Source: Psammoneis japonica | Taxonomy: Eukaryota | Assembly (NCBI GenBank): GCA_008632985.1 | Contig: QPGO01000016.1 | Span: 406,840-470,839 of the forward strand | Direction of reading: 5' to 3' | Length of the DNA: 64,000 bases | In this document: one piece after another, positions 1 through 64,000 of the stretch | Layout of the letters: each line of letters opens with the position of its first letter | How positions within the stretch are numbered: position 1 is the first letter of the stretch | Notes under the pieces: model-generated | Database searches by the model: none | What the model saw: the letters and a program-made list of their open reading frames with translations, nothing else | Told to the model about the DNA's origin: nothing | Made by a program: the position numbers and the translations under genes

Positions 1-1001
1 CTCGATGATGAAGTTGGTTGATTCCTTAGGTAGCTTACCTCCTTTTCTTCTTGGTCTTATAGATCCATGGTCGCCAGGTTTTCAAGGCGATTATGACCCA
101 GACTTTGACTTTGGCTGTGCAAATCGCTTTTGCTGCGACATGGATTGCTGCGGCGACGGCGCCATCTACGATGAGGATCTGCAGTGTTGCGTCCCAGAAG
201 ATGGTGAAATCTTTACTGTTTCTCCCACAATGGCCCCAACTACAAATGGCACAAACGAAACAGTCCCTTCTACTCCGAAAAAGCCCTTGAAGAAGATTCG
301 GATCTCGAAATTCTGCATTGAGGGAAGTCCGAGATTTCTTGAAGCGTTTGGCGGTGATCTCGAAGTGTATCTCCATCTCAATGCAGACCGAAGGTACTAT
401 CCAAAAATGGGACAAGATCCTGCTGAAGTAGATTTCAATGATTGCCTTGATGTGCCGCTGGCTGACTCCGGTGGCTTCGTTAACCACCCTAACTGGAAGT
501 CAATTTTTGTCGGTGTTGAAGACGTCGACGATTTGTCTTCAAATGACGTTGGGTCTGCAAATGCTCCTCCAGCCAAATGGTTCAATCCCATTTGCACGCC
601 TTACGAAGTTAGAATCTATTTAACATTTACCCCTGAAAAGCAGGTCACCCAGTGCTACTCTGTCAACATTACAACTTCGGGATTCTCTGCGGGTTTCCAA
701 CGTTGCGAAAACTTCACAGCTCCTGCAGAGAGTTTGCTCTGGATAGTTGAAGTGCACCCGCGCTGAGGAACTTTCTTTTTTTTTTCACCGTTGGTATGCT
801 TTTGTCGAATGTGATTCAGTATCCATAACGCGCGGTACGGGACCCGGTTCAAGCAGGGACAATCCGAGAAAGACAGTTGAAGCGAACGATTGCTATGTTG
901 ATCTATTTATCTGCATTATAAGATATATGTTAGAAGAAAAGCCGATAGCAGCTATAGAATTTTACCCAATGTGCTGTTGAGCTATCAACTTGGCTCGGCT
1001 A
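1..1001 (+). repeat. Direct segmental duplication, paired with ~5940-6946
   Basis: The coding part is nearly identical and the 3' flank is alignable up to ...tcggcta (1001 vs 6946), then diverges. Confidence 0.9.
63..766 (+). CDS. 3' exon of a secreted Cys-rich/C2-like protein, upstream tandem copy of the 5752-6705 gene (5' exon outside the window)
   Basis: Near-identical to 6002-6705. Acceptor ...cttatag ends at 62, at the same position as the intron in the second copy. CCDMDCCGDG module, PT-rich linker, VEDVDDLSSNDVG motif. Confidence 0.75.
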
Positions 1002-1189
1002 CGTCCCAGCCGAGACAAGTCGAATTCCTGCCTGTTGTCGCCGGGTCAGCTCTACTCCGGAAGCAAGGTAGCACATGATGGTCCCACACCGGTCGCGGAG
1101 CCGTAGGGAGGAGCCGCGAGAGTGCTTGACGACTGCATCCATGCTTCAAACGCGAACATGTCAAAATTACTTTTCGCTTTTCGCGGGCT

Positions 1190-3050
1190 GATCGGGAACC
1201 GCCTGCAAGGCCGCTTTCATTGCCCAAGCCCTCCCCCGACAACACACCCACCTCAAGGACAAACAAACCCAAAGCACACTCTTCCAATGATGTGCTGTCA
1301 CTTCGATCACTCACCTCCTCACCATGGATGTTTGCTTCCAGTCCTCCAGCAATCTGGACCCATTCCACTGGGCCTCCTCCCCTTTGCCAACGCCGTTGTT
1401 GGTGACTCTCTCTGCTTTGTGCCCCACCCGACTGCCACCTCTTTGCCTCCTCCGACAACAGCTCAACTGACAATCTTCCTTCCAGCCAATCTTGGCAGTG
1501 TTGGCTGCCAAGGCATTCCCACCTTGGCTGTCCCCTTTTCCCTTTTATCTCCCTCACCCATGCTCTCCGTGGTGTTGCCAAACAGGGCGTGTTCTCAATC
1601 TGCGACCAGAGCTTTGAAGCACCACCCAGCCAATCCTCTGTTCTTTCCTTCTTGGACTCATTCTCAACTCTGCCTTCATCTCTGCACCATCTTCTGCCTT
1701 CTCTTCCCAACACTCTTTCAACTTGACTCCCGCAGTTGCTCTGTGCTGTCCTCAACCACAACCTCTGAGGCTTGTCTCAATGTGCCCCTTTTTCAATGCC
1801 ACCCACCCTTCAGCTGGTCCTTCTCTCCCCTCACCAGCCTTTGCCTCCACTCTCTTTCTTGAGCCTTCCCAAGTTGCTGCCTCTCATCAACTCAGTTTGC
1901 TCTTCTCCTCTGCAACTCTGCAACTCTGCCTCCCTGCCATTCCTCCCAGTCCATGGAACCTCCGTTTCTCCTGTGGACACTCCCACCCTGACCCCTTTGG
2001 TGACCATGCCTTTTCACATGACTTCTCACTTTTGAGTTGCTTGTGCCCACGATGCTGCCTGTGCCACCATTGAGGCTCCACCCCCCTCCACCTTGAACCC
2101 ACTGTCCCATTTCCCAACAATCCTCTCAAACATCCTGCTGGTGCATGTGGGAGTTCAACTTGCACTCCCAGGTTTGCACCCCCCCCNNNNNNNNNNNNNN
2201 NNNNNNNNNNNNNNNNNNNNNNNNNNNNNNNNNNNNNNNNNNNNNNNNNNNNNNCGGCTCCTCCCTGTCCTGAACCTGGTTTGCACACCCCTCCCACGCA
2301 ACTTGTCAAGGCTCACCTCAGCAGCACCTGGGAAAGGCTTCTTGGGCACAGCACTCCTGTGAATGGCTCCTCCATCTTCTCTGCCATCAGTCAACCAAGC
2401 CTCTTCCTTTTCCTTTTGCCCTTGGCTGACCACCTTGGCAGCATGGGTTGCCACTTTCACACTTTCTTCTGTGGCCACTCCCATGGTGCTTTCTCTTCTG
2501 TCTCTCGCTGCTGCCTCCTGAGCTGCCTTGGACAAGCAACCCCTCCATTTTCCCCCTTTTCAACCTGTCAATTTTCCCTCCTCTTGCCAACAAACCTCCT
2601 TGCCCAAGCCACCACTGCCCAGAGGCAGCTCTCTCCTGACCATTTTGGCTCCTCCTGTCATGCCTCCACACTCCCCAGTCATGGGCCACTCCTCAGCTCC
2701 TGAGCCTCAAATTTGGTCTTGCCCTTTTGCCCACCTTTTTGCTGCCCACCAACCCTTTTTGCATCAACTCCCCACCACCTCTGCTCTCATGTCTGTCTGC
2801 ACCAGAGGTGCACAAATCGTCTGTTGTTGTTTGCACATGCGCATTTGCACACTCAGCGTGCGCACGAACAAGGGCAACAACAGACAATTTGTGCACCTCT
2901 GGTCTGCACCTCCAGCCCCACCTTCTTCTCAGCTTCTCCCTCTGCCCTCTGCCACACACCCTGCACCATCCTTTCCCCTGACTCTTCTGCACCTCAAGGG
3001 TGCAAATCCTCTTGTTTTTCCAATGTGCATCATTTGCAAATAAAAGCAAA
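1190..3050 (+). mobile_element. 5'-truncated, degenerate CRE-like non-LTR retrotransposon (RT C-terminus, CCHC finger, restriction-like endonuclease)
   Basis: Fragmented motifs in the expected order: LKDKQTQSTLF.CA..I.HLL (~1250-1320), IFLPANLGSVG (LPxxxGGxG, ~1473-1506), SCGHSHPDPFGDHAFS (CxCG..DxxGxH, ~1969-2016), KAHLSS...LLPLADHLGSMG (PF.V...GG.G, ~2310-2450). A-rich 3' end at ~3040. Confidence 0.65.
2187..2254. other. Assembly gap (68 N)
   Basis: Run of N following a poly-C tract. Confidence 1.
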
Positions 3051-4849
3051 AAACCTGCCACAATGTTTTGATGCAGTGTGGCTCAATTCTGGAAAAAATT
3101 CCTCCAGAGTGCACTCTGCACTGACTGTGTGTGCAACATGACAATGGCCAAAAAATGCTGTTTGTTGAACAGTGCAATGCAGGTGGGGAGGCTGGCATCT
3201 GTTCTCACAATGTTGTTTGTGACACAAAGGCCTGTTGTGTTGTGAAAACAGACACTGGCAGCCCCACTGCATTTTTGAGAATGAACAACATTTTGGCCAT
3301 TGTTGCATTGTTTGTAAGGTGCAGCAAGTTATGAAAACAAAGGAGCCTGACCCTTTGTGGACTTTCTGCATTTCAAAATCTCAGTTGATTTTCACAAAGG
3401 TGTGCAGCAGCCCATCCACATAAAATCAATTGCTGCCCAATCATGCTTTGTGGCTTCTCTGGCGCACCTTTTCCAATGATCAGGTTGCAATTCAAAAACC
3501 ATCACAATGGCAAAAATAACACTTGTCTCTGCAATGCTCATCTCAAAGACAATTGGCCTGACACCACCAACAGCCCCTGTCCTGCAACTGACATGCACAA
3601 CTCATGATGTTGTGGTTGTTGAAAAAGGTGGCATGTTGAGTTGCAGTTGTGCATCTTGAGTTGAGGAACACCGCCACACAAAAAAGAACATTGAGTTCTG
3701 CACACATGAATGACAAGCAGAAAGCCAGGGTTTGTGTGCTTGGAAGAGTGCTCTGGTCATCAGCAAGCCCGCTGGCTTTGAACATGCTAATTTCTGCTTG
3801 GAGTTCTTGTGCTCCTGCAGCAGCATGTTTTTGGTGTTTTGGCAGCATTTGCCTCTCTTTGTCTTTTGCCCACAGTGCTCTGTTTTGTCTCATGTTCTGC
3901 AGCAAGGTGGCAATGCTGTGTCATTTGCAGTTTGATTTTTTTTTAGTGAGACATGGATTGAGAGCTGTGGTTTGAGGGGGCAACCTGAGCCAGCACTGCC
4001 AATCATTTGGGAGTGCCACAGGCGCCACTTTCACATTGTTTGTGCACAACAGATCACCTTGACAAGACTCACATGCAACAGTTGTGGACTGCTGTCATGC
4101 ATTTGATTCATTTGGTGATGTGCCCCCTTGCAGCTGGAAATCAATCTTGCATCTCATCCTCGCTGTTGGTTGTTGGGGGCATGCTGGAGCTGTGTCAGCT
4201 GTGTTGATTGTGCAAGACAGCTCTTGACTTGGAGCTCACCAAAAACACTTGGAATGACTTTTGTGTGAACGGTTTTTGTGCACTTGTCTCACATCACAAC
4301 ACTGCAACAGAAGCAGCAATGCTGGAAAACCTGCTGTTTGTGTCAATTTCGCACTGTTGCTCTGCTTGGAACTCAACAACTGCTGGAGTGACTTTTGTGT
4401 GTCAACTTGGTTTGTTTTAACATGTTGGTTTGGTCTGGTCATGGGAAATCTTGTCTGGAGATTTGTGACAGAAGCAAGTGGAGGCTGGGTCACCAAACCA
4501 GTTAGTGGCCATTGCAGGCAACAAGTCAAAGGGTGCAAAGCCCTTCAAACCAACACTGTGAGCATTTTAAAAAGTGCAGCCACAATGTTCAGCAGTTCAG
4601 TGCAGTCACCATGGGCACAGACAAAAGGCAGTTTTGGGGAAAGCACAAAAATCCAGGGACAAAGCTGAGAACATGCTCGGCCATTTTTTCCTGTCAACTC
4701 TGCATTTCCTCAAGTTGAGAGTGCATTGATCCTTCCCACTCAAAGCTTGGATGCCAAGAAAGGTCTTTTTTTGTTGTTGCACTCATTTTTGCTCATGGAG
4801 AAGAACTTCTGTTCAGCTCCACTGTCCCCACACGCCACACAAGCCAAAG

Positions 4850-5540
4850 ATTGTGAACCTCCTCCTCCCTCCCACACACACAACAACAACACCAGCAATG
4901 TGCAAACAGTCAGAAGAAGTTGTGTGGCAGGCATGGTTGGGTCAGGGTGTGTGCAAGAGTCCGTGGCGGCTGGGTGGCAGAGAGCAAGAAAGGCAGGAGG
5001 TGTGGACAGATGGGCAAGAAGAAGAAGCAAAGTGGTGCTGCAAAGAAAAGACAGAGAGGCAGGTGCAGGCACATGGCTGCAAAGCTGAGGAGTTGAGCAG
5101 CCCTGGGCTGGGGGCAGAAGAGCAGTGGTTGGAGCCAAAGCACTCAGAAGAAAGCCATGGGGGGAAATGTTGGTTTGAGCAAGGAGGTCAATCAGCGGCG
5201 GGGGTCAGCCAAGGTGGTTTGTGGGAGAGGCGGAGCAGAAGAAGAAGAGTTGTTGTGTGAGTGACCAAAAAGAAAGGTGTGGAAATGGCGACCAATGCTG
5301 CCCAAGTGATCGAGGGCAAACGGGAGAAGAAATGAGCCAGCTTGGTTGACGGCATCAATGACATGGGGGGAACAGAGCCGTCAGTGGAGGGAGCATTCTT
5401 GCATCCCAGAGAAGCCTGTCCTGGGCACTGCTGAGGCAGATGAGCCTTTGCAAGAAGATTGGAAGGGGCAGGCAAACCAGGTGCAGGGTGGGGAGCAGGG
5501 ATGGCACAGGATGATGATCAGTGGCTCTCTGCGTGCAACG
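4850..5540 (-). mobile_element. Second CRE-like LINE 3' fragment, inverted relative to 1190-3050
   Basis: Minus strand reads LAKAHL.SSA...FLLPFALDHLGSIGRHFHTFLFGHSH, homologous to LVKAHLSS...LLPLADHLGSMGCHFHTFFCGHSH at 2300-2483. Confidence 0.7.
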
Positions 5541-5751
5541 TTTTGAATTTGAACTGACCGACATAGCAATTCTTAACGGTCCGACGCGGCACTATCGCGA
5601 ATAATTACAGAAATTTTTGTCCTCGTATCTGGAGAAGCAAATAATTCTTACGATGACCAAATTTTCATTTTGAAATTTTGACTTCAAATCTCCGCGAAGA
5701 CCCACAAAAACGCGACACAACGACGTACACACAAAATCAACAAAAAGCGTC

Positions 5752-6705
5752 ATGAGGTTGTCTGCATCAAGCGCTCTATTCATCGCAGTTAGCTTTCAAC
5801 TTGCCCATCATAACTTTGGTCAGGAATGCGAACTAAAAGGGTGCTGCGAGGGCGATTGCTGTTCCCCAGGTCTATACTGGGACTTTACCCAGAACTTATG
5901 CTTACCTGGTCAGTTTCTAGTCTGGAGACATGTAATAATTTTAATGATTACATTGGCTGATTCCTTGCAAAGCTTATCTCCTTCTTTTCTTGGTCGTACA
6001 GATCCATGGTCGCCAGGTTTTCAAGGCGATTATGGCCCAGACTTTGACTTTGGCTGCGTAAATCGCGTGTGCTGCGACAGGTATTGCTGCGGCGACGGCG
6101 CCATCTACGATGAGGATCTGGAGTGTTGTATCCCAGAAGATGGTGAAATCCTGACTGTTTCTCCCACAATGGCCCCAACTACAAATGGCACAAACGAAAC
6201 GCTCCCTCCTACTCCGAAAAAGCCCTTGAAGAAGATTCGGATCTCGAAATTCTGCATTGAGGGAAGTCCGAGATTTCTTGAAGCGTTTGGCGATGATCTC
6301 GAAGTGTATCTCCATCTCAATGCAGACCGAAGGTACTATCCAAAAATGGGACAAGATCCTGCTGTAGTAGATTTCAATGATTGCCTTGATGTGCCGCTGG
6401 CTGACTCCGGTGGTTTCGTTGACCACCCTAACTGGAAGTCAATTTTTGTCGGTGTTGAAGACGTCGACGATTTGTCTTCGAATGACGTTGGGTCTGCGAA
6501 TGCTCCTCCAGCCAAATGGTTCAATCCCATTTGCACGCCTTACGAAGTTAGAATCTATTTAACATTTACCCCTGAAAAGCAGGTCACCCAGTGCTACTCT
6601 GTCAACATTACAACTTCGGGATTCTCTGCGGGTTTCCAACGTTGCGAGAACTTCACGGCTCCAGCAGAAAGTTTGCTCTGGATAGTTGAAGTGCACCCGC
6701 GCTGA
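5752..6705 (+). CDS. Secreted Cys-rich protein with PT linker and C2-like C-terminal domain; probable intron 5909-6001
   Basis: Signal peptide MRLSASSALFIAVS, two CC..DCC modules, TVSPTMAPT linker, V.D.DD.S.ND.G resembling a C2 Ca-binding loop. 93-nt GTCAGT...TACAG intron that is in frame. Confidence 0.75.
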   Translation: MRLSASSALFIAVSFQLAHHNFGQECELKGCCEGDCCSPGLYWDFTQNLCLPGQFLVWRHVIILMITLADSLQSLSPSFLGRTDPWSPGFQGDYGPDFDFGCVNRVCCDRYCCGDGAIYDEDLECCIPEDGEILTVSPTMAPTTNGTNETLPPTPKKPLKKIRISKFCIEGSPRFLEAFGDDLEVYLHLNADRRYYPKMGQDPAVVDFNDCLDVPLADSGGFVDHPNWKSIFVGVEDVDDLSSNDVGSANAPPAKWFNPICTPYEVRIYLTFTPEKQVTQCYSVNITTSGFSAGFQRCENFTAPAESLLWIVEVHPR

Positions 6706-7325
6706 GGAACTTTCTTTTTTTCACCGTTGGTATGCTTTTGTCGAATGTGATTCAGTGTCCATAGCGCGCGGCACGGACAGGGTTCAAGCAGGGACAATCC
6801 GAGAAAGACAGGCGAAGCGAATCATTGCTAGGGCCTATGTCGTATTATTAATTTGCATTATAAGATATATGTTAAAAGAGTTGCTAGCAGCTATTCATAT
6901 TGAATTTTATACACTATCCTGTTGAGCATTCGACTTGAGTCGGCTAAAGAGGCACGTGTTAACCACTGAAAGGAATGAACACAAGTTGTGCGTTTCCTCG
7001 AAAAAGTATGACTAGCTAGAAAAGACGAACTGTGGTAAGTAAGTTGCCCATTCCGTGGGTGCCATACAGTACGATGATTCTTCTCACTCCAATTGTCTTG
7101 ATGAGTGGAGTAGCACGATCGTCTAAGATTGATACGTGGACCAACTGAGCCTAAATAATTAACGCGAAACTTTCTTCGAACTTCAATGCAACGTAGAAAC
7201 AGCCCACGCCACGTAGATTTCTACGTGTCGTGTACCACGGCGCCTCCATTGCAGACAGAAGAATCTCTTCTACTAGTTCGAGTGCTCTCACAATTTCTGA
7301 ATTGCTCGTCAGTTCACAGTCCATC

Positions 7326-8354
7326 ATGAAAATCATGAACTTTGTCCTTGCCATCATTGTCGCCATGAGCGCTGGTGCCATCATCAGCCCTCTCTCTGTC
7401 TCGTTTGTTGATACGGCAAAGCGCTGCGTTAGCTCCTTGTCGATCAAGGCAGCCGCGGCGACCGACAGCATCGCCACGATCAACCAAGAGTTCCTACGCA
7501 AGTTTTTGGACAACACCCGTTACTCAGATATTGATACCACCTCAAGCTACTACCATAAAATCATCACCAACGCCGCTCCCAGCACTGTTCCCTTCGAAAA
7601 CGCCATCATTATTTCCAGCTTTTGCGTTTATTTTGACGACGGCGACAAGTCTCCGAGTCGCGTCCAAGACCTCCTACGCAATACCACGCCCACGAATGTA
7701 CCAGCAGAAGACGCCAACGAGTACTGTGTCTATGAATATTTTGTTCAGCACAACAATGGCGACTCCAACGGCAGCCTCCAGCAACTCTTTCACAACACCA
7801 CTCCCGACAGTACGGTTGAGACCAAGTCAGTCCCGTTCCAAGATACGTTCACGATATTTTTGGAGATCCAGTCGGCCTTCTTGTCGGACACGTTCAGCAT
7901 CTTTTCGGATATCAAGTCGGAAGCTTTTCAGCTTTGGTGGAAACTTGTAGACTTGATTTCGAACGACGTCATCTCGCAAATCCAGACTCAGGCTCGCGTT
8001 CTGCAGGAACGCGATATTTTTTTGCCGTTTCGGAACCCAATCTTGTCTAACCATCTCTCTGAGATCAAATCGAGTGTTGGACACTGGGGGAAGAAAGTTT
8101 TGGAGATAGCAAAGACTCGGGCGAACCCAATTTTGTCTGACTGTCGCTCTACCATGGAGTGGAAAGCCAAATATTGGGGGACGAGAGTTTTAGATACGTC
8201 GATTCATGTGATGAACGTTCTTCAAGATTCCGTGCCAATTCCGAAACCCCGTGAAGGACCCGAGAATGCTGTTGAGGTTCCGGCACCTGCCATTGAAAGT
8301 TGGCTCACGATTTTGAAACAAATCAGGCTCGCCTTTCGAATCGGCGTTTTTTAA
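7326..8354 (+). CDS. Hypothetical protein with N-terminal signal peptide
   Basis: Long ORF starting MKIMNFVLAIIVAMSAGA. No recognised domain. Confidence 0.55.
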   Translation: MKIMNFVLAIIVAMSAGAIISPLSVSFVDTAKRCVSSLSIKAAAATDSIATINQEFLRKFLDNTRYSDIDTTSSYYHKIITNAAPSTVPFENAIIISSFCVYFDDGDKSPSRVQDLLRNTTPTNVPAEDANEYCVYEYFVQHNNGDSNGSLQQLFHNTTPDSTVETKSVPFQDTFTIFLEIQSAFLSDTFSIFSDIKSEAFQLWWKLVDLISNDVISQIQTQARVLQERDIFLPFRNPILSNHLSEIKSSVGHWGKKVLEIAKTRANPILSDCRSTMEWKAKYWGTRVLDTSIHVMNVLQDSVPIPKPREGPENAVEVPAPAIESWLTILKQIRLAFRIGVF

Positions 8355-9320
8355 GTGCCCGTAAGCATTGGATGTCATGTGGGAGAAAATGCAGTCAAGA
8401 CGTTAGTGAGTCTCGATTAGCATCGAGGGGATATATGTTATTAGTTAGCTTCGAGCAGAAAGTATAGTACAACAAATTGACTATCGTTCACTTTTCTACC
8501 GTAGAGTTTGCCACTTTGTCTACCAGTCCTAACACCACTTCATCTAGCTCCGCCACTTGCAGTAACCGTCCTATCACCTTGGCCACGTTATCGGCGTCCT
8601 CAATTAGACGGATCCATCAAATTGGCCTGACCGTCAAATAAAGTGTAAATATCTCGAATATGTTCGGCAAATAGAAGTTCACAATCTCTACGAGAAAAAG
8701 ATGTAAACTCCCTACACGAGCCAGTCCTCTTGAGTTGGTACCGCACGTAAATGCAACTTTCACGATGGTACCAGAATTGAAGAGGTGATTGTAGAGTCAG
8801 TTCCACAGTCCAAGGTTGTTCTCCAGGCTCCATATCCAATGTTTCCTCTCAAGAATCTAACGATTGAGTTGTAACTACACTCTGAATCACGCACTCGAAC
8901 CATGGTTGTCATGCCAATGAATTATTCCGTCCGCATGGGACCCTTGGGTTGGCTCCTGGAAAAATATTGTTTTTTATATCCAGAGTTACACAAAGTCATG
9001 TGGAAAATTCGGTCTCGAGCACCATCGTCTCAAGACTGGCGAAGTTGTTGGACCACACACGGATCTCTCCGTATACAAACAAGAATAGTTCTTGGTACGC
9101 CCCATTTCTCTGAATATCATCAACATATTTTTTCTAAATACTCTTCATTCTCTGCTACTGTTAAACGAACGTTTTCACTTGTCCACCAACATAAAAAGTA
9201 AGATCACGAATGCACATTGATCCCAAACCTTCTTGAAACATGAAATATATACTCAATCGAGCGTGCTGTTGCAACACGCACGAGCCAAAGGAAAGAGGAG
9301 TCCAGAGAGTGGAGCGACTC

Positions 9321-10223
9321 CTACTTGAAACCGGCTGCATTCTGGTTGACCCAATCTTGAATAGTCATTGCCTTTTCACCCGTGATTGCTTCAAAATCTC
9401 CGGTATTGGCTTGGTTGGTGAGTTCACTGTCATCGTCAATCAACTTGAACAACTCCAAAATGCCGTCCACTTGCCACTCGGGAAAGCCCTTGGAGGCAAA
9501 GGCTTCCTTGGCCGCGTTGTAGTGGACCGTCGTTGGCTTGACGGGTTTGCCAAGAGCCGCGGTGAAGGCTTCCGCCATGTCGTTGAGCGAGTAGGCCGGC
9601 GAAACAATGTTGTACGTCTTGTCCACATGCTTGTCGGGATTGGCTAAAATGTCCGCCGCCGCCTTGCCAATGTCACTCACCGTCGCGGGCGTGTGCATCT
9701 TGGAGGGATCGCGAGGGTCGTAGAAGGTTCCCTGCTCCTTGATGGATTCGGCGTTGAGAAAGTTATTGTCAATAAAGAGAGGAAGGCGAATAATGGCAAA
9801 AGACAAGTCGAGCGACTTGGCCTTTTCTTCAATCTGTCCGAACTGCTGACCAAAGATCGTATCGGTACCGCAGGTCAAGACAGAGACGAGCAGCACAAAG
9901 TTGACATTCGCCTCCTTGGCAGCCTCGAGAGCGTTGATGGCAAGCTTGGCTCGGTCTTCTCTGCCCGGCACGACAATAAAGACTCGGTCAAATCCCTTGA
10001 GCGATTCCGTCAACCCGTCCTTGCTGACGCCCATGTCAGCCATGACGGCCTTGACACCTTCTATGGCTTCAAACTTTTCCGGGTCACGCGTGCCGGCAAA
10101 GGTGGCGACCTCTTTGCCGTGACGTTTGGTGAGAGACTCGAGAGTTGCCTTGCCTACATAGCCAGAGGCTCCGAGGACAAGAACCTTGGGATTTACTTGA
10201 CTTTTGGATAGTCCGCAGCCCAT
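9321..10223 (-). CDS. NmrA-like / atypical SDR NAD(P)-binding oxidoreductase
   Basis: VLVLGASGYVG Rossmann motif, GFDRVFIV, IIRLPLFIDN, SDIGKAAADIL. N-terminus MGCGLSK. Confidence 0.85.
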   Translation of the reverse strand: MGCGLSKSQVNPKVLVLGASGYVGKATLESLTKRHGKEVATFAGTRDPEKFEAIEGVKAVMADMGVSKDGLTESLKGFDRVFIVVPGREDRAKLAINALEAAKEANVNFVLLVSVLTCGTDTIFGQQFGQIEEKAKSLDLSFAIIRLPLFIDNNFLNAESIKEQGTFYDPRDPSKMHTPATVSDIGKAAADILANPDKHVDKTYNIVSPAYSLNDMAEAFTAALGKPVKPTTVHYNAAKEAFASKGFPEWQVDGILELFKLIDDDSELTNQANTGDFEAITGEKAMTIQDWVNQNAAGFK

Positions 10224-10330
10224 CTTTTGGAATTCTGTTGTTTTATGGGAGACGACAAACGGCGAAGCGAACAGCAAACCTTACAGCGAACACAGAATAA
10301 TATTTGTTTGTTCTTTTGTGTTGTTCGTAT

Positions 10331-10652
10331 TACTACGAATTGCTGAACAATTGCGCGATACACGTGCCCGAACGATGATTGTTGCTTCGGGCACGAAATT
10401 CGAGCTTCGCGCACGTAGAAACCGTAGAAAATGTACCAGCATTCGAGAATGTCCGATTTGTGTAGATCACGTAGCACAGTACCACGAGGTCATTTGATGA
10501 AATTCCCTCGACGACTCATACGACTACAATGAGATTTTCTATACCATGTGCTATGTAGAATGGACATCTGCGCGAAGGGAGAATGTTGCTTCGGGCAACG
10601 ATATTCGACCTTCGGGCACGTGAATCGCGCAATTGTTCAGCAATTCGTAGTA
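10331..10652. mobile_element. MITE (322 bp) with 42-bp terminal inverted repeats ending in TA (Tc1/mariner-type TSD)
   Basis: tactacgaattgctgaacaattgcgcgatacacgtgcccgaa (10331-10372) matches the reverse complement of 10611-10652 at 41/42. Internal direct repeat gttgcttcgggca at ~10381 and ~10585. Confidence 0.8.
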
Positions 10653-11100
10653 TACGGTAGGAACGGAGAGGTGTGTCCGAGCAGAAGATCTTTTTTCAGT
10701 TCGCCGACATCACCTTTCCGTTGAAATAGAAAATTATGTCCGTTGTGTTTCAAATTTGATATTATGAAAAAAAATTACGTATATTAATACACTTACTCCG
10801 CGAAAGATTTGGATCTTTGGACGGATATCCACGACTTCACTCTCGTATCCCATGCAAGCCCTACTCTACTCTCTCTGCTACCGGTAGCTACTCTCTAGCT
10901 AGTAGCTAGAGTTGCGTCTAGGCGAGCAACAAGTAGCCACAGAATGCAGCTCTACCATAAGTATAGTTTAGATGATATGCAAGAGATAAGTCCTCTTGAG
11001 TGACTAGACTGTCGGATGCAATAGTCGCTGCATGCCGGCGTATAACCAAAGTGAAGTCTCACAGTCAAGACGAACAACGCCCATACCGGTATACCAGCAG

Positions 11101-12047
11101 TCAGTTAGTTGCCCTCTTTAGGGGGAAACTGCGCTCAAAACATCCAAACAGTTTGGGTCCCTCCCCATCAGCCTTTGCATTCTTTTGCTGTTGGCGAAGA
11201 TTCTCTACCAGCCGGCTTTGCACCTGAGCACCAAAGGCATCACCATAGGTAGGACGAGAAGCTGCTTCTTCCATATACCGTGCCAGATTCTTCCATTTCG
11301 ACGCCACGTCAATGTCGGGAAAGAACATTACCACGTACAACAAGTAGGAAGCGACTGCCACGTCTGCAATAGAAAACTCATCTCCCAACAGATACTTTTT
11401 GGTTTCCAGTATATCATTCAGCTGGTCAATCCTACGATTGGGACGTTTCAAGCCGGTATCGTAAACCTTGCCTTCTGGAGTTTCAAGAAAGCAAATCGGG
11501 TCTAAGGAAGCATTCGCCCAGGCGATCCAAGATTTAATAGACGCTTCGTCCTGTGATGATGGCTGTGACGCAGACTTGGCCAAGAGATGCAAAAGAATCG
11601 CCCCCGACTCAAAAACAACAATGCCATTTTCGTCAACAAGGCACGGGATCTGCCCAAATGGATGAGGGTTATCAGCAAGGCTAGCAGCCATTTCGAGGTC
11701 CAAGCCAAGCTCGTATGCCGCCCAGTTGACGAGAGGGGACCTTAAACATGAGAGAAGGCAGAAGGCAGGTGAGTTGCGTTTGTATCGGGGACTTTGGGAC
11801 ATGCTTTGTATGCAGTATATCTTTACCTTGAACCTTGTGATCCATATAGAGTCATCATTCCCATGTGAAGCGCCATACCATGTCGGAAATTATTGTTCTT
11901 GGTGATTGTTTGTTGAGGCCACGATGGAAGAGAAAGAGGTTTCAGAAAACCTTTAACCCCGTTATCTCTTGGGAGGGCTACAAGAAGGAAGAAAGAAATG
12001 GCCACACAGCCACAAAGGCCCCGGCGTCTCATACTCGACAGCAACAT
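11101..12047 (-). CDS. Glutathione S-transferase, probably plastid-targeted; exons ~12047-11827 and 11740-11101
   Basis: LYGSQGSR|SPLVNWAAYEL, NPHPFGQIPCL, VFESGAILLHL, YLLGDEFSIADVA. GT-AG intron 11741-11826. Hydrophobic leader followed by VKGF. Confidence 0.85.
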
Positions 12048-12501
12048 GGTTATTAAGGTACCGTATCGGAGGAACTTGCATCAATCTTGATTGGCATCGC
12101 TCGCGACTTGCTTCGGGAATCCGGAATTTTCGCGTTGGATTTCGAATGCTGTACATGCTGCGTCGTGGAATCAAAAAGATTCCCGCGCCCCGGGCTCTAC
12201 TGTAGAGCTCTTAGCTCTAGCTAGCATTAACAGCTGCCACTAGCTAAGATAGAGTAGTCTGTCCGTCAGTTTTCTTGATTGATCGGCCATTGACCCCCGT
12301 TGATCAATGGTTTTGATGGCGGAAATGGCCTTCTCGGCTCGAGCTCGGCTTCTCACTGTAAATCGTTGGCTTTGCCGTTGAGAATGTCGAAGGTGTTTGC
12401 GTGGAATCGTTCACAGCCCCTGGCATGTTGGGGGCCCTGCGACTGAATGCACTGGGTGGTGTGTGCCGAGGAGTCTCCATCATCACAAAAAGAGCAAGAA
12501 A

Positions 12502-13958
12502 ATGGTGCGCCCGAAGAAAAAGGCGAGGCACCAGGGAAGGTTTGGTGCCCGAGCCCCTTCCGTGTGTGATGAAAATGGGCAAAGGCGTTTGCATGTTGGT
12601 CGTGAGTGTCAACTCCGCATGATTTCTGATGGCAATGATGTGTGGAGATGCCGAAATGACGGTGACAGCCGAAAGGGCACGTGGGACTCCATCGCACATC
12701 GTCATGGACGAGAAACAGGATTTTGAGTCAGGACTCAAGCCCAGAGCTTGAAGCACATGAGTCATCAAACCCTCCATTTCAAGAAACGAGGGTGTGTGTG
12801 AACTCCATCCAGCACAAGCCCAAGAAGTGCGAAGCTTGGGCAAGGACCCAGAGCAATTTCGAGTGCTTTTTGAAGGCGAAATTCCCGAATGATCCGCGCA
12901 CGCAATGTCTGAACGGATTGTTTCAGAAGACAGAGGAATGCCATGCAAATCCATTGGTTGTTCCAATGAGGCAGAAGCTGGAGCCACCCCGAGAAAGCCT
13001 CATTCTGTCTTGTGTGAAGTGCTTGCGAGACGGGGTTCCTGCTGGCAGGAGCATGAAGCACGGAACCATGTCGCTCGAGCTCAATTCATTGTCGTGCACA
13101 TTGATTGAGTTCTCACATTCGAAGGGTCTGAATCGCACAGCTGAGATTAAAAAGCTGTTGGAATCATGTGAAGAGGCAGATGATGTTTCTCGTGCCAAAG
13201 CCTTTGATCCCGAGATTTTTCTTCCCATGGCTTGGGATCAGCTCTGGAGATGCACACCAGGCCTTTCCTGCATGAGAAAGGTTCGAATTTGGTCGAGGCT
13301 GCTTGGTCAGCTGTCTTTCATTGGACGTGCATCAGATGTTTCTGAGCACTGTCCCTCAACATCCAAGACAACTCTGCCTCCTACGTTGTTGACTGCGAAT
13401 TGGCTGAAGGATGGGACGCCTCGGCATTTGGATGTTTGCTTTGACAATTGGAAGGGCAGGAAACCAACAAACATTGGAAATCCTCACCACACCTGCATTT
13501 GTCATAATCCAAAGAACTTGAAATGTGACCCTGTGATGTGGACACTCAAGGAATGGCGTTGTCGTAGTGAAGACAAAACAAAAAAGGCAAAGGCTCCAGC
13601 ATTTTTTACCGTTTCAACTCAGACTTGGAACAAGCAGCTCAGGGAATGCATTTGTGGCCCACTGGGGCTGCCACACACGTCCCACAGCATTCGACGCTCG
13701 GGCGCCCAGTGGGCTTCTTGTTGTGGGGCCGACATTGCCGTGGTTCAAAACGTTGGTCGCTGGGAGTGCCTTGCGGAGTTGTTGAAGTACGTTGCCCAGG
13801 GAAACCAACGGAATCGTCTTGCAAGCGAAGATGACCAAGACCCTGTTTTCGAGTTTTGGCCGTTCTTTCCCAAAACGTCCGTGACAGCCTTGGCCACCAC
13901 TGCAGAACAAGCCAACACCATGCGGTCAAGGGCGCCAACGGCAAGTCTCAATTGGCAA
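12502..13958 (+). pseudogene. Tyrosine recombinase (phage-integrase fold), mutated
   Basis: Catalytic set R (FIGRASD), H-x-x-R (HSIRR), W (VGRW), Y (LLKYV, 13788-13790). The likely N-terminus MVRPKKKAR (12502) is in another frame with TGA at 12724, so the gene is probably disrupted. Confidence 0.8.
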
Positions 13959-14044
13959 AAAAACAGCAGCACCACTTTCATTGCACTTCATGTTGTCGTG
14001 TTTTTGTGTTTTGAAACAATGCCAGTCGATTTGCTTCGCCATTG

Positions 14045-14905
14045 TCAGCATTGTTTTTCGATGTGGATGATCTGAGTCTCACACAGAACACAAAGCTGTT
14101 TTGTGCGTGTGCTGCTGGCCGCCTTTCTGAGCAGTTGCTCAATTGTCCAATGAGCCTTGAGACGCTGCGCAAGCTTCGAGTCCCCGCCGAGATTGTGCTT
14201 CTTCAATTTGGCAGACGACCACAGGCGGACTGGAGAACACACTTGACATTTTGTTTCTTCCACCACCTTTTCTTCACATGCACGGACTGCTGCAGTGGTG
14301 TGTGTTTCCTCTTCTGTTTTAAAAAATGGCTTTGGTGCAAAACACTTGTTCTCACCACCTCTTGGTAACGTTGATGGAGGCAACCGGTCGCCGAGTGGCA
14401 CTGCTGAATCTTGTGCTTGTTCTTGCCGGGGTGGAGCCAGCAGGCAAGACGGATCCACAACGTGGTTCACCTGCACCTGACGAAACCCACGACGAATCAT
14501 TTCGTCTCTCATGGCTTCTCTTGAAACAGAAAACAATTCGTCAGTGAATGGATTTGCAAAAAAGAGTGCATCTTTGAAAAGAGCGACTTGCTCTCATGCA
14601 ATCGGCCATGTAGACTGATTGGTCACTCCGTCCCCAGCAACGGCGCCATTCTCGTTGATTCCACATTTCATCACATGGCACGCGGCATCCCTTTCAAAGG
14701 AGTCCGGGTTGAGCTCCCCAAATTCCTTGTCCCAATCCCTTGTTGCTGATGTCACTTCAAACAACTGTTCAACAGTTTGTGACGGTGGATGGGGTTGAAT
14801 CGAAGCCATGTCGCCATTGTGGTCTCCGGCGTCGGCATCATCGGCCATGTTGTCAGCCACATGGAGGGCTTGATTCACATCTGACAAGTCATAAGTCAGT
14901 GACAC
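14045..14905 (-). pseudogene. Second, convergent ORF of the YR element (unknown function), split by one in-frame TGA
   Basis: ORFs 14594-14905 and 14045-14536 are in the same frame, separated by a single TGA (likely CGA->TGA) plus 19 sense codons. Confidence 0.5.
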
Positions 14906-15822
14906 GATGCATGAAAATGCAACTCGTCATCATCGTTCTTTGTGAAATCCATCACGCGGAGCTCGGAGGGAGAGGTGAGGTTTCCCGCGTTGATCGAGGG
15001 TTCGAGTCTCGTTGATCACCGCAGACGCTCTGCAGGCGCCTGCACTGGAGACTTCGTTGATCGAGGGTCTCGATCAATGATCGACCCGTAGAAAGCCACC
15101 TCTAAATCAACAGAGCAGCGCGCAGGGGGGGCGAGCAGTCTCTACTAGCTAGCTAGAGTAGAGGGCTTCTACTGCACAGGTGACCGGATAGAAAACATCT
15201 TCTCCGTCCCCCCCTCATCTTGGCGGGATTGATCAGCCAGTGTAGCACCGGCACTACGGTGCGACATACTTCTAGAACAATGGTGCTTGACGCAGTGGGA
15301 GGAGTCAGTCGACCGCTGCTAACTCCGACTCCGAAACCCTGCTCACTACTCCGACCAATTCACGGCGTTAGGGCGTACGCGCGTCTTTTCTTTCTTCAAA
15401 GCCACACGACTCCATGAGAACGCACTGCTGCTGACTGGCGTGTACGAAATGCGACGTACAATAAAACAAAACATGTCTGTTATTCGTATGTACTGTATGA
15501 CCGAGAACGATGCTGCGAGGAAAAGAAAAGATCCAACCGAAGAGTAGCATGGTGATCGTGCATTGTTGTGGGCTAACCCCAAGAACGAGAATCAATGCAT
15601 CGCACATTGAACATCAACGACACGAACCAAATTGACAACTTGATATCTCTAAAATAGCTTTTACAAAAGCACCATCTCTTGATTACTGAATCACAAGCCA
15701 AGCCTTATACTCCTGCATGCCACAACTGAAGGAACAAATATAAAGAGTAGCTTGCTCTCGCCTTCATTGCAGAATAGGAGACTGTCCCGCCACAAAGAGC
15801 CGCGTTGAATCGCCTTGACAAT

Positions 15823-16020
15823 CTAACGACCCTTGATTTTCTTCAACCTTCTTACTGGCGCTTTGGTAGAACTTGCGGAAGATGGAGTTTTCGTGGATTT
15901 CTTCAATCTCCTGTGCCTGGCTTGTCTCCTCAAAGTGCTTTCCCACTCATCGTTGACGCCTTCTACAGATAAAGCGAAAAGAGCAAGAGAGAGAAGGAGG
16001 AAGGAAATAGAGCACTTCAT
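15823..16020 (-). CDS. Small secreted silaffin-like peptide precursor (65 aa)
   Basis: Signal peptide MKCSISFLLLSLALFALSVEG, two RRL motifs flanking KKSTKTPSSASSTKAPV, KxxK motifs. Confidence 0.55.
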   Translation of the reverse strand: MKCSISFLLLSLALFALSVEGVNDEWESTLRRQARHRRLKKSTKTPSSASSTKAPVRRLKKIKGR

Positions 16021-16678
16021 CTTACTTGAGTCTTGAAAAATGTGCTGGTTCCGCTGGTGAACGAATTCGATGCAATAATCCAGTTCGAAAAAATTATGAG
16101 AAGGGAAAGTTGGGGCTCAAGTGCGAAGTGGGGGTGAGGTGCGCGCAGCGAATCCCATCCATGACTCAACGTACTATGGCCCTGCATGTGACACGGACGT
16201 TGAACGTTAAAGATATTCTCTTTATATGATGATAGTACTCTTTTAATCAACATAAACCTTTCTTGTAATTACATATGACGACACGAAAAACGTAATTTGA
16301 CGGAGTTGGCAAACGAAAAAACCGGAGTCGGCGTTGAGGGTGGGGCGTTGAGCACTTTTTTCGATCACGCATCATAGCCAAAAACGACTAATTCAAGATC
16401 ACGGATCACCAATGTCCAATGTCACAAGAGCTGCTGCCTACTGTATGTACGGTAGGACCCTATGGTATGCACGACGAAGCATTGACCGACTCGCGCCAGA
16501 CGAAAAAGAAGTCGAATCAATCTCGGCGACGGAAGCCGACTTGAGATTGCTCTACTAGAGAGCAAGGCGCGAAGCAGCCGGACCAAAAATGACGGTCAAA
16601 AAAATCTGCAGTGCACGGCTTTCTGCGTTCTGTCATTAAAGACTAACAGTCAAACCATTGCAAAATCTTCCAAGTAAA

Positions 16679-18048
16679 ATGCCGTCGAAGAAAAGCTACA
16701 GTAACCGACGCCGTTGCTACACATTGGGGTTTCTAACAACGTTCGCCTCGAGGAACCCTCAGCTATCAACGGGTTTCGCTCTACAGATTTATCCCAATCA
16801 CAGAAGAAATCCTATCAAAACGAGCTTACGCAAGAGAGAAATTCGTCCCAGCGTAGGAAAGGAAAGTCGAAGGACTAGCAATTCGAATAACAAAAGCGCG
16901 ATGAAGAAGGAACCCATCTACTACGCAAATCACAATTTCAAATCTATTTCTGTTACCCGACAAGATTTTCTGCAGTTTGGGCTAGTTTTTAGTTGGTTCT
17001 TGGTAGCCTCTATTGGCTTTCAACCTGCGTGGTCTTCCGAGAGAGACGACGATAACAGGATTCCCGAAGAATGTCAAGATGGTTCGCTGGTTACTGGTGC
17101 GGCGTCTGCAACACCCGTGTATCTTTCTACCAATGTTGCTTCGTAAGGCAGAATGAATTCTCATACCCTTTTTCTTCATTCGCAACAGAAAGTGCGGTTC
17201 CTGGAGCCTATCAACAGGTGTGCATGTCGCTTCCAGAACGAACTATAACGCTCAAGGTCGGTCCCCAAATTGTAATTCGTCGTTGTTGCTACACATTCTA
17301 TGTGAGAAGAAATCGAATATGAAGTGCTTCTAATGCGCTTTTTTTCATGTTCTAGGCAACGGGGGATGTGATTACTGTTAAGCAAGGCCCAGCTGTTGGC
17401 GCGGGCCAGACTGGTGTAGCCGTGTGGAATTCATGTCTTCTATTGACACGACTCTTGGACGAAGTGAGCAGTGCCAGCAGTTCTTGGCTCAACAACAAGA
17501 CCGTATTGGAACTAGGCTGCGGTACGGGGCTAGCATGCATTGCCGCAAGCAAGTTGGGGTCGTCGTCTGTGATTGCGACAGACGGGAATCCTGATGTTGT
17601 CGATCTTGCTCAGACCAATGTTGAGCTGAATGGGCTATCGGACAATGTCGTGGCTACTCGGACAATGAAGTGGGGGATTATGAATGCCATGGATTTTGTC
17701 GAAGTTGCCGATGTTGTCATTGGCAGCGACTTGACGTATAATTCCGGAACTTGGAAAGTGTTGGCAGAGACTTTATCCACAGTACTCAAGCCAAATGGCT
17801 TTGTGTTGTACCTTACTCTGGGACATGCTGGCTTTGATGTAACTGGGGAATTGAATGGATTTCTTTCCGTTGCGACTAGCGAGGGTTTGGAAATAGTACA
17901 AGAGAGTAGTCCTGATTGGCCTTTGCCTGTTCCATCGTTGACGAAGTTGCTGGAAAAGTCCATCACACTGAAAGAAACTGCAGTACTCGCTGCTACTGGT
18001 GGGGTAAGAGTGGTGATTTTACGTAACAAACCCGCCCAAAAGGCGTAA
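16679..18048 (+). CDS. SAM-dependent protein-lysine methyltransferase (METTL21/family 16-like), multi-exon, possibly organelle-targeted
   Basis: TGVAVWNS, VLELGCGTGL, VIATDG, DVVIGSDLTY. Probable exons ~16679-17096, ~17189-17256 and 17356-18048. Confidence 0.8.
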
Positions 18049-18161
18049 TAGATATTCCCTAAGTAATTTGAGGCACTATCGGTAGAGAAACGAGCGCAAA
18101 AGGAGCGACTAAACTACAACCCAACATAGCGCCTGCAAATTCTGGAACCACAAAAGACTTC

Positions 18162-18689
18162 TTACTCTTCTATTTCATTCACTTGCTCTTGTTGTTCCAG
18201 ACGTCTTAGCGCAACTTGTGCAAGCTTATCTCTCTTGCGTTCTCCAAGGACGGTCTTGATGGCCGCCATACTTTTACGCACCTTCTTTCGACGCTCCGGT
18301 TGCGGAAACATCATGGTTTTCCGTCTCGACAAATTGGCTTCCGTCAAAAGCATGTTGTTTTCCTTATACAACACATACCTAAAATGAAAGTGGAATAGAC
18401 AAAGTAGCTATCCCATTAGATCGTGTCACACGTCGAGACAACGCAAGAATAAGAAACCATGTAAGACCTACCAAAGCTTGTGCAAGTCTTCAAAACTCTT
18501 ACGGCGCAGCTCCTTCACGGTCCATGAACGACCGACAGGTTCTGTGCCTCGTTTTTCGCGAGATACAGAGTCGCGAAACTCATCCAAGGGCATCCCGAGT
18601 GGAAAGGTTGCGGTGGCAATCCAGCACCTTTGTTGGACCGGTCGCACTACTACTTGTGTGAGTTTCTTGGCGAAACAATAATGAGCCAT
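18162..18689 (-). CDS. MRPL47: Mitochondrial ribosomal protein uL29m (L47); intron 18379-18471
   Basis: GRSWTVKELRRKSFEDLHKLW|YVLYKENNMLLTE...KVRKSMAAIKTVLGER. Confidence 0.9.
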
Positions 18690-19443
18690 CGTCTCTGCAC
18701 TGCGTTCTGTTGTTCTCTTTTGTTTTGCCTGTTTCACAGGCAAACGATCTCTAAGACAACTTCCACACAAATCTAGCTACCACAAAAAGAAAACCGTGCC
18801 CGTAGTCACAGAAGAGTTCAATGTCGGCTCCAGCAAGCAGCGCAATAATAGGCGATTTTTGGCCCTCTACTCTAGGCGAAAAGCAGCGATCGGTTCAGTT
18901 CATCGTCGTGTCTCCGCTCGCGAATCGCGAGGTGCCGTCGTTCGTCGGCCAGACACGAACGAGCTCACTACTTTCTCTCTTATCTTGACTATCTTACTTT
19001 TATCTTCTCGTTATTCCTCCCACTGTACGGTAGAATGTGCCTCCTATCCTACTCGTAGAAGTGTCTTGCGTCCTCCTTGCACAATTTGTGCTACGACGAC
19101 GATACCGAAGCGCATTTTACATGGAGCTGAAAGTCTGTTTGCTAGTGTGTACGGTACCCTTTCGTCATGGAAACAGCTCAACCACAGCAAAAAGATGCAC
19201 TCGAGTCCAATCAGCATCAGCTTATTACTGGCTTCACTCCACAATTCGATCCGACTAGCATCCTAAGTATTGATCGCTGTTGTTTTAATTCAGCATATGC
19301 AGTCTACTAGTACGTTACATTACACAAGTCGCAATTTGAGTCATCAAAAGGTGATGTCGTTTCATAGAGGTAAACGCCACACTATAACGGCAGTGACGAG
19401 TTATGATGGGGCACCCAGTATAACAAAATATGAGTGTGAGTCC

Positions 19444-20566
19444 TTATTTTTTCTTCTGCAAATGCTTTTTGGTTGCCTTTTGAGGTGGGAAGCGGCCATA
19501 CTTGTCTCGACGACTTTGCACGTTGGAGGGTGGCTTATGACGGATTCCTAGCCCCTTGACAATTTCCACATACTTTTCTGAGTCCTCTTTGAAAAGGAAA
19601 TTCAACAAACGACGACGCTTGTTCACCAGTGCCACAAGTCCTCTCCTGGTAGAAAAGTCTTTCGGGTGGGTCTTGAGATGTTTCGTAAGGTAAGAGATAC
19701 GCTCCGTCATGCCGGCAACCTGAAATTCGGGCGATCCAGTATCGTTTTCGTGGCGTCTATGTTTGCTTCGCAGCTCCTCCATGCGCTGTTGGGAAAGGTA
19801 CCATGCGGGTGGTTCGCCGTCGTCTTCGATTCCCTCTTCCTCTTCATCTCCCTCGAGATCGCCAACATTCAAAATAATGTCTTCCGCAGACTCCTCGTCA
19901 TCGGAAGCGATTCCCAAGTCGTTCGCTTCAGACAGAGAAACAAACGTCGGACTCATGCGTGCATCGTGTCGAGCCGTCTGTTCAGAAAAGTTAAAGCCAG
20001 AAAAATGTGAGCAAAAATCCATCAAAAGATCCGACGGAAACGGCAGATGTCGGACATCACGACCTCATAGAACCCGGAAACAGTGTATGTACGTGAGTCA
20101 GTAGAAGTCTACGTGAGTGTCAATCGTGACGTTTCTGCGAGCAAAAAATCATCGCAGATCGCCGCCCATGGTATTTTCACGCGTTACGGCCGAAAACAGG
20201 AGGTTCCATTCAATCGCAAAACATCGTTCCATAGAGCATTGTGCAAGTAACATGGCCGACAGGAATAACAGCGAAAAAAGACAATCCTTATGATGCTATT
20301 CACTCCAACTTCACACGAGCTCTCAGACCGATGCGACAACATAACCTGATGGCCGGAACGGAATCAGTACTGTGCGTCCGTGGGTTCTACGCGGCTAGTC
20401 TTTTGTGGAGGTGAGCAAGCGATACACACATCACACGCATCATGGATGCGATTGATGTGCATTCAGAGTAACTCACCGAAGATAATGCCAATGGTGCAAA
20501 CGCATCAAGAGTATTGAGAGTGACTGAAGCAAGAACAGCCAGGAGTACCGCCTTTGTGTATGCCAT
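19444..20566 (-). CDS. rps15: Nuclear-encoded plastid ribosomal protein uS15, multi-exon
   Basis: DTGSPEFQVAGMTERISYLTKHLKTHPKDFSTRRGLVALVNKRRRLLNFL. First exon MAYTKAVLLAVLASVTLNTLDA-FAP is a bipartite plastid signal. Internal exon boundaries not resolved. Confidence 0.85.
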
Positions 20567-21436
20567 GGTCTACTGATGTTTCGACGACTTGTCGACGACT
20601 GTGGCTCGAATCACTCGAAAGAGGCAAGTGTGGTTGGATGGCGCCACTCAGGATGAACTGCTACGTAGATTTTATACCAGCTCACACGTACAGTACACGT
20701 TTTACTCCACGCACGAGTTCCATAGCCGTTATGTAATTTTGGATTACTGCACGTCAGTGTTCGTAAATCTTCATTTTGAAATCTTTGATTGGACGAAGCA
20801 AGAAAAGGTGACGTCGTCCCGAACGCCGCAATAATTGACAACCCATGAGTCATCGACCGCGCTAATGACAAAGACAAAAACCCGCCAAGTGAGTTGGAAA
20901 GGATGGGACTTACTTCCCAGTTTGTTGTGTTGGTTCTTAAGCAAGAGAGAACTGAGAATTACGCATACTCTCTGTACAGAAAGGACAGAGGAGAACCATC
21001 CAACCGCCAAGCACTACCTACTTGCTTATGTTCAACATCTATCTAGAACTAGAGAAAGCTAATGACGATGATACGAAAGAGATTGGAGGGAGAGATTCAG
21101 TGAAAGCTGCTTTTCTTACGATAGTGTTTCGCAACTCAACTGCTGTGGGTGGGGTCCAGCTTTCCCACTTCCTCGCTCTAGGGCCCAGTCCCTATATATT
21201 CTGTTTGAGAGATTGTGTCCAAGCTAAGCTAGTGGGCGTTCGTGTTCTTGCACCCATACAACTCGAGACGTTCTGCCTTTAGCACTCGTAGTCGCCTCTC
21301 CATTTGTACCTGGTTGACTATATAGCATAGAGGTAAACGAGCAGTAACACTACCGGTAGACTGAACCATAAACTATGAAAACAGTTGGACTGTCCCAACT
21401 TCTATTCAGATACTTGCGCAAGCGTTCGTGACCTCT

Positions 21437-22182
21437 TCATCCTAGAACCAAGCTGTTATTGTCGTTGTTGACCTTTTCAGTATGGTACTTGTTGGACAGT
21501 TCATCATAATCTTTGATTAATCGTGCTACCGTTTCCTGGAATTCTTTCTTTTCGGGAACACAGTCGTCGAGCTCTTCAATCAAGTCCATGATGCAAGCCG
21601 AAGCAAAATACTTGTTTTGTTTCCTGTATGTATTTACGCCCCATAACTCATGCATTCTTTTTTAAAGATAAAGAAAAAGCAGGAAAAGGATAAGACCAAG
21701 CTCAGACAGAAAAGAAGGATACAAAACGCCTTCAAAAGTGCTCACGTGTTGATATCATGAGGAATTCCTTGTGCTGAAGTGATGCTATACGGAAAGAAGT
21801 AGTAGATCTTATTGAAGCCCGACCACAAAATACTGCTGACACACATGCAACACGGTTCATGTGTCGCTAAGAAGACAGATGATTGCGCAGCAGCACCTCG
21901 TTCCGGTGCTGGAGTAATCTTACTCCATTCATGGATGCACTTGACCTCGCCATGAAAAAGCGGACACTCCGTCTCGTCATTGGTGGCCGCAAGAACTGTT
22001 TTCAGATTCGAGTCGAGAATTGCTGCACCAAATACCTTGTTTCCTGCCGCAACTCCCTTCTCAGTGATTGGCAAAACTTCCTTTTCAATCACATCTAGTA
22101 GAAGACGTATTTGGTCAGTGGTCGCTTTCAATTCGGGCTGCTGCTTTGACTCATCGATCACGACGCCTTCCGTTGTACTCAT
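21437..22182 (-). CDS. Zn-dependent nucleoside/nucleobase deaminase (CDA/guanine-deaminase-like fold); intron 21657-21745
   Basis: GNKVFGAAIL, PLFHGEVKC (HxE), THEPCCMC (PCxxC), GIPHDINT|MHELW. Confidence 0.85.
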
Positions 22183-22510
22183 CTTTTCGATTTCTCTTGA
22201 GGTTGTTGTTTTCCTCTCGTGAGCAGCGTTTTTTCCCTCAATGGTCGTCCGATTTCGACCCAGACTGACCAGATGCTTCAAATTCTGTTGACACGAAACT
22301 TCTGCAAAGGTCAACGGAAGCCGGCGCGGATGAGGATACGGGACCTCAAAATTTGCCGCCAACGAAAATCTCCGGGTTCCGATCACGAAACTTCCCTCCG
22401 ACCTCGCGATCGTTTCTCTCCATTGTGAGACATGCACCTTGATTTTGATTGGAGCATACCCCGGAATCATCGTTGTTCCATTACCGAAGTTGTGGCAGCC
22501 AAGATAGTAG

Positions 22511-22566
22511 TCTAACGTACCAGAGGGTTAGGGGAGAATCTAACGTACCATAGGGTTAGGGGAGAA
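22511..22566 (+). repeat. 28-bp tandem duplication containing GGGTTAGGGG
   Basis: tctaacgtacca(g/t)agggttaggggagaa x2. Confidence 0.8.
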
Positions 22567-22766
22567 ACAGCAACTCGAGAGAAACCGTCAATTATATATG
22601 AAAAAACACATATCGTCCTATTCTATGCATACCGGAAACACTAATGTTGCGAGGACGCCACCTCATCATTGTGAATCTGCTAACCCGAACTTTCTTTCCA
22701 ACAGAAACCCCGCCGAGCGTCTCAAGTCAAATATGGACAAGATCTACCGACAAAATAAACCACCGT

Positions 22767-25080
22767 TTAGACACGGTCCTCGTCAGCTTCAATGCCTTCT
22801 TCAACTGCAACCTCATCGTCGTCTGCGACAGCAGCTTCCATTTCTTGTTCACCGTCAGGGGAAGCTTCCATTTTCTGTTCAACATAGTATTCATCATCGT
22901 CGGGGTTATCAATCTCATCGCTTTCGTCGCTTTCTTGAACTTTGGTGGTTTCATCCTTTGGCATGTTGACTCCGGCATCTTCAGGGAGGATAAAGTTGAG
23001 AAGCATTGCAACGACGGTGCCAATGCAGTATCCTGTCGACAAAAAGATTGAGACTCCGTTGCGCACACCCTTCATCGTATCAGAGCAATCCTCACACCTC
23101 CAAAAATTCGCCGTGTAACTTGAGCCACGCATATCTTGAAAGGCAAAAGGCCAAACAGTGACACCAACTCCAATAGCGAGACTCAATGCCATGATGAATT
23201 TGACGCGGCGACTATGGATATCGAGACACCCTGCCAACGAAATTCCACTGACTAGAACGTTGGCGAACAAAAAGATAGTCATACCACCCAAAACGCAGTC
23301 AGGGATGCTTGTAATAATGCCTGAAAGCAGAGTTCACACAGTGAAATTTAAGAGAGTGTCGAGAAAAGTGAAATACTAAAACAGACACCATCACTTACCT
23401 GCGAACTTGCTAAAGATTCCCATAATAAGCAGCCAAAACGCAGCACCGTATCCCGCACGACGACTGGCGCATTTGGTCAAAGCAATCACACCATTGTTCT
23501 GAGAAAAAGTCGTGTTCGGCATGGTGGTGAACAAACCAGCCAAAATCGAGGCAAGAGCATCGGATGTAAGACCTCCCTGCAAGAGTCCGAATACTCCTGC
23601 GACTCAGTCGAAAGGTCAGAAACTTCATAGACAGCAGAGATGTCCCCAACCGTCTCGACGGTGGTCACCAAGTAACTGTACCCCGAAAGAAGACAGTGAC
23701 GATTGTCAGTCATACGAGAGAGGATTCCGAACAACAACAAGAAAGCAGTGAACGTACGCAATTAAGAGGGGAATGACAGCGGGACCATAGAGACCGAGAG
23801 GGAATGTATGAACCCACAAGAAGGTAACGGGGTCCGCCAACTTGATGTTGTCAGTGTTAACGTAGCTTGCGCCTTGATAGTCAGCAATGGCGGCGATCAT
23901 GTATCCGAACAAGAGCGCAAGGATCACTATGGGTTCGTCGCAAATGAGCGCAACAAAGATTGAGCTAACGAACAAAAGAAACACGAGGGGACTCATGATG
24001 ATGAACGTAGATACTCACCGTTGCAATTCTTCATGAAGATGCTTCCAAACAACTCGATGAATACAAGGAAAACCATGACTGAAAATCCCAATCCTACTAA
24101 CTCCGGCGATCCATAGCCCAAGGCAACGTCTCCGTTGAAGCAAATCGGCTGAAGCAAAATCAACGCTGATGAGACCCAAGGCAAAGCGGCTCAGCAAGAT
24201 GTAGCACTAGGATGGAAACTTACACTCGGGTTAATGGGAATCATTTCCGATGCCGTTTCGTTGATTTGACCATGCTCTTTCCACACCATGTCGGCGCAAA
24301 CGGCTCCTCCACCCCAGTATTTCATACCTGTTCCGGCAAGGGCGACACCAATCAGAATGACCGTAATGGACGTCACAAGAGGAGGGAACACACTCTTGAT
24401 CCACTTGAGCGGAAAGAGGGAGAAGAAGAATTCCAAGAGAGCGCAGAGCATGCTAGTTCCGAGCATGGCACCGTACGCTTCTAAACTATCCACTCCGTCG
24501 GCCGTTTGCTGGCGAATACCAATCTCGAAAATGGGTAAGAACGTAAACGAAGTTCCCATGACGGAAAGGACGCCACTTCCAATGTAAAGCTGACGCCCCC
24601 AGAACTTTTTGGAAAATGGAACTGGCGTCTTGGAGATATTCATGATGGTGGTCAACCCACTAGTGATGAGAGCTGCAGCGATCGCATACTGCTGCAAATC
24701 AACACAAGTGAAGCAGATGGTGAAGCGGAAGATGACGTAGGGAACTGTAGAAAACAGTACGTAACAAAATAAAAAAGAAAAAATGAGTTCGCGTTGAGCG
24801 AGACAATCTTTCGCACGATCACAAGTAATCATTTCAATCTTCTCACCTGTAATGAGCCCTCCAACCATGGCAAAGGCGTGCTGCAATCCCATGACAAGAG
24901 CCATAAAGATCGGAATCTCTTCATCTTTGGTGTAAAAATTCACCTTTTTCTTTCTCCTTTGTTGAAACAAGGACAGTTTGGAATGCACATGGACTTGTAG
25001 TCGTAGCGCTCCCCAGAGCCAATAAGACGATCACGCCACGACTTGTCGCTGGCGCATGGCTGATGACAGCTGAATCCCAT
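22767..25080 (-). CDS. NCS2/NAT family purine (xanthine/urate/uracil) permease, multi-exon, with apparent homopolymer frameshifts
   Basis: MGLQHAFAMVGG, GVLSVMGTSFTF, FPPLVT, NAT signature TTFSQNNGVIALTKCASRRAG, GGMTIFLFANV, acidic C-terminal tail. Confidence 0.9.
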
Positions 25081-26077
25081 GGTTCAAACTACTGTTTCCC
25101 TCGTTGATCAGTGAGAACAAAGGGTTCAACTTGCAAAAGTGGAGTCCGGGATGAGGAAGATACGAATGCGTGTGGGAAAAAGTGATCGTCTTGTGAACGG
25201 AAGTTTGCCGAATTTGCACTTGCTGGATTTCGTTCTGAGTTCTACGCTAGCAATATACTGGTTCTACGTAATATCGAAAATTGTACACAATTCGACAATT
25301 TCGAAATTTCACAAAATTTTCGTCTTCAACTATGTATACATTTGAATATTATTTATATATGCTTTCATTGACTGACACTTGGAAGAAATATCGCAGATGG
25401 TCCAATCAATTCTTCAGCTTCTTCAGAGCTGAATGAACAGGATATGTTCGTCGTTGCATCTACGTCATAACGTGTCAATATGTGACACGGCACAAAGAAT
25501 GCATGTATGTAAATATTACCACATGCGCAGCGATGGATGAATGGACGGACGGAGTCGTCTTGCCTGTTCTATTAATTCTGCATTCGATCCGCTGTAATCA
25601 ATGGCGCAAATGAAGAGCTTGATAGTTCCACCCACACAGGTTTCCTTGGCAGCTGAAACAAACGGGTTAAGGCGAGTGCGATTCGATTTCGATATTGGTT
25701 TCCTTTTGGCTGATGATGGATTGATTGCCACAAGAAGTGCGCGTGGATGGAGCTTCACGGGGAAAGCGCCGGCATCATCCAAAATTTCAAAATTTTACCA
25801 TTGAGTATACGTTGTTGTATATAAGAACCACGACTCAACTGATCGTCTGTCCACCACCACGATATCACCGCTCACGTTTCTCGCAAACCGCAACGCGAAA
25901 CACGACACCACCACCGACATCGCCGATACGCAGGGCTTCGATGTGCTTCGAGGCGATAGACGTGCCGAGTGGGAAGATCTCGAACGAAATATAAAACGAA
26001 GCAATCTGAGTTACCCATTACATTCTTCAAAACTGTCAGCGAGTCCATTTCTCTTTACGATCATAGAAAAAATAACG

Positions 26078-27109
26078 ATGATTTCGACACGAACTGCCAG
26101 TTCAAGGTTCATACCGAGAATGGCAAACGCACCAATTGTGAACGGCCAAAAGCGATCCATATCTCTTCTTCACCATAGACTGGTTGCTTCTCTGGATAAT
26201 ACACAGAGACAGGGTGACTTGAAATATGCAATTGACATGGTTCGTGGTCACGATCCTGTTGGTTACTTGCCCGGTTTGCTTTTGCCGACACGAGAAATGC
26301 AATTGGGATATTATGCGGTGCGTTCCTTTTGGGTGGAAACAGGATTTCGTCTCAAACCAACAACACCCCTTCCCATAACAGCGTCTCCTCAAGAACAATT
26401 GGACTGGTGGAAACAGGGAGTTGAAGATTTATACAATGACAACAAAACCACGGATCATCCGACGTTTCGACTGCTGCAAGACTTGCAAGAAAAACACGAT
26501 TTGTCCAAAACGTATTTTGATAATGTCATTTCTGGAAGAGAAAAGGACTTGGATCTCAAGCAATATCCTACGTTGGACAGTTTAATAAGACATGCCTCCT
26601 TGTCTTGTGGAAGGCTTTTGCAACTTGTGCTGCAATGTGGTAGTGTGTCGTCTCCGGTTGCCTTTCAAGTAGCGGAATCGGTAGGTAGATGCCATGGATT
26701 GACCAACGCGTTGAGAACTTCTATTCCCGTTATATCAACCACGGGAAAGCTAATTGTTCCTCAAGACTTGTGTGAAAAGTATGGCGTGCGAAGCCCGCGT
26801 TACTTGCTAAGTGCTCTTGGCCAAGGCGATGCTGAATGTAGAGCGACCTTTCTCAACTCCATCCGAGATATCGTCGAGGTGGCAAGAGATCAATTGAAGG
26901 AGGCACGAGAACATCGTCTCGAGCTTTTGTCCGAATCTCGAGAAGCAGTGGCAGTCATGCTGCCAGGTCTTGCCTCAGAGACGTTTCTAGACCGGTTGGA
27001 AAGGGCTGGATACGACCTGACGGACAAGAGCTTGCGCAACGTTGGTATGATCGAACACGCCACTTGTTCTGGTCGCATGATTCTGGCTTACTACAACGAA
27101 ACCTATTAA
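26078..27109 (+). CDS. NDUFAF6: Complex I assembly factor 6 (squalene/phytoene synthase-like)
   Basis: Mitochondrial-type leader, VRGHDPVGY, QLDWWKQ, ISGREKDL, GLTNALR, FLDRLERAGYD. Confidence 0.75.
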   Translation: MISTRTASSRFIPRMANAPIVNGQKRSISLLHHRLVASLDNTQRQGDLKYAIDMVRGHDPVGYLPGLLLPTREMQLGYYAVRSFWVETGFRLKPTTPLPITASPQEQLDWWKQGVEDLYNDNKTTDHPTFRLLQDLQEKHDLSKTYFDNVISGREKDLDLKQYPTLDSLIRHASLSCGRLLQLVLQCGSVSSPVAFQVAESVGRCHGLTNALRTSIPVISTTGKLIVPQDLCEKYGVRSPRYLLSALGQGDAECRATFLNSIRDIVEVARDQLKEAREHRLELLSESREAVAVMLPGLASETFLDRLERAGYDLTDKSLRNVGMIEHATCSGRMILAYYNETY

Positions 27110-27365
27110 GGGTGACTTTTATGTAACGAATATATTATAGATTAGTATTCCTGCCTTGTAACATACCTTCATTCAAAACAGAGAGGAGTAAAGCGTAATA
27201 CATGCAATTCAGATGAAAGTACTCAGTCCCGTCAAGGATTCCCTTTATCGAAAGCACATTAACCCATGATTCCTCCTCTCAAATGCATTATCAAACTTCA
27301 GTTGTCAATATCGAAAGGTATAGATGACTTGAGTCCTCGTCAGAGCAAACATAAGTAAGTTCCTT

Positions 27366-28788
27366 TTACCGGGTGTCCTCTTTTTCTGAGTCGACCACCT
27401 GGTTTCCTTGGTTCATCACGGACGGCGGCAGCTTGGTGAATTCTTGAGGATCTTGTGGAGGCTGAGGGACAGCATTACCCGCTGCAGCTTGCATCATGCG
27501 CTGCTTGGTAATGAGATCAAACTGCTGCTGATGCTGCTGTTGCGCCAACAAAAGGTTCGCCGCTTGTTGACGTTGAAGCGAGATTGCTTCCGGACTGGTC
27601 GCGCCTAGCATTGGGACTTGGGCTTTTTCTTGAGCCATCAACATGGAGAGGTAGTTGTTCTGCTTATTCCTCTCCAAAGCATGAATGGCAGCGTTCACCA
27701 CTCCACGCGAATACCTGCTGTTCTCATCGAGGGACCCCAACGCCGGACTTGATACCGGAGCTCTGGCAACAGCAGAGCTGCTGCTTGAATCAGTGGTACC
27801 TTGTGTACCAAGAGAGTCTTGAGGCTGGTTAGGAAGCTGTGGCTGAGCTAAACTTGCCGTCCAATTGTGCTGCTGTTGCTGCTGCATGAACAGTTCTTGA
27901 CGTTGCCGCTCCAGCTGCTGTTGAAGCAACAGGATATTCGGGTCAATCGCGGCTGCGCCGATAGAACTCGGTCCCATAGTCCCAAACGTAGGAGTGATCT
28001 GCAACCTTGACATGTTCATGTTAAGCCGACCAGGCACTTGCTGCTGAGCAGCATGCCCGTGATTGATCGTCTTCTGCAACTTGCTCTGACGCTTGTCGCT
28101 GTTCTGGCAACACATTTGCATGCAGAGACGCAAATTACCTCGCTGAAAGCAATCGTGGTAGTACGCACCGGTCTCTGTTCCTCTTGTTACCCTATGGAAT
28201 CCCCATCGATTAAGCTTACGCGTGAAGGACGTAAATTTCGTGCGTTTGAAGTATTTTGGGAGAACTTCAAGAGCAAACCTCTTCTTGTGATAGATCATGA
28301 ATCCTCGACCATGAGGCAGCCAAGAGACAATTTCGGAATTACCTTCATCAGCAAGAATATCCATAAGCTATAGAAGGCCAATGTCGAAGGTTCGAGCAGA
28401 AGCAGCGAGTTAGATAATGTACGATGAGACTCATGATGGGTTCAACAAGAAGGAAGCAGGCGTGCTTCTCTATCAACAACATAAACTGGCCCGGCCCGGC
28501 TTTACCTTCAATTGCCGTATCGCAGCATTCACACCCAATCAAGTCGAAGCAGTGTGTTGTTCTTACCTTCTGCGGGAAGCTCATGGGAATATGATCTTCT
28601 TTGGCATTATCGTTGGTTGGGTCTTCCTGTGTCTTCTCACCAGCATAAACCCTGTTCTTCTCAGACGCTTCTGCAGAAGTACCGAGGTTTGCCATTGCAG
28701 ATGCAGCCTCCTTGGCTGCATCAAACTGTTTGGCCAGACCCTCGTTCATTTCGTTTCCATTGGCAATGCCGTCGGTAGAGTTGGACAT
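27366..28788 (-). CDS. Heat-shock-factor-type transcription factor with Q-rich tail; intron ~28368-28566
   Basis: SFPQK|LMDIL...IVSWLPHGRGF...YFKRTKFTSFTRKLNRWGF. Confidence 0.9.
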
Positions 28789-29289
28789 GGTCACCGACTG
28801 CTTCTTCAACGTCGCAGGTTCCTGCGGTGACAAAGCTGCGACTTTGTTCTTCCGTCGTTTGCAACAACGTTAGAATTCGCATTTGTATCGCTGTAGGCCG
28901 TTTTGTACCAAGCTTCCGTAGAAAGTTCTGTCTAATTGTTCGTTGAAATTTCATTGACACGCAAAAAATTCAATCGCGACTTTTTGTTTGTTCCGCCGAT
29001 TTTTACTTAAACAAATGACTTTTACTTAACAGAATCAAAAATGGTACATTCTTAAGTCATATAGTCATAATGTCCTAATCGGACTCTTTATTGGATCGTG
29101 GGTAATCGTGGTTTTAAGGGAGTCATTTCCAAAAAACAGCGATTAAGTATTTTTATCATTTTTTATAGAAAACGCGAACGCCGAAGAATTCATCGTTCTA
29201 AGTAAATTGATGGCATCCACAACATTCAATAAATGGTTCTTGCACTTCGGGATAAAGAAAGCCAAAAAATTCTGAAATTGCAGCGCATC

Positions 29290-32200
29290 ATGCTCGGAAA
29301 AAGCCTTCCACGTCACGCGGCATCAAGCGTTGAAGAATCAATGACGTCATCAACAACGATGCTTTGACTTTTTTGTTTGAATGTGGCAGCCATGAAATCA
29401 CATTGACTTTTGTTGCTTGGGTCAATGCATGCGCCAACATTGTTTTAACCAACAGCTTTCTCTTCATACAGAACAGGATCTCTGCCTGGCAACCGGGGTC
29501 ATGTGTGCTGTCTCTTGAAGTTTTTTTTCTCTCTCTGTCTTGCGCTGACAACATCCAGGGGCTGCTTGGCTGCTTGCTCTCTGTTTGTCCTTCTGTTTGT
29601 TGTGTTGATTGTGGACCTGTTTGCTGGCACAATGAATGTGACCTGCCGAAAATGTACCCTCAATGCTTGCACAAGAACCCTTGTGTGTGGCTGGTGGGAA
29701 GCTGCAATTTGGCTGCATTGCTTTTCGCAAAGAGCTGGAGCATTTTTGCAAATGTGGTGGTGCGCGCAGACCCACCTGTGAACTTGACACTTGAAAGCAC
29801 AGTTGGAAGTTTTTGAAGACATTGTCTGTGCAAACTTATTCTTAAATTTTGGTGCTGCTTTGCCAACTCTGACTGCTTCACAAGCGCACCACACTCCCTG
29901 TGCTCAAGAGTGTGTTTTGCCAAAAAAAAAAAGTGGCCGGCATCTCTCGTCATTGTCAACATGTTTTCTTGCAAAAGATCAATTGACAAGAAACAAAATT
30001 TTTACACCTGTGATTGCCAATCTCCACAGGTGTCACAATTTCTTTCAAAAATCAGAAATCAGCCGATGATGTGCTGATCTCTTGGCTGCAAAATCTGATC
30101 AATGTTTTGACACTGGCTCACAATTTTCAGCTGCAAATCTGGCACTGTCCAAAGTCATCATTTGAGTTGACAGTCAGTTTTTTTCTGGTGGTCATGGATT
30201 TGCAATGTTTTGTTTTGCAGCCTGGCATCTTTCTCAGGAGGTTGGCTCATTTGCTTGAAAGTTTCTCAGCTTGGCCGCACATTGCATGTTTTGTTTTGGC
30301 ATTTCTGCTGCTGTCACTTGTCTCTTTGTTGCACACCAGGCACCACACAACCAAGCTGCCAACCCATTGTTTGCATGACAACAGCACACCCCTCCTGTCA
30401 CAACCCACTGTGTCCTTGCTGCGTGTCTGACAACAATCATGAAAAAGACTCTCCTTTCAAAACAATGAACCAACCCCTTTTTTGACAGGGAGTGCAACTG
30501 CAAACTTGAATCCTTTCCTTCTGTGCAAGGTCAATTTGCACTCCAGAGCCCAGTTCACAACAATGTCAAGCAGCCCTCACTGCAGCCATGCTGTCATTTG
30601 TTCCCTGTCATCATTCGTGTGCCCTGTTGTTGTCAACCACAAATGCACGTCAACTGATTTGACCTCATCTTTGCATTGCAATTTGACAAATTCTGACATT
30701 TGCCCAGACCACCGCAGCATGAGTCAATCTCCCATGTTTTGTTCAACGTCACTTTGAAGTTGTCAATTGACAACAAATGTGCCACCACAAACATGTTTGG
30801 GGCACCAAGTCATTGGGGCCAGCATGGCAGTGATTTGATTTGGTGTTTCACTTTCTTGCAGGGCTTGCACATTGCACTCTGTTTTAGCTGTGGCTGCAAG
30901 CCTCCAAAAAATGCATTGTGCACTGCAACCCCAATGAAGCTCAACTTCACATTTCTGGCTTGCGCAACCCAACCAATCTTCCTGTGAGATCCATTCTTGC
31001 TTGCACTTTAGAGCAGGATGAAATGGAAGATGGCTCGCCCATTCATTGCAGTTCTTCATTGCTTCTAACTGAGAGAAGCTTGTTTCAAAAAAAAATGCTG
31101 CTGCAAATTTCTCCAGTCTCTTCAAGCCATTTTGAAACTGCAAAACAACTGTGTGTGTCTCTGGCATTCCCAGTGCATTGCTTTTTGAAGTTTCACTCAC
31201 CCCACAGCTGCCCCCAGCAACCAAACCTTTGAATGAGTCTCTCTGGAGTTTGGAAACTCAAGTCTGCTGATGTTGGGGACAAGGGTTGCATGGGGCCACA
31301 ACCCACAAGATCAACTTTGCAATGCTCAACTGCAGTTCTCAAACAAGTCTTTTGCCTGGGGCCCATCAAAAACCCCCAACCAATGCCCTGGGCACACCCT
31401 CAGCTTGTTGCTCCTTTTGTCAGGTTCTTGGCTGGCACAGTCATGGGGGCCCTTGCACTCTGGAGTGTGGAAACTCAAGTTTGCTGCTGCTGCTGTTGGG
31501 GACAATGTGACATGGGGCCACCACACCCCAAGATCAACCTTGCAATGCTCAACCACAGTTCTTTAAATCTCACCTGGCATCCACCAGAGACCACTGATGC
31601 CCTCAGCATGTGGTTGTCAGGCAGGTTGGAAGGTGCCATCATGAAACCCTTCTGCTCTGGAGTTTTGGGAAAGTCAAGTCCATCACTGTTGTGGACAAGG
31701 TCACATGGGGTCACAATGCTGCAAGATCAACTTTGCAATGCCCAGCCACAGTTCTTGAAGTGTCGCCCGGGGTCCACCAGTTGAAGCCAATGCCCTCAGC
31801 TCTTGCAGTTGTCAGGTTGGTTGGTGCTGTCATGGGATGGCTGCACTCTGGAGTTTGGAAAGCCAAGTTGGCTGTTGTTGGGGACAAGGTGACATGGGGG
31901 GACTCAAGTGTCTGCTGCCATTAGAGACAAGGTGACATGGGTTCACAATGACACAAGATCAACCTTGCAGTGCCCAACCACAGTTCTTGAAGTCTCACCT
32001 GGGGTCTGTCAGACACCACCAATGTCTTCAGCTTGCAGTTGTCAAGTCAGTTGGTGTCGTCAGGCATGGGATGGTTGCACTCTGGATTTGGGAAAGTCAA
32101 GACTGCTGCTGTCAGGCACAAGGCAACATGAGGCCACAACACCCCAAGTTCAACCTTGCAACACTCAACCACAGCTCACAAAGTCTCACCTGCAGGGTTT

Positions 32201-33880
32201 CCCAGACACCACCAGTGTCCTCAGCTGGCAATTGTTGCATTGGCTGTCACAGCTCTGGGGCCCTTGCAGCCCTTGTTGCACTCTCTGCCTGGAGTTTGAA
32301 ACTTGAGTCTGCTGCTGTTGGGGACAAGGTAACATGGCACCACAACACCACAAGGACAACCTCTTTCAAAGCTCAACCACAGTTCTAAAAGTCCAGGTTG
32401 GAGCCCACCAGATGCTGGCAACACCCTCAGCTTGCAGTTGCAAGGTTGGCAGTTGGCACCACCATGGGATGGCAGCACTCTGGAGTTGGGAAAGTCAAGT
32501 CTGCTGCTGTTGGGGGCAACATGTGGCATGGGGTTGCAACACAACAAGATCAACATTTTAATGCCCAGCCACAGTTCTTAAAGTCACACTTGGGGCCCAC
32601 ACCAGACACCACCAGTGCCTTCAGCTTGCAGCTGTGGTCAGGTTGGTTGGTGCCACCATCTTGGGGTCCTTTCACTCTGGTGTTTGGAAGTTCAAGCACA
32701 AATGTGAAATTTTGTTTTTCAACAAGAAGCAGCCAATTGAGGCCACAAAAACTGAGACATCAACCTTCTTCAAAAACAGGCACAATGCATCTGATCAAAA
32801 AATGTTCAACACCCAGGCTGCTGAACAAATAAAAACTCACAAGCATCCTGCATTGGCTGGCAATGAAGACCAATGAAATGGTTCACTCAAGTTGACTCAA
32901 ACAATCCAAAACTCAGAAAACAAATGCAACAAAAAGCTTTTTTTAAACAACCACTTGCAAAATGACATTCAGGCAATGATCGCCAGGCCAACTGGCTCAC
33001 AGCTCCATGGCAAAAAGGTGCACTCCCACCACACAAAACAACACAAAATCACAGGATGCACCCAAGCAGCACACAAACAATGACAATGTTGCAGGAATGC
33101 ACCAGCAAAACCCAGGACCCTGCATGTGCCAACAAAGAAAAGCCATGGGAAAGGTGAGAGGTCAGAAGTGCAGCACAGCAGCAGGCAGCTCACAGCAAAC
33201 AACACACAAACTGACACTTTCCTTTTGCATTTTCTTCATTTCTTGAAACTCAGACAAGTTGAAAAAGCAGCCAAGGACAAAAAATAAATTGCTGCAGCAG
33301 TGCTGCACACAGGCAAGCAGAAACAGAGCAGTGCTGTGCCATGCTTGCCAAAGAAAATGTGCCAAACTGACAACTTCTCTGCTGTCTCCTGCCAGGGATT
33401 GCAGTCATGTCTCACAATGAAAGGCTCTGTCACAACTGGCTCTTTTTGAAACACAAGTGATGTTTCATCCAAAACAAATTTCTGCAGTGTGGCTGTTGCT
33501 GGAAAATCAGTCACTGCCAAGAGCTGGCATTGTTGACACAGAGGGAGGGGGGGGTGGTGGCAGCAAGCATGTGATGGGATTTGCAACTTGCTTGATGAGG
33601 GCAGGCTGGCGGCGCCATTGCCCAAAGTGTTCCCTGATTCTTTGGGACAGCCACCAAGGAACAAACAATCATCTGGGGTAGAAAGCTGTCAGCTGATGTG
33701 GGGAAGCATGAAGCAGCCACCACCCCACACCGGGAGAGCAAGGGGGGGGCTTGCCATGGAGGCGCACAGTGTGTGTGGTGCACAGCGGCACCGCCTGTGC
33801 TGGCTCTCCTCAACAAGGGGCAGAGAAGCCCAATGCCAAAAACAAGAATGAATGTCATTGGCGCAAGAGAACCCTCAGAA
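29290..33880. other. TpA/CpG-depleted island 3 (degenerate sequence, element type not identified)
   Basis: TA and CG are rare, and many Cys/His-rich spurious ORFs occur. Lies between the divergent HSF and Rieske genes. Confidence 0.85.
31240..32700. repeat. Degenerate tandem array, ~190-235-bp unit, ~7-8 copies
   Basis: Anchor ctctggagtttggaaa.tcaagtctgctg recurs at ~31241, 31456, 31654, 31844, 32078, 32287, 32476 and 32672, followed by ggggacaaggtgacatgg and aagatcaac.ttgcaatgc.caaccacagttct. Confidence 0.85.
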
Positions 33881-34149
33881 GAAATTACACACGAGAAAAA
33901 GAACATTTGTCGGTTCTCTTGAAAGAAACGAGGAGAAAGAAAGGACCCCTGCCTCGTCCCCCGACCTCCCCAAAGCAAGGTGCGCTAGAGAGAAGAAACG
34001 CGCGACATCGGACAGCACAATGGCATATGCTGAGCAAGTGCTGGGTGCGACGCCTGTGAAACGCCGCAAAGTCCAATTCCTCGTTGTAATCGACATTGTG
34101 TGTCGAAAAACAGTTTTCAGTTTTCATAGAAAGCACAATCTGCCTAACC

Positions 34150-36668
34150 ATGACATCGAAAAGCCGTCGCATCGGGCCTTCAGAAAAAATTGTGTTTTTG
34201 ATGGTGGTTGTACTCTCCAGAGCAACTGGTTTTCTCACGCCAGTCACAACAAGGACACGTGTATTCCCATCGATTCACCGAGTCTCTCGATGCAGCGTCA
34301 CCATGCCGTCATATCAGGGCTCTGAGGCGGAACATACCTCGGGCCACCGATTCTCGGTTGAGCTGTTTTCTACGAATCAGCAGCAGCAGTCGCAGATGAA
34401 TGCTTCAACAAGCCCACGGTCGAGCACAAAGACTACGAAAGAAGCCAAGACATTGCCGGCATCCCAAGTTCTCCGTATCATGGCTATTGCGCTATGTTTT
34501 ACTGCAATTCAAAGTGTTTCTGAAGGGGCCTTGTCGACAGCATCAGTCCGGCTTTCTACGGCGCTCATTACAATGCTCGACTTCGCACCGGCAGCCAGCA
34601 AACAGTGGAAAGATACATCACTAGCCATTCAGGCCGAGCCATCCGTGGCGAGAGAGTTTTATAATCTAGTGAGAATGAAGACTCTAGGAGAACTTCTGGG
34701 TCTTGGCTTCATGATTGCGTCTGCAGATTTGGCACTTGTCGGCGCAGCTGTGGTGCTGTCTTCACACTTGGGCTTTTGGCTTGCAGGCGCAGGCAAGGCC
34801 CGAGTCAATGATAAAGGAGTATCAGTGCCAATGCCACCTGGACTTGTCAGTTCCATCTTTCTGGCTGATTTGAGCTTGTTGGTTGCCGTTTTGACTGGTC
34901 GATTCGCATCGACGGCACGATTGCGTTCGGGAGGAGCATACACATATTCTGCTTATGTCACCTTGCTCTGTGCGGAAAAGATCAAGAAGAGCTTCAAACC
35001 CAAACAGCAAGTGGAGAAGAAAGAAGAAGACGTGGCGATGAAAACTAACTCGTCCAAAGTACCTGAAATGGTTGCTCCGCAAGAAAAAGAGGTCCCGAAA
35101 CCGGCGGCAGAGACGTGGGACTTTGATTGGCGTCGTCAATGGTACCCTCTTGCATTTTCTAAAGTCACCGATAAGTCAATACCTCATCGTTTGGAACTCT
35201 TTGGAGAGCACTTGGTTTTGTGGCATAACGGTACGGGGTGGGCTGCCTTGGCTGACGCATGTCCTCACCGGCTTGCACCTCTGTCGGAGGGTCGTATCGA
35301 TGAAGCGGGTCAAATTGAATGCCCCTATCATGGGTGGACATTCACCAACCAAGGTGCTTGTACGGCAATCCCTCAAGCTTCCAATGGTACAAATGCCTTG
35401 GGAGCATGTAGTGCTCGAGCTTATCAAGTCGTTGAGAAACAAGGAATGATATGGGTATTTGGCGTTGTCGGAGCCAAGCCACAAGATGCGGACGAGTCCC
35501 TAATACCGATCTGCTCGGCCCTGGAGGACGATCGATTTGTGTGGATCGATTTTTCACGGGACTTGCCTTACGGTGCGGATACATTGTTGGAAAATGTCCT
35601 GGATTCCTCTCACGGTGAGTGTTGCACAGCCCCCGATGTAGTTGCTGTCGGAAGTACGTTTTGTTTTTGGTTGTATTTCTAATCAACTTTTGCGTTCGCT
35701 TCAAAGTACCTTTTACTCACCACAAGACGATAAGTAGAAGAGAAGCGGCTAAACCCTTACCTCTTAAATTAACAACTCCCATATCTCCCAAGGGCTTTAA
35801 AGGAGAGATGGAGATGGATGTACCGACTGGAAAGACCGGTGAACAGAACGCAAAACAAGGTCTTGTCACTTATCGGACAACAGGCTATGAAGCTCCAACC
35901 TACATGCACAACAGAATCCAAAGCGCCAATAAAAAGGATATGGACTTTGAAAAAGGTAGTGAAACTTGGACAGTTGTCTATGCAACACCAACAGGTCCAG
36001 GCCGATCGCGGCTATTGGCAAGATTTCCATTCCGCTTCCCACCACCCAAGCGACCTCTCTTGCTCCCTTTTCGATTGAATCTTCCCGCTCTTATATTCAA
36101 GTACTTGCCGGACTTTATCAATCACATGGGGCAAATGAAGGTGACCGATGACGACAACATATTCTTGCCAATTCAGGAACGCTACACAAGAGAAGTTGGC
36201 GGTTGGAAACGATACAAAATGCCGACAGAGGCAGATACTTTTGTTAGAGGGTTTCGACGGTGGTACTCTAAGGCTGGACCGCCGCCCTATTCAACATTTA
36301 TGCAAGATGCAATTTACAAGAGGGAACCTACGATAGAGGAGCTTCTGGATCGTAGGTCACAACATACAAAGCACTGTTCAAGCTGCCAAGGTGCACTGAA
36401 GAATGCCAAGCGACTTCGAGACGCTTCAAGGGCAGGTCTTATTGCGAGCGCTGCCGTGTCTCCTACGCTGATTGTCCAGAAAATGTACAAAACACTGGTC
36501 GGCATAACAATCGGTGCAGGGTTGCTGGCTCTAATCCGCAAAATGGCGTACCTTGTAGAAGAATCACTTACGACTGGTTTGGGGGATTATCCACCACCGA
36601 GAAATCGACCCGATATGAAGGGACGAAATCGCGAGCTTCGTACAGTAGAGGAAGGTAGAAAGTTCTGA
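34150..36668 (+). CDS. Plastid Rieske oxygenase (PaO/Tic55/PTC52-like) with an extra N-terminal hydrophobic domain; intron 35615-35706
   Basis: DACPHRLAPLSEGRI...ECPYHGW (Rieske), ENVLDSSH|VPFTHH (mononuclear Fe), HTKHCSSC, C-terminal TM helices, ATG-F presequence. Confidence 0.9.
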
Positions 36669-37196
36669 TACAGTGTAAAGTGTACCATACGAAAGATGAA
36701 TCGAATGTGTGAATCGAAGCCAGCTCTACTCGTATAGCTCTTCTGTAGCAGGAGATAGCATCCTGCAGCCACCTACCTACGAGTAAATATAGCAATAAAG
36801 CTCGCAAGTACCTGGAGATAGGGTCGCACTAGCTCTAGAAAGAGAGCGACAGACAGGCAAGACGACTCTCTAGCTATGTCGCGTCGCTCTGTGGTATCTA
36901 GCTGGATCGTCCTCACCGCAATCGACAGCATGCTACTGTAGGAGGGGCGAGGGAGTTGAGTAAGTCATCGCTGTCACAATCCACGTTTCACAGCTTTGGC
37001 TGACTAGCGATCAGCCCCCGAACAAACCACGGTCAACCCCGCCCGCAGGTCTTTGGAAAACGGGTGACAAAGACGGTCAAGGAGAAAGGACAAGAACTTT
37101 TCTCCTTAAAAAATGTAAGAATGCATCATTTTATGATTACAGTTCTGCAGTTCTTTGCAAACTACCGTGCGAACTGCGCAGCCAGTGCCTATTCAA

Positions 37197-38624
37197 TTAA
37201 GCTGTCTGAGGATCAGAAGCCTGCGCTGGCCTGGGAATATAGTCTTTCATTACCCTCCGGTGTAGTCGTCTAATGACTTTGGCATACTTTGTGTTGTTGT
37301 AAAGATTAAACTCCTCTGCTGGATCGCGCCTTAAGTCAAACAATTGTTGTCCGCCGTTTTCGTACCAGCAGTACTTCCAACGATTAAAGCGGATCATTCG
37401 GCCTGCACCATATCTGTATGTTTCACTAAGAGCTTGTCGCTTCCATCCATTCTCGGTGCCCAGAATGATCGGAACTAGCGATTTCCCGTCAAGTTTTAGG
37501 TCCTTTGGGACCGCAATGTTACACAAGTCGTACAAGGTTGGCACAATATCCATTAGCTGCGTGGGTGAAGAGACTCTCTTCCTTTTTGCTGTTGCAGCAT
37601 CTGGGTAGGACAAGATCATTGGCACCTTTACGGCGTCCTCGTAGAAACAATTCTTGTACCAAAGCCCATGCTCGCCAGCCATTTCGCCATGATCAGACGT
37701 ATATACAATGATTGTGTTTTCTCGCAGCCCCGTTTCTTTCAGCTTTTGAATGACACGGCCTATTTGGTGATCGGCAAAGGATATCATACCGAAATAAATG
37801 GATCGCGCTTTTTGTATCTGCGATTCGGTCAAATTTGCAAACCCGTACTTCTCCCGATCCACCCTGCTATTATGTGGCAAATCCTTTAGCATGTTATCTG
37901 TCACTCTGGGAAGATCAATCACATCCTTGTACATGTTGTAATACTTTTTCTCAGTTACGAATGGAAAGTGTGGTGCATAAAGTGACAATCCCAGAAAGAA
38001 CGGTTTCGTTCCCTTACTATACTCATCCAGCAGGCTAATGACGTGATCCGTAAAGATGACATCTTCATGGTGCTTTATGCTTTTGGGGATTAATCTTGCG
38101 TTTTCGGGAAGTCTCCCCACCTCATCTTTGAAAGATTCAAAGTCACTCGCTTTTTCATCTCTCAAATCATATGCATTATTGCCTTCCTTCCCAAACCCAA
38201 GTCCTGTGTTACTCGTTCCCCATTTCGGTTTGCCGATCCACTCGGCAGTATATCCCGCGCCAGTAAAGATTCGTGCAATCGAGTTGGGTGCGTTTCGCAA
38301 CACGTGCTGCTTGTTTGCCGTATTGTCAAAGACACCAACCTTGGACGGCATTTTACCCATGGCGATGGAGGCTCTTGCCGGCACGCAAATGGGGTTCTGA
38401 CAATAAGTGCTTTCAAAGAGAATACCCGATTTCGCCAGAGCATCCAAGTTTGGGGTCTTGATTAGGTCATGACCAGAAGCACCAACTAGAGCCGCGGCAT
38501 GCTCGTCAGCCATAAGAAAAAGTACATTAGGCTGTCTCGTTTCCTCTGCGTCGGCACGAGTCGAAAGAAGTGAAGCTGCAAGGACAATGGCAGTGAGTGT
38601 TGTGCTTGTAGCCAACCACTGCAT
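37197..38624 (-). CDS. Secreted formylglycine-dependent sulfatase (choline-sulfatase-like)
   Basis: Signal peptide, PNVLFLMADEH, TPNLDALA, CVPARAS (CxPxR), YTSDHGEMAGEHGLWYK, LFDLRRDPAE. No intron seen. Confidence 0.9.
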   Translation of the reverse strand: MQWLATSTTLTAIVLAASLLSTRADAEETRQPNVLFLMADEHAAALVGASGHDLIKTPNLDALAKSGILFESTYCQNPICVPARASIAMGKMPSKVGVFDNTANKQHVLRNAPNSIARIFTGAGYTAEWIGKPKWGTSNTGLGFGKEGNNAYDLRDEKASDFESFKDEVGRLPENARLIPKSIKHHEDVIFTDHVISLLDEYSKGTKPFFLGLSLYAPHFPFVTEKKYYNMYKDVIDLPRVTDNMLKDLPHNSRVDREKYGFANLTESQIQKARSIYFGMISFADHQIGRVIQKLKETGLRENTIIVYTSDHGEMAGEHGLWYKNCFYEDAVKVPMILSYPDAATAKRKRVSSPTQLMDIVPTLYDLCNIAVPKDLKLDGKSLVPIILGTENGWKRQALSETYRYGAGRMIRFNRWKYCWYENGGQQLFDLRRDPAEEFNLYNNTKYAKVIRRLHRRVMKDYIPRPAQASDPQTA

Positions 38625-39600
38625 TCTTCTCAGTTTCAAATAATGTTCTTAAAATGCCATACGGTGTAGCGGGGGGTTTAATGAAGTGTCTTGAGGGTCG
38701 GGGGTCCGGTGCAGTGAACACGAGCAAGGGGAGCGAGCTCGATGCGATGAATGAAGCCACACAATGAAATTGTGTGGGAAGAAAGTCGAAGTCATCGCGC
38801 CAGACATTTTTCCTCGAAAATTACATAGGCCCTCTCTAGCTGGGGCTATACTGTACCGCCTGTGACATTTCCAGCCACAACAGTCATCACGCACCGAACC
38901 CCCAGCACCATTTCATCTTTCAACCATGAATAGAACCTAACCATGCGGTACTGCATTATTCAATTAGTTCATGGTTGCGGCCTTTGCATCTCATCTTTTC
39001 GCTGCTCCACGATTCTTCACAAAAGAACCACTCGCACTGTCATTTTGGTTGCTTTGTGAAGCAACGGTTCTGTTCCCTTCCTCTAGCCAGATGTCAGGAG
39101 GAATGATGTCACAGGCTTTCTATTTCAACGGCTTTTGCTTTATCTTCTAAACTGCAAACGTCGAAGCCCGCCAGACCCATAGAGTTCTTAGAGCGTGTTC
39201 TCGAAGTAATATTTGCTCATGATTCGTTGTACGGTACTGTACTGTAGATCGCAATCTGCTTTTTGAGAGAGCATTTCGAACGAGAAAAGAATTACTCCTC
39301 GCAGAGGTCATCGATTCTTGTTTTTGTTGTTGTGCTTCTGGGCTGTTTAGCACAGTTTAACTGATGCATTGAAGCACTCATACTTGGGCTACTCCCTACG
39401 GTGTAGGGTAAAAACATTTCACAGAGTGTTGTCGAGATAGTTCGTTTTCTCCGAAGACACTAGTGACTCATTTACGTGGGATTCCACGGGATGAGCACGG
39501 AGGACTGCAGGGGATCGGAAATGTCCGAAATCTTCCGTTCTGGTCCCGTCCTCTCACATTTTTTACGTTTGCTTCTCACAAATTCATATTCTTTGCAATC

Positions 39601-40233
39601 ATGAAGCTCTCCGTCCTTACTCTCTTTGCGCTTTCCCTTGCTTTCTACTCTGCTTCTGCAGAGGCTCTCAAGAGTGAAAGCCCTAATGCTGTCACCAAAA
39701 CTGGCGGCCTTCGAGGCTTGTCCGAGCCCGCTGCAGAACCCGCGGAAGCGATAGTCTACGAAGAAGAAAGCGAGGAAAGCGAGGAAGAAAGGAAGCCCGC
39801 CAAGAAGCCTCATAAGAAGGACGAAGGCAAGATGAAAAAGAAGAAGAAGAAGGCCGCCAAGAAGGCCAAGAAGCCTGCCAAGAAGAAGCCTCGCAAGAAG
39901 AAGCCTGCCAAGAAGAAGCCCGCCAAGAAGCCTCGCAAGCATGCAAAGGCAGACGAGGGTGGAAGCTCCTCTAGCTCTTCCGCAAGTGCTCCTGGTGACT
40001 CTTCATCAAGCGCAGGCAAGGATCATGTCAAGAAGGCTCACAAGCCGGCACGATATGGAGGCGGTGGCAGTAGCTCGTCTGGAAGCGCTTCTACTTCCAC
40101 TTCATCAAGTGAAGGAACTGATCCTGCCAAGCATCCTTACAAACCGGCACATGCAGCTGTCGACGGTAGCTCCTCCTCTTCGTCATCCGGTACTTCCTTG
40201 AAAACCCCTGCAGGTGACTCTCACCCCTACTAA
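39601..40233 (+). CDS. Secreted Lys/Ser-rich silaffin/cingulin-like protein
   Basis: Signal peptide MKLSVLTLFALSLAFYSASA, LRGL (RXL), acidic block, KKPAKK repeats, poly-Ser/Gly blocks, HPY repeats. Confidence 0.7.
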   Translation: MKLSVLTLFALSLAFYSASAEALKSESPNAVTKTGGLRGLSEPAAEPAEAIVYEEESEESEEERKPAKKPHKKDEGKMKKKKKKAAKKAKKPAKKKPRKKKPAKKKPAKKPRKHAKADEGGSSSSSSASAPGDSSSSAGKDHVKKAHKPARYGGGGSSSSGSASTSTSSSEGTDPAKHPYKPAHAAVDGSSSSSSSGTSLKTPAGDSHPY

Positions 40234-40418
40234 GCACATGCTGCCGAAGTGAAATTAGAAAATATCATGTGGCTCAAAGAAAAGGCGGAGGGCCGTACGA
40301 GCATCAATGACCAATGAACTAAGTGTAACAAAGTCTCTAATGTTCTTTGTCTTTATCGGACGACTGTCAATTCCAGCACTCTAGCGCTTTGTCAACACCT
40401 ACATTTTGGATCAAGCCT

Positions 40419-41900
40419 CTAACCATACCAATAGTTCTCTTCTTCGTTAACGATGGAACTCATGTACTCCTCTTCCGCCGCTACATTTTCTTTGAGAGCC
40501 GACACAACAATCATAAAATCAATCATATCCACAAGTTCCACATTCGACATACTAGCAAAGTTAGCGATGAAAGCAGCAAACTCTTGCTTGTCCAGCTTGC
40601 CGTTGGCATCCTTGTCAAAAGAACTCATTACTTGCTTGGTCTCTTCCTCTGTTGTGTTCATGCGAGTCGTGTCGTGAAACTTCCTGTAGTCATGCCGGAG
40701 AGAAGAAACGAGATCGTCAAATGAGGCTCGTCGAGACATTATTTACACCACTAACCCAACAGTCACCTACCTCAGCCCAATATTCATTTCCTCGACACTG
40801 ATGCTTCCATCTTGGTCACTGTCAAACATTCCAAAAAGGCGGTCCATTTTGGCCATTTCCACCACTCCAAGATCAACAAATTCTTCATTGTCCGAAATGT
40901 CTAACAAAGCTCCGACGGTGGTACTATCCATAGAAAACTTCTTGATGACGTCCTCGTTAGTCACTTCGGAGGAGGCCTGAATAGCATTACGCGTCATGCT
41001 GTCGGCAACATCATCAAAAGATTGATTGGAAGTGGACGCGACGACATTGAGCATGAGTCTGGCGAAGTCCTTGTAAGACAGCTCTCTCTTTTTGGTTTCA
41101 TCAAACACAAGGAGAGCCGAAACCGCAGCATGACTAGCCTCATCAATTCCGTCCATCAACTTGTACATGCCTACGACGACCTCTTTAAAATCGACCGCAG
41201 CATCGTCATCTTGGTCAAAGACACAAAACAAAGCCTTCATGCGACGGTCCTTCATGGCATGACGCAAACTTGAGTCAACCGATTTCCGCTCCTTACTTTC
41301 TTCCTTCTTTTCTTCCTCTTCAGCCTCCGCAGCGACAGCGAGAGCTGCGTTTGCATTTCGTCAGGAGCGCCTCCGGTAGCGTCAGTATCGGCAAAGATTA
41401 CTTTTGTTGCCAACATTTCAGTGAGTTCTTGCAGCGAACAACCAATCTGAGGCAAGAGCGTGTCTTTGACCAAAGTTTCAAACTCCGTTTGATCGAGCAG
41501 TCCAGCGTCACCCACTTTCTCCACAGCTTTTGTTAGGGACTCAGCAAAAGCCCCGTCACCTCGAATATCACCGAGACCGGAGGCAAGGGCCGACGCGTTG
41601 ACCTTTCCGTCCTTCTCGAGTATATCAAAGAGAGCGGCGAGCTTCTTGTCGTCGGGCATTTCATCCAGACCCTGAAGCAGCTCAAGTTCACTCTGCAGAG
41701 CCATGATCTGAGACATGAGAGAAAAAAGAAACTTAGATACTGTACGACCAGAATACTATGGAGCTGTAGCAGTCTTTATGCCATACCTGAAAATCAATCT
41801 TGGACCTGGAGAGTTTGACAAACTCAGTTGCAGACGTTGGCTTATGTTGCTCATTGGCTTCCAAAGCAACGCTAGAAGCCCTGCGGAACGCTGCGTGTTA
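40419..41900 (-). CDS. Multi-EF-hand calcium-binding protein, multi-exon; start uncertain; apparent frameshift near 41340
   Basis: FDQDDDAAVDFKE, FDSDQDGSISVEE, FDKDANGKLDKQE. Confidence 0.75.
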
Positions 41901-42539
41901 CTTGACCATGGTGGATGAGGATGACGATATGCTTTAGCGTAACATAAGATCTTTGCACTACGTACTTTACCGGCATTCGACCGTCGTGAAAGGTCACGTC
42001 ACCCAGCAAATCCATAATGTTGTTTCTGCTTTCTGCTGGAAGTTAAGTTTGTGTGAAAGATGTGATCATCATCTCAATTGGGTCGCGTTTTCCCTTTGTA
42101 CGACTGATGTGGGAGGGAGGAAACCGTCAAAACGGCAGGGCCCGGTGAGCAAATTCATTCTTCCTCTCAAGCTGTTGCTGACATGCGGCAGCTAACAACG
42201 AATAGATGATTGCACACAATTGCAGAAAAGGTGCCATGCATCGCCCTCCAAACCCAACAAATCTCCACCGGTGCACCAAACTGGCTCTGGTGGCTCTCTG
42301 AAAACAACACAGCCGTCCAGCAAGTGTCAATCCTTCTGCCACAGGGCCAGCCAGTCACATCCCAGGAACCACAAATCATGCTCTTTGTGCCACTTAGCCA
42401 AGGTTTCAAGTGCATGTGCAAAACTCATGTGATTGCTCATCACACAAAGACATGGATCGGCGATGACTGAACTCACAGCTGGTGGTGGCACACAGTCTGT
42501 TGACAAGAAAGCACAGTGGGAGCGACAGCCGTTTCAAAG

Positions 42540-43620
42540 ATTGGGGCTCCAAGAATGTAGTGAGTGAGAGGTTGGATTCTCACTCCCTTGCTCATCACCA
42601 ATGCAAGCCTTCCAATGCAACAGCCATGCTGTTTTCACTCTGAAAAGGGGCGGAGTCACGCCATGCTCATCGCCAGTGGCACAAACAAAATCCAATCCAA
42701 AGTCATGAAGCTGAGCCTTGAGTGCAGGCATTTTGGACAGTTGCAAGCCTGCTTTCCTCCATCACAGTCTTTCAGCTCTGAAGCTAAAGGTGATCCCTCC
42801 TCCTCTGTGATTTGGATGGAGGCCATTTCTGCTTTGCATTGAAAAAAGCTTTGCAGCCACGCTTCTCATCCTGCACAATGAGAGCCTTTCCTCCAGCCTG
42901 AGTGCAACCCGCCTTGACATTGATGTTGAGCCACTCAAAAAGAAACTTTGCAGCAGTTGTCACCCTCACACAAGCAGGTGTCAATTTTGTCATCTGCCAG
43001 AATGCACACTTTCTTCATTGGCTTGGAGCCTGGGATGATCTCATGTGGGCACACAGAGCATCATCTAAAATGCATGTTGTGATGCGACTGACATCAAGCT
43101 TGTCTCCATCATTGCATCAACCATTGCTGCTGGATTCTCTTGATGCACAGTGTGGGTTTTCAATGGAAAGTGCTGCCACAGTGTCAAGCATGTGTGCCAT
43201 GCATGGTTTGCACTGCATCTGCTCATGCACCCAAGAAGCTGTGGTGCATCAGCGACACTTGTTTCTTTTGGCAGTGGCGGAGATTTGAGTGCCATCACAT
43301 GGTTCTACAACTGCAAAGATGGAGTTTGTTGGAAGACAGTGACTGAGTGGAACCTTCTGAGTCAGCATTTCCCATTAGAGTGATTTGGTCAAGCAACAGA
43401 AATTCCAACTTGGTTGCACAAGAAGACAATTCTGGACTGCACTCTCAGAATGATTGTCTGTGCAAATTTGTTTCCATGAGTCTCTGCAGTCTTGACCTGA
43501 GGAGGGCATTTTGTTCCAGGATTTGCACACTCTGGATGCAGACCCAACCTCCCAAGCATCCAGCCAGTGTCTGATGAGAGAAGTCTCGTGAAATCATCCA
43601 TTTCAAAGTTTGTTTGGTGG
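42540..43620 (-). pseudogene. F-box-like gene relic, paralog A (heavily mutated)
   Basis: 42250-43620 aligns with 48465-49860. Shared KAxxTQAGGKALIVQ and LSKMPAxKxQ peptides. Confidence 0.65.
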
Positions 43621-43699
43621 CACCCTGAATCCACAGCCAGCACACTGTGGCAACCATGCAATCAGATTTTGGCTCAGACAGATCAGTGCAGATTTTCAA

Positions 43700-46600
43700 A
43701 TGGCTCCACAGAAACAGGTGCAGATTTTAAAAAAGAACAGATTTTTGCTGATTCTGCTAAAACTGAAACACGTTGTTGTCAGAATTTGGCAAATTGCGCC
43801 TTCTTTTGAAGACCCCTCCATGCCTGGCTCTCACTTTGTCACAGTCCAGTGGTCCATTGGCACTGCAAGGGGGGGAGACAGAAGGTGTGTGCATTTGCAG
43901 CATGCTGTTGCAGACAATTCAGAATTGTGTTTTGAGAATGGGCACCAATTGTGTGCAGCGAGATTTTCTGTGAGGACCCAAAACACCTGTCTTGACATTT
44001 GAAAACAAAGACCGGCTAAATCTGTGGCCACACATTTGCAACCCCTGAGCATCAAGGAGGTTTGCAGCTGGGATCCACTGCAGAGTTGTGGTGAAGGGGG
44101 GACAAGTGCTGCAAGAGCTCAAGGTGCAGATGCCAAGCAAGTTCACCCCACCTCGACCTCAAGTCTGATGCTGAATCCCCCACACAGTTGCAAAGCAAGT
44201 TCACATTTCAGCGAAAAGTGTGGCTGGACCCTCTGCTGCTTTCTCTGGAGTGTTCTTTGATCTGTCCATTTGTCATTGCACTTGGCAATCCAGCATTGAC
44301 AGGTTGTTTACATTTTCAAGCTTCTGCACTGTTTTTTGCCCAGAGCTGGCTTGCTTTGTTTTGCCATCAGAGAGAACAAACTCTGTTGGTCTGACCCCTG
44401 ACAACACCCAACAGCACAGAACTTTGGATCTGAAGTCAGAGGCACAAATGCTCCTGCCAGCATGCATGACCCAGAAAGTTGAGCAAGCTTTCAAGGCTTG
44501 GTGCCCATGTCAAGAGATTGTCCTGGTGATTTGCCATCATCACCTGGATGACTCTTGCAGGTTCAGTGCAGAGTGCTGAGTCTCAACTCTCAACAGTGCT
44601 GCAGGTGCTGAGAGCTTGTTGAAGTCCTGTGACAGGCTCTTTGGTGTTCAAGCCATGTCAGAGGAATGCCAGTGACAGAGGTCAAATCAAAGAGGCCCCC
44701 AAGAACACCAACACCATTGCCCAGTGATGCAATGCTGCAAAATCATGCTCAAGAGCAAGAGCACAAAACAGCCAGCAAGGAACAACCCATGAGGTGGGCC
44801 ATGTGAGACCACATTGGTGCTTTCCTTGCCACTCTCCTGTTGGCTGCCTCATGCAGATGAGGACCCCAAGATTGACACAAAGAATTGCTCCTGTTGTGGC
44901 CAATGTGGGCTGGCTTGGATGACCCAGGCAATGCATTCCTGAAGCCCCACCCATCAGCAAAGAGTCACAGCCATTCCTGCCTGACCAGCCCATCCTGTGG
45001 CCCTGCCCAGTGCCTGTTCTTGCACAACCACAGGACACACACAGCTGAGAACTTTGTTGACTTTACAAAAATCCCACTCCTTGCAATGACGCAACCACAA
45101 CACCAGTTGCCAGCACATGGGAGAGTGCTGACATGAGACTCTGTCACAGGAGTGCTTGTCATCCAAAAGACCATTGGCTCCCTGAGCTCAACATGCAGGA
45201 CAATGACAGCTCTGCCAGCCCAGTTTGGTTGATGTCCAAGATGATGACTCTCTCAGCACAACAAAAGTGGAGCTCAGCTGGGAGAATGACATCACCTCAG
45301 TGCCTGCCACCAGTGACAAGAAGACACATGATGCCAATGATGACTCAACACCACCCACTGGAGAAGGAGAACTCCACATGAAAAATGCCATGATGAGCCC
45401 CACATGCAGTCACAATGATGGAGGTGACAATGGATCATTGCTTGCTTTGGTCACCAAGGATGACAGCTCTCCACAAGCTCACAATGGCTCTGTCATCTGG
45501 ATCAAGAATGTGGCACCCCATGCTGAGACTGCATTGATGAGGTCATGCTGCCAACCTGTCCCATGGACCTGCTGGACTTGCAACTGCCATCTGATGAAGA
45601 CACTCACATGCCCAGCACTTGATCTTGGTTTTGAACTGGAGTTCTGGATGAGTCAGCAGATGCACCCAGTCCAACCCCGTCTGTTGTCACAGCCCAAATG
45701 GACAAATCACCCCACCACCAGAACCTCCATTTTTTCTGTCAGAAGGCATTGGCTTGTGTGCTGCTTGGACACCATGCAGCACTGCCCTTTCCACACAGCC
45801 ACAAGCTGCTTGAATGTTGGTTGGGCATGTTGAACGCAAAAGCATCGGTGATGCCTTGACTCATGAGAGATCTTGACAGATGGCACAAGTGGAAGAGGTT
45901 GTCTGTTGGTCAGCTGCATGCCCACACAACATTTCCAAGCACATCAACCTCTGCATTTCACATGACCCCCCACATCATGTTGGAGCTCTTTGACCCCAAT
46001 GTGTGCATCAAATGTGCTCATGTTCTGCCCCCTCCACTGCAGCAATGAGTGCGTCCCTGTCAAAAAGTTGGGCTGGTCTGTCCTGTGTCCATCAATGATG
46101 AAACAAAGCTGCTGCAAATGCCATCACTCAAGCTTGCTGGACAACTGCAGGGACAGGGAGAGTGCTCTGGGTGTCCCAGTTGACAATCCACCTCTCCACC
46201 CTCATCCAGAACCCCATCATTGGAAGCTTGGGCTCAGTGGATCAACTGTGTGTGCAAGAGGAAGAGGGCTTTTTTGACTGTGGAGTTGCTCACTTTGAAT
46301 GACAAATGTAAAAATGCTTTTGAACAGGGTGTTTCCTTGGCTGCAGCAGAGCACATGGCAGCACACACACTGAGTGCATCAAAAACTGCCCCTGTTGGTC
46401 TCCAATGCATGAGCTCACATGTGAACCACCCTTGGTTTACCTCAGTGACAAATTTGTGTGAATTCATGTGACTGATTTTTTTTGTCAGCTGATTGTCTCT
46501 GTCAGTCTCCAACACATGAACTCAGGTGTAAACCACCCTTGGTTCACCTCAGTGACACACCTGTGTGAATTTGTGTGACTCATTTTTTTGGTCAGCTCCT

Positions 46601-48350
46601 TCATGGGGATGCAGTCAGAGAAACCATTTTTGCATGGCGACAACAGGAGACTGCTTGAGTGCAAAAAGAAAAACTGTGAACAGGAGCCAATTCTCTGAAC
46701 CAAACAATTGATCTGCCAGCTGCATTTTTTCCCCATCACCAGTTTGGGGAGGACTCCACCTTTTGTGGGGAGACACCACAATTGGGGCCAACTGCCCTCC
46801 ACTGCTGCCCAATGCTGGATTGCATCAATGCGCTGCACTCACATGTGGACCAGTCCATTCCCTTTGATGGCAGCCCAGAGCTTGCCCCTGCACTGCCATG
46901 CACACAAAATTTGACCATTGCACTGACCAACCAAGTCAACACACCAAATGCAACCCAAGCCACTTTCACTCTGCTGCTTCTGGTTGTGGCACTGCACTGG
47001 CCCAACTGGCGCCTCCCTTGGCATCATTGCATCTGTGCTCAGCACACAGCCATCACAAACTCACACACATTGACCAAAAGATCCATGGAATGAGCAGTGC
47101 TCTGTTGGATTCACCTGCAGAATGTGAGTGGTCAAGCCTTGCCCCATCTCAGAGCAGGAGCAAAACTCCTTCAGCTAAAATGCACTGATGTGACAGCATG
47201 GCTGAACTCAACTTGGGTGCCAATGACAAATGACAAAATGTGGAAAGTGCTGCAGGTCCTCAAGCACTGCTCTCTGTCACAGATGAAGAGATCAAGACCC
47301 AGGGAAGTGTCACATGAAAGTCAAAGTGTTGCGGCTCAATGGCGACATGACATGCTGGACCACTTGGACACCCTGCACAACAACAATCCTTGGCTCCCTG
47401 TCAACTGTGCATGTGTCCACATTGCATCTCAATGACCATGGTTGCTGGCAGTGGACCCAAGAAGAAGACCCACCCATGATTGATTCTGACCAATGCTCCC
47501 TGGTTGCCAAGGCAGTGAAAGCCACCAAGGCCAAGTCAATGGCACAGCAGTTTGGTCTTGGCTGGCATCAAAGTGCTTTCCTCCTTCAAACACACCCTCC
47601 ACATGTGGGATGAACTCCATGGCAACACACTTTGGCAAAATGTCATTGACACCAAATTGCAACAGACCAACAAATTTGGCACCTTCAAACCATGGGAATG
47701 TGGCCACCTCCCCACTCCTTGAGGAAGGCTTTAAATGTGTCCCCTGCCAAGTCATCTCTGCTGTCAAGTTTGACCTCTGCTGGAAAGCACACCTTGCAGC
47801 CATGGTCAACTTTGCTGATCCCCCAAGGGAAGGCACACATGTTGCACTTCACTCCAAAGGGCCAATGCTGTCAGCTTGGTTGTGGCTCCTCCTGGTGCTC
47901 CCAAGTGCAATGTGCCACAGCTGCCATGGACTGAAGACACATGCTTGGAGGCATCTGGGTTGGCACAGCAACCAGCAAATTGAAGCACAGATGACAGCAC
48001 TTCATGGATGGCTGCACACCAATGAAAGACAACTCCACCTCCTCCACTTCATCATGTTTTTCAACGGCAGCCTCAGCACCCAAATTTTTCTTCTGCACCA
48101 CCAATCAAATGTTCCACATGTTCATCAGCAGCCAGCCTTCTGTTGTGCTGGGAAAGTTCTTGTTGCTGAGGAGATTTTCCTGATTGTTTGCAAGAGCAGA
48201 GTCTGTGAAACCCAGTTGCTGGCAAATCCTGAAGCACACCAAAGGATGAAAAATCAGACTGCAGCCGGCAGCATGTTGGATGGCAGCAGCACCTGTGTCT
48301 GAGCAAACTCATTCTTCCTCCAGCTGTGACCCACGGCAATCCAACAATGC
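43700..48350 (+). mobile_element. Degenerate Ty1/copia (diatom CoDi-type) retrotransposon; confident core ~47300-47850
   Basis: KVKVLRLNGDMT.W (CoDi V.W..G..TW), NP.L..CA, QFG, and RT start GFKCVPCQVISAVKFDLCWKAHL.A..NF.DPP (canonical GYK.I.....F.VK.DL.RKARLVA.G..T.PP). No LTRs identified; outer limits approximate. Confidence 0.7.
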
Positions 48351-48844
48351 ACAGATGAGCAAAACCAAAGTCTTTCTTGAGCTGGAAAGTGACTCATGCA
48401 CCCAAGTGCAGAAAAGGGCAGTCCCTGCTCAAAGCATGAGTGCTGCGTGCATCACCGTCCACATGTTCCCAACAAATCTCCACCGTTTCACCAAACTGGC
48501 TCTTTGAAAGCAACACAGCCAACAAGGTGTGAACCCTTCTGCCACAGGGCAGCAGTCACATCCCACAATGACATCTTGCTCTTTGTGCCACTCATCCAAG
48601 GTGATTGCATCATTGGTTGATTTAGTGACAGGTGCACGTGCGAAACTGGCACACATGTGTGTTCACATGCGAGGTGCAAACAAGGGAAGGCACAGGCAAG
48701 AAATGAAAGAAAGGGATCAGTGACTAAACCAACAGCTGCTGGCATAGTCTGTCAACACAGATCAATGACGATGACGATCTTTTCAATGATTGGAAGCTCC
48801 GAGAATGTTCTGAATGCGAGGTTGGACACTACTTGCTTCCTCGC

Positions 48845-49900
48845 TCATCGCCAACGCAAGCCTTCCAGTGCAATGGCCATGTCATTTTCAGTCTGAAAAG
48901 GGACTGGATTATCATTGTCAATGGTGGAGCAACAAAACTGCAATTCAAAGTCACGAATCTGAACCTTGAATGCAGGCATTTTGGACAAAACTTTGCGAAT
49001 TTGCTTTCCTCGTTTGCGGCCTTTCAGCTCGGAATGCCAAAGAAATCCCTCATCCTCTGTGATTTTCACAGACATGTCTGCTTCACATTGAAAGACATTT
49101 GAAGAATTGTGCTCAGCCTGCACAATGAGAGCCTTTCCTCCAGCCTGAGTGCCATCCGCCTTGACTTCGTCGTTGAACCAATTGACACGAATTCCGCAGC
49201 CGTCACGGTCGTCGCACAAATCACATGAGTTCGTTTCGTCGTCTAGAATGCAAACTGACTTCATGTTGTCCCGCCTGAAGAGAGTGACTCGGAGGCTGGG
49301 TTCATCTGTGCACATGGCATCAACTACAATGCATTCAATGATGCCATCGTCATCGACCATGTCATCATCACCCAACCAAGATCCTGTTGACGCATTGCAC
49401 GGATTTTCAACTGCAAATTCCACCCCGGTGTCAGGCGCGTGCAACACATGTGGTTCATGCTGAATCTAATCATGCGTCCATGAAGCCATGATGTGTCGGT
49501 GATGCTTGTTGGAATAAATGGACCTGTTGGTTCGGTGGAGTTCCACAACTGCAAAGATGGAGCCAATCGGAAGGTTGTGACTGAGTGGAATTCTTGGAAC
49601 CTCCTCGGTCGGCACTTCCGCTGAGAGTGATTTAGCCAAGTGACGGAAATCCCAACTCGATTGTACAGAGAGACAACTCTGGACCGCATTCTCGGAATGA
49701 GTGTTTGCGCAGATTTGTTTCCATGAGTCTCCGCCTTCTTGACATGAGGAGAGCATTGCATTCCAGGATTTACACACTCTGGAAGCAGGTCCGACATCCC
49801 GAGCGTCAAGCCAGCGCATGACGAGCCGCCACGTAAAACCATCCATCACAAAGTTTGTTCTGTCAGCAGACGGGCTCACGCGATGATGCAGCGGTGATGA
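48845..49900 (-). pseudogene. F-box-like gene, paralog B (partly mutated, frame broken near 49460)
   Basis: FTWRLVMRWLDARDVGPASRVCKSWNAM...DSWKQIC is an F-box-like motif. Continues in ORF 48845-49447. Confidence 0.65.
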
Positions 49901-50054
49901 ATGCAATGATGCTTCGTTCGTTTGATGATTCTCGTTGTCCCTTTTTCTGAAAAGGCAGAAAGCCAAGGCAGAAATCTTTGAGAAGGACTCCATGAGCATT
50001 CGACACTGATTATGTGTTGCTGCCAAGAACTGCTGCAATGGTTTGATTTGCCTC

Positions 50055-50675
50055 ATTTGCCTTCTTGTTGCTGTTTTTTAAATGGAAGATTGAGGGAGCC
50101 TGTGCAGAGCGGAAGGGAACAGCAGAGGGAGGCACGGAGGCAGCTGTAGAGACGGCAGAGTAGAAGGGTCGAAGGACGCAAGACGAAGGGCGTTTTGAGG
50201 AAGGCATGGGTGAGGAGGGGGCAGGGAGAGAGGAAGTGAATCGGAGGATGTGCATGGAAAGGTGAAGAACGACGTTGCAGCCAAGAGTTTGGGTGGCCCA
50301 CTGGGATGGGGTGGCTGTGCGGCAGGTGCTCCCAAAGTGATCGGCGGACAGGCGACGCCATGCGAAGTCAGCAGAGGGAAGGATTGCAGACGGAGACGAT
50401 AAAGCGTAGAGGAAGGCGGAGTAGGAGGCATCGGAGTGACGAAAGTCAGAGGAAGAGGACCAGGGTGGCTTGGGCTGAGAGCAGACGGAGGAGGATGTAG
50501 AACCAAAGAGCAAGCGGTGGGCAAAGTAGCCGAGACCACCAAGGTGATCTACAGTGAAGGGGAGCAGGAAGATGCCATTGTTGTTAAGCGAAGAAACAAC
50601 AAGGGATCCATCGGTAGAGGAAGTAGAGGGGCCAAGAAACTTCAATCTCGCGCTCGAGTGGTGTGCCTTTCCTCT
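50055..50675 (-). mobile_element. Third CRE-like LINE 3' fragment, largely unmutated
   Basis: KAHHSSARLKFLG...IFLLPFTVDHLGGLGYFAHRLLFG...RRLSADHFGSTC, homologous to copies 1 and 2 (RQLSPDHFGSSC at ~2620-2660). A-rich 3' end at ~50075. Confidence 0.7.
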
Positions 50676-50931
50676 CCCGACGATCCTTCTCTGAATATGT
50701 ACCGGTGCCGTATGATTTTTCAACACTCGCTGAATGATGGCGCGGATCAGCTGATTTGAGAAAGGGCACATGTGCTTTACCAATCGATGTTGAAGTTGCA
50801 GTTAGAGTGTGCGCTCAAAGGGTGATTTTGGTCATAATTATATATACGTCGCCAAAACTTAAATTCGAGGGCATTCTAAATGGAGAAGACACAGCATCAT
50901 CTCAAATCTCAAAACACCGAGCTGGAGCACC

Positions 50932-52139
50932 ATGATGTCGTCCTCTACCGCTGCTCCTTCCTCAGCTTCTTCAGACCATAGGACATCGTCAACGATAAGC
51001 AATGGTACAACCCCAGAAAGCCTTCCTCTTGCGTCGTTACAAATGGACGTGGGGCTAGTTGACTCGCATCTTTTAAAGTTGCTGTTGCCTCGGTTTATTG
51101 GCATGTTTAAGCATGTTCGACCATCCATGGGCGGCTTGGAAGAAGTCTTTCTGCATCTGATAACTCTGTGGTTTACATGTGCACAGACACCAGCAACAAA
51201 AGCACTGGGAATGCGTGTACAAGACCGCGGCTCATCACAACAAAAATCATTGGCAGCTGCAGCTAGCATTTCGCATTCCACAGTCTGGAGACTTATGCTG
51301 CTGTCTGTCGTATTGCCGACCCTGTATCAGAAATTAGTTTCGTGGTACGAAAGTTCTTTATCCAACACAACGACTCAAACAAGAATAGATCAATTGGCCA
51401 TGGAGAGAAAAAGAAAACTGATTCAAGGTGTAATGACTGTAATTCAACGGACGGTTCCCATTTTGAGGTTGACAACTCTTCTAAGTTGCTGGTGCGGTCG
51501 TTCCAATTCACCAAGCTTGGCCATGTGCCTTGTTGGATTGAATTACCGTCAAGAAGATCAGAGTCCCCCGCTCAATGTCACGTATGCGCATCGACGGTGG
51601 CTCTATGAGGAGTTTTTGCGCACGTTGCAAGATGTATCTCCGTATTCACGAACTTGCTCCTTTCGCTCGTTGAACTCGTGGTGAGTGTTTGCCAGCAGCG
51701 CTCCGACCGGAATGCTTTCTACCTCGTCGTACGCTTGCGTCTCTTATTGTTATATGTATTTACTCTCAATTTCACTATCTCACTAGGGTGACGGATTACG
51801 TACCATCGTTTCTGAAAAGACGCAGCAATACCACTGACTTTCCTCGGTAGGAACATTTTGTTTTTTGCGTAGGGCCCTATAGATGCGACCTCTAGAGTCC
51901 AGTCCTCTTACCTCTTTGCCCTTTTGTGCTTTACGTTCCGCAGCTGCGTTCTATGCGAGACGACTCCAATATCCATACCATACACTACAAACTGTGGGCA
52001 CTTGTATTGCTACACGTGCTTATGGAATGCCGTCTTGGATAATCCGCGTTTCAAATGCCGAGAATGTGGACAAGTGGTGCGGAGCAGCAAGCCTTTTGTC
52101 CCCATACGCACACCTACTCGTAAAGGAAATGGACCATGA
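50932..52139 (+). CDS. PEX2: Peroxin RING-finger protein, PEX2-like; exons 50932-51680, 51787-51846 and 51944-52139
   Basis: Pex2/Pex12-type N-terminus (TPATKALG, YAHRRWLYEEF) and RING CVLC...CGHLYCYTC...CREC. GT-AG junctions keep the frame. Confidence 0.75.
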
Positions 52140-52335
52140 TTAATAAGAACGGAAAATATGCACACGTCAAGACAATTCTTATGTTGAACGTGGCTCTGCT
52201 CTGTCGGCGATATCACATGAAATCTATTTATGCTAACCCACAGCGTGAGATGTCTACGGTACCATCAGTAATTCAAAATTGTGCGATATGAAAGGATGAA
52301 ACAGTGTCTCTGACCCGCGAGGTTCCGCAACCCCT

Positions 52336-53675
52336 CTACGGCTTTGGAGTGCTCTTGGCCTTTGGACAGTTTTTGCCGTTTGCGTTCCCAAGATACTCAC
52401 TAGCGCCTCGACCATTTCTATCTCGGGACCCGCCTTTTGGAATAATTGTCATGGACAACAAACTATCACCCTTGATAGCGCTGCCGTTTCCTTGTGCTGC
52501 TTTGCTGCCGGTATCTCCTCTTCGTTCAGCACTTTGCCAAACAAGTAGCCCGATTCGTCGCAACCATATCTCTTGGACTTCCGACTCAAGGGATTGCCAC
52601 AATCAAACATGGAAACGAAATTGACAAAGCCTTTAGGGGGGAGGAAATCACCCTCTTTAACTCCAGGTGCACCACTATCAAAGCCTGCGACAATATCATT
52701 AAATAACCTTCTTTGCCATAAACAGCAGGAAAGACACTGTGTGTTGAGTTGTCGTTTCCCGTTCCATTCCAGTCTCTGATAGGATCCTTCGTATCAGCAC
52801 CCCTAAAGGCGGATAGAAACATCCATGCAGGGTCTTCCCGGCTTTCCCACGGACTCAATACGAACGACAGAGATGTCGAGCCACGCAGCTCAGCTGTTCC
52901 CGCTTCCTTATAGAATATCGACTGCGCCAAGTCTCTACCTCGACCCTCAGTCTTTTTTCCAAGTTGACCGCCTCCGCCAAACTTCTCACAAAAGACGTTC
53001 TTCGTTCCAACAAGCTCGTCTTTTGGAGCACAAACCATGCAGTCAAGATATGTCGAACAATCTTTTCCATTTCCAGTTTTGTAGCATTCACACGCACGAG
53101 TCCATCCACCAGAATCGTTTATTGCTAAAGGCAAATAGTCGTCAGTTCGATGGAGAACCAAGAGAAGCAAATCACCAGCCTGTGTGCCTTCGGGAATTTT
53201 GATTTTTGCCTTGTACACGTTTGAACCTGTCACGTATGAACTTGTGGTTCCAACGTGCCTGATCTTCTCAACGCTTTGTACGGGAGTGCTTTGAGGCTTT
53301 CCCTTGCTATAACCTGGCATTTTTCCAGGACGAATGCAGAAGTCTCTCCAAGCATTGCCAGAGCCGAGGCATCCAGGAACATGTTTTTGAGTACGTTGAA
53401 AGCACCTGAAGATAGAGTAAAGAGAATCGTGATTCATGTGAGCATATTTCGTTGTAGAGGAACAAGGGATTATTTCTTTTGCAATTATTGGAAGTGAAAA
53501 ATTACCTGAGGGGTGGCTGGCAATCCTTGTCCGTATCACAGTCGCCCTCGCAAACGCCGAGTTTTTTTCTCGAAGGCTTTCTCCATCGAAGCCGCGGCTG
53601 CGCATGAGCGAGTGGTGGAATAAGAACCGCCCAGCTCAGAACGTAGGAGAACGCAATGACCCCGACAGTAAACAT
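52336..53675 (-). CDS. Frustulin-ACR-module protein, family copy 1; intron 53406-53505; two -1 frameshifts (~52684, ~52525)
   Basis: Signal peptide, LGVCEGDCDTDKDC...CFQR..VPGC.G.G...DFC, and a C-terminal domain colinear with the 56044 and 60510 genes. Confidence 0.75.
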
Positions 53676-54199
53676 TATTGTGGTTTCCGATTCGGTCGCG
53701 GTGAAGAGCGCACTGTGATAATCAAATATGATGCTTGACAGGTATACTGTAAAGCTGAAAATCAGAAGCACCTTTTCCGCTACAATCGGCAACTTCGATG
53801 GTCGAATGCGCCTCGCTTCCCTCGTTCTTGTTGGGCTAATATACGACCAACCGTTCAACCACGAATCAATTCAATTCAGAAAAATGCCCGTAGGACCCTT
53901 CCCTTACGATGTTTTAGATGAAATCAGAAGGCACACCACTGAATCAACAACTCTCATAAGTGTTTCATCACCACATCGGGCGATGACCCCCAAAAAATGT
54001 GACTGGGCAGGGCGCGCTCATTTTCGAGTTTTTGTCGAATGCCGCAAATTGTCGCAAGGGCAATGCCTACTAAGTGAAACTTTCTAATTATTCAACCGCA
54101 TTTTCTCTATTTTCTTGATGCTAACTTTATCATAAATACAAATTAATCGTACAAAATGACATTTGACATTTTTTTTACGTCGGGGCTCACAAGGTTGCT

Positions 54200-55640
54200 T
54201 CGTGCTTCACCGCTGCAAAAAATGCCGACCAATGCAACGGTGGCACGCCGACGCAATGACTTTTACCAGTGAGCATGTCAGATGCATCCAACTGGCATTA
54301 GCATGCTGGCAGGATCCATGCATTGCATGGCACCGAAACAACTCACAACACTCAAGCAAGCAACAAAGCCGCTGGTGCGCGTGTCGCCTCTTGTTTGACG
54401 CTGGGCCAGTGCCTCTGATTGGCAGGTTACACAAAAACACCACAAAGGCAAACAGTGGACAAAAACTGAAAAAAAGCATCCCAAATGCAAGGCCAGAATG
54501 GAGAGTCGCCTGAAAACCTGCAAGCAGCCGGGGGCAGTCAAAGAGCAAAAAATGACGCAGCTGTGGCACACAGTGATTGCCAGTTCTCTGCACAAAAACA
54601 AGCAGCTGCACAATGGAGAGCAAACCACAATCTGACCCCCAAGCTGCCCAAGGTTGGCAGCAGCCCATGGCGCTCTCTGGCTGGAGCACTGGGTGCCATT
54701 TTTGCCAGCTCCTTGTGGAAGAAAAAAATGAGTGTGTTGCACACATCACAAGGGGGCTTTGTTGCGACAACTTCTGGCAACAGTCAGCCATGGAAGGAGC
54801 CTGAAAAGAAGAGTTTGCTGGCAACAAGCAAAAACATTTTGCAGCACTGGTTGTGCTGGATTTTGTGCAAGAAGAGATTGGGGCACAAAAGGGTTGGGAG
54901 CAGACAAGTGTGGAGCCTCGTCACCTGACACAATGAAGCACAAGTCTCAGCAACACAATGAAAAAAGAGAAGAGTCACACCTGGGCAATGTTCACTTGAC
55001 AAGAGAGTGTGAACACCATGCACAAGAAAGTTGTGTGACTGGGTTTGCGCCAGCTCTGGACAAAAGGAAAACACCACCCAGCACACAGCATTCTTTGACA
55101 TTGTTTTCACATGAAATCTCTGCTGGCCCAACAGCAGTGTCCTGAAAAATGCAACACATCATCATGCATGGATGGCAAGATCAACTTTGTTGAAAAAAGT
55201 TGGCTGGCCACTGCGACCAGAGCACCCCACACAGAAACTTGTTTGGAGAAAACGCCCCCTTGAGAGTGTGCTCAAGAGACTGTCATTGCCCCCCTCTCCT
55301 CAAAGTGTGCATGCACTGAAAGCAAAGAAAGTGGCAAAAAGAACCGCTGTTGCCAGTCAGTGCACGCACATTGTTGGCTCCCTTTTCTTTTGATCAAACT
55401 GTTCTGGCCATTTGCGTTGATCACAGTTCTTGTCATTTTCAGCTGTTTTCCCTTCTTTCAGATGAGACCAAATGTTCTTTTGAAGATGAAGCAGTCACAG
55501 CAACACTCAAATGCTCCCATCTCTCCCCCCCTCTAGCCCAGCTGTCCACTCCAGAACTGTCATGGAAAAACCGCATGATGTGACCTGCAGACTTCCCAAG
55601 TCTGGCAGCAGCACGTGCAGCACACAAAAATTGAAAGCTG
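54200..55640. other. TpA/CpG-depleted island 5 (degenerate insertion, weak piggyBac-like hints)
   Basis: Same dinucleotide signature. Located between family copies 1 and 2. Confidence 0.8.
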
Positions 55641-56043
55641 AAAGCACGAACAGTTCTCTACTGCTCTAGCTAGAGAGCAGCTAAAGTACTGCACATGTCA
55701 CTCAGCAGTCGATAGATGCAAGCACAAACAACTATGACAGCTTTTAGAAACTTTGCCAAGTCAGGCAGTGGAGCAAGTGGTGAGAGGAAACATTAACATG
55801 TCTTCGCGGCTGAGAATGAAGCTAGCTAGCAACGGAAAATTGTCCGAATATTTTTTTGTAGGTAGAGTTTTGATGACTAGAAGTATTTTGAAGCATGTAC
55901 CGACGTAAAGGTGTAGACACTGAAAGTTTCGTCACCGTCGATATGAATTCTGTTCAAACACACATGGACACTGGGACAGATAGACCAGGGTTCACCGTCT
56001 AACCACGATCTGGTCAATTGGAGAGATTCGGAAGTCAAGATGC

Positions 56044-57315
56044 CTACTTTGGTCGCTTTCTTTCTTCCGGGCAATCTTTGCCATTGGAATTTCCAAGCCA
56101 TTCACTTGCGCCTCGGCCTTTTCCATCGTGGGCTCCTCCCTTTGGCATAATCGTCATGGACAACAAACTATCGCTTTTTACGAATCGTCCATTGCCTCGT
56201 GTTGTCTTCTGGCCGGTGTAGCCATTCTTTTTCAGGATTTTTCCAAACAGGTAACCGGACTCATCGCATTTATAACTTCGTGACTTCCGACTCTTGGGGT
56301 TGTCACAATCAAACATTGATTCGTAATTGTCAAACCCCCGAGGTGGAAGGAAGTCGCCTTCTTTTACACCAGGCGCACCGCTGTCAAAGCCCTGGGAAAC
56401 AACCATCAAATCCCCTTCTTTACCGTAGACAGATGGAAAGACACTGTACGTTGAGTTGTCATTTCCAGTTCCATTCCAGTCTCTGATAGGATCCTTCGTA
56501 TCGGCGCCTCTCAACGTAGTCAGAAACATCCACGCTGGGTGATCCCGTTCCTCCCATGGACTCATGACAATGGTTAGGGTCTTTGATCCACTCAACTCCT
56601 CTCTTCCAGCTTCTTTGTAGAAAACAGACTGGGCCAAATCTTTTCCGGAACCGTCGGTTTTTCTCCCAAGTTGACCACCCTTATAGAACTTTTCACAAAA
56701 CAGGTTCTTCGTTCCGACGACATTCTTCTTTGGGGCACAATACTTGCAGTCAAAGTACGTTGAACAATCCCTACCATTGCCGCTCTTGTAGCATTCACCC
56801 GCCCTTGTCCATCCATCATAGTCATTTATTCCCAAAGGGCAAAAGTCGTCGGTGCGATGAAGAACCAAGAGAAGCAAGTCGCCGGGCTCTGTACCTTCAG
56901 GAACTTTGATTTTTGCTTTGTATATATCCGAGCCCTTGACGTAAACTCGTGTAGTTCCAATGTGTTTGATGCGTTCAACCTCGTTGATGCTTTGCTTCCC
57001 TCCAATCTCTCTTTTGTGGCGCTTGAGCCCTCCACCCCGTTCCTTTTCCTTGCTTTTGCTCTGGTCATTGTCATCGGCTTCTATGCAATAGTCTCTGCCG
57101 CTTCGTCCACTTCCACGACAACCAGGCACGGGAGTTTCGTCGTCGCGCTTGAAGCACGAGAGGCCCTTCTGGCAATCATTGTCGCTGTTACAGTCGCCTT
57201 CGCAAAGGCCCAGCTTAGTTCCGGACGAACGCCTTTTCCATCTGAGCTTTGGTGGCGCCGCACCGGTTTTAGTAAGGATGACTAAACAAAGAAGCCAGGG
57301 GATTACGCGCTGCAT
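56044..57315 (-). CDS. Frustulin-ACR-module protein, family copy 2
   Basis: Signal peptide, LGLCEGDCNSDNDCQKGLSCFKR...VPGCRGSG...DYC, then a ~300-aa domain with VPEGTEPGDLLLLVLHRTDD. Confidence 0.85.
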   Translation of the reverse strand: MQRVIPWLLCLVILTKTGAAPPKLRWKRRSSGTKLGLCEGDCNSDNDCQKGLSCFKRDDETPVPGCRGSGRSGRDYCIEADDNDQSKSKEKERGGGLKRHKREIGGKQSINEVERIKHIGTTRVYVKGSDIYKAKIKVPEGTEPGDLLLLVLHRTDDFCPLGINDYDGWTRAGECYKSGNGRDCSTYFDCKYCAPKKNVVGTKNLFCEKFYKGGQLGRKTDGSGKDLAQSVFYKEAGREELSGSKTLTIVMSPWEERDHPAWMFLTTLRGADTKDPIRDWNGTGNDNSTYSVFPSVYGKEGDLMVVSQGFDSGAPGVKEGDFLPPRGFDNYESMFDCDNPKSRKSRSYKCDESGYLFGKILKKNGYTGQKTTRGNGRFVKSDSLLSMTIMPKGGAHDGKGRGASEWLGNSNGKDCPEERKRPK

Positions 57316-57809
57316 TCTACCTCTGATATATTCAAGAATGAGGTGCTACCGCATTCCTGTGCTAGCTACTTCTACCTCTGAGGATGAATCGTCGGAAGGT
57401 AGCACGAAGGTGAAAATGGAGAGTTTGTGACTACACTACTTGTTCTGTGTTCATAAAAGAAAATGCTCTTTAGGAAGGTCATTTTCAGAGGGCTTAAATA
57501 TTTGAGCAGGACCAAGGCACGACCAGTCGTGGTTTGAATTTTGCTGTGGTAACGCTGGAAAAGGGGGGGAAATGATGTATGGAACCGGTGCTAGCTGTTT
57601 CCTCTTGAAAAGAAACAATTACTTCTAAAGAATGGTTAGTGGAGGATCTTTTGAGAAGAGTCATCTATTCCTATTTGTACATCTTAACGTGAATAGAACT
57701 ACCGGGATATCAGAAACAAGCAAACATTATTTCTTATAGAATAACAGTCATTTTTACTATTTGTGCTACCCGAACTGAGGTTAAGTTAACCTTGCAGCTA
57801 GGAGCCTCA

Positions 57810-59222
57810 CTATCCTCCAAAGATGAAATTGACTTGATCAAGCTTCTTGGCGTCAGCACAGTTGTCGTTCAGAGCTTCTTCGATGCCTTTCTTCATCCAG
57901 TCCTGGAATTCGACGCTTTCTTCGTAAAGAGATCTTTCAGGTGCACAGAAATCAGGTTTTCCCCTAGGCTCTCCTGGATGATCATCTTTGCAAATCACAC
58001 TGACCACAAAAGATGCACTCCACGGTTCAACAGCAGCGTCGCTGCCTTCAAGGTTCCGATAATGCTGGGCATCTTTACGCGCGTGGTATTTCTCTTTCAA
58101 ACCGCTTGCCTTGTCTCGTGCTACCTCAATAAGATGAATTTTCTTCTCGCGCGCTTGTTCTACCGCTTGTTCTTCACGTTCCTTGGCCTTGTCTTTCTTT
58201 CTACTCTCCGCCGCTTTTGCTTCATCCATGTCCTTTTTGCACTGTTCATCCGCTCTCATCTTTTCCTTCTCAAATGCATCTTCCGCCGTCTTCATTCGAT
58301 CTTTGAGATTCTCCGTTTGATCAAGTAGGCTCTGCTCAAGGTCTTTTAGCACTTCTGTAGGCTCTTTTAGTTGCTCGAGTAACTTATGTCTTGCTGGTAT
58401 TTCAATGTTGAGAAACTCCTGTTTGAAACGCTCCTTAGTCTCTTCGCATTCACGTTCAGCAAGCTCCTTCGCCTTTTCAAACCTTTTCGTTTTGCGAGTA
58501 TTCTTGTTATACTTAGCCTCGGCTGTTGCTATCGCCTTGTCTCTAGTTGCTTCGGCTTCTTTGTTTTTCTTGTTTTCATTTTCTTTCGCGGGGCGAACAA
58601 CACGACTGTATTCGGCATTTGCTTTCTGTTTCGTGTCGTTAAAGGTTTCGAGTGCCTCGTCGAGATTCTTTTGCGTGTCTCCAAGCTCCTTTTGGATCGC
58701 GTCCTCTTGTTTCTTCAGCTCCTCGGTTGCCTTCTCAACTGCTCCAAGTCGTTTCTGATCAGCCGCTATCTCCGCGGTAAGCCGCTCCTCCTCAAACTGT
58801 TTTAGCGACGCCTCCAGTGTCAGCTCAGAGATGACCTTTACCGCATCGAATTCTTGCTCAGCCATAGCCTTTTCATCGTCTTTGGCTTGCTCGATGTAAT
58901 TAAGCTCTAATACTTCGCCCCATACGACGGACGGGTGATAACCCAGTTCATCGACGAGATATTGCTTAGCTATCGCCGCCATGTTGTTTTTGATCGTTTT
59001 CTCTAGGCAAAGTACGTCGGCTGGTGGATCTGCGCCTTCCTTAAAGATAATTTCAAAAAGGTACTCTTCAGTGCTCTTCTGGCCAGGCTTCTTTTGGCGC
59101 GCCATACCAGTCATTAAACCCAGCTCTCTCTCAACTGTCTTGCTTCCACGAAGTGCATCACCTTGTGCAACATTCGAGGTGCAGAGAACAGCCAACAAAG
59201 CAAACCTAGACGGATGAATCAT
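57810..59222 (-). CDS. Secreted coiled-coil (E/K/A-rich) protein
   Basis: Signal peptide, LRG...REL and RNL motifs, long heptad-like charged region. Confidence 0.7.
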   Translation of the reverse strand: MIHPSRFALLAVLCTSNVAQGDALRGSKTVERELGLMTGMARQKKPGQKSTEEYLFEIIFKEGADPPADVLCLEKTIKNNMAAIAKQYLVDELGYHPSVVWGEVLELNYIEQAKDDEKAMAEQEFDAVKVISELTLEASLKQFEEERLTAEIAADQKRLGAVEKATEELKKQEDAIQKELGDTQKNLDEALETFNDTKQKANAEYSRVVRPAKENENKKNKEAEATRDKAIATAEAKYNKNTRKTKRFEKAKELAERECEETKERFKQEFLNIEIPARHKLLEQLKEPTEVLKDLEQSLLDQTENLKDRMKTAEDAFEKEKMRADEQCKKDMDEAKAAESRKKDKAKEREEQAVEQAREKKIHLIEVARDKASGLKEKYHARKDAQHYRNLEGSDAAVEPWSASFVVSVICKDDHPGEPRGKPDFCAPERSLYEESVEFQDWMKKGIEEALNDNCADAKKLDQVNFIFGG

Positions 59223-59584
59223 ATCAAGAGGGTGGTTTATGACCAATGATCGTGTGTACTGAATGTGACAATCACTTCAGCGTTGCACCCACAACGAGGA
59301 TTCTACTACTACCAGCTTGGTACTGCAGCAGCAACGCCCGACAAAATGTGATGAGAGCTGAAAAAAAAAAAAGGGAGGGAACACATAAGCCCATCGAAAC
59401 AGTCATTATAAGCCATTATGACCGACAAATAAATTATTATGGCCCAACATGAAAGTTTTTCCCGCCTTTTTTCAATGAAGAATCCGCTATGACTGTAATC
59501 TAACCTTTTCCGAAACAGAAAAGAAAGAGCTCTTACTTCTTACACCCTCTATCTCTAGAGGTAGACTGTGCTGGCTAGGGCTGT

Positions 59585-59606
59585 AGAGAGAGAGAGAGAG
59601 AGAGAG
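59585..59606. repeat. (AG)11 microsatellite
   Basis: Seen directly. Confidence 0.95.
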
Positions 59607-60509
59607 CAGTCAGTCACACATAAAAGGGCTGCTGGCTGCTGTGTTCTCGCGCTTTCTTCATCACACTGCTTGTTGCCTCCGTGCGTGCAGGTGATGGTGC
59701 AACCTGGAATTCTGCGCAACCGTCAACATGGGCAAGTCTCCACTAATCTGTTCCTGCTGGGTTCAAAAACAGGCCCTTTTCTGCTCTGGACATGGACTGA
59801 TGCGTAAATGCGCAAAGTGTACAGATTGGCACCGCAGAATCATTCAACACAAATTGCACGAGCGTCCGCGAAATTGTTAAAAGCTATCTGTTTTACTACA
59901 GTCATGTAGTCTCTACCATCTATTGGCCAGCACTCTAGAGAAAGATAAACATCTGCCCTCTCTAGCAGCAGCCGGCACTTGCGGCGACACGTATTTCGGG
60001 AGCTCTTGAATAGTGCCTGCGACACATGATTCGTTCAGTCTTGCGTCGCAGCACTGTAAGAGCATCCAAAGCACAACGCTCGACTTACCATAAGTACACT
60101 TCAGCGTTGTAACAAGATCAGACCTATTTGCTGTTCTTTGCTATGGCACGTGTTGTTTCGACAGCCAGGTATGTTTCAAAGTAGTGATGACAACTATCCC
60201 TCGGACTCCTCTCTAGAGGGGCATCATGTCGAAGTGCCTTTACTACAGTACGGCTACTTATCGTTTCATAGAACTTGTGTATTTCAAAATGATGCGTATG
60301 AAACTACGACAACTGTACCTTGTGGTCCTACTAGAGTCATGTAGACTTGCTCAAACATTATAAATTTATATGCCTTAAATTCCGTGAATAATTGTGAGGT
60401 AATACCTAATAACATATATCTTTTATCCTTTTTCCGTAGTGTGCCACTACTAGTACATAAAGTGATAGTTGCTAATCCTATCGGTGACTCGACAAACCCC
60501 ATGGCCAAT

Positions 60510-61838
60510 CTACGTCTTGGGTCTGTTCATGGGTGCTGGGCAGTTCTCGCCTTTATTGCCCAGCCACTCAGAAGCGCCTCTGCCTTTGCTATTAGTCCCT
60601 CCCTTTGGTTTAATAGTCAAGGAGACTAAACTGTCACTCTTCTCTGCGGCGCCATCGCCTTGAGTAGTTCGTTCACCAGTTGGCCCATTCTCTCCAATCA
60701 CTCTTCCGAACAAGTAGCCAGACTCGTCACACGGCTTTCGCCCGTTGCAATCAAACATGGAGACATAGTTCTCAAAGTGCTTAGGCGGCAGAAAGCTTGT
60801 CTTGTCGACACCTGGTGCGCCACTATCAAATCCCTGTGAAAGTAAGAGTAAATCACCGCTCTCCCCGTAAACGGAAGGAAATATGCTATGGGTTGAGCCA
60901 TCATTGCCCGTTCCTGCCCAATCACGAATAGGATCGACCGTGTCAGCACCGCGAAAGGACGACATGAACATCCAACCTGGGTGCGAGCTAAACATTATTG
61001 GGCTCAGGTTGATCGTGATAACTCTTCCGATGTCCTGTGGCCTTGCTTCCTTGTAGAAGATCGATTGCGCTAAATCTCTACCGGAACCTTCGGTGTTTTT
61101 GCCAAATTGACGACCCTTGCCGAATTCTCTGCAGAACACATTCTTCGTATTCACGAGGTATCCGGTTCGCGCTGAATTGCACTTTTGACAATCCATAAAG
61201 GTTGCGCAGTCCTTACTGTTGCGCTCCTTGAAACACTCGCCTGCGCGGATCCATCCCGAGTTATGGTTTCCGTTTATGCCGAACGGCAAAAAGTCATCGG
61301 ATCGGTGAAGAACTAAAATCAGCAAGTCTCCTTCCTTGGTGCCTCTCGGCACCGGTATCCTTGCCTCGAACACTTCACTACCACTCACGTAGTTTTGAGT
61401 AGTGCCAATGTGAATGATTTCTTGAACGTCACTACTTGGTCTCTCACGATTTGCGCTTTGAGACGCCACATGGTTCCCACCGTGAGGTGGTTGTGGAGGG
61501 GTTTCTTCGTTTTTCGGAGGGGGCTTCTCAACCTCTTGGGATTTTTTCGCCTGGGGTGGGCCTTGCCAGGACTTATCAGCACCACGAGGATAGCAGAAGC
61601 GCTTGTAACCCCCCACCTTCCCCTCACATTGTTCTGGGAGTTCTCCATTGTCACCCTTAATTTCACAAGATAGGCCTTCTGCACAGTGTTCATTCCGCCG
61701 ACATCCTCCTTCGCACTTTCCAATGTTTGTTAACTCGTCCTTCTCTACTCGCCTAACATTTTGAGCGGATATAGTCGATGGCAGCAAAGTCGTCAGGGCA
61801 ATCACAAACGCGATGCGCTGAATCCTTGGGAGCTTCAT
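60510..61838 (-). CDS. Frustulin-ACR-module protein, family copy 3 (divergent ACR)
   Basis: Signal peptide, IGKCEGGCRRNEHCAEGLSC...C.G....RFC, Pro-rich linker, and the same C-terminal domain (VPRGTKEGDLLILVLHRSDD). Confidence 0.85.
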   Translation of the reverse strand: MKLPRIQRIAFVIALTTLLPSTISAQNVRRVEKDELTNIGKCEGGCRRNEHCAEGLSCEIKGDNGELPEQCEGKVGGYKRFCYPRGADKSWQGPPQAKKSQEVEKPPPKNEETPPQPPHGGNHVASQSANRERPSSDVQEIIHIGTTQNYVSGSEVFEARIPVPRGTKEGDLLILVLHRSDDFLPFGINGNHNSGWIRAGECFKERNSKDCATFMDCQKCNSARTGYLVNTKNVFCREFGKGRQFGKNTEGSGRDLAQSIFYKEARPQDIGRVITINLSPIMFSSHPGWMFMSSFRGADTVDPIRDWAGTGNDGSTHSIFPSVYGESGDLLLLSQGFDSGAPGVDKTSFLPPKHFENYVSMFDCNGRKPCDESGYLFGRVIGENGPTGERTTQGDGAAEKSDSLVSLTIKPKGGTNSKGRGASEWLGNKGENCPAPMNRPKT

Positions 61839-62454
61839 CGTCCAGTTGAACGGCACCGATTCGATGAAGAGAAAACACCACGGCGATTAATTTTGTTGCG
61901 GTGAATGTAAACAATCACCAAATCTCCAGATAGCTGTTTAAATTATGGGTGCAGGGTAATCGGACATGTTTGGTTTCAGATGTGCGCCGTTTCCACCTAA
62001 ATCCACGTGACGTGGAATCTGTCAACCGATCTGTCCGGAAGCCACTTGCGGAAATTTTTGCATAAGTACTCTTAAGCAGTGCAACATTGAACTGTATGTG
62101 CAAAACATATCAACATTTAAAGAAAGGACGGCGTTCTGCAGAGAGAAAAAGGGCCTAAATAAGATGCTTTAAGATTCTTGCGAAAGCCGACTTTTTAAAC
62201 ATTGCGGGCTAAAAGTTGATTAGATAAAACCTAAAGCCCAGAATTGTCTGCTAGTCATTCCTTACACAGTCCCGTAAGTACAACATTATACAGTGACTCA
62301 TTCTACGAATACCAACAAAAAGAAGATCCCCTAAGTGATCAGTATATCCGAACTTTAGAAGTTACGACTCCAAATAAACCCGAAGCATAGAGTTCATATT
62401 ATGATATTACAGTATATTCACTGATTCCCTATTCTCAATTCCTGCTGACGTGGG

Positions 62455-62657
62455 TGTAGGCCTTTGGATATAGCGGGGCGATTTTAGGAAAAAAGACGGA
62501 CCCCCGTGGCGGGGCCCCGCACTACGCGATACTGCGCGTGAAGGAGGTACTGCTTGGGCCATGGGTGTACATACTGCGTGCTACGTAGAGTCTACGTGGC
62601 ACGATCACAGGAAAATTGCGGGGCCCCCCCGCGCCCCACTATATCCAAAGCCCTACA
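62455..62657. mobile_element. MITE (~200 bp) with 26-bp terminal inverted repeats
   Basis: tgtaggcctttggatatagcggggcg (62455-62480) matches the reverse complement of 62632-62657 at 24/26. TA on both sides of the GGC/GGG-starting core. Confidence 0.7.
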
Positions 62658-62977
62658 GTACGGTACGTGGGTGCCTGACGCAGTCTCAAGTGACGGGTGA
62701 AGGACAGCCCGCATATGACAAACACACCTACCTACCTCTAGTAGAGGGACCTACTTGCCTACGGTACTGTATCTATCTATCGCGCGTGTCGCGCACGCGC
62801 GCGAGTTGGGCAAGCAGTATGGTAGTAGGGCCCTAAGTACCATAGAGCAGGATCTTCTTGGAGATCGCGACATAAGATCTGGTTTTTTCTTTTTTGTTGA
62901 TGCTCAGCTTCTCCAGCTTGTTGCGCTCAGCTTCCAGGCAGCAACAACAATCCTATCTCCAACACACGACAAAGATT

Positions 62978-63869
62978 ATGAATTCCTTTCTCTTAGCCTG
63001 CGCCTTCTTGGTCTCCAGTAGCCAGGCATTTGCGCCACCGTCCCCTTTTTTCGCACGCCATGTGGAAACTTCCTTTGCAGGCAATCTGCAACAACCACCA
63101 CGTCAGGCGACAGAGTTGAACATGATTGGTGGCATGTTTCAGGGTTTGTTTGGTCAGAAATCCGCCGAAATTACTGATACGGTTTACTTTGATGTAAGCA
63201 TTGGGGGGGAACCCGCGGGACGGGTTGAAATGGGTCTCTACGGCGAGGTTGTTCCAAAAACGGCTGAGAACTTTAAGCAACTCTGCACCGGGGAACCGGG
63301 CTTTGGATACAAGGGTTCCATCTTTCATCGCGTTATACCCGGATTTATGTGCCAGGTACGTGTGTTGGGATGTATTTGTTAAGCTTGTTGTACTATGGTT
63401 GCTAACTATTTTTCTGTTTTGGCAGGGCGGGGATTTTACCAGCTTCAATGGCACAGGAGGGAAATCAATTTACGGTCGCACCTTTCCTGACGAGAACTTT
63501 GAGATTGTTCATGGAGGTCCTGGAACTTTGAGCATGGCGAACGCAGGTCCCGATACGAATGGTATGTGATTGTCGTCCTGAAGTCCCAGTAGTCGCGAAG
63601 TACCAATGGTTGTACGATCGAGCTCGTTTCTTTGTGCTACCTTGGAATGAAAGTCGTTGTAAAACTCAGACAGCATTTTGTCCCATGATTTGCCACCAGG
63701 ATGGCAGTTCTTCATCTGCACAGAAGAAACTCCGTGGCTAAACGGAAAGCACACGGTGTTTGGCAAGGTCACAAAAGGATTGGATATCGTTCGCAAGATT
63801 GAAGGCGTTGGATCTCAGAGTGGAGCTCCGCGAGAAGAGGTGAAAATTACCGACTGTGGTGCCTTGTAA
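62978..63869 (+). CDS. Plastid-targeted cyclophilin (PPIase); exons 62978-63355, 63426-63561 and 63700-63869
   Basis: SSQA-FAP presequence, [57 protein letters not shown]. Confidence 0.95.
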
Positions 63870-64000
63870 GAAGAATGCTCTTTCAATTGTGCTACCATGA
63901 TACGCTAGAATTTCTCCAAGTTGCGGGATTCACTCCGATATGTGTGAGCTAACTTCATTCTGCTAATAAGTTATAAACGCACTTTAAGCAAGCAAAATCA

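Follow-up and report, generated by a model that had tools for sequence, protein, structure and literature searches.

The few TA dinucleotides left in five TA-poor islands of Psammoneis japonica DNA are, on the reading that we favor, the slow-reacting tail of a DNA-level, context-reading TpA hypermutation that acted over repeat-like domains. The variable behind their survival is the length of the adjoining T or A run. Survival, taken as the TAs left relative to those expected and flank-normalized to the YR sites of the islands, rose from 0.026 at TAs with no such run beside them to 0.075 with one base and 0.37 with two or more. The first-pass annotation of this DNA had proposed that A-tracts impede TA erasure, and this turned out to be the main effect.

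TA-poor islands of the window

The window, that is, the whole stretch of 64,000 bases that was analyzed, was segmented with an HMM on the T-to-A step. Five TA-poor islands with sharp borders were called among ordinary genes, amounting to 21,051 of the 64,000 bases and containing 73 TA in total. The ancestral TA content was estimated from the TA share of flank-matched YR sites in the genic DNA of the window, the ancestral sequences themselves not being known, and this gave about 930 expected TA in the islands. TA has therefore dropped about 13-fold, usually together with a loss of CpG. The stretch is present in two sequencing runs of one sample, which is probably the source of the assembly; contigs at 80% likeness show 989 differing places.

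Dinucleotide frequencies showed what replaced TA. Rho for TA was 0.05 inside the islands versus 0.62 outside, for TG 1.79 versus 1.11 and for CA 1.69 versus 1.12. AA (1.27 inside, 1.17 outside) and TT (1.23 and 1.17) were not depleted, and AT was unchanged. TA was thus lost with a gain of TG and CA while AA, TT and AT stayed untouched, which bears out the earlier statements that AA and TT runs remain abundant and that the target is narrower than the WA motif of Pol eta. Both outcomes, TpG and CpA, were present, so that both strands were hit, and their counts were balanced in every island (TG/CA of 454/455, 275/240, 491/559, 858/927 and 132/165 in islands 1 to 5). GC content was 48–51% in the islands and 47.1% outside.

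The islands differ in size and in the completeness of erasure. Island 1 (1171–5555, with an N gap at 2187–2254) has lost both TA and CG, with 11 TA and 47 CG left. Island 2 (12258–15081) also keeps 11 TA, retains its CpG (139 CG) and bears a tyrosine-recombinase-like ORF. TA and CG are both erased in island 3 (29270–33885; 19 TA left), where repeats of about 205 bp form a diverged array at 31241–32696; a seven-copy alignment of this array had 58% column identity, and Tandem Repeats Finder returned nothing on it. Island 4, called at 42207–50078, consists of a core (42207–48400) with 16 TA and a right zone (48401–50078) in which erasure is less complete, with 14 TA and near-normal CpG. Island 5 (54304–55657) is small and keeps 2 TA.

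Repeat pairs were examined as a possible means of polarizing the changes. The direct repeats of island 4 (42237–43614 and 48448–49859) are 67% identical by BLAST, and MAFFT aligns them with identity at 1032 of 1481 positions; they differ by many transversions and indels and are therefore too old for this use. The 91% duplicates at 5–1001 and 5944–6946 lie outside the islands and differ at few TA sites only. Pfam searches on 32 of the 59 stop-free island frames found no mobile-element domain and no domain at the curated cut-off, the best match being a sub-cut-off F-box-like domain at the right edge of island 4. Seven frames of island 1 gave no Pfam family at the curated cut-off or at E 0.01, and their sole match was Acyl_transf_1 (E 0.043). 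A mobile-element-like protein, itself weakly supported, was found in just one of the five islands.

Sequence context of the surviving TA

We then compared the contexts of the surviving TAs with those outside the islands. The first-pass annotation had cited 19 coordinates, all of which carry a TA in the context described, with one slip of a base (3516, where the TA begins at 3517). The ten that it listed for 3040–4570 (3041, 3315, 3330, 3421, 3517, 3788, 3944, 4418, 4503 and 4568) are every TA in that stretch, and all are TTA or TAA. Its claim that survivors are nearly all of this kind held for the islands at large: 58 of 73 survivors were TTA/TAA, as against 746 of 1866 TAs outside (Fisher odds ratio 5.8, p = 1.8e-11), and a ten-class chi-square of TA context between islands and outside gave 65.4 (p = 1.2e-10). 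Agreement of the residual contexts with base composition had been named as evidence to the contrary, yet the composition of the islands predicts a TTA/TAA share of 44.1% (binomial p = 8e-10). A back-mutation null, built on the contexts of island TG and CA, predicts 46.5% (2118 of 4557; p = 1.1e-8).

The bias is seen in at least three unrelated islands. From island 1 to island 5, TTA/TAA made up 11 of 11 (p = 1.4e-4), 7 of 11 (not significant), 16 of 19 (p = 2e-3), 23 of 30 (p = 7e-4) and 1 of 2 survivors. In the island cores the proportion was 44 of 51 (p = 3e-9); the core and the right zone of island 4 contributed 14 of 16 and 9 of 14, respectively. To call TTA/TAA "spared", as had been done, is nevertheless too strong, since about 85% of the expected sites are gone. 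Survival was about 15% at sites with one such flank and 30% at TTAA.

TA survival is graded by context as well as by run length. Flank-normalized survival was highest in the classes with a T or A run (TTAA 0.30, CTAA/TTAG 0.22, GTAA/TTAC 0.12, ATAA/TTAT 0.12), lower with S flanks on both sides (CTAC/GTAG 0.047, CTAG 0.038, GTAC 0.036) and lowest at ATAG/CTAT (0.010), ATAC/GTAT (0.008) and ATAT (0). TAs within ATA/TAT were thus erased most fully, leaving 2 survivors versus 13 for S-TA-S, compared to 599 versus 521 outside the islands (p = 0.003). This erasure, complete at ATAT, had been overlooked in the first-pass annotation.

Dependence on the adjoining T or A run

Runs of at least two bases adjoin 40 of the 73 survivors (55%) but only 728 of the 4975 YR sites in the islands (14.6%). 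The run-length effect was significant separately in islands 1 and 3 and in the core and the right zone of island 4. It also stood with either an ORF or a non-ORF baseline, the latter still giving a 14-fold gradient. A second T was present in 46 of the 70 T-flanked half-sites of survivors, as against 776 of the 2704 of island YR sites (p = 3e-10). One T before the TA and one A after it did not suffice: VTTAAB had no survivors where about 21 were expected. The V-TA-B target proposed earlier is for this reason better described as a preference; the flanks do matter, but they do not define the target.

Poisson half-site models gave AIC values of -187.3 for T versus other, -171.1 for pyrimidine versus purine and -190.5 for T/S/A, so that a YTAR rule (pyrimidine versus purine) was rejected as a worse fit than T versus other in this window. 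In the fitted half-site hazards the values fell from 2.12 (A) to 1.53 (C/G), 1.08 (T), 0.16 (TT) and -0.72 (TTT), and the additive run-length model fitted poorly (deviance p = 0.008). The negative TTT hazard means that a one-sided tract protects the other base pair as well. S/T2+T3 survivors numbered 22, whereas a one-strand model permits at most 12.2 at any exposure mix (p = 0.007; p = 0.085 in the two-sided protection test with a conservative bound). Run length accordingly fits the window data better than either "TTAA is spared" or "YTAR is spared".

Sites next to CpG were a further proposed exception. Three of the four non-TTA/TAA survivors of island 2 do abut a CpG, as had been noted, and the island 2 TA fraction was 3 of 40 next to CG versus 8 of 486 elsewhere (p = 0.044, post hoc). 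With C/G-flanked controls only, however, p was 0.11, and DNA outside the islands has the same CpG-adjacent tilt (odds ratio 1.44), so the adjacency stands while protection by a neighboring (methyl)CpG is not established. Sparing of TACG/CGTA likewise concerns three sites only (p = 0.04–0.11), one of which is the sole Tyr codon of the ORF described below.

The recombinase-like ORF of island 2

The ORF at 12681–14075 on the forward strand encodes 464 amino acids and shares 50% identity with P0001, a metagenome protein that is not mutated. Where P0001 has Tyr, at 20 aligned positions, the ORF reads Cys nine times, His three times and Tyr once, showing that Tyr was replaced by Cys or His in this coding relic. 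Together with the dinucleotide rho values, these 12 of 20 replacements are indirect evidence that the changes were limited to TpA and went from A:T to G:C. Tyr codons with a T flank number only three, of which two became Cys and one His.

The one Tyr codon left (TAC, 13788–13790, forward strand) encodes the tyrosine of a C-terminal LLKY and is among the three "TACG" survivors listed earlier. This Tyr column is invariant across all three aligned proteins, and the pattern HSxRR...GRW...LLKY is conserved in all three; 13788 presumably marks the catalytic position. Pfam Phage_integrase matched P0001 weakly (E 0.096) with no match on the window ORF, and a PDB profile search retrieved Tre recombinase, also weakly (E 0.62); the assignment to the tyrosine recombinases is a weak one. 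None of 11 metagenome loci of recombinase-like relatives (24–49% identity) is TA-depleted, the lowest whole-locus rho being 0.46, and they thus provide no independent replicate.

Discussion

We propose that a hypermutation converting TpA to TpG or CpA, and thus A:T to G:C, would have run across whole repeat-like domains while leaving the neighboring genes alone. Its rate would be highest for TA within ATA/TAT and would drop steeply as the T run before the TA, or the A run after it, lengthens. Near saturation, almost the only TAs left would be those at the 5' end of an A-tract (TnTA or TAAn, n >= 2). The agent may work on duplex DNA, where it would have to open or deform the flexible TpA step, and a stiff A-tract with a narrow groove beside the step could hinder it at both base pairs. 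The chemistry may be deamination of adenine to inosine or a mirror-image reaction on thymine. If protection by A-tracts extends to both base pairs, what the enzyme reads would be the shape of the DNA or its minor groove and not a single-strand motif.

The main competing reading, which we consider unlikely though worth weighing, is a strand-local nearest-neighbor rule, as for an adenine deaminase acting on single strands (ssDNA or RNA-like) that handles T[A]A poorly and T[A]T well and hits the strands independently. At a TTA/TAA site, one of the two ways of erasing the TA would then be closed and the other left open. In its favor, the data did not reject an additive half-site model of three flank classes (deviance p = 0.09), and the mean rate depended on the +1 base (T 2.84 > C 1.81 > G 1.16 > A 0.39) but not on the -2 base. 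Mass balance for the edited base pair, computed by tetramer, trimer and T-run, points both ways. Pooled shares edited at the A were 0.21 next to A (on this estimate T[A]A is rarely edited), 0.40 next to G, 0.57 next to C and 0.69 next to T, and the asymmetry appeared in each of islands 1, 3 and 5; it was absent from island 2 (0.55) and from the largest, island 4 (0.56), the two together giving about 0.55, and several shares fell below 0 or above 1, which means that native composition contaminates the estimate. Nor does such a rule account for the little protection given by a single T or A flank, including the empty VTTAAB class, when most of the effect lies with the second and third bases of the run, or for tract-flanked survivors in excess of what a one-strand block allows.

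Two further readings do without any context-dependence of the mutating agent. One holds that the remaining TAs are new, having arisen from TG or CA by ordinary C-to-T or G-to-A changes after erasure, so that their context mirrors the influx. Some influx must occur, given 4557 island TG/CA with defined flanks, and the loss of CpG in addition marks an island as old. A context-blind influx, however, predicts 46.5% TTA/TAA where 79% is seen (p = 1e-8) and 14.6% with a run of at least two where 55% is seen; the bias is also stronger in the cores than in the less mutated right zone, and an equilibrium would still require context-dependent removal, which leaves this account improbable. We give even less weight to a bias inherited from source elements rich in TnTA/TAAn, or to selection keeping needed TAs. 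Selection could explain the sole Tyr codon at its presumed catalytic position, which is one site at most. Normalizing survival to island YR sites of the same flank already accounts for flank abundance, and against ancestral composition there also stand the gradient retained with the non-ORF baseline and the recurrence of the pattern in unrelated islands. We retain DNA-level, context-reading hypermutation, perhaps of duplex DNA, as the preferred reading.

More tentatively, the islands might reflect a diatom genome-defense activity that rewrites A:T to G:C at TpA in duplex mobile or foreign DNA. This would be a natural double-stranded-DNA A-to-G editor, either of common origin with the Bigelowiella system discussed below or an independent invention of a second eukaryotic supergroup. 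So far a single preprint, on one alga, has reported TpA-directed hypermutation; its occurrence at near-saturation in a diatom would extend it to a second major lineage, and to algae that are ecologically dominant. The context rule hints at an agent working on duplex DNA, offers a means of telling genuine hypermutation in genome scans from the ordinary shortage of TA, and provides a fingerprint for candidate enzymes in vitro: ATAT should react fast and TTTTA/TAAAA slowly, the informative contexts being ATAT, GTAC, VTTAAB and TTTTAAAA.

Comparison with known systems

RIP in ascomycetes converts CpA to TpA, so that TA increases, GC drops and stop codons appear. The islands resemble its products in their domain-wide, dinucleotide-directed transitions, which may likewise have inactivated repeated or mobile DNA and spared neighboring genes. 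They differ in losing TA and gaining GC, and the codon table leaves no way for their changes to create a stop codon; with TA nearly absent and GC above that of the surroundings, RIP was rejected. In somatic hypermutation, DNA polymerase eta acts at the WA motif, where the A of the mutated A:T pair is preceded by T or A. The islands are alike in that T precedes the mutated A, but WA mutagenesis was rejected because AA and TT are not depleted and the transitions are at TA only.

Editing of the ADAT/TadA type shares with the islands a T at -1, to which the restriction of erasure to TpA corresponds. UACG is the natural tRNA-Arg context of ADAT/TadA-like editing. The +1 signature of these enzymes was not found, as TAA/TTA survive best and TACG/CGTA are, if anything, over-represented among survivors. 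In the account of Fusarium graminearum given in part of PMC4817773, ADAT2/ADAT3-linked A-to-I mRNA editing has U 5' of the edited A in 85.7% of cases, with A about equal to G, then U, then C at +1, a preference for UAG and UAA, a location in RNA hairpin loops and a slight enrichment of U at -2. In the islands, by contrast, protection is greatest at TAA/TTA and erasure at ATA/TAT, and both DNA strands are hit.

ADAR, as described in passages of PMC5663115 and PMC4817773, acts on dsRNA with an A-to-G outcome and favors U 5' of the edited A, two features that recall the islands. Its preferences are given as U > A > C > G at -1 and G > C ~ A > U at +1 (PMC4817773), so that A, C and G are tolerated at -1, whereas the islands accept T only, as follows from the untouched AA. 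An ADAR-type signature was rejected, as depletion was deepest at ATAT, ATAC/GTAT and ATAG/CTAT and not at G-flanked classes in general. The balance of TG and CA, together with an island that is recombinase-like rather than retro-type, points away from an RNA intermediate. DddA, a bacterial toxin, is described in PMC10442228 as deaminating cytosine in double-stranded DNA and recognizing 5'-TC through the minor groove. The analogy is functional only, lying in a deaminase that works on intact duplex and senses its dinucleotide context from the minor-groove side, and DddA targets cytosine; by this analogy, A-tract protection could come from minor-groove reading.

The closest parallel is the chlorarachniophyte Bigelowiella natans. 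As reported in passages of the preprint by Mettrop et al. (bioRxiv 10.64898/2026.01.13.699255), this alga subjects the giant-virus and virophage DNA integrated in its genome to TpA-restricted hypermutation, with A-to-G and T-to-C changes only, all at TpA and leading to TpG or CpA; it is limited to foreign-looking regions and linked by the authors to transposon and viral domains. Of the 231 de novo mutations in that work, A-to-G or T-to-C at TpA accounts for 210 of the 211 that fall in the NCLDV region and for all 20 of the virophage region. Those passages propose an ADAT2-like enzyme on account of the strong demand for U/T 5' of the edited A and mention no flank preference, and the words "context", "trinucleotide", "tetranucleotide" and "flanking" have no hits in a term search of the main text. 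Full-text literature searches, judged by titles and the beginnings of abstracts, returned this preprint as the only relevant report of TpA hypermutation and none from a diatom. The mutations in B. natans are live, seen in accumulation lines, and TA is about halved, whereas the diatom shows the end state alone, at the much deeper TA loss described above and usually with CpG loss. Both share TpA-only transitions, both outcomes and windows of low TA with high CA and TG, and the process underlying the islands matches the TpA hypermutation of B. natans.

TA-poor islands and their surroundings

A two-state HMM on whether A comes after each T called five TA-poor islands in the window (64,000 bases, 68 of them N), namely island 1 at 1171-5555, island 2 at 12258-15081, island 3 at 29270-33885, island 4 at 42207-50078 and island 5 at 54304-55657. 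Together they hold 73 TAs in 21,051 bases, and TA dinucleotide odds are 0.05 inside versus 0.62 outside. TG odds (1.79 versus 1.11) and CA odds (1.69 versus 1.12) shift the other way, TG and CA counts being about equal in each of the five, while AA (1.27 versus 1.17), TT (1.23 versus 1.17) and AT (0.79 versus 0.88) are essentially the same. CG odds are likewise lower in the islands (0.27 versus 0.96). Island 2, with TA gone, has retained its CpG (139 CG), which shows that TA loss and CpG loss are separable.

Neither TA to TG nor TA to CA makes a stop codon (TAA becomes TGA or CAA, and TAG becomes TGG or CAG), so that TA-free DNA retains or gains long open frames. Indeed, 59 stop-free frames of at least 110 aa were found within the 21 kb of island DNA; of the 32 scanned, none reached the Pfam curated cut-off. 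An open ORF inside a TA-erased island is thus no evidence of function.

Island 1 carries an inverted repeat of 68% identity near both ends (2258-2483 and 5256-5498) and a 103-base palindrome at 2801-2903, which may be what is left of terminal inverted repeats. It is bordered by direct duplicates of 91% identity (5-1001 and 5944-6946), each with one ORF of about 250-320 aa; these are not TA-depleted, and their few TA/TG/CA differences lie near the 3' ends. Island 5 is bordered by two members of an ORF family of three diverged paralogues (52364-53263, 56069-56970 and 60748-61331; 64-74% DNA identity) that has no Pfam match. In the less erased right zone of island 4, an F-box-like match at 49469-50077 on the minus strand (E 4.7e-5, slightly below the Pfam cut-off) extends into the ORF at 50010-50783, and may be a host gene partly struck by spreading. 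The window's long frames also include ordinary algal genes: phytoene synthase, a Rieske/pheophorbide-a-oxygenase (PaO) pair, an HSF-type factor, a sulfatase, Pex2/12 and an NmrA-like protein. In sequencing run X2, one contig connects 35613 directly to 35706 and lacks the 92 bases (35614-35705) that lie between the Rieske and PaO ORFs. This omission resembles a spliced intron, which suggests that both ORFs probably belong to a single gene and that X2 is probably RNA-derived.

Surviving TAs are biased toward T/A runs

The first-pass annotation held that TTA/TAA sites, and TAs next to CpG, are spared in the islands, leaving a target of roughly V-TA-B. Its coordinates were all correct save one (3516, which is 3517), and the ten TAs it listed for 3040-4570 are every TA there. 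TTA or TAA accounts for 58 of the 73 survivors, compared to 746 of the 1866 TAs in the rest of the window (odds ratio 5.8, p 1.8e-11). Base composition of the islands predicts 44.1%, which is rejected (p 8e-10), and survivors also differ from a context-blind back-mutation null built on island TG/CA contexts (2118/4557, or 46.5%; p 1.1e-8). When 300 bases were cut from every edge and island 4 was used without its weak right zone, the remaining cores gave 44/51 (p 3e-9). Taken singly, islands 1, 3 and 4 show a significant bias; island 2 (7/11), the right zone of island 4 (9/14) and island 5 (1/2) do not. The context bias is real and far above chance.

To gauge its strength, the ancestral TAs expected for each flank pair were calculated as the island count of YR sites (TA, TG, CA and CG) with that pair, multiplied by the TA share of the same pair outside, which predicts about 931 in the islands. 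Survival was 0.30 for TTAA, 0.22 for CTAA/TTAG and 0.12 for both GTAA/TTAC and ATAA/TTAT, falling to 0.047 for CTAC/GTAG, 0.038 for CTAG, 0.036 for GTAC, 0.010 for ATAG/CTAT, 0.008 for ATAC/GTAT and 0 for ATAT. Such low values show that TTA/TAA is not spared: about 85% of sites with one such flank were lost, at a first-order rate about half that of V-TA-B. A second effect, opposite in direction and absent from the first-pass annotation, is that ATA/TAT sites are the most fully erased (2 survivors versus 13 for S-TA-S, compared to 599 versus 521 outside; p 0.003). The best Poisson half-site model distinguished T, S and A (AIC -190.5; hazards T 0.43, C/G 1.55, A 2.16), followed by T versus any other base, as first proposed (AIC -187.3), and by pyrimidine versus purine, or YTAR (AIC -171.1). 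A rule stated in terms of T/A runs fits this window better than YTAR does.

The second base out is T in 52% of survivor half-sites, compared to 27% of outside TAs and 26% of island TG/CA. When sites were classed by the longest T run before, or A run after, the TA, survival climbed from 0.026 with no run (15 survivors, 579 expected) to 0.075 with a run of one (18 of 239) and 0.37 with a run of two or more (40 of 109). The gradient held with a non-ORF baseline (0.021, 0.057 and 0.30) and an ORF-only baseline (0.032, 0.096 and 0.44). Runs of at least two adjoin 55% of survivors versus 14.6% of island YR sites, an excess significant singly in islands 1 and 3, the core of island 4 and its right zone. 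VTTAAB, in which the TA has a single T on its left and a single A on its right, has no survivors where about 21 were expected (P(0) = 0.002 under pooled TTAA survival), and each of the 12 surviving TTAA sites adjoins a run of at least two on one or both sides. Collectively, these results indicate that the tetramer rule is the shadow of an A-tract effect, which the first-pass annotation had mentioned in passing. The earlier interpretation was half right: context dependence stands, with impeding A-tracts as its core, true sparing does not, and V-TA-B is a preference only.

In islands 1, 3, 4 and 5, TTTG/CAAA gain (431 observed, 266 expected) is far larger than TTCA/TGAA gain (251 observed, 223 expected); island 2, which kept its CpG, has no TTTG/CAAA excess. 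As the gain exceeds the supply from lost TTTA, either CpG decay beside T-runs or native composition must be asymmetric too.

Protection by an adjacent CpG is unproven. Among non-CG YR sites of island 2, TA makes up 3/40 beside CpG versus 8/486 elsewhere (p 0.044, a post hoc choice), and p is 0.11 with C/G-flanked controls only; outside the islands, TA is likewise commoner beside CG (odds ratio 1.44). One of these three survivors is the only Tyr codon remaining in the island 2 ORF.

Mutation, native composition and the level of protection

That 464-aa ORF (12681-14075, plus strand) is 50% identical to P0001, a related unmutated metagenome protein. At 20 aligned P0001 tyrosines, the window has Cys nine times, His three times, Tyr once and other residues seven times. 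The Cys and His replacements are the coding trace of TAY to TGY or CAY, and they argue that the low TA reflects mutation rather than the composition native to this DNA. The remaining Tyr codon, TAC at 13788, encodes the C-terminal LLKY tyrosine, invariant across three aligned proteins. The ORF can be assigned as a recombinase only weakly: P0001 matches Pfam Phage_integrase at E 0.096, and Tre recombinase scores E 0.62.

If each flank controlled one of two possible events, hazards should be additive. The fitted values were A 2.12, C/G 1.53, T 1.08, TT 0.16 and TTT -0.72, with a poor fit (deviance p 0.008), and the negative TTT hazard implies that a one-sided tract shields the other base pair too. 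Under a pure one-strand block, survival has a ceiling at the square root of S/S survival (0.206) for any mix of island exposures, yet 22 survivors fall in the S/TT and S/TTT classes, against a maximum of 12.2 (p 0.007; conservative bound p 0.085). This is suggestive, though not proof, of A-tract protection at the duplex level. Estimating the edited base pair from product excess gave pooled shares of 0.21 for A then A versus 0.69 for A then T, with several estimates impossible and no asymmetry in islands 2 and 4; native composition evidently leaks into this method. Reaching beyond the mutational footprint, the most likely mechanism would be a domain-targeted, duplex-acting TpA mutator slowed by adjoining A-tracts.

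The window encodes a zinc deaminase of the CDA fold that carries HGE and PCCMC motifs (21742-22470, minus strand). It has 591 relatives at E <= 0.001 and is conserved across diatoms, the best named relatives being from Seminavis, Nitzschia, Pseudo-nitzschia, Cylindrotheca and Thalassiosira (62-67% identity). On the strength of these named relatives, the window is taken as diatom DNA. Relatives run on past the end of the ORF, so an intron probably comes next. JGI automatic annotation calls it TadA; no TadA/ADAT2 match was found in NCBIfam or PDB, and there are only weak matches to ADAT3, guanine deaminase and a Nitrosomonas deaminase. It is an orphan deaminase merely located in a TpA-erased window, and nothing ties it to the process.

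Comparison with known mutators

Pol eta acts at WA, and AA should then be lost; AA is not depleted in the islands (odds of 1.27 versus 1.17 outside), and the target is narrower than WA, as the first-pass annotation had proposed. The natural TadA context, UACG, was not preferentially erased, and the direction of RIP is opposite to the island change. ADARs tolerate several different bases at -1 and prefer G at +1 (PMC5663115, PMC4817773); in the islands the -1 base is always T, and depletion is not strongest in the G-flanked classes. Fungal mRNA editing linked to ADAT (PMC4817773) resembles the islands in its strong U at -1. It prefers UAA and UAG, however, whereas TAA is the most protected context in the islands.

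Full-text searching revealed no diatom counterpart apparent from titles or abstract starts. TpA hypermutation has been described in the integrated viral DNA of Bigelowiella natans (bioRxiv 10.64898/2026.01.13.699255). A term search gave no instance of 'context', 'trinucleotide', 'tetranucleotide' or 'flanking' in the main text of this preprint. As described there, the system is like the islands in dinucleotide and in direction, and it is confined to foreign-looking DNA, as the island change may also be. It is the one true counterpart of the island change.

Follow-up and report, generated by a model that had tools for sequence, protein, structure and literature searches.

A Crypton-like tyrosine-recombinase DNA transposon (12248..15144, plus strand, 2897 bp), located in the window, i.e. 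the whole stretch of 64,000 nucleotides analysed here, was found to have lost nearly all of its TA dinucleotides while most of its CG dinucleotides were kept. The lineage of this transposon was probably struck by a DNA-level process that is specific for the conversion of TpA to TpG or CpA and separate from the deamination of methylated CpG. In the proposed mechanism, TpA would have been changed to TpG (CpA on the opposite strand) in the lineage of the transposon, CpG decay would additionally have emptied the cores of four larger islands, and the TpA process would occupy a domain slightly wider than that of CpG decay, being several-fold further advanced where CG survives. The agent may be an enzyme that serves as a defence against mobile or foreign DNA, and the leading candidate for its activity is the deamination of adenine in the TpA of DNA that has been proposed for Bigelowiella natans. 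It is documented below in which direction the change went, that it is specific, that it does not depend on CG loss and that it is confined to the element; signs of the process were also seen after the separation of copies and between alleles.

Dinucleotide composition

The interval 12290-15050 (2761 bp) contains 11 TA (observed/expected ratio, O/E, 0.07) and 134 CG (O/E 0.75), in agreement with an earlier sequence-only reading of the window, which had reported about 11 TA in roughly 2.7 kb with abundant CG and had quoted two sequence strings, both of which were located. The O/E values of TG and CA in this interval were 1.46 and 1.48, and no depletion of AA (1.33), TT (1.29) or AT (0.89) was observed. 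Background was defined as the 41,989 bp of the window outside the depleted domains and had O/E values of 0.62 for TA and 0.96 for CG. Background windows of 2761 bp (n=544) held a minimum of 89 and a mean of 122 TA, and the Poisson probability of 11 or fewer TA in 12290-15050 is 6e-38. Within the boundaries of the element, the TA-depleted core was placed at 12263..15088, with 11 TA (O/E 0.06) and 141 CG (O/E 0.77).

About 85-90% of the expected TA is gone from the element, compared with only about 20% of the expected CG, and the surplus of TG+CA (116) is much larger than the CG deficit (37), on which ground 5mC CpG decay was rejected as the sole cause. The earlier claim that TA is not lost as a by-product of CpG decay was borne out by these figures and by the replacement of Tyr codons with Cys and His codons described below. 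The added claim that TA loss is the faster of the two is plausible, the TA/CG ratio of log decay being 6-10 in the domains depleted of TA only. Five clustered depleted domains, the element among them, have TA O/E values of 0.02-0.15 and TG/CA O/E values of about 1.5, and the TA+CG deficit is balanced by the TG+CA excess in each of them, at 129/116 for the element and 366/311, 397/399, 662/689 and 102/105 for the others. Depletion is the same in coding, non-coding and frameshifted sequence. TA is missing from the element through mutation and not through intrinsic composition.

When the window was divided into 500-bp windows (n=128), 82 were normal, 33 were low in both TA and CG, eight were low in TA only, none was low in CG only and five were intermediate. 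Normal genes in the window go down to TA O/E values of 0.25-0.4, as in the five intermediate windows.

Structure and insertion site of the transposon

The ends of the element were delimited using a DNA contig of the public data set X1 that carries the empty site, contig depth and the recombinase open reading frame (ORF). The empty-site contig joins position 12247 to position 15145 with only TAG between them. The insertion site is polymorphic, since the insertion is absent from this public DNA contig. The crossover site lies within a CTAG palindrome, in which neither it nor a short repeat can be assigned to a particular base. A second X1 joint, from 10912 to 15145, probably represents the same contig end placed twice on a similar palindrome and was set aside. 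The left flank (12196..12247) is a CTAG-rich palindromic target sequence, recognised as an inverted repeat, with normal TA content, and the right flank (15145..15170) is the CTAG-rich palindrome CTAGCTAGCTAGAGTAGAG. Motifs like that of the right flank also occur at 10895 and 55666.

Change points in TA content were located at 12256 and 15089. Depletion ends within 15 bp of the left end and 56 bp of the right end of the element, and the flanks are TA-normal up to the junctions. The boundaries of the element coincide with the limits of TA depletion, and it is for this Crypton-like element that restriction to mobile DNA was seen. Summed contig depth is approximately 320-600 over the element, compared with about 60 in the flanks, and the family is present at roughly 5-10 times single-copy depth at a likeness of at least 85%.

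A repeat search of the window found no long terminal repeats on the element, and Pfam gave no match on the tyrosine recombinase (YR) ORF or on the minus-strand ORFs at 14045-14536 and 14594-14905. The YR is the sole enzyme found in the element, the Pfam search of these three ORFs having returned no reverse transcriptase (RT), RNase H or DDE transposase domain. The element resembles Cryptons in that it carries one YR gene and lacks a reverse transcriptase, is a few kb long, has no long terminal repeats and is low in copy number. CryptonS elements have been reported from oomycetes and one diatom (Kojima & Jurka 2011, PMC3212892); most of those described there end in TATGG, whereas TATGG is absent from the junctions of the element here. 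The data set X2 looks like RNA, with GT..AG joints in neighbouring genes; it gives no cover over the element and is not informative on its expression.

Recombinase gene

The main recombinase ORF (12681..14075, plus strand, 464 aa) contains R216, K258, H335, R338, W361 and Y370, which were identified from homologues and conserved columns. Across 37 aligned sequences, R216, K258 and R338 do not vary, and conservation reaches 90% or more at H335, W361 and Y370. When the profile of these 37 sequences was compared with PDB, Cre or Tre recombinases made up 17 of the 18 matches (best E 1.5e-4), with the H-x-x-R...W...Y residues aligned. The predicted protein is accordingly assigned, from its catalytic R-K-H-R-(H/W)-Y set, to the tyrosine recombinase superfamily. 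The N-terminal part of the gene (12397..12720, plus strand) lies in another frame than the remainder and aligns with residues 28-124 of the closest homologue, P0001 (E 3e-06). An additional base follows 12720 in all four X1 contigs that cover this place, so a private 1-bp deletion shifts the frame in the window copy.

The only Tyr codon in the 464-aa ORF (TAC, 13788..13790, plus strand) is at the position of the catalytic nucleophile and aligns with the Tyr of ...MNYI... in Cre. The 22 positions that are Tyr in P0001 are occupied in the window protein by Cys (nine), His (five), Tyr (one) and other residues (seven), the single retained Tyr being the catalytic one. Only four of the 25 Cys of the window protein align with Cys in close homologues, compared with nine that align with Tyr. 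The Tyr content of the ORF is 0.2%, whereas the best 150 of 204 homologues have a median of 3.4%. Four Tyr-free homologues also lack the catalytic Tyr. Both strands were affected, because Tyr-to-Cys (nine) and Tyr-to-His (five) changes are both found on the coding strand, and because conversion of TA to TG or CA never makes an in-frame stop codon, struck sequence stays open in many frames while its Tyr codons become Cys or His codons. Since the host element is a DNA transposon without an RNA intermediate, the process would have acted on DNA.

Three metagenomic relatives, at three loci obtained from the scan with the narrower alignment, have TA O/E values of 1.14, 0.92 and 0.80; the metagenome scan with P0001 as the query yielded zero relatives. 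Judging from these three TA-normal relatives, the TA-poor state appears not to be intrinsic to the family.

TA-depleted islands

Four larger TA-depleted domains were delimited by change points, with composition used in addition for the first three. Island 1 (1169..5564) has a CG-depleted core at 1238-5532 and contains a 68-N gap. Island 2 (29254..33986) has its CG-depleted core at 29358-33610 and includes a tandem array with a unit of roughly 200 bp at about 31270-32700. Island 3 (42204..50400) has its CG-depleted core at 42270-48637, and its right 1.76 kb is TA-poor with CG kept. In island 4 (54300..55659), CG depletion extends over 54400-55805, which gives the single edge at which CG loss reaches beyond TA loss.

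The island cores are poor in both dinucleotides, as had been noted from the sequence (TA O/E 0.02-0.06, CG O/E 0.09-0.20). Counts and O/E values likewise agree with the CG-retaining, TA-poor margins that had been pointed out: 48750-50050 contains 11 TA (O/E 0.13) and 61 CG (O/E 0.81), and 29290-29450 contains one TA (7.9 expected) and eight CG (7.3 expected). At seven of the eight island edges TA depletion extends beyond CG depletion, by 32-1763 bp, and TA loss is therefore considered separate from CpG decay. The suggestion that TA loss acts further out thus stands for these seven edges and is reversed at the eighth.

Pfam detected no transposable element (TE) domain in any island, whether 36 large ORFs or all 71 island ORFs of at least 100 aa were searched. 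As none of these 71 ORFs carries a TE domain, the view that the island cores are mobile DNA is an assumption. A PDB sequence search with the deaminase-fold ORF gave zero matches.

Signs of conversion in copies and alleles

Island 3 contains a pair of paralogues on the plus strand, identified by pair comparison, of which the left (42552..43614) has lost both TA and CG and the right (48802..49859) has lost TA and kept CG. An F-box-like minus-strand ORF (49469-50077) shares part of its span with the right paralogue. In 1013 aligned bases, 17 sites have TG in one paralogue and CA in the other. Two duplicate pairs of normal composition, used as controls, had such sites at 0/944 and 0/906, one of these pairs being at the same identity of 74-75%. 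CG in the right paralogue is matched by TG or CA in the left at 33 sites, and the reverse was found at only three. Among the tandem units of island 2, TG and CA are mixed in 18 columns, compared with 0-7 for five control dinucleotide pairs; the mixed columns are mostly 5:1 or 6:1, whereas simple independent conversion would give 1:1.

An X1 contig orthologous to island 1 differs from it at 11 places in 2992 bp, and the nine differences listed, which would separate alleles or strains, include CA against TG in two doublets and single cases of TA/CA, TG/TA and CG/TG. Within the transposon, position 13097 is TA in six of six X1 contigs and CA in the window copy, and 14860-14861 is TG in the X1 contigs and CA in the window copy; part of the conversion is therefore private to the window copy. 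At least eight places were found at which every X1 copy differs from the window copy.

Surviving TA lies in TAA or TTA in 60 of 77 cases, compared with 744 of 1862 in the background, and ATAT, ATAC and ATAG survive zero, one and one times, respectively. The TAA/TTA bias is consistent with what an enzyme preference would give. The active enzymatic process that the sequence-only reading had favoured agrees with this context bias and with the B. natans preprint (10.64898/2026.01.13.699255), and is retained as a candidate. TA content is normal in the high-depth repeats 7028-8800 and 9983-11164 and likewise in two duplicates, 5-955 and 5944-6894, that are 94% identical, so that the TpA process spares some repeats.

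Evaluation of alternative explanations

Selection or intrinsic composition (TA avoidance, a foreign TA-poor genome or GC-biased gene conversion) would dispense with TA-specific mutation, and normal genes do reach TA O/E values of 0.25-0.4. This is nevertheless very improbable, as coding, non-coding and frameshifted sequence are equally depleted, AA, TT and AT are undepleted, conserved Tyr has become Cys or His, and relatives are TA-normal; GC-biased gene conversion in particular was rejected on the untouched AA, TT and AT. It is hardly credible that the deficit is a sequencing or assembly artefact, such as a modified base miscalled at TA: over 2992 bp of island 1 the contig of an independent run differs at 11 places, TA is normal in the flanks carried by the same contigs and Tyr-free homologues are present in other public data, while the 68-N gap within island 1 is the sole point in favour. 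A modified thymine at TpA (5-hydroxymethyluracil, 5hmU, or a base-J-like product) could mispair and produce T-to-C changes in place of adenine deamination. A-to-G and T-to-C are indistinguishable in sequence, TpA being its own reverse complement, and 5hmU from a dedicated enzyme has been linked to TE silencing in dinoflagellates (PMC11572971); the preprint on B. natans favours an ADAT2-like deaminase, from homology only (10.64898/2026.01.13.699255), and thymine modification is judged rather unlikely.

The history of the TA-poor state was weighed separately. An ancestral copy may have been converted once, after which TA-poor copies stayed mobile and the window copy was inserted already TA-poor, in which case the TA content of the element would be uninformative on local silencing or insertion age. 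This is a serious possibility, somewhat short of an even chance, and it touches the condition that the sequence-only reading had itself named as refuting, namely that active copies of the element are intrinsically TA-poor. The polymorphic site, the multi-copy family (roughly 5-10 times single-copy depth at a likeness of at least 85%), the six intact catalytic residues, including the only Tyr codon, the inability of TA-to-TG/CA changes to create stop codons, the confinement of depletion, which stops within 15 bp and 56 bp of the two ends of the element and does not spill into the flanks, and the small number of listed places (at least eight) at which all X1 copies differ from the window copy all speak for it. 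It is opposed by the private conversions at 13097 and 14860-14861, by conversions that followed separation, seen in the paralogues of island 3 and in the alleles of island 1, by the frameshift at 12720 in the window copy, by the possibility that a protein with at least 14 conserved Tyr replaced is non-working, and by the four Tyr-free homologues that also lack the catalytic Tyr. The sequence-only reading had further proposed a two-stage clock, in which TA loss and then CG loss belong to one silencing history and the pair dates TE silencing. The L-shaped scatter of the 500-bp windows (eight low in TA only, none low in CG only) and the log-decay ratio of 6-10 in TA-only domains are in line with such an order, but the clock itself was not supported and is judged improbable. 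TA is saturated, at a floor of O/E 0.02-0.15 in all depleted domains, and so gives no time resolution. The island 3 paralogues share one divergence time and are both TA-poor, but their CG states differ (33 sites with CG on the right and TG/CA on the left, three the reverse), so CG loss follows position, presumably a methylated domain, and not time alone; one edge also has CG loss beyond TA loss.

Significance

For TpA-specific hypermutation of invading DNA there is a single report to date, a 2026 preprint on a chlorarachniophyte, and nothing comparable was found for diatoms in the literature searched. As the window looks diatom-like on a few leads, it probably represents a second lineage with the TpA-to-TpG/CpA signature; a homologue search with the sulfatase ORF, intended to place the organism, gave only unnamed or bacterial-like matches. 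If a diatom lineage does have this process, then it either is old or arose more than once. If true in diatoms, it could be tested in an alga with existing transformation and methylome tools. In a wider interpretation, offered tentatively and as less likely than not, a TpA-directed DNA-editing defence would be active in diatoms, and thus in a second eukaryotic supergroup. It would be independent of cytosine methylation, reach slightly beyond the methylated core, spare TAA and be rapid enough for TG and CA to be flipped between alleles, and some Crypton lineages would survive it as no stops arise and only the catalytic Tyr codon must escape. As a point against a TpA process in diatoms, a mutation-accumulation study of a diatom names CG, CC and TG as mutagenic contexts, with no mention of TpA hypermutation in the part of that article drawn on here (PMC6604790).

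Three points are added to the main text of the preprint: TpA loss can be told apart from CpG decay although the two are nested in space, the targets include a DNA transposon, which favours DNA over an RNA intermediate as the substrate, and the TAA bias of surviving TA provides a handle on the sequence preference of the agent. In practical terms, converted sequence is Tyr-free and rich in Cys and His with many open frames, which leads gene callers astray and lets transposons escape detection in domain searches.

Comparison with known mutation systems

Repeat-induced point mutation (RIP) of fungi is similar in being a segment-confined hypermutation that ruins mobile elements by context-preferring transitions. 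In RIP, C is changed to T, chiefly at CpA, so that duplicated DNA gains TpA and loses GC content. In the window, by contrast, TpA is destroyed, GC content is up and near-identical duplicates are untouched, and RIP was rejected because the direction is wrong (less TpA, more CA) and duplicates of 94% identity show no effect. Decay of CpG in 5mC-methylated transposons likewise has TG and CA as its products, and it is seen in the island cores, but it cannot remove TA. Editing of retroelements by ADAR or APOBEC has transitions driven by a deaminase in common with the proposed process, and ADAR prefers a 5' U according to the Discussion of the B. natans preprint (10.64898/2026.01.13.699255). Such editing acts on RNA or reverse-transcription intermediates and on one strand, whereas the element in the window is a DNA transposon affected on both strands; RNA-intermediate editing was rejected on these grounds.

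The B. natans system comes from a chlorarachniophyte (Rhizaria), whereas the window looks diatom-like. De novo events were measured there, 230 of 231 hypermutations in mutation-accumulation lines being TpA to TpG/CpA in integrated viral DNA (10.64898/2026.01.13.699255), and a rate of about 1e-5 per TpA per generation was calculated here from that preprint; the window provides the footprint alone. Active regions in B. natans are partly depleted (Rho 0.45 in an NCLDV insertion, in the same preprint), whereas the window is at the floor, and CpG has zero occurrences in the preprint's main text, whereas CpG decay nested in TpA loss is described here. TpA-poor coding sequences of B. natans are enriched in RT and DDE domains (10.64898/2026.01.13.699255). 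The two systems share the same dinucleotide target and the same products, kb-scale clusters depleted of TpA and enriched in CpA and TpG, many unannotatable ORFs, and a tie to mobile or foreign DNA, which in the window was seen for the Crypton-like element.

Dinucleotide composition of the window

Dinucleotide counts were compared with a background of the 41,989 bp outside depleted domains, in which the observed/expected ratio (O/E) was 0.62 for TA and 0.96 for CG. The interval 12290-15050 (2761 bp), within a Crypton-like transposon, contained exactly 11 TA (O/E 0.07) and 134 CG (O/E 0.75); TG and CA stood at 1.46 and 1.48, and AA (1.33), TT (1.29), and AT (0.89) were not depleted. Background windows of the same length (n = 544) held a minimum of 89 and a mean of 122 TA, and a count of at most 11 TA in 2761 bp had a Poisson probability of 6e-38 against background. 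The sequence-only reading had described this TA-poor, CG-retaining state and its recurrence at island margins. Both sequence strings cited there were present, and the margins agreed with the description at 48750-50050 (TA O/E 0.13, CG O/E 0.81) and 29290-29450 (1 TA against 7.9 expected, 8 CG against 7.3 expected). These margins belong to islands 3 and 2 of the four TA-depleted domains, islands 1-4 (1169-5564, 29254-33986, 42204-50400, and 54300-55659). Among 128 windows of 500 bp, 82 were normal, 33 were low in both TA and CG, 5 were intermediate, and 8 were low in TA only (five in the element, two at 49001-50000, and one at 1001); none was low in CG only.

The transposon and its recombinase

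Homologues were found for the main ORF of the element (12681-14075, plus strand, 464 aa), which had no Pfam match. R216, K258, and R338 were invariant in a 37-sequence alignment of recombinase homologues, and H335, W361, and Y370 were at least 90% conserved. A profile built from this alignment and searched against the PDB gave Cre or Tre as 17 of 18 matches (E up to 1, best E 1.5e-4), with the H-x-x-R...W...Y segment aligned. Judged from these residues and the profile match, the ORF product is a tyrosine recombinase. The gene starts upstream of the ORF: 12397-12720, in another frame, aligned with residues 28-124 of the closest database homologue, P0001 (E 3e-06). All four contigs covering that place in X1, a public DNA sequencing run, carried one additional base after 12720, so the window copy bears a private 1-bp deletion and hence a frameshift.

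One X1 contig linked 12247 straight to 15145, only the letters TAG intervening; this joint is an empty site and delimits the element to 12248-15144 (2897 bp). The summed depth of X1 contigs was ~320-600 over the element versus ~60 in the flanks, and related copies must therefore lie elsewhere in the X1 sample. No reverse transcriptase or other domain was found in the element with Pfam, no long terminal repeats were present, and the insertion place was a CTAG-rich palindrome. The element fits a Crypton-type DNA transposon, a class known, in the excerpted text of PMC3212892, from oomycetes and one diatom. Palindromes rich in CTAG, with the pattern CTCTACT..CTAGCTAG..AGTAGAG, were located at 10880-10925, 12196-12262, 15135-15175, and 55650-55690, two of them flanking the insertion and one bordering island 4 on the right; CTAGCTAG occurred seven times in the 64 kb. 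They may be a preferred target of the recombinase.

Direction of change

Where P0001 has Tyr aligned to the window protein (n = 22), the latter has 9 Cys, 5 His, 1 Tyr, and 7 other residues; Tyr to Cys corresponds to TAY to TGY, and Tyr to His to TAY to CAY. Conversely, 9 of the 25 Cys in the window protein aligned to Tyr of close homologues and only 4 to Cys. Tyr made up 0.2% of the ORF versus a median of 3.4% in the best 150 of 204 homologues, and a Tyr at least 90% conserved in 37 sequences was replaced at position 269. The sole remaining Tyr codon, TAC at 13788-13790, is that of the catalytic position. Relative to background expectation, the element lacked 92 TA and 37 CG and had 116 surplus TG+CA; the corresponding TA+CG deficits and TG+CA excesses of islands 1-4 were 366/311, 397/399, 662/689, and 102/105. 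Losses of TA and CG are matched by gains of TG and CA in the element and in all four islands. Three metagenomic relatives had normal TA (O/E 1.14, 0.92, and 0.80), and a TA-poor state is therefore not inherent to the family. Mutation accounts for the TA loss, in the direction TA to TG or CA.

Four Tyr-free homologues among the best 150 of 204 (P0159, P0206, P0226, and P0243) had Cys or His at conserved Tyr columns of the alignment, the catalytic position being Cys in P0159 and His in P0206 and P0226. These substitutions give them the look of additional hypermutated copies, present in other public assemblies; relatives elsewhere have thus undergone the same change. Because TAA and TAG require TA, and TGA arises only via TAA, conversion of TA to TG or CA creates no in-frame stop, and this accounts for the abundance of open frames (29 ORFs of at least 60 aa over 3.7 kb; 71 island ORFs of at least 100 aa).

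Extent of TA loss and CpG decay

Relative to expectation, TA was reduced to ~10-15% and CG to ~80% in the element, and to 23% and 78%, respectively, along the right margin of island 3 (1.76 kb). With both modelled as first-order decay, TA was 6-10x further decayed than CG, a minimum estimate given that TA has already reached its floor. The claim that TA loss is separate from CpG decay and further advanced is supported. The accompanying claim, that TA loss also reaches further out, stood at seven of eight island edges, where change-point fits placed the TA boundary outside the CG boundary by 32, 66, 69, 100, 104, 376, and 1763 bp (offsets below ~100 bp being near the resolution of the method); it failed at island 4's right edge, where CG loss extended 146 bp beyond TA loss. 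The flanks of the element had normal TA density as far as the junctions; within the element, TA was retained in the leftmost 15 bp and the rightmost 56 bp. An F-box-like ORF (48848-50077, minus strand, E 4.7e-5, one in-frame stop at 49466-49468) sits in that part of island 3's margin which is poor in TA and has kept its CG, and has a decayed paralogue within the island.

Timing of the conversions

Two paralogues, which form the two ends of island 3 (42552-43614 and 48802-49859, 75% identity), were both TA-poor. CG in the right copy stood against TG or CA in the left at 33 sites, with the reverse at only 3, and TG in one copy stood against CA in the other at 17 sites. No such doublets occurred in two duplicate pairs of normal composition (0 in 944 and 0 in 906 aligned bases, the latter pair at 74% identity, comparable to the island 3 pair). 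A doublet means independent conversion, in each copy, of a TA or CG present in the ancestor. Since the right copy keeps most of its CG, most doublets must derive from TA; much of the TA loss therefore postdates the separation of the copies, and it occurred in the CG-decayed and the CG-retaining copy alike. The two-stage clock proposed for dating transposon silencing is not supported, and the chief evidence against it is this pair, in which copies of equal divergence time differ in CG state while each has TA at its floor.

The tandem array of island 2 had 18 mixed TG/CA columns versus 0-7 for five control pairs. These columns were mostly 5:1 or 6:1, which suggests that sites flipped by way of a transient TA or CG and were not all converted in one round. 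Island 1 differed from its orthologous X1 contig at 11 places in 2992 bp; among the nine listed are two CA/TG doublets and single instances of TA/CA, TG/TA, and CG/TG. These allele or strain differences, small in number, are of the right kind for a process that is still running. At no fewer than eight places, all X1 copies of the element together differed from the window copy. Those listed (X1 versus window) comprise one TA versus CA, one TG versus CA doublet accounting for two of the eight, two CG versus TG or CA, one TG versus CG, and two without relation to these dinucleotides.

Nature of the process and neighbouring features

The process is a TpA-specific transition that strikes a DNA transposon on both strands, can be told apart from CpG decay, and is bounded by the element. 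Dinucleotide specificity together with a further context bias suggests that the conversion would be enzymatic. TAA or TTA accounted for 60 of 77 surviving TA in all TA-depleted domains (background, 744 of 1862), and ATAT, ATAC, and ATAG survived 0, 1, and 1 times; either the agent prefers certain 3' neighbours or some of these TA are newly created. Sequence does not distinguish deamination of adenine from modification of thymine, because TpA is its own reverse complement.

The process may be aimed at mobile DNA. TA was normal in the high-depth repeats 7028-8800 and 9983-11164 and in a pair of 94%-identical duplicates. The repeats (TA O/E 0.56-1.02, CG O/E normal) had a summed X1 contig depth of ~700-2600 versus ~60 in single-copy flanks, although contig depth is not copy number, and are apparently high-copy sequences untouched by the process. 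The direct duplicates 5-955 and 5944-6894 (57 mismatches in 944 aligned bases, normal composition) enclose island 1 without its TA and CG loss and could represent LTR-like ends or else a tandemly duplicated gene whose copies are separated by an insertion.

Genes in the window include pheophorbide a oxygenase (presequence ...SRATGF...), phytoene synthase, and HSF, and the nearest Atlas clusters of the oxygenase and HSF were most frequent in Bacillariophyta, leads that point to a probable diatom host. Contigs of X2, another run, skipped 99, 93, and 86 bases at 17254-17354, 18375-18469, and 11739-11824; the first two skips end in GT..AG (CT..AC on the minus strand), so X2 is transcriptome-like and the skips are short introns of adjacent host genes. 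A cytidine/deoxycytidylate-deaminase-fold ORF (21742-22527, minus strand; HGE...PCCMC; Pfam dCMP_cyt_deam_1, E 6.9e-9; no PDB sequence match) has a xanthine/uracil permease ORF (24191-25030, minus strand) at a distance of 1.7 kb. The two are most simply a nucleobase salvage pair, and no link between the deaminase-fold ORF and the TpA conversions was seen.

Comparison with known systems

Literature searches turned up no account of diatom transposons losing TpA specifically. In a diatom mutation accumulation study, the mutagenic contexts were CG, CC, and TG, and transposons are not mentioned in the excerpted text (PMC6604790). The closest system is the chlorarachniophyte Bigelowiella natans, for which excerpts of a 2026 preprint on mutation-accumulation lines (10.64898/2026.01.13.699255) place 231 of 302 nuclear mutations in integrated giant-virus and virophage regions, 230 of these 231 being A-to-G or T-to-C, all at TpA. 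The preprint also reports 324 TpA-poor CDS, with RT and DDE domains enriched among them, as well as 124 clusters poor in TpA and rich in CpA+TpG, and proposes as agent an ADAT2-like adenine deaminase acting on DNA; the word CpG is absent from its main text (10.64898/2026.01.13.699255). From the figures given there (211 events, 6169 TpA, 3132 generations; 10.64898/2026.01.13.699255), a rate of ~1.1e-5 per TpA per generation and a half-life of ~6e4 generations were computed. If this rate, taken from another organism, applied here, even an insertion that is young and still polymorphic could be stripped of TA well ahead of its CpG decay. TpA loss of this kind has, on the excerpted text, been described once before, in 2026 and in another supergroup; here the host is probably a diatom, the target is a tyrosine-recombinase DNA transposon, and CpG decay is nested inside TA loss.

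Follow-up and report, generated by a model that had tools for sequence, protein, structure and literature searches.

Five islands of TpA loss in a diatom chromosome suggest a DNA-level mutator resembling that of Bigelowiella natans

Hypermutation of TpA to TpG or CpA has been reported in the chlorarachniophyte Bigelowiella natans, where Mettrop et al. (bioRxiv 10.64898/2026.01.13.699255) studied integrated NCLDV and virophage DNA in mutation-accumulation lines. According to the preprint, 231 of 302 new mutations fall in two viral inserts. The changes were A-to-G or T-to-C in 210 of 211 cases in the larger insert and in 20 of 20 cases in the smaller one, and every GC-biased change was at TpA. 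The local mutation rate was about 1000-fold above that of the genome. The same preprint describes 124 clusters that are poor in TpA and rich in CpA plus TpG, and that are enriched for transposase and reverse-transcriptase domains. The process therefore has a published description, which an initial sequence-only reading of the DNA studied here had thought to be lacking. We found no description of TpA hypermutation in diatoms in the literature.

Several better-known systems share some of these features. RIP in ascomycete fungi is localised and transition-only, prefers a dinucleotide, leaves a compositional scar and ruins mobile DNA in place. However, RIP is triggered by duplication and converts CpA to TpA, so that TA and stop codons are made. 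Decay of 5mC at CpG on methylated transposons turns CG into TG or CA, but it cannot remove TA. APOBEC3 and ADAR are deaminase-style defences that cause transitions in a preferred neighbour context. They act on single-stranded cDNA or RNA, and their changes are strand-biased and clustered. Dinoflagellates, which are algae of the same supergroup as diatoms, carry 5hmU as a thymine mark on silenced repeats (PMC11572971, PMC11071213). In the passages of these two articles that bear on it, 5hmU is an epigenetic mark and not a mutator, and a link to TA loss is not reported.

We analysed a 64,000-nt window of Psammoneis japonica DNA (contig QPGO01000016.1). A diatom host, as first supposed, was upheld: of the best 120 S15 matches, nine carried an organism name, and all nine were diatoms. 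A sulfatase and a PaO-type oxygenase in the window had best identities of 55% and 53%, with no clear lineage. The window contains five TA-poor islands: island 1 (1170..5560), island 2 (12260..15090), island 3 (29260..34080), island 4 (42100..50400) and island 5 (54180..55660). Their TA observed/expected (o/e) ratios are 0.04, 0.07, 0.06, 0.06 and 0.04, compared with 0.62 elsewhere in the window. The CG o/e ratios are 0.15, 0.75, 0.14, 0.22 and 0.31, compared with 0.96 elsewhere, so that CG is kept in island 2 and poor in the others. In the 20,995 nt of the five islands together, TA occurs 77 times, whereas the background rate predicts about 909 occurrences, in agreement with the sequence-only reading that they almost lack TA.

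The missing dinucleotides appear to have become TG and CA. CA has an o/e of 1.48 to 1.82 in the islands and 1.12 in the rest of the window, and TG has 1.46 to 2.01 and 1.11, respectively; overall, TG and CA are about doubled in the islands. The fraction of pyrimidine-purine steps is unchanged (0.238 in the islands, 0.236 outside), as expected if transitions alone moved TA and CG into TG or CA. Other A-containing steps are ordinary (AA o/e 1.10 to 1.38, AG 0.91 to 1.11, AC 0.88 to 0.99), and TC is not depleted (0.87 to 1.11). The loss is thus restricted to the TpA dinucleotide, and the CG loss is separable from it, as seen in island 2. A few other steps are shifted slightly, for example GA in islands 1, 3 and 5 (o/e 0.71 to 0.88). 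Regressing the 4-mers of the islands on those of the background gave no useful information (R2 0.55).

Chance does not account for the TA-free stretches. The background TA frequency is 4.3%, and background TA-to-TA gaps (n = 1,771) have a mean of 22.8 nt and a maximum of 161 nt. Gaps within the islands reach 1,495, 1,245 and 1,106 nt. At the background frequency, the probability of 1,243 nt without TA is about 1e-24. The gap lengths and this probability exclude a chance origin.

Island 4 is slightly wider than the 42190-50050 first proposed. The left edge of its TA-poor domain is sharp, lying between the TA at 42099 and the TA at 42203. The right edge is soft, with four TA in 49860-50400. For the interval 42190-50050, the background frequency predicts about 340 TA and about 418 CG, and the observed counts are 32 and 103. 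In 500-nt windows with a step of 500 nt, 42001-49500 forms a run of 15 consecutive windows with a TA o/e of at most 0.19 and a mean TG/CA o/e of at least 1.62. The TA-free stretches noted by eye (44311-45062 and 45066-46308) proved exact, with TA at 44309, 45064 and 46309 and no others between. CG is absent between 44212 and 45090, so 44311-45062 is CG-free as well. The positions of CG and TA define a CG-poor core (42320..48440) nested in the TA-poor domain. At the right end, CG is back from about 48446, and TA is still absent for about 1.9 kb more.

A direct repeat of about 1.4 kb lies near the two ends of island 4. The left copy (42219..43614) has lost both TA and CG, and the right copy (48406..49859) has lost TA but largely kept CG. 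The copies are 6.2 kb apart, and the TA-poor zone extends about 500 nt beyond the right one. They share 67% nucleotide identity and 85% purine/pyrimidine identity, and the repeat reaches leftward to a common TGCAGAAAAGG. A weak F-box-like ORF in the left copy (43378-43593, minus strand; E 0.001) is under the Pfam cut-off. The right copy has two open minus-strand frames: 48848-49465 has no Tyr in 206 residues, and 49469-50077 has one Tyr in 203 residues and is F-box-like (E 4.7e-5; its 23.5 bits fall short of the Pfam cut-off of 24.3). As for reading the pair as LTRs, the 1.4-kb repeats bear F-box-like frames and 8.7% transversions (66/757 columns). The core also contains a 107-nt tandem duplication (46384..46597; 84% nucleotide and 96% purine/pyrimidine identity), whose copies differ mostly by transitions.

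The core of island 4 has no recognisable gene. None of the 131 island 4 ORFs (64 of at least 70 aa and 67 of 35 to 69 aa) matched a transposon Pfam domain, and reverse transcriptase, integrase and gag domains were absent from the same set, where heavy mutation could hide them. An ESM Atlas search with two island 4 ORFs, one of them 47490-48299, gave no usable match. The earlier assignment of the motif GFKCVPCQ to copia therefore found no support.

Island 2 is the one island that we could identify as a mobile element. It carries a plus-strand ORF of 469 codons from stop to stop (12666..14072) with 204 homologues at E ≤ 1e-3 (best E 6e-56). The ORF fits a tyrosine recombinase, whose catalytic Arg, His-x-x-Arg and Tyr it has in this order. 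In alignment A1, R221, R343 and W366 do not vary, H340 and Y375 hardly do, and the ORF has all five. This confirms the tyrosine recombinase first recognised from the motifs GNPHHTC and LPHTSHS. We take it to be Crypton-like; this name is based on the motifs and was not assigned by a tool. The ORF did not match Pfam Phage_integrase (PF00589), for which three of 12 homologues score 17 to 19 bits, below the 27.1 cut-off. A tblastn search of the window with 150 relatives gave 151 matches, all inside 12500-14000. Therefore, the other islands are not of the recombinase family.

The recombinase ORF has almost no Tyr. Its single Tyr among 469 residues is the catalytic one (codon at 13788). Tyr content averages 3.3% in the 150 best of the 204 relatives and is at least 2.1% in the 43 full-length ones. 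Seven alignment columns are Tyr in half or more of 20 relatives; in these the ORF has Tyr once, His twice, Cys once, and Trp, Phe and Arg once each. Where Tyr makes up 25% or more of a column (14 columns), the ORF shows four His, three Cys, four Trp, and one each of Phe, Arg and Tyr. All 32 metagenomic loci encoding recombinase relatives have ordinary TA, with an o/e of 0.22 to 1.16 in the matched part against 0.07 in the island. A metagenome scan for a pair of mutated and intact proteins (alignment A2) found none, and a scan of viral contigs found no relatives. We also polarised the ORF codon by codon. Among 72 mismatches at 173 conserved columns, five were single TA-type steps and five CG-type; the remainder were 33 multi-step changes, 21 transversions and eight other transitions. 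This codon-level analysis has little power.

The other three islands yielded no recognisable element. Island 1 contains an inverted repeat (2261-2531 / 5209-5495) and an N gap (2187-2254), and its ORFs matched no Pfam family. Island 3 contains a tandem array of seven units of about 200 nt each (31241-32697) and no Pfam transposon family. Island 5 sits between two paralogous host-type genes, both unaffected. Across all 244 island ORFs, Pfam gave no transposon or viral family, only weak F-box-like matches under the cut-off. A purine/pyrimidine-recoded comparison found no families common to different islands, and a PDB search gave no match for a deaminase-domain ORF. The description of all five as transposon islands has thus been shown for one of them, island 2. 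Annotation of transposons or viruses in such genomes would overlook these elements, given that 0/244 island ORFs match.

Local duplicates point to the direction of the change. A position with TG in one copy and CA in the other differs at both letters, and such a double difference requires a TA or CG ancestor. The 1.4-kb copies of island 4 have 18 of them in 757 well-aligned dinucleotide columns, and control duplicate pairs outside the islands have 0/843 and 0/930. Twice this number, about 36, would be the count of ancestral TA; it corresponds to 4.8% of columns, near the background 4.3%. The 107-nt duplicate has three in 106 columns. In the island 3 array, CA and TG are both present in 25 of 178 columns, and seven other double-transition pairs occur in 0 to 8 columns each. 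With Y-R step changes set aside, the island 4 pair has about 55 other transitions to 66 transversions, and a control pair has 124 to 95, so that transitions elsewhere are not in excess over the control. Together with the Tyr columns read as His or Cys and the TA-normal relatives, these differences support the proposal that TA was lost by mutation to TG or CA on both strands. They also support a change that would have occurred independently in each copy after local duplication in islands 3 and 4. Read indirectly from these scars, the changes would be A:T-to-G:C transitions only. TA to TG or CA creates no stop codon, so frames stay open while Tyr turns into Cys or His; Ile, Leu, Val and further residues are also altered.

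The change is even-handed between strands. CA and TG counts are close in every island (927/854, 455/451, 556/489, 237/270 and 176/142), and TG and CA are not clustered (runs-test z -1.6 to +0.8). The islands are therefore unlike products of APOBEC3 or ADAR: they are strand-symmetric and unclustered, and a DNA-transposon gene is affected. They also differ from RIP, in that TA is destroyed and frames stay open. Beside island 1, the two copies of a direct 1-kb repeat of 91% identity (5-1001 / 5944-6946) have 27 TA in common and not one TG/CA double difference over 930 columns. TA is also retained in the paralogues next to island 5, which are 74% identical. Therefore, the mutation is not triggered by duplication. 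We reject RIP, since TpA is almost absent, CpA is doubled and this repeat is untouched.

The loss of TA can also be separated from CpG decay. In island 2 and towards the right edge of island 4 (48.4-50.0 kb), TA is gone and CG remains, which bears out the earlier suggestion of a second process beside CpG decay. The same regions argue against repair triggered by G:T mismatches from 5mC, one of the agents first suggested, since the loss of TA has reached saturation in them with CG intact. By composition, the CG-poor cores of four of the five islands (1, 3, 4 and 5) fit 5mC-driven decay. We propose that CpG decay to TpG or CpA is a second process in the island cores, slower or narrower than the first.

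Our main reading, to which we give a probability of about 0.75, is that the islands are inserted DNA in a diatom chromosome on which a DNA-level TpA mutator acted after the DNA had settled and duplicated locally. The inserted pieces would be mobile at least in part. The mutator would turn almost every TpA into TpG or CpA, hitting both strands with equal probability and working site by site, with no long one-strand tracts. Its action would cease about 100 nt or less from the island edge, and it would require neither sequence duplication nor CpG methylation decay. The enzyme may be recruited to silenced or foreign chromatin. Known here from scars alone, the process could be extinct in this lineage and the scars old.

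The mutator of these islands is probably of the same kind as that of B. natans. The target dinucleotide and the products on the two strands are identical, and the TpA-poor, CpA+TpG-rich scar is alike. There, inserted foreign DNA alone is affected; here island 2 holds the Crypton-like recombinase. However, the present host is a stramenopile and B. natans a rhizarian, and only the scars are seen here, whereas the preprint measured a rate. The islands are 1.5 to 8 kb long and saturated, with a TA o/e of about 0.05; the preprint gives a Rho(TpA) of 0.45 for the active viral insert. A CpG-poor core is nested in the islands here, and the main text of the preprint does not contain the term "CpG". B. 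natans is the sole earlier case, so the diatom scars, if truly of this origin, would make the system widespread among marine algae. The window adds constraints: no CpG decay or duplication is needed, and the change is strand-symmetric, made site by site, and leaves frames open. We judge the odds about even that distant algae, at least diatoms and chlorarachniophytes, have in common a TpA mutator of newly settled mobile or foreign DNA that is independent of cytosine methylation and of sequence duplication, and that has its own context rule and an enzyme (a DNA adenine deaminase or a thymine modifier) outside the described genome-defence pathways. The rule in that case would be that TpA flanked as TTA or TAA is spared about six-fold, a bias that presupposes island ancestors of background-like composition.

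As the agent, we tentatively prefer a TadA/ADAT2-type zinc deaminase acting on adenine after T in DNA, at somewhat less than even odds. This is pure inference, since TpA is palindromic and an A-to-G change is indistinguishable from T-to-C on the opposite strand. Some diatoms can be transformed and edited, which makes candidates with a CDA fold, and TET/JBP dioxygenases, testable.

The dioxygenases belong to the main, though unlikely, alternative, in which T in the TpA of silenced DNA would be modified, for example to 5-hydroxymethyluracil by a TET/JBP-type enzyme. The modified base would pair with G at replication, giving T-to-C, and thus CpA from TpA and TpG on the other strand. 5hmU is known to mispair with G. 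The palindromic target and full strand symmetry fit T-to-C equally well. Transposable elements of dinoflagellates are enriched in 5hmU, for which a silencing role is proposed, and older work quoted in the same two articles had T replaced preferentially in TA and TC (PMC11572971, PMC11071213). However, the passages there on base-resolution mapping in Breviolum give no sequence preference, and TC is undepleted in the islands.

Far less probable is A-to-I editing of RNA by an ADAR- or ADAT-like enzyme, followed by reverse transcription and re-insertion, so that the scars would predate integration. Such enzymes prefer U before the edited A (bioRxiv 10.64898/2026.01.13.699255), and the sharp island edges would fit. 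However, editing of one strand would give TG on the sense strand and no CA, yet CA and TG are about equal in all islands, and Tyr of the recombinase became Cys three times and His four times. The identified element is also of a DNA transposon type without reverse transcriptase, and local duplicates diverged independently after duplication.

We give still less weight to a native composition, in which the foreign or mobile DNA had always avoided TA and CG through selection or as a donor signature. Some viruses avoid TA and CG, and for four of the five islands no relatives are known; but the relatives of the island 2 gene are normal in both Tyr content and TA, its conserved Tyr columns read His or Cys, and the double differences between duplicates require a TA or CG ancestor, which refutes this origin for islands 2, 3 and 4.

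Heavily modified DNA can mislead some base-callers, and an assembly or base-calling artefact on such DNA is equally hard to credit: contigs from reads at about 65x agree with the islands with 0-1 differences over pieces of 0.7 to 3 kb, at a depth equal to that of the flanks, although the run, X1, may derive from the very sample that was assembled, and there is no record of its library type. The reads were examined as Logan contigs of X1, which are k-mer contigs built from reads. A further run, X2, had intron-like skips and no cover in the islands, and says nothing on expression. Word depth in X1 was 63 to 69 in the islands and 59 to 99 in the flanks. In island 4, the contigs at 42876-45042, 45650-46307 and 46280-48807 had no other letter. 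The contig at 40165-42899, which crosses the left edge of island 4, had one. So did the contig at 53531-56497, which covers the whole of island 5 and both flanks. Purine/pyrimidine recoding lifts the apparent identity of copies within the islands, in one pair from 67% to 85%.

The window contains five TA-poor blocks, which 500-nt sliding windows place at about 1170 to 5560 (island 1), 12260 to 15090 (island 2), 29260 to 34080 (island 3), 42100 to 50400 (island 4), and 54180 to 55660 (island 5); outside them, TA is ordinary. With the islands delimited by the coordinates of an earlier, sequence-only reading, the observed/expected (o/e) ratios of TA in islands 1 to 5 are 0.04, 0.07, 0.06, 0.06, and 0.04 versus 0.62 in the rest of the window, and those of CG are 0.15, 0.75, 0.14, 0.22, and 0.31 versus 0.96. 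CA (1.48 to 1.82 versus 1.12) and TG (1.46 to 2.01 versus 1.11) are enriched. At the background frequency, about 340 TA would be expected in the interval on which that reading focused (42190 to 50050) and about 909 in the five islands together; we found 32 and 77. The TA-free stretches it had described are exact, with TA at 44309, 45064, and 46309 and none between, and its CG-free stretch was confirmed by zero CG from 44212 to 45090. Gaps from one TA to the next reach 1,495 nt within islands and average 22.8 nt outside them (n = 1,771; maximum, 161 nt). The fraction of pyrimidine-purine steps is 0.238 in the islands versus 0.236 outside, as predicted if TA and CG passed to TG and CA by transitions alone. 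Island translations contain 0.1% Tyr, 6.4% Cys, and 5.2% His, versus 2.6%, 1.7%, and 2.1% in the comparison set. Because TA-to-TG/CA changes make no stop codon and delete TAA and TAG, the islands are rich in open frames: 182 of at least 70 codons, spread across all six phases.

This sequence is reproduced by reads. The public sequencing run X1, which may derive from the same sample as the assembly and whose library type is not on record, contains 95% of the words sampled from 41000 to 50999. Its read-derived (Logan) contigs show 0 differences from the assembly across 42876 to 45042, 45650 to 46307, and 46280 to 48807. There is 1 difference in the contig crossing the left edge of island 4 (40165 to 42899) and 1 in that spanning the whole of island 5 with host DNA on both sides (53531 to 56497). 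X1 word depth is 63 to 69 in the islands and 59 to 99 in adjoining DNA. Since the contigs match the assembly and bridge host DNA, the islands are neither a base-calling artifact nor a chimeric join. The assembly and X1 contigs differ in islands 4 and 5 at 42291, 45314 to 45315, and 55613, all at pyrimidine-purine steps (TG versus CG, CA versus CG, and one TG versus CA double difference found in a short variant contig close to indels at 45149 to 45388). These differences may represent allelic copies that resolved one site differently. Just right of island 4, the summed X1 word depth rises to 1,772 to 4,093 at 49616 to 50817, versus about 65 elsewhere, suggesting a purine-rich stretch of high copy number or low complexity. 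TA depletion is partial there at 50001 to 50500 (o/e, 0.35), and a 263-codon frame (50013 to 50801, minus strand) matched no Pfam family.

Local duplicates record the timing of the change. When two copies each resolve an ancestral TA on their own, the outcomes are opposite at half of the sites, with TG facing CA, a double difference that otherwise requires two simultaneous transitions. The approximately 1.4-kb direct repeats of island 4 have 18 such differences in 757 well-aligned dinucleotide columns, compared with 0 of 843 and 0 of 930 in two control duplicate pairs outside the islands, one of them equally diverged. This count corresponds to about 36 TA sites in the ancestor (4.8% of columns), near the background TA frequency of 4.3%. 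Opposite TG or CA in the left copy, the right copy has CG at 28 sites and TA at 5; no TA is present in the left copy. A 107-nt tandem duplicate in island 4 has 3 double differences in 106 columns. In a seven-unit tandem array in island 3, CA and TG are both present in 25 of 178 columns, versus 0 to 8 columns for each of seven other double-transition pairs. Therefore, conversion postdated the local duplications and occurred separately in each copy, and in islands 3 and 4 it occurred in place.

The direction of change is also recorded in island 2, where a 469-codon ORF (12666 to 14072, plus strand) has 204 relatives at an E value of ≤1e-3 (best, 6e-56). These relatives, of about 470 to 530 residues, have the ordered Arg, His-x-x-Arg, Gly-Arg-Trp, and Tyr motifs of a tyrosine recombinase, with only sub-threshold Pfam Phage_integrase scores. 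From these motifs we take the family to be Crypton-like and island 2 to be a Crypton-like element remnant; searched against the window, the relatives matched island 2 only. Tyr averages 3.3% in the 150 best relatives and is at least 2.1% in the 43 full-length ones, and the ORF has 1 Tyr in 469 residues. At the seven columns where Tyr occurs in half or more of 20 relatives in the alignment, the ORF has Tyr once (catalytic), His twice, and Cys, Trp, Phe, and Arg once each; where Tyr reaches 25% or more (14 columns), its residues are His at four, Trp at four, Cys at three, and one each of Phe, Arg, and Tyr. Other conserved residues are mostly retained (Pro 13/14, Trp 9/11, Arg 12/17). The metagenomic loci encoding relatives had ordinary TA in 32 of 32 cases (o/e, 0.22 to 1.16 in the matched part), so the family is not natively TA-free. 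Codon-by-codon polarization (72 mismatches, with 5 single TA-type and 5 CG-type steps) added little, because the ORF is only about 30 to 38% identical to its relatives. The Tyr columns, the TA content of relatives, and the double differences between duplicates all agree with the direction first proposed, TA to TG/CA.

The one Tyr that this ORF retains, Tyr375 (codon at 13788), is its catalytic residue; Arg, His-x-x-Arg, and Trp of the catalytic set are intact too. Its survival could be chance, as about 1 TA in 10 survives in island 2, or copies could still have been under selection for activity during mutation. Among the 150 best relatives, P0271, P0318 (both from Logan), P0351, and P0355 (JGI/IMG) read Cys or His in at least two of four columns where Tyr is conserved, with no Tyr in any of the four. 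P0338, another JGI/IMG relative, has His in the catalytic Tyr column; Tyr content in these five is 0 to 1.6%. Compared with the intact relative P0248, the P0355 cluster has His, His, Cys, and Cys at four of five Tyr and Ala at several Val. These low-Tyr relatives suggest, at the protein level, that the same scar is present in other public records.

The description of the blocks as TE islands is borne out by island 2 and unproven for the other four. No transposon or viral Pfam domain was found in 244 island ORFs, and no family is common to several islands, whether or not the sequence is recoded as purines and pyrimidines; domains may be masked by heavy mutation. An inverted repeat lies in island 1. 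The 4.8-kb core of island 4 is enclosed by the 1.4-kb repeats, whose minus strand carries weak F-box-like frames. The reading of GFKCVPCQ in island 4 as copia was unsupported, with no transposon Pfam domain in the ORFs of this island and no usable ESM Atlas match. Island 4 is possibly an LTR element; however, its repeats contain open frames and show 8.7% transversions. Directly after the left repeat copy, at 43615 to 43632, the sequence starts TGGTGGCACCC, which resembles an LTR-element primer-binding site for a tRNA.

We conclude that the process is a post-insertion, strand-symmetric, site-by-site TpA conversion confined to inserted DNA, with the in-place evidence coming from islands 3 and 4. 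CA and TG counts are similar in each island, whereas editing of the APOBEC/ADAR type would be expected to favor one strand. TG and CA follow one another without clustering (runs test z, -1.6 to +0.8), which argues against the long one-strand tracts that cDNA or RNA editing would leave. Fungal RIP has the reverse direction, and duplication is its trigger. Here, a 1-kb direct repeat of 91% identity that brackets island 1 (5 to 1001, running off the window, and 5944 to 6946) has ordinary TA and CG; it may be a tandem gene duplicate or a feature linked with the insertion. Island 5 is inserted between the first two of three paralogous tandem genes on the minus strand, of no known Pfam family (52364 to 53263, 56069 to 56970, and 60748 to 61331), and these flanking paralogues, 74% identical, keep their TA. 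Therefore, duplication does not trigger the process. CpG decay accounts for only the CG part of the loss. Both island 2 and the rightmost 1.9 kb of island 4 are depleted of TA but retain CG, which upholds the proposed independence from 5mC; in islands 1, 3, 4, and 5, a CG-poor core is nested within the TA-poor domain by about 80 to 400 nt on most sides. This separability disfavors repair triggered by G:T mismatches, a candidate of the sequence-only reading. The few surviving TA are not randomly placed. TTA and TAA contexts account for 59 island sites (705 in background), and all the remaining contexts for 15 (1,072 in background). ATAT, CTAT, and GTAT are entirely gone, and reverse-complement contexts behave alike. 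These small counts, with background-like ancestors assumed, suggest a rule of roughly TAT > TAC, TAG > TAA.

As to mechanism, we infer that an enzyme is recruited to inserted DNA, where a TadA/ADAT2-type zinc deaminase would deaminate adenine at T-A. We tentatively favor this deamination step, at a probability of about 0.4. The TadA/ADAT2 family naturally reads U or T before its target. This preference is also argued in a preprint on Bigelowiella natans (bioRxiv 10.64898/2026.01.13.699255). A thymine-directed route fits equally, because TpA is palindromic. Silenced transposons of dinoflagellates are marked by 5-hydroxymethyluracil, for which old reports gave a TA/TC preference (PMC11572971, PMC11071213), but TC is not depleted in the islands. 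A host-region ORF (21745 to 22527, minus strand) has a zinc-deaminase domain (Pfam dCMP_cyt_deam_1, E value of 6.9e-9) with H-G-E and P-C-C-M-C motifs and no PDB match at an E value of ≤0.001. We take its HGE to be more like that of FCY1-type cytosine deaminases than ADAT2 (HAE). No evidence ties it to the islands, and it is one candidate among CDA-fold deaminases.

The mutational signature had been thought undescribed, but the preprint reports it in B. natans, so the phenomenon was already known. In mutation-accumulation lines, 231 of 302 new nuclear point mutations fell in two integrated viral regions; 210 of 211 in the larger and 20 of 20 in the smaller were A-to-G or T-to-C, and the GC-biased changes were all at TpA. 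That genome has 124 clusters of windows poor in TpA and rich in CpA+TpG, in which transposase and reverse-transcriptase domains are enriched, and the authors propose an ADAT2-like adenine deaminase (10.64898/2026.01.13.699255). The words "CpG," "context," and "trinucleotide" are absent from the preprint's main text, where "motif" appears four times, never in reference to the bases on either side of TpA; the supplements may bear on these points. Among the papers listed by full-text literature searches for the signature, the preprint was the one relevant hit, and none reports the process from a diatom. The diatom adds a new lineage to this kind of system, whose first report dates from 2026.

Host genes in the window have long open frames with few interruptions; for instance, one uninterrupted frame spans an entire sulfatase domain, and another an entire NmrA-like domain. 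At 19447 to 20064 on the minus strand, an ORF for a bacterial-type S15 ribosomal protein has 524 relatives at an E value of ≤1e-10. Among the best 120, the organism-bearing names are diatom in 9 of 9 cases: three Bacillariaceae MAGs (65 to 73% identity), two Cylindrotheca, Seminavis, Epithemia, and two truncated MMETSP names that start with "Thal" and "Staur." These names identify the host as a diatom, probably of the raphid pennate group; it is not B. natans, whose genes have a mean of 8 introns (PMC13746701). The closest relatives of two other host-region proteins in the protein collection are 53 to 55% identical.
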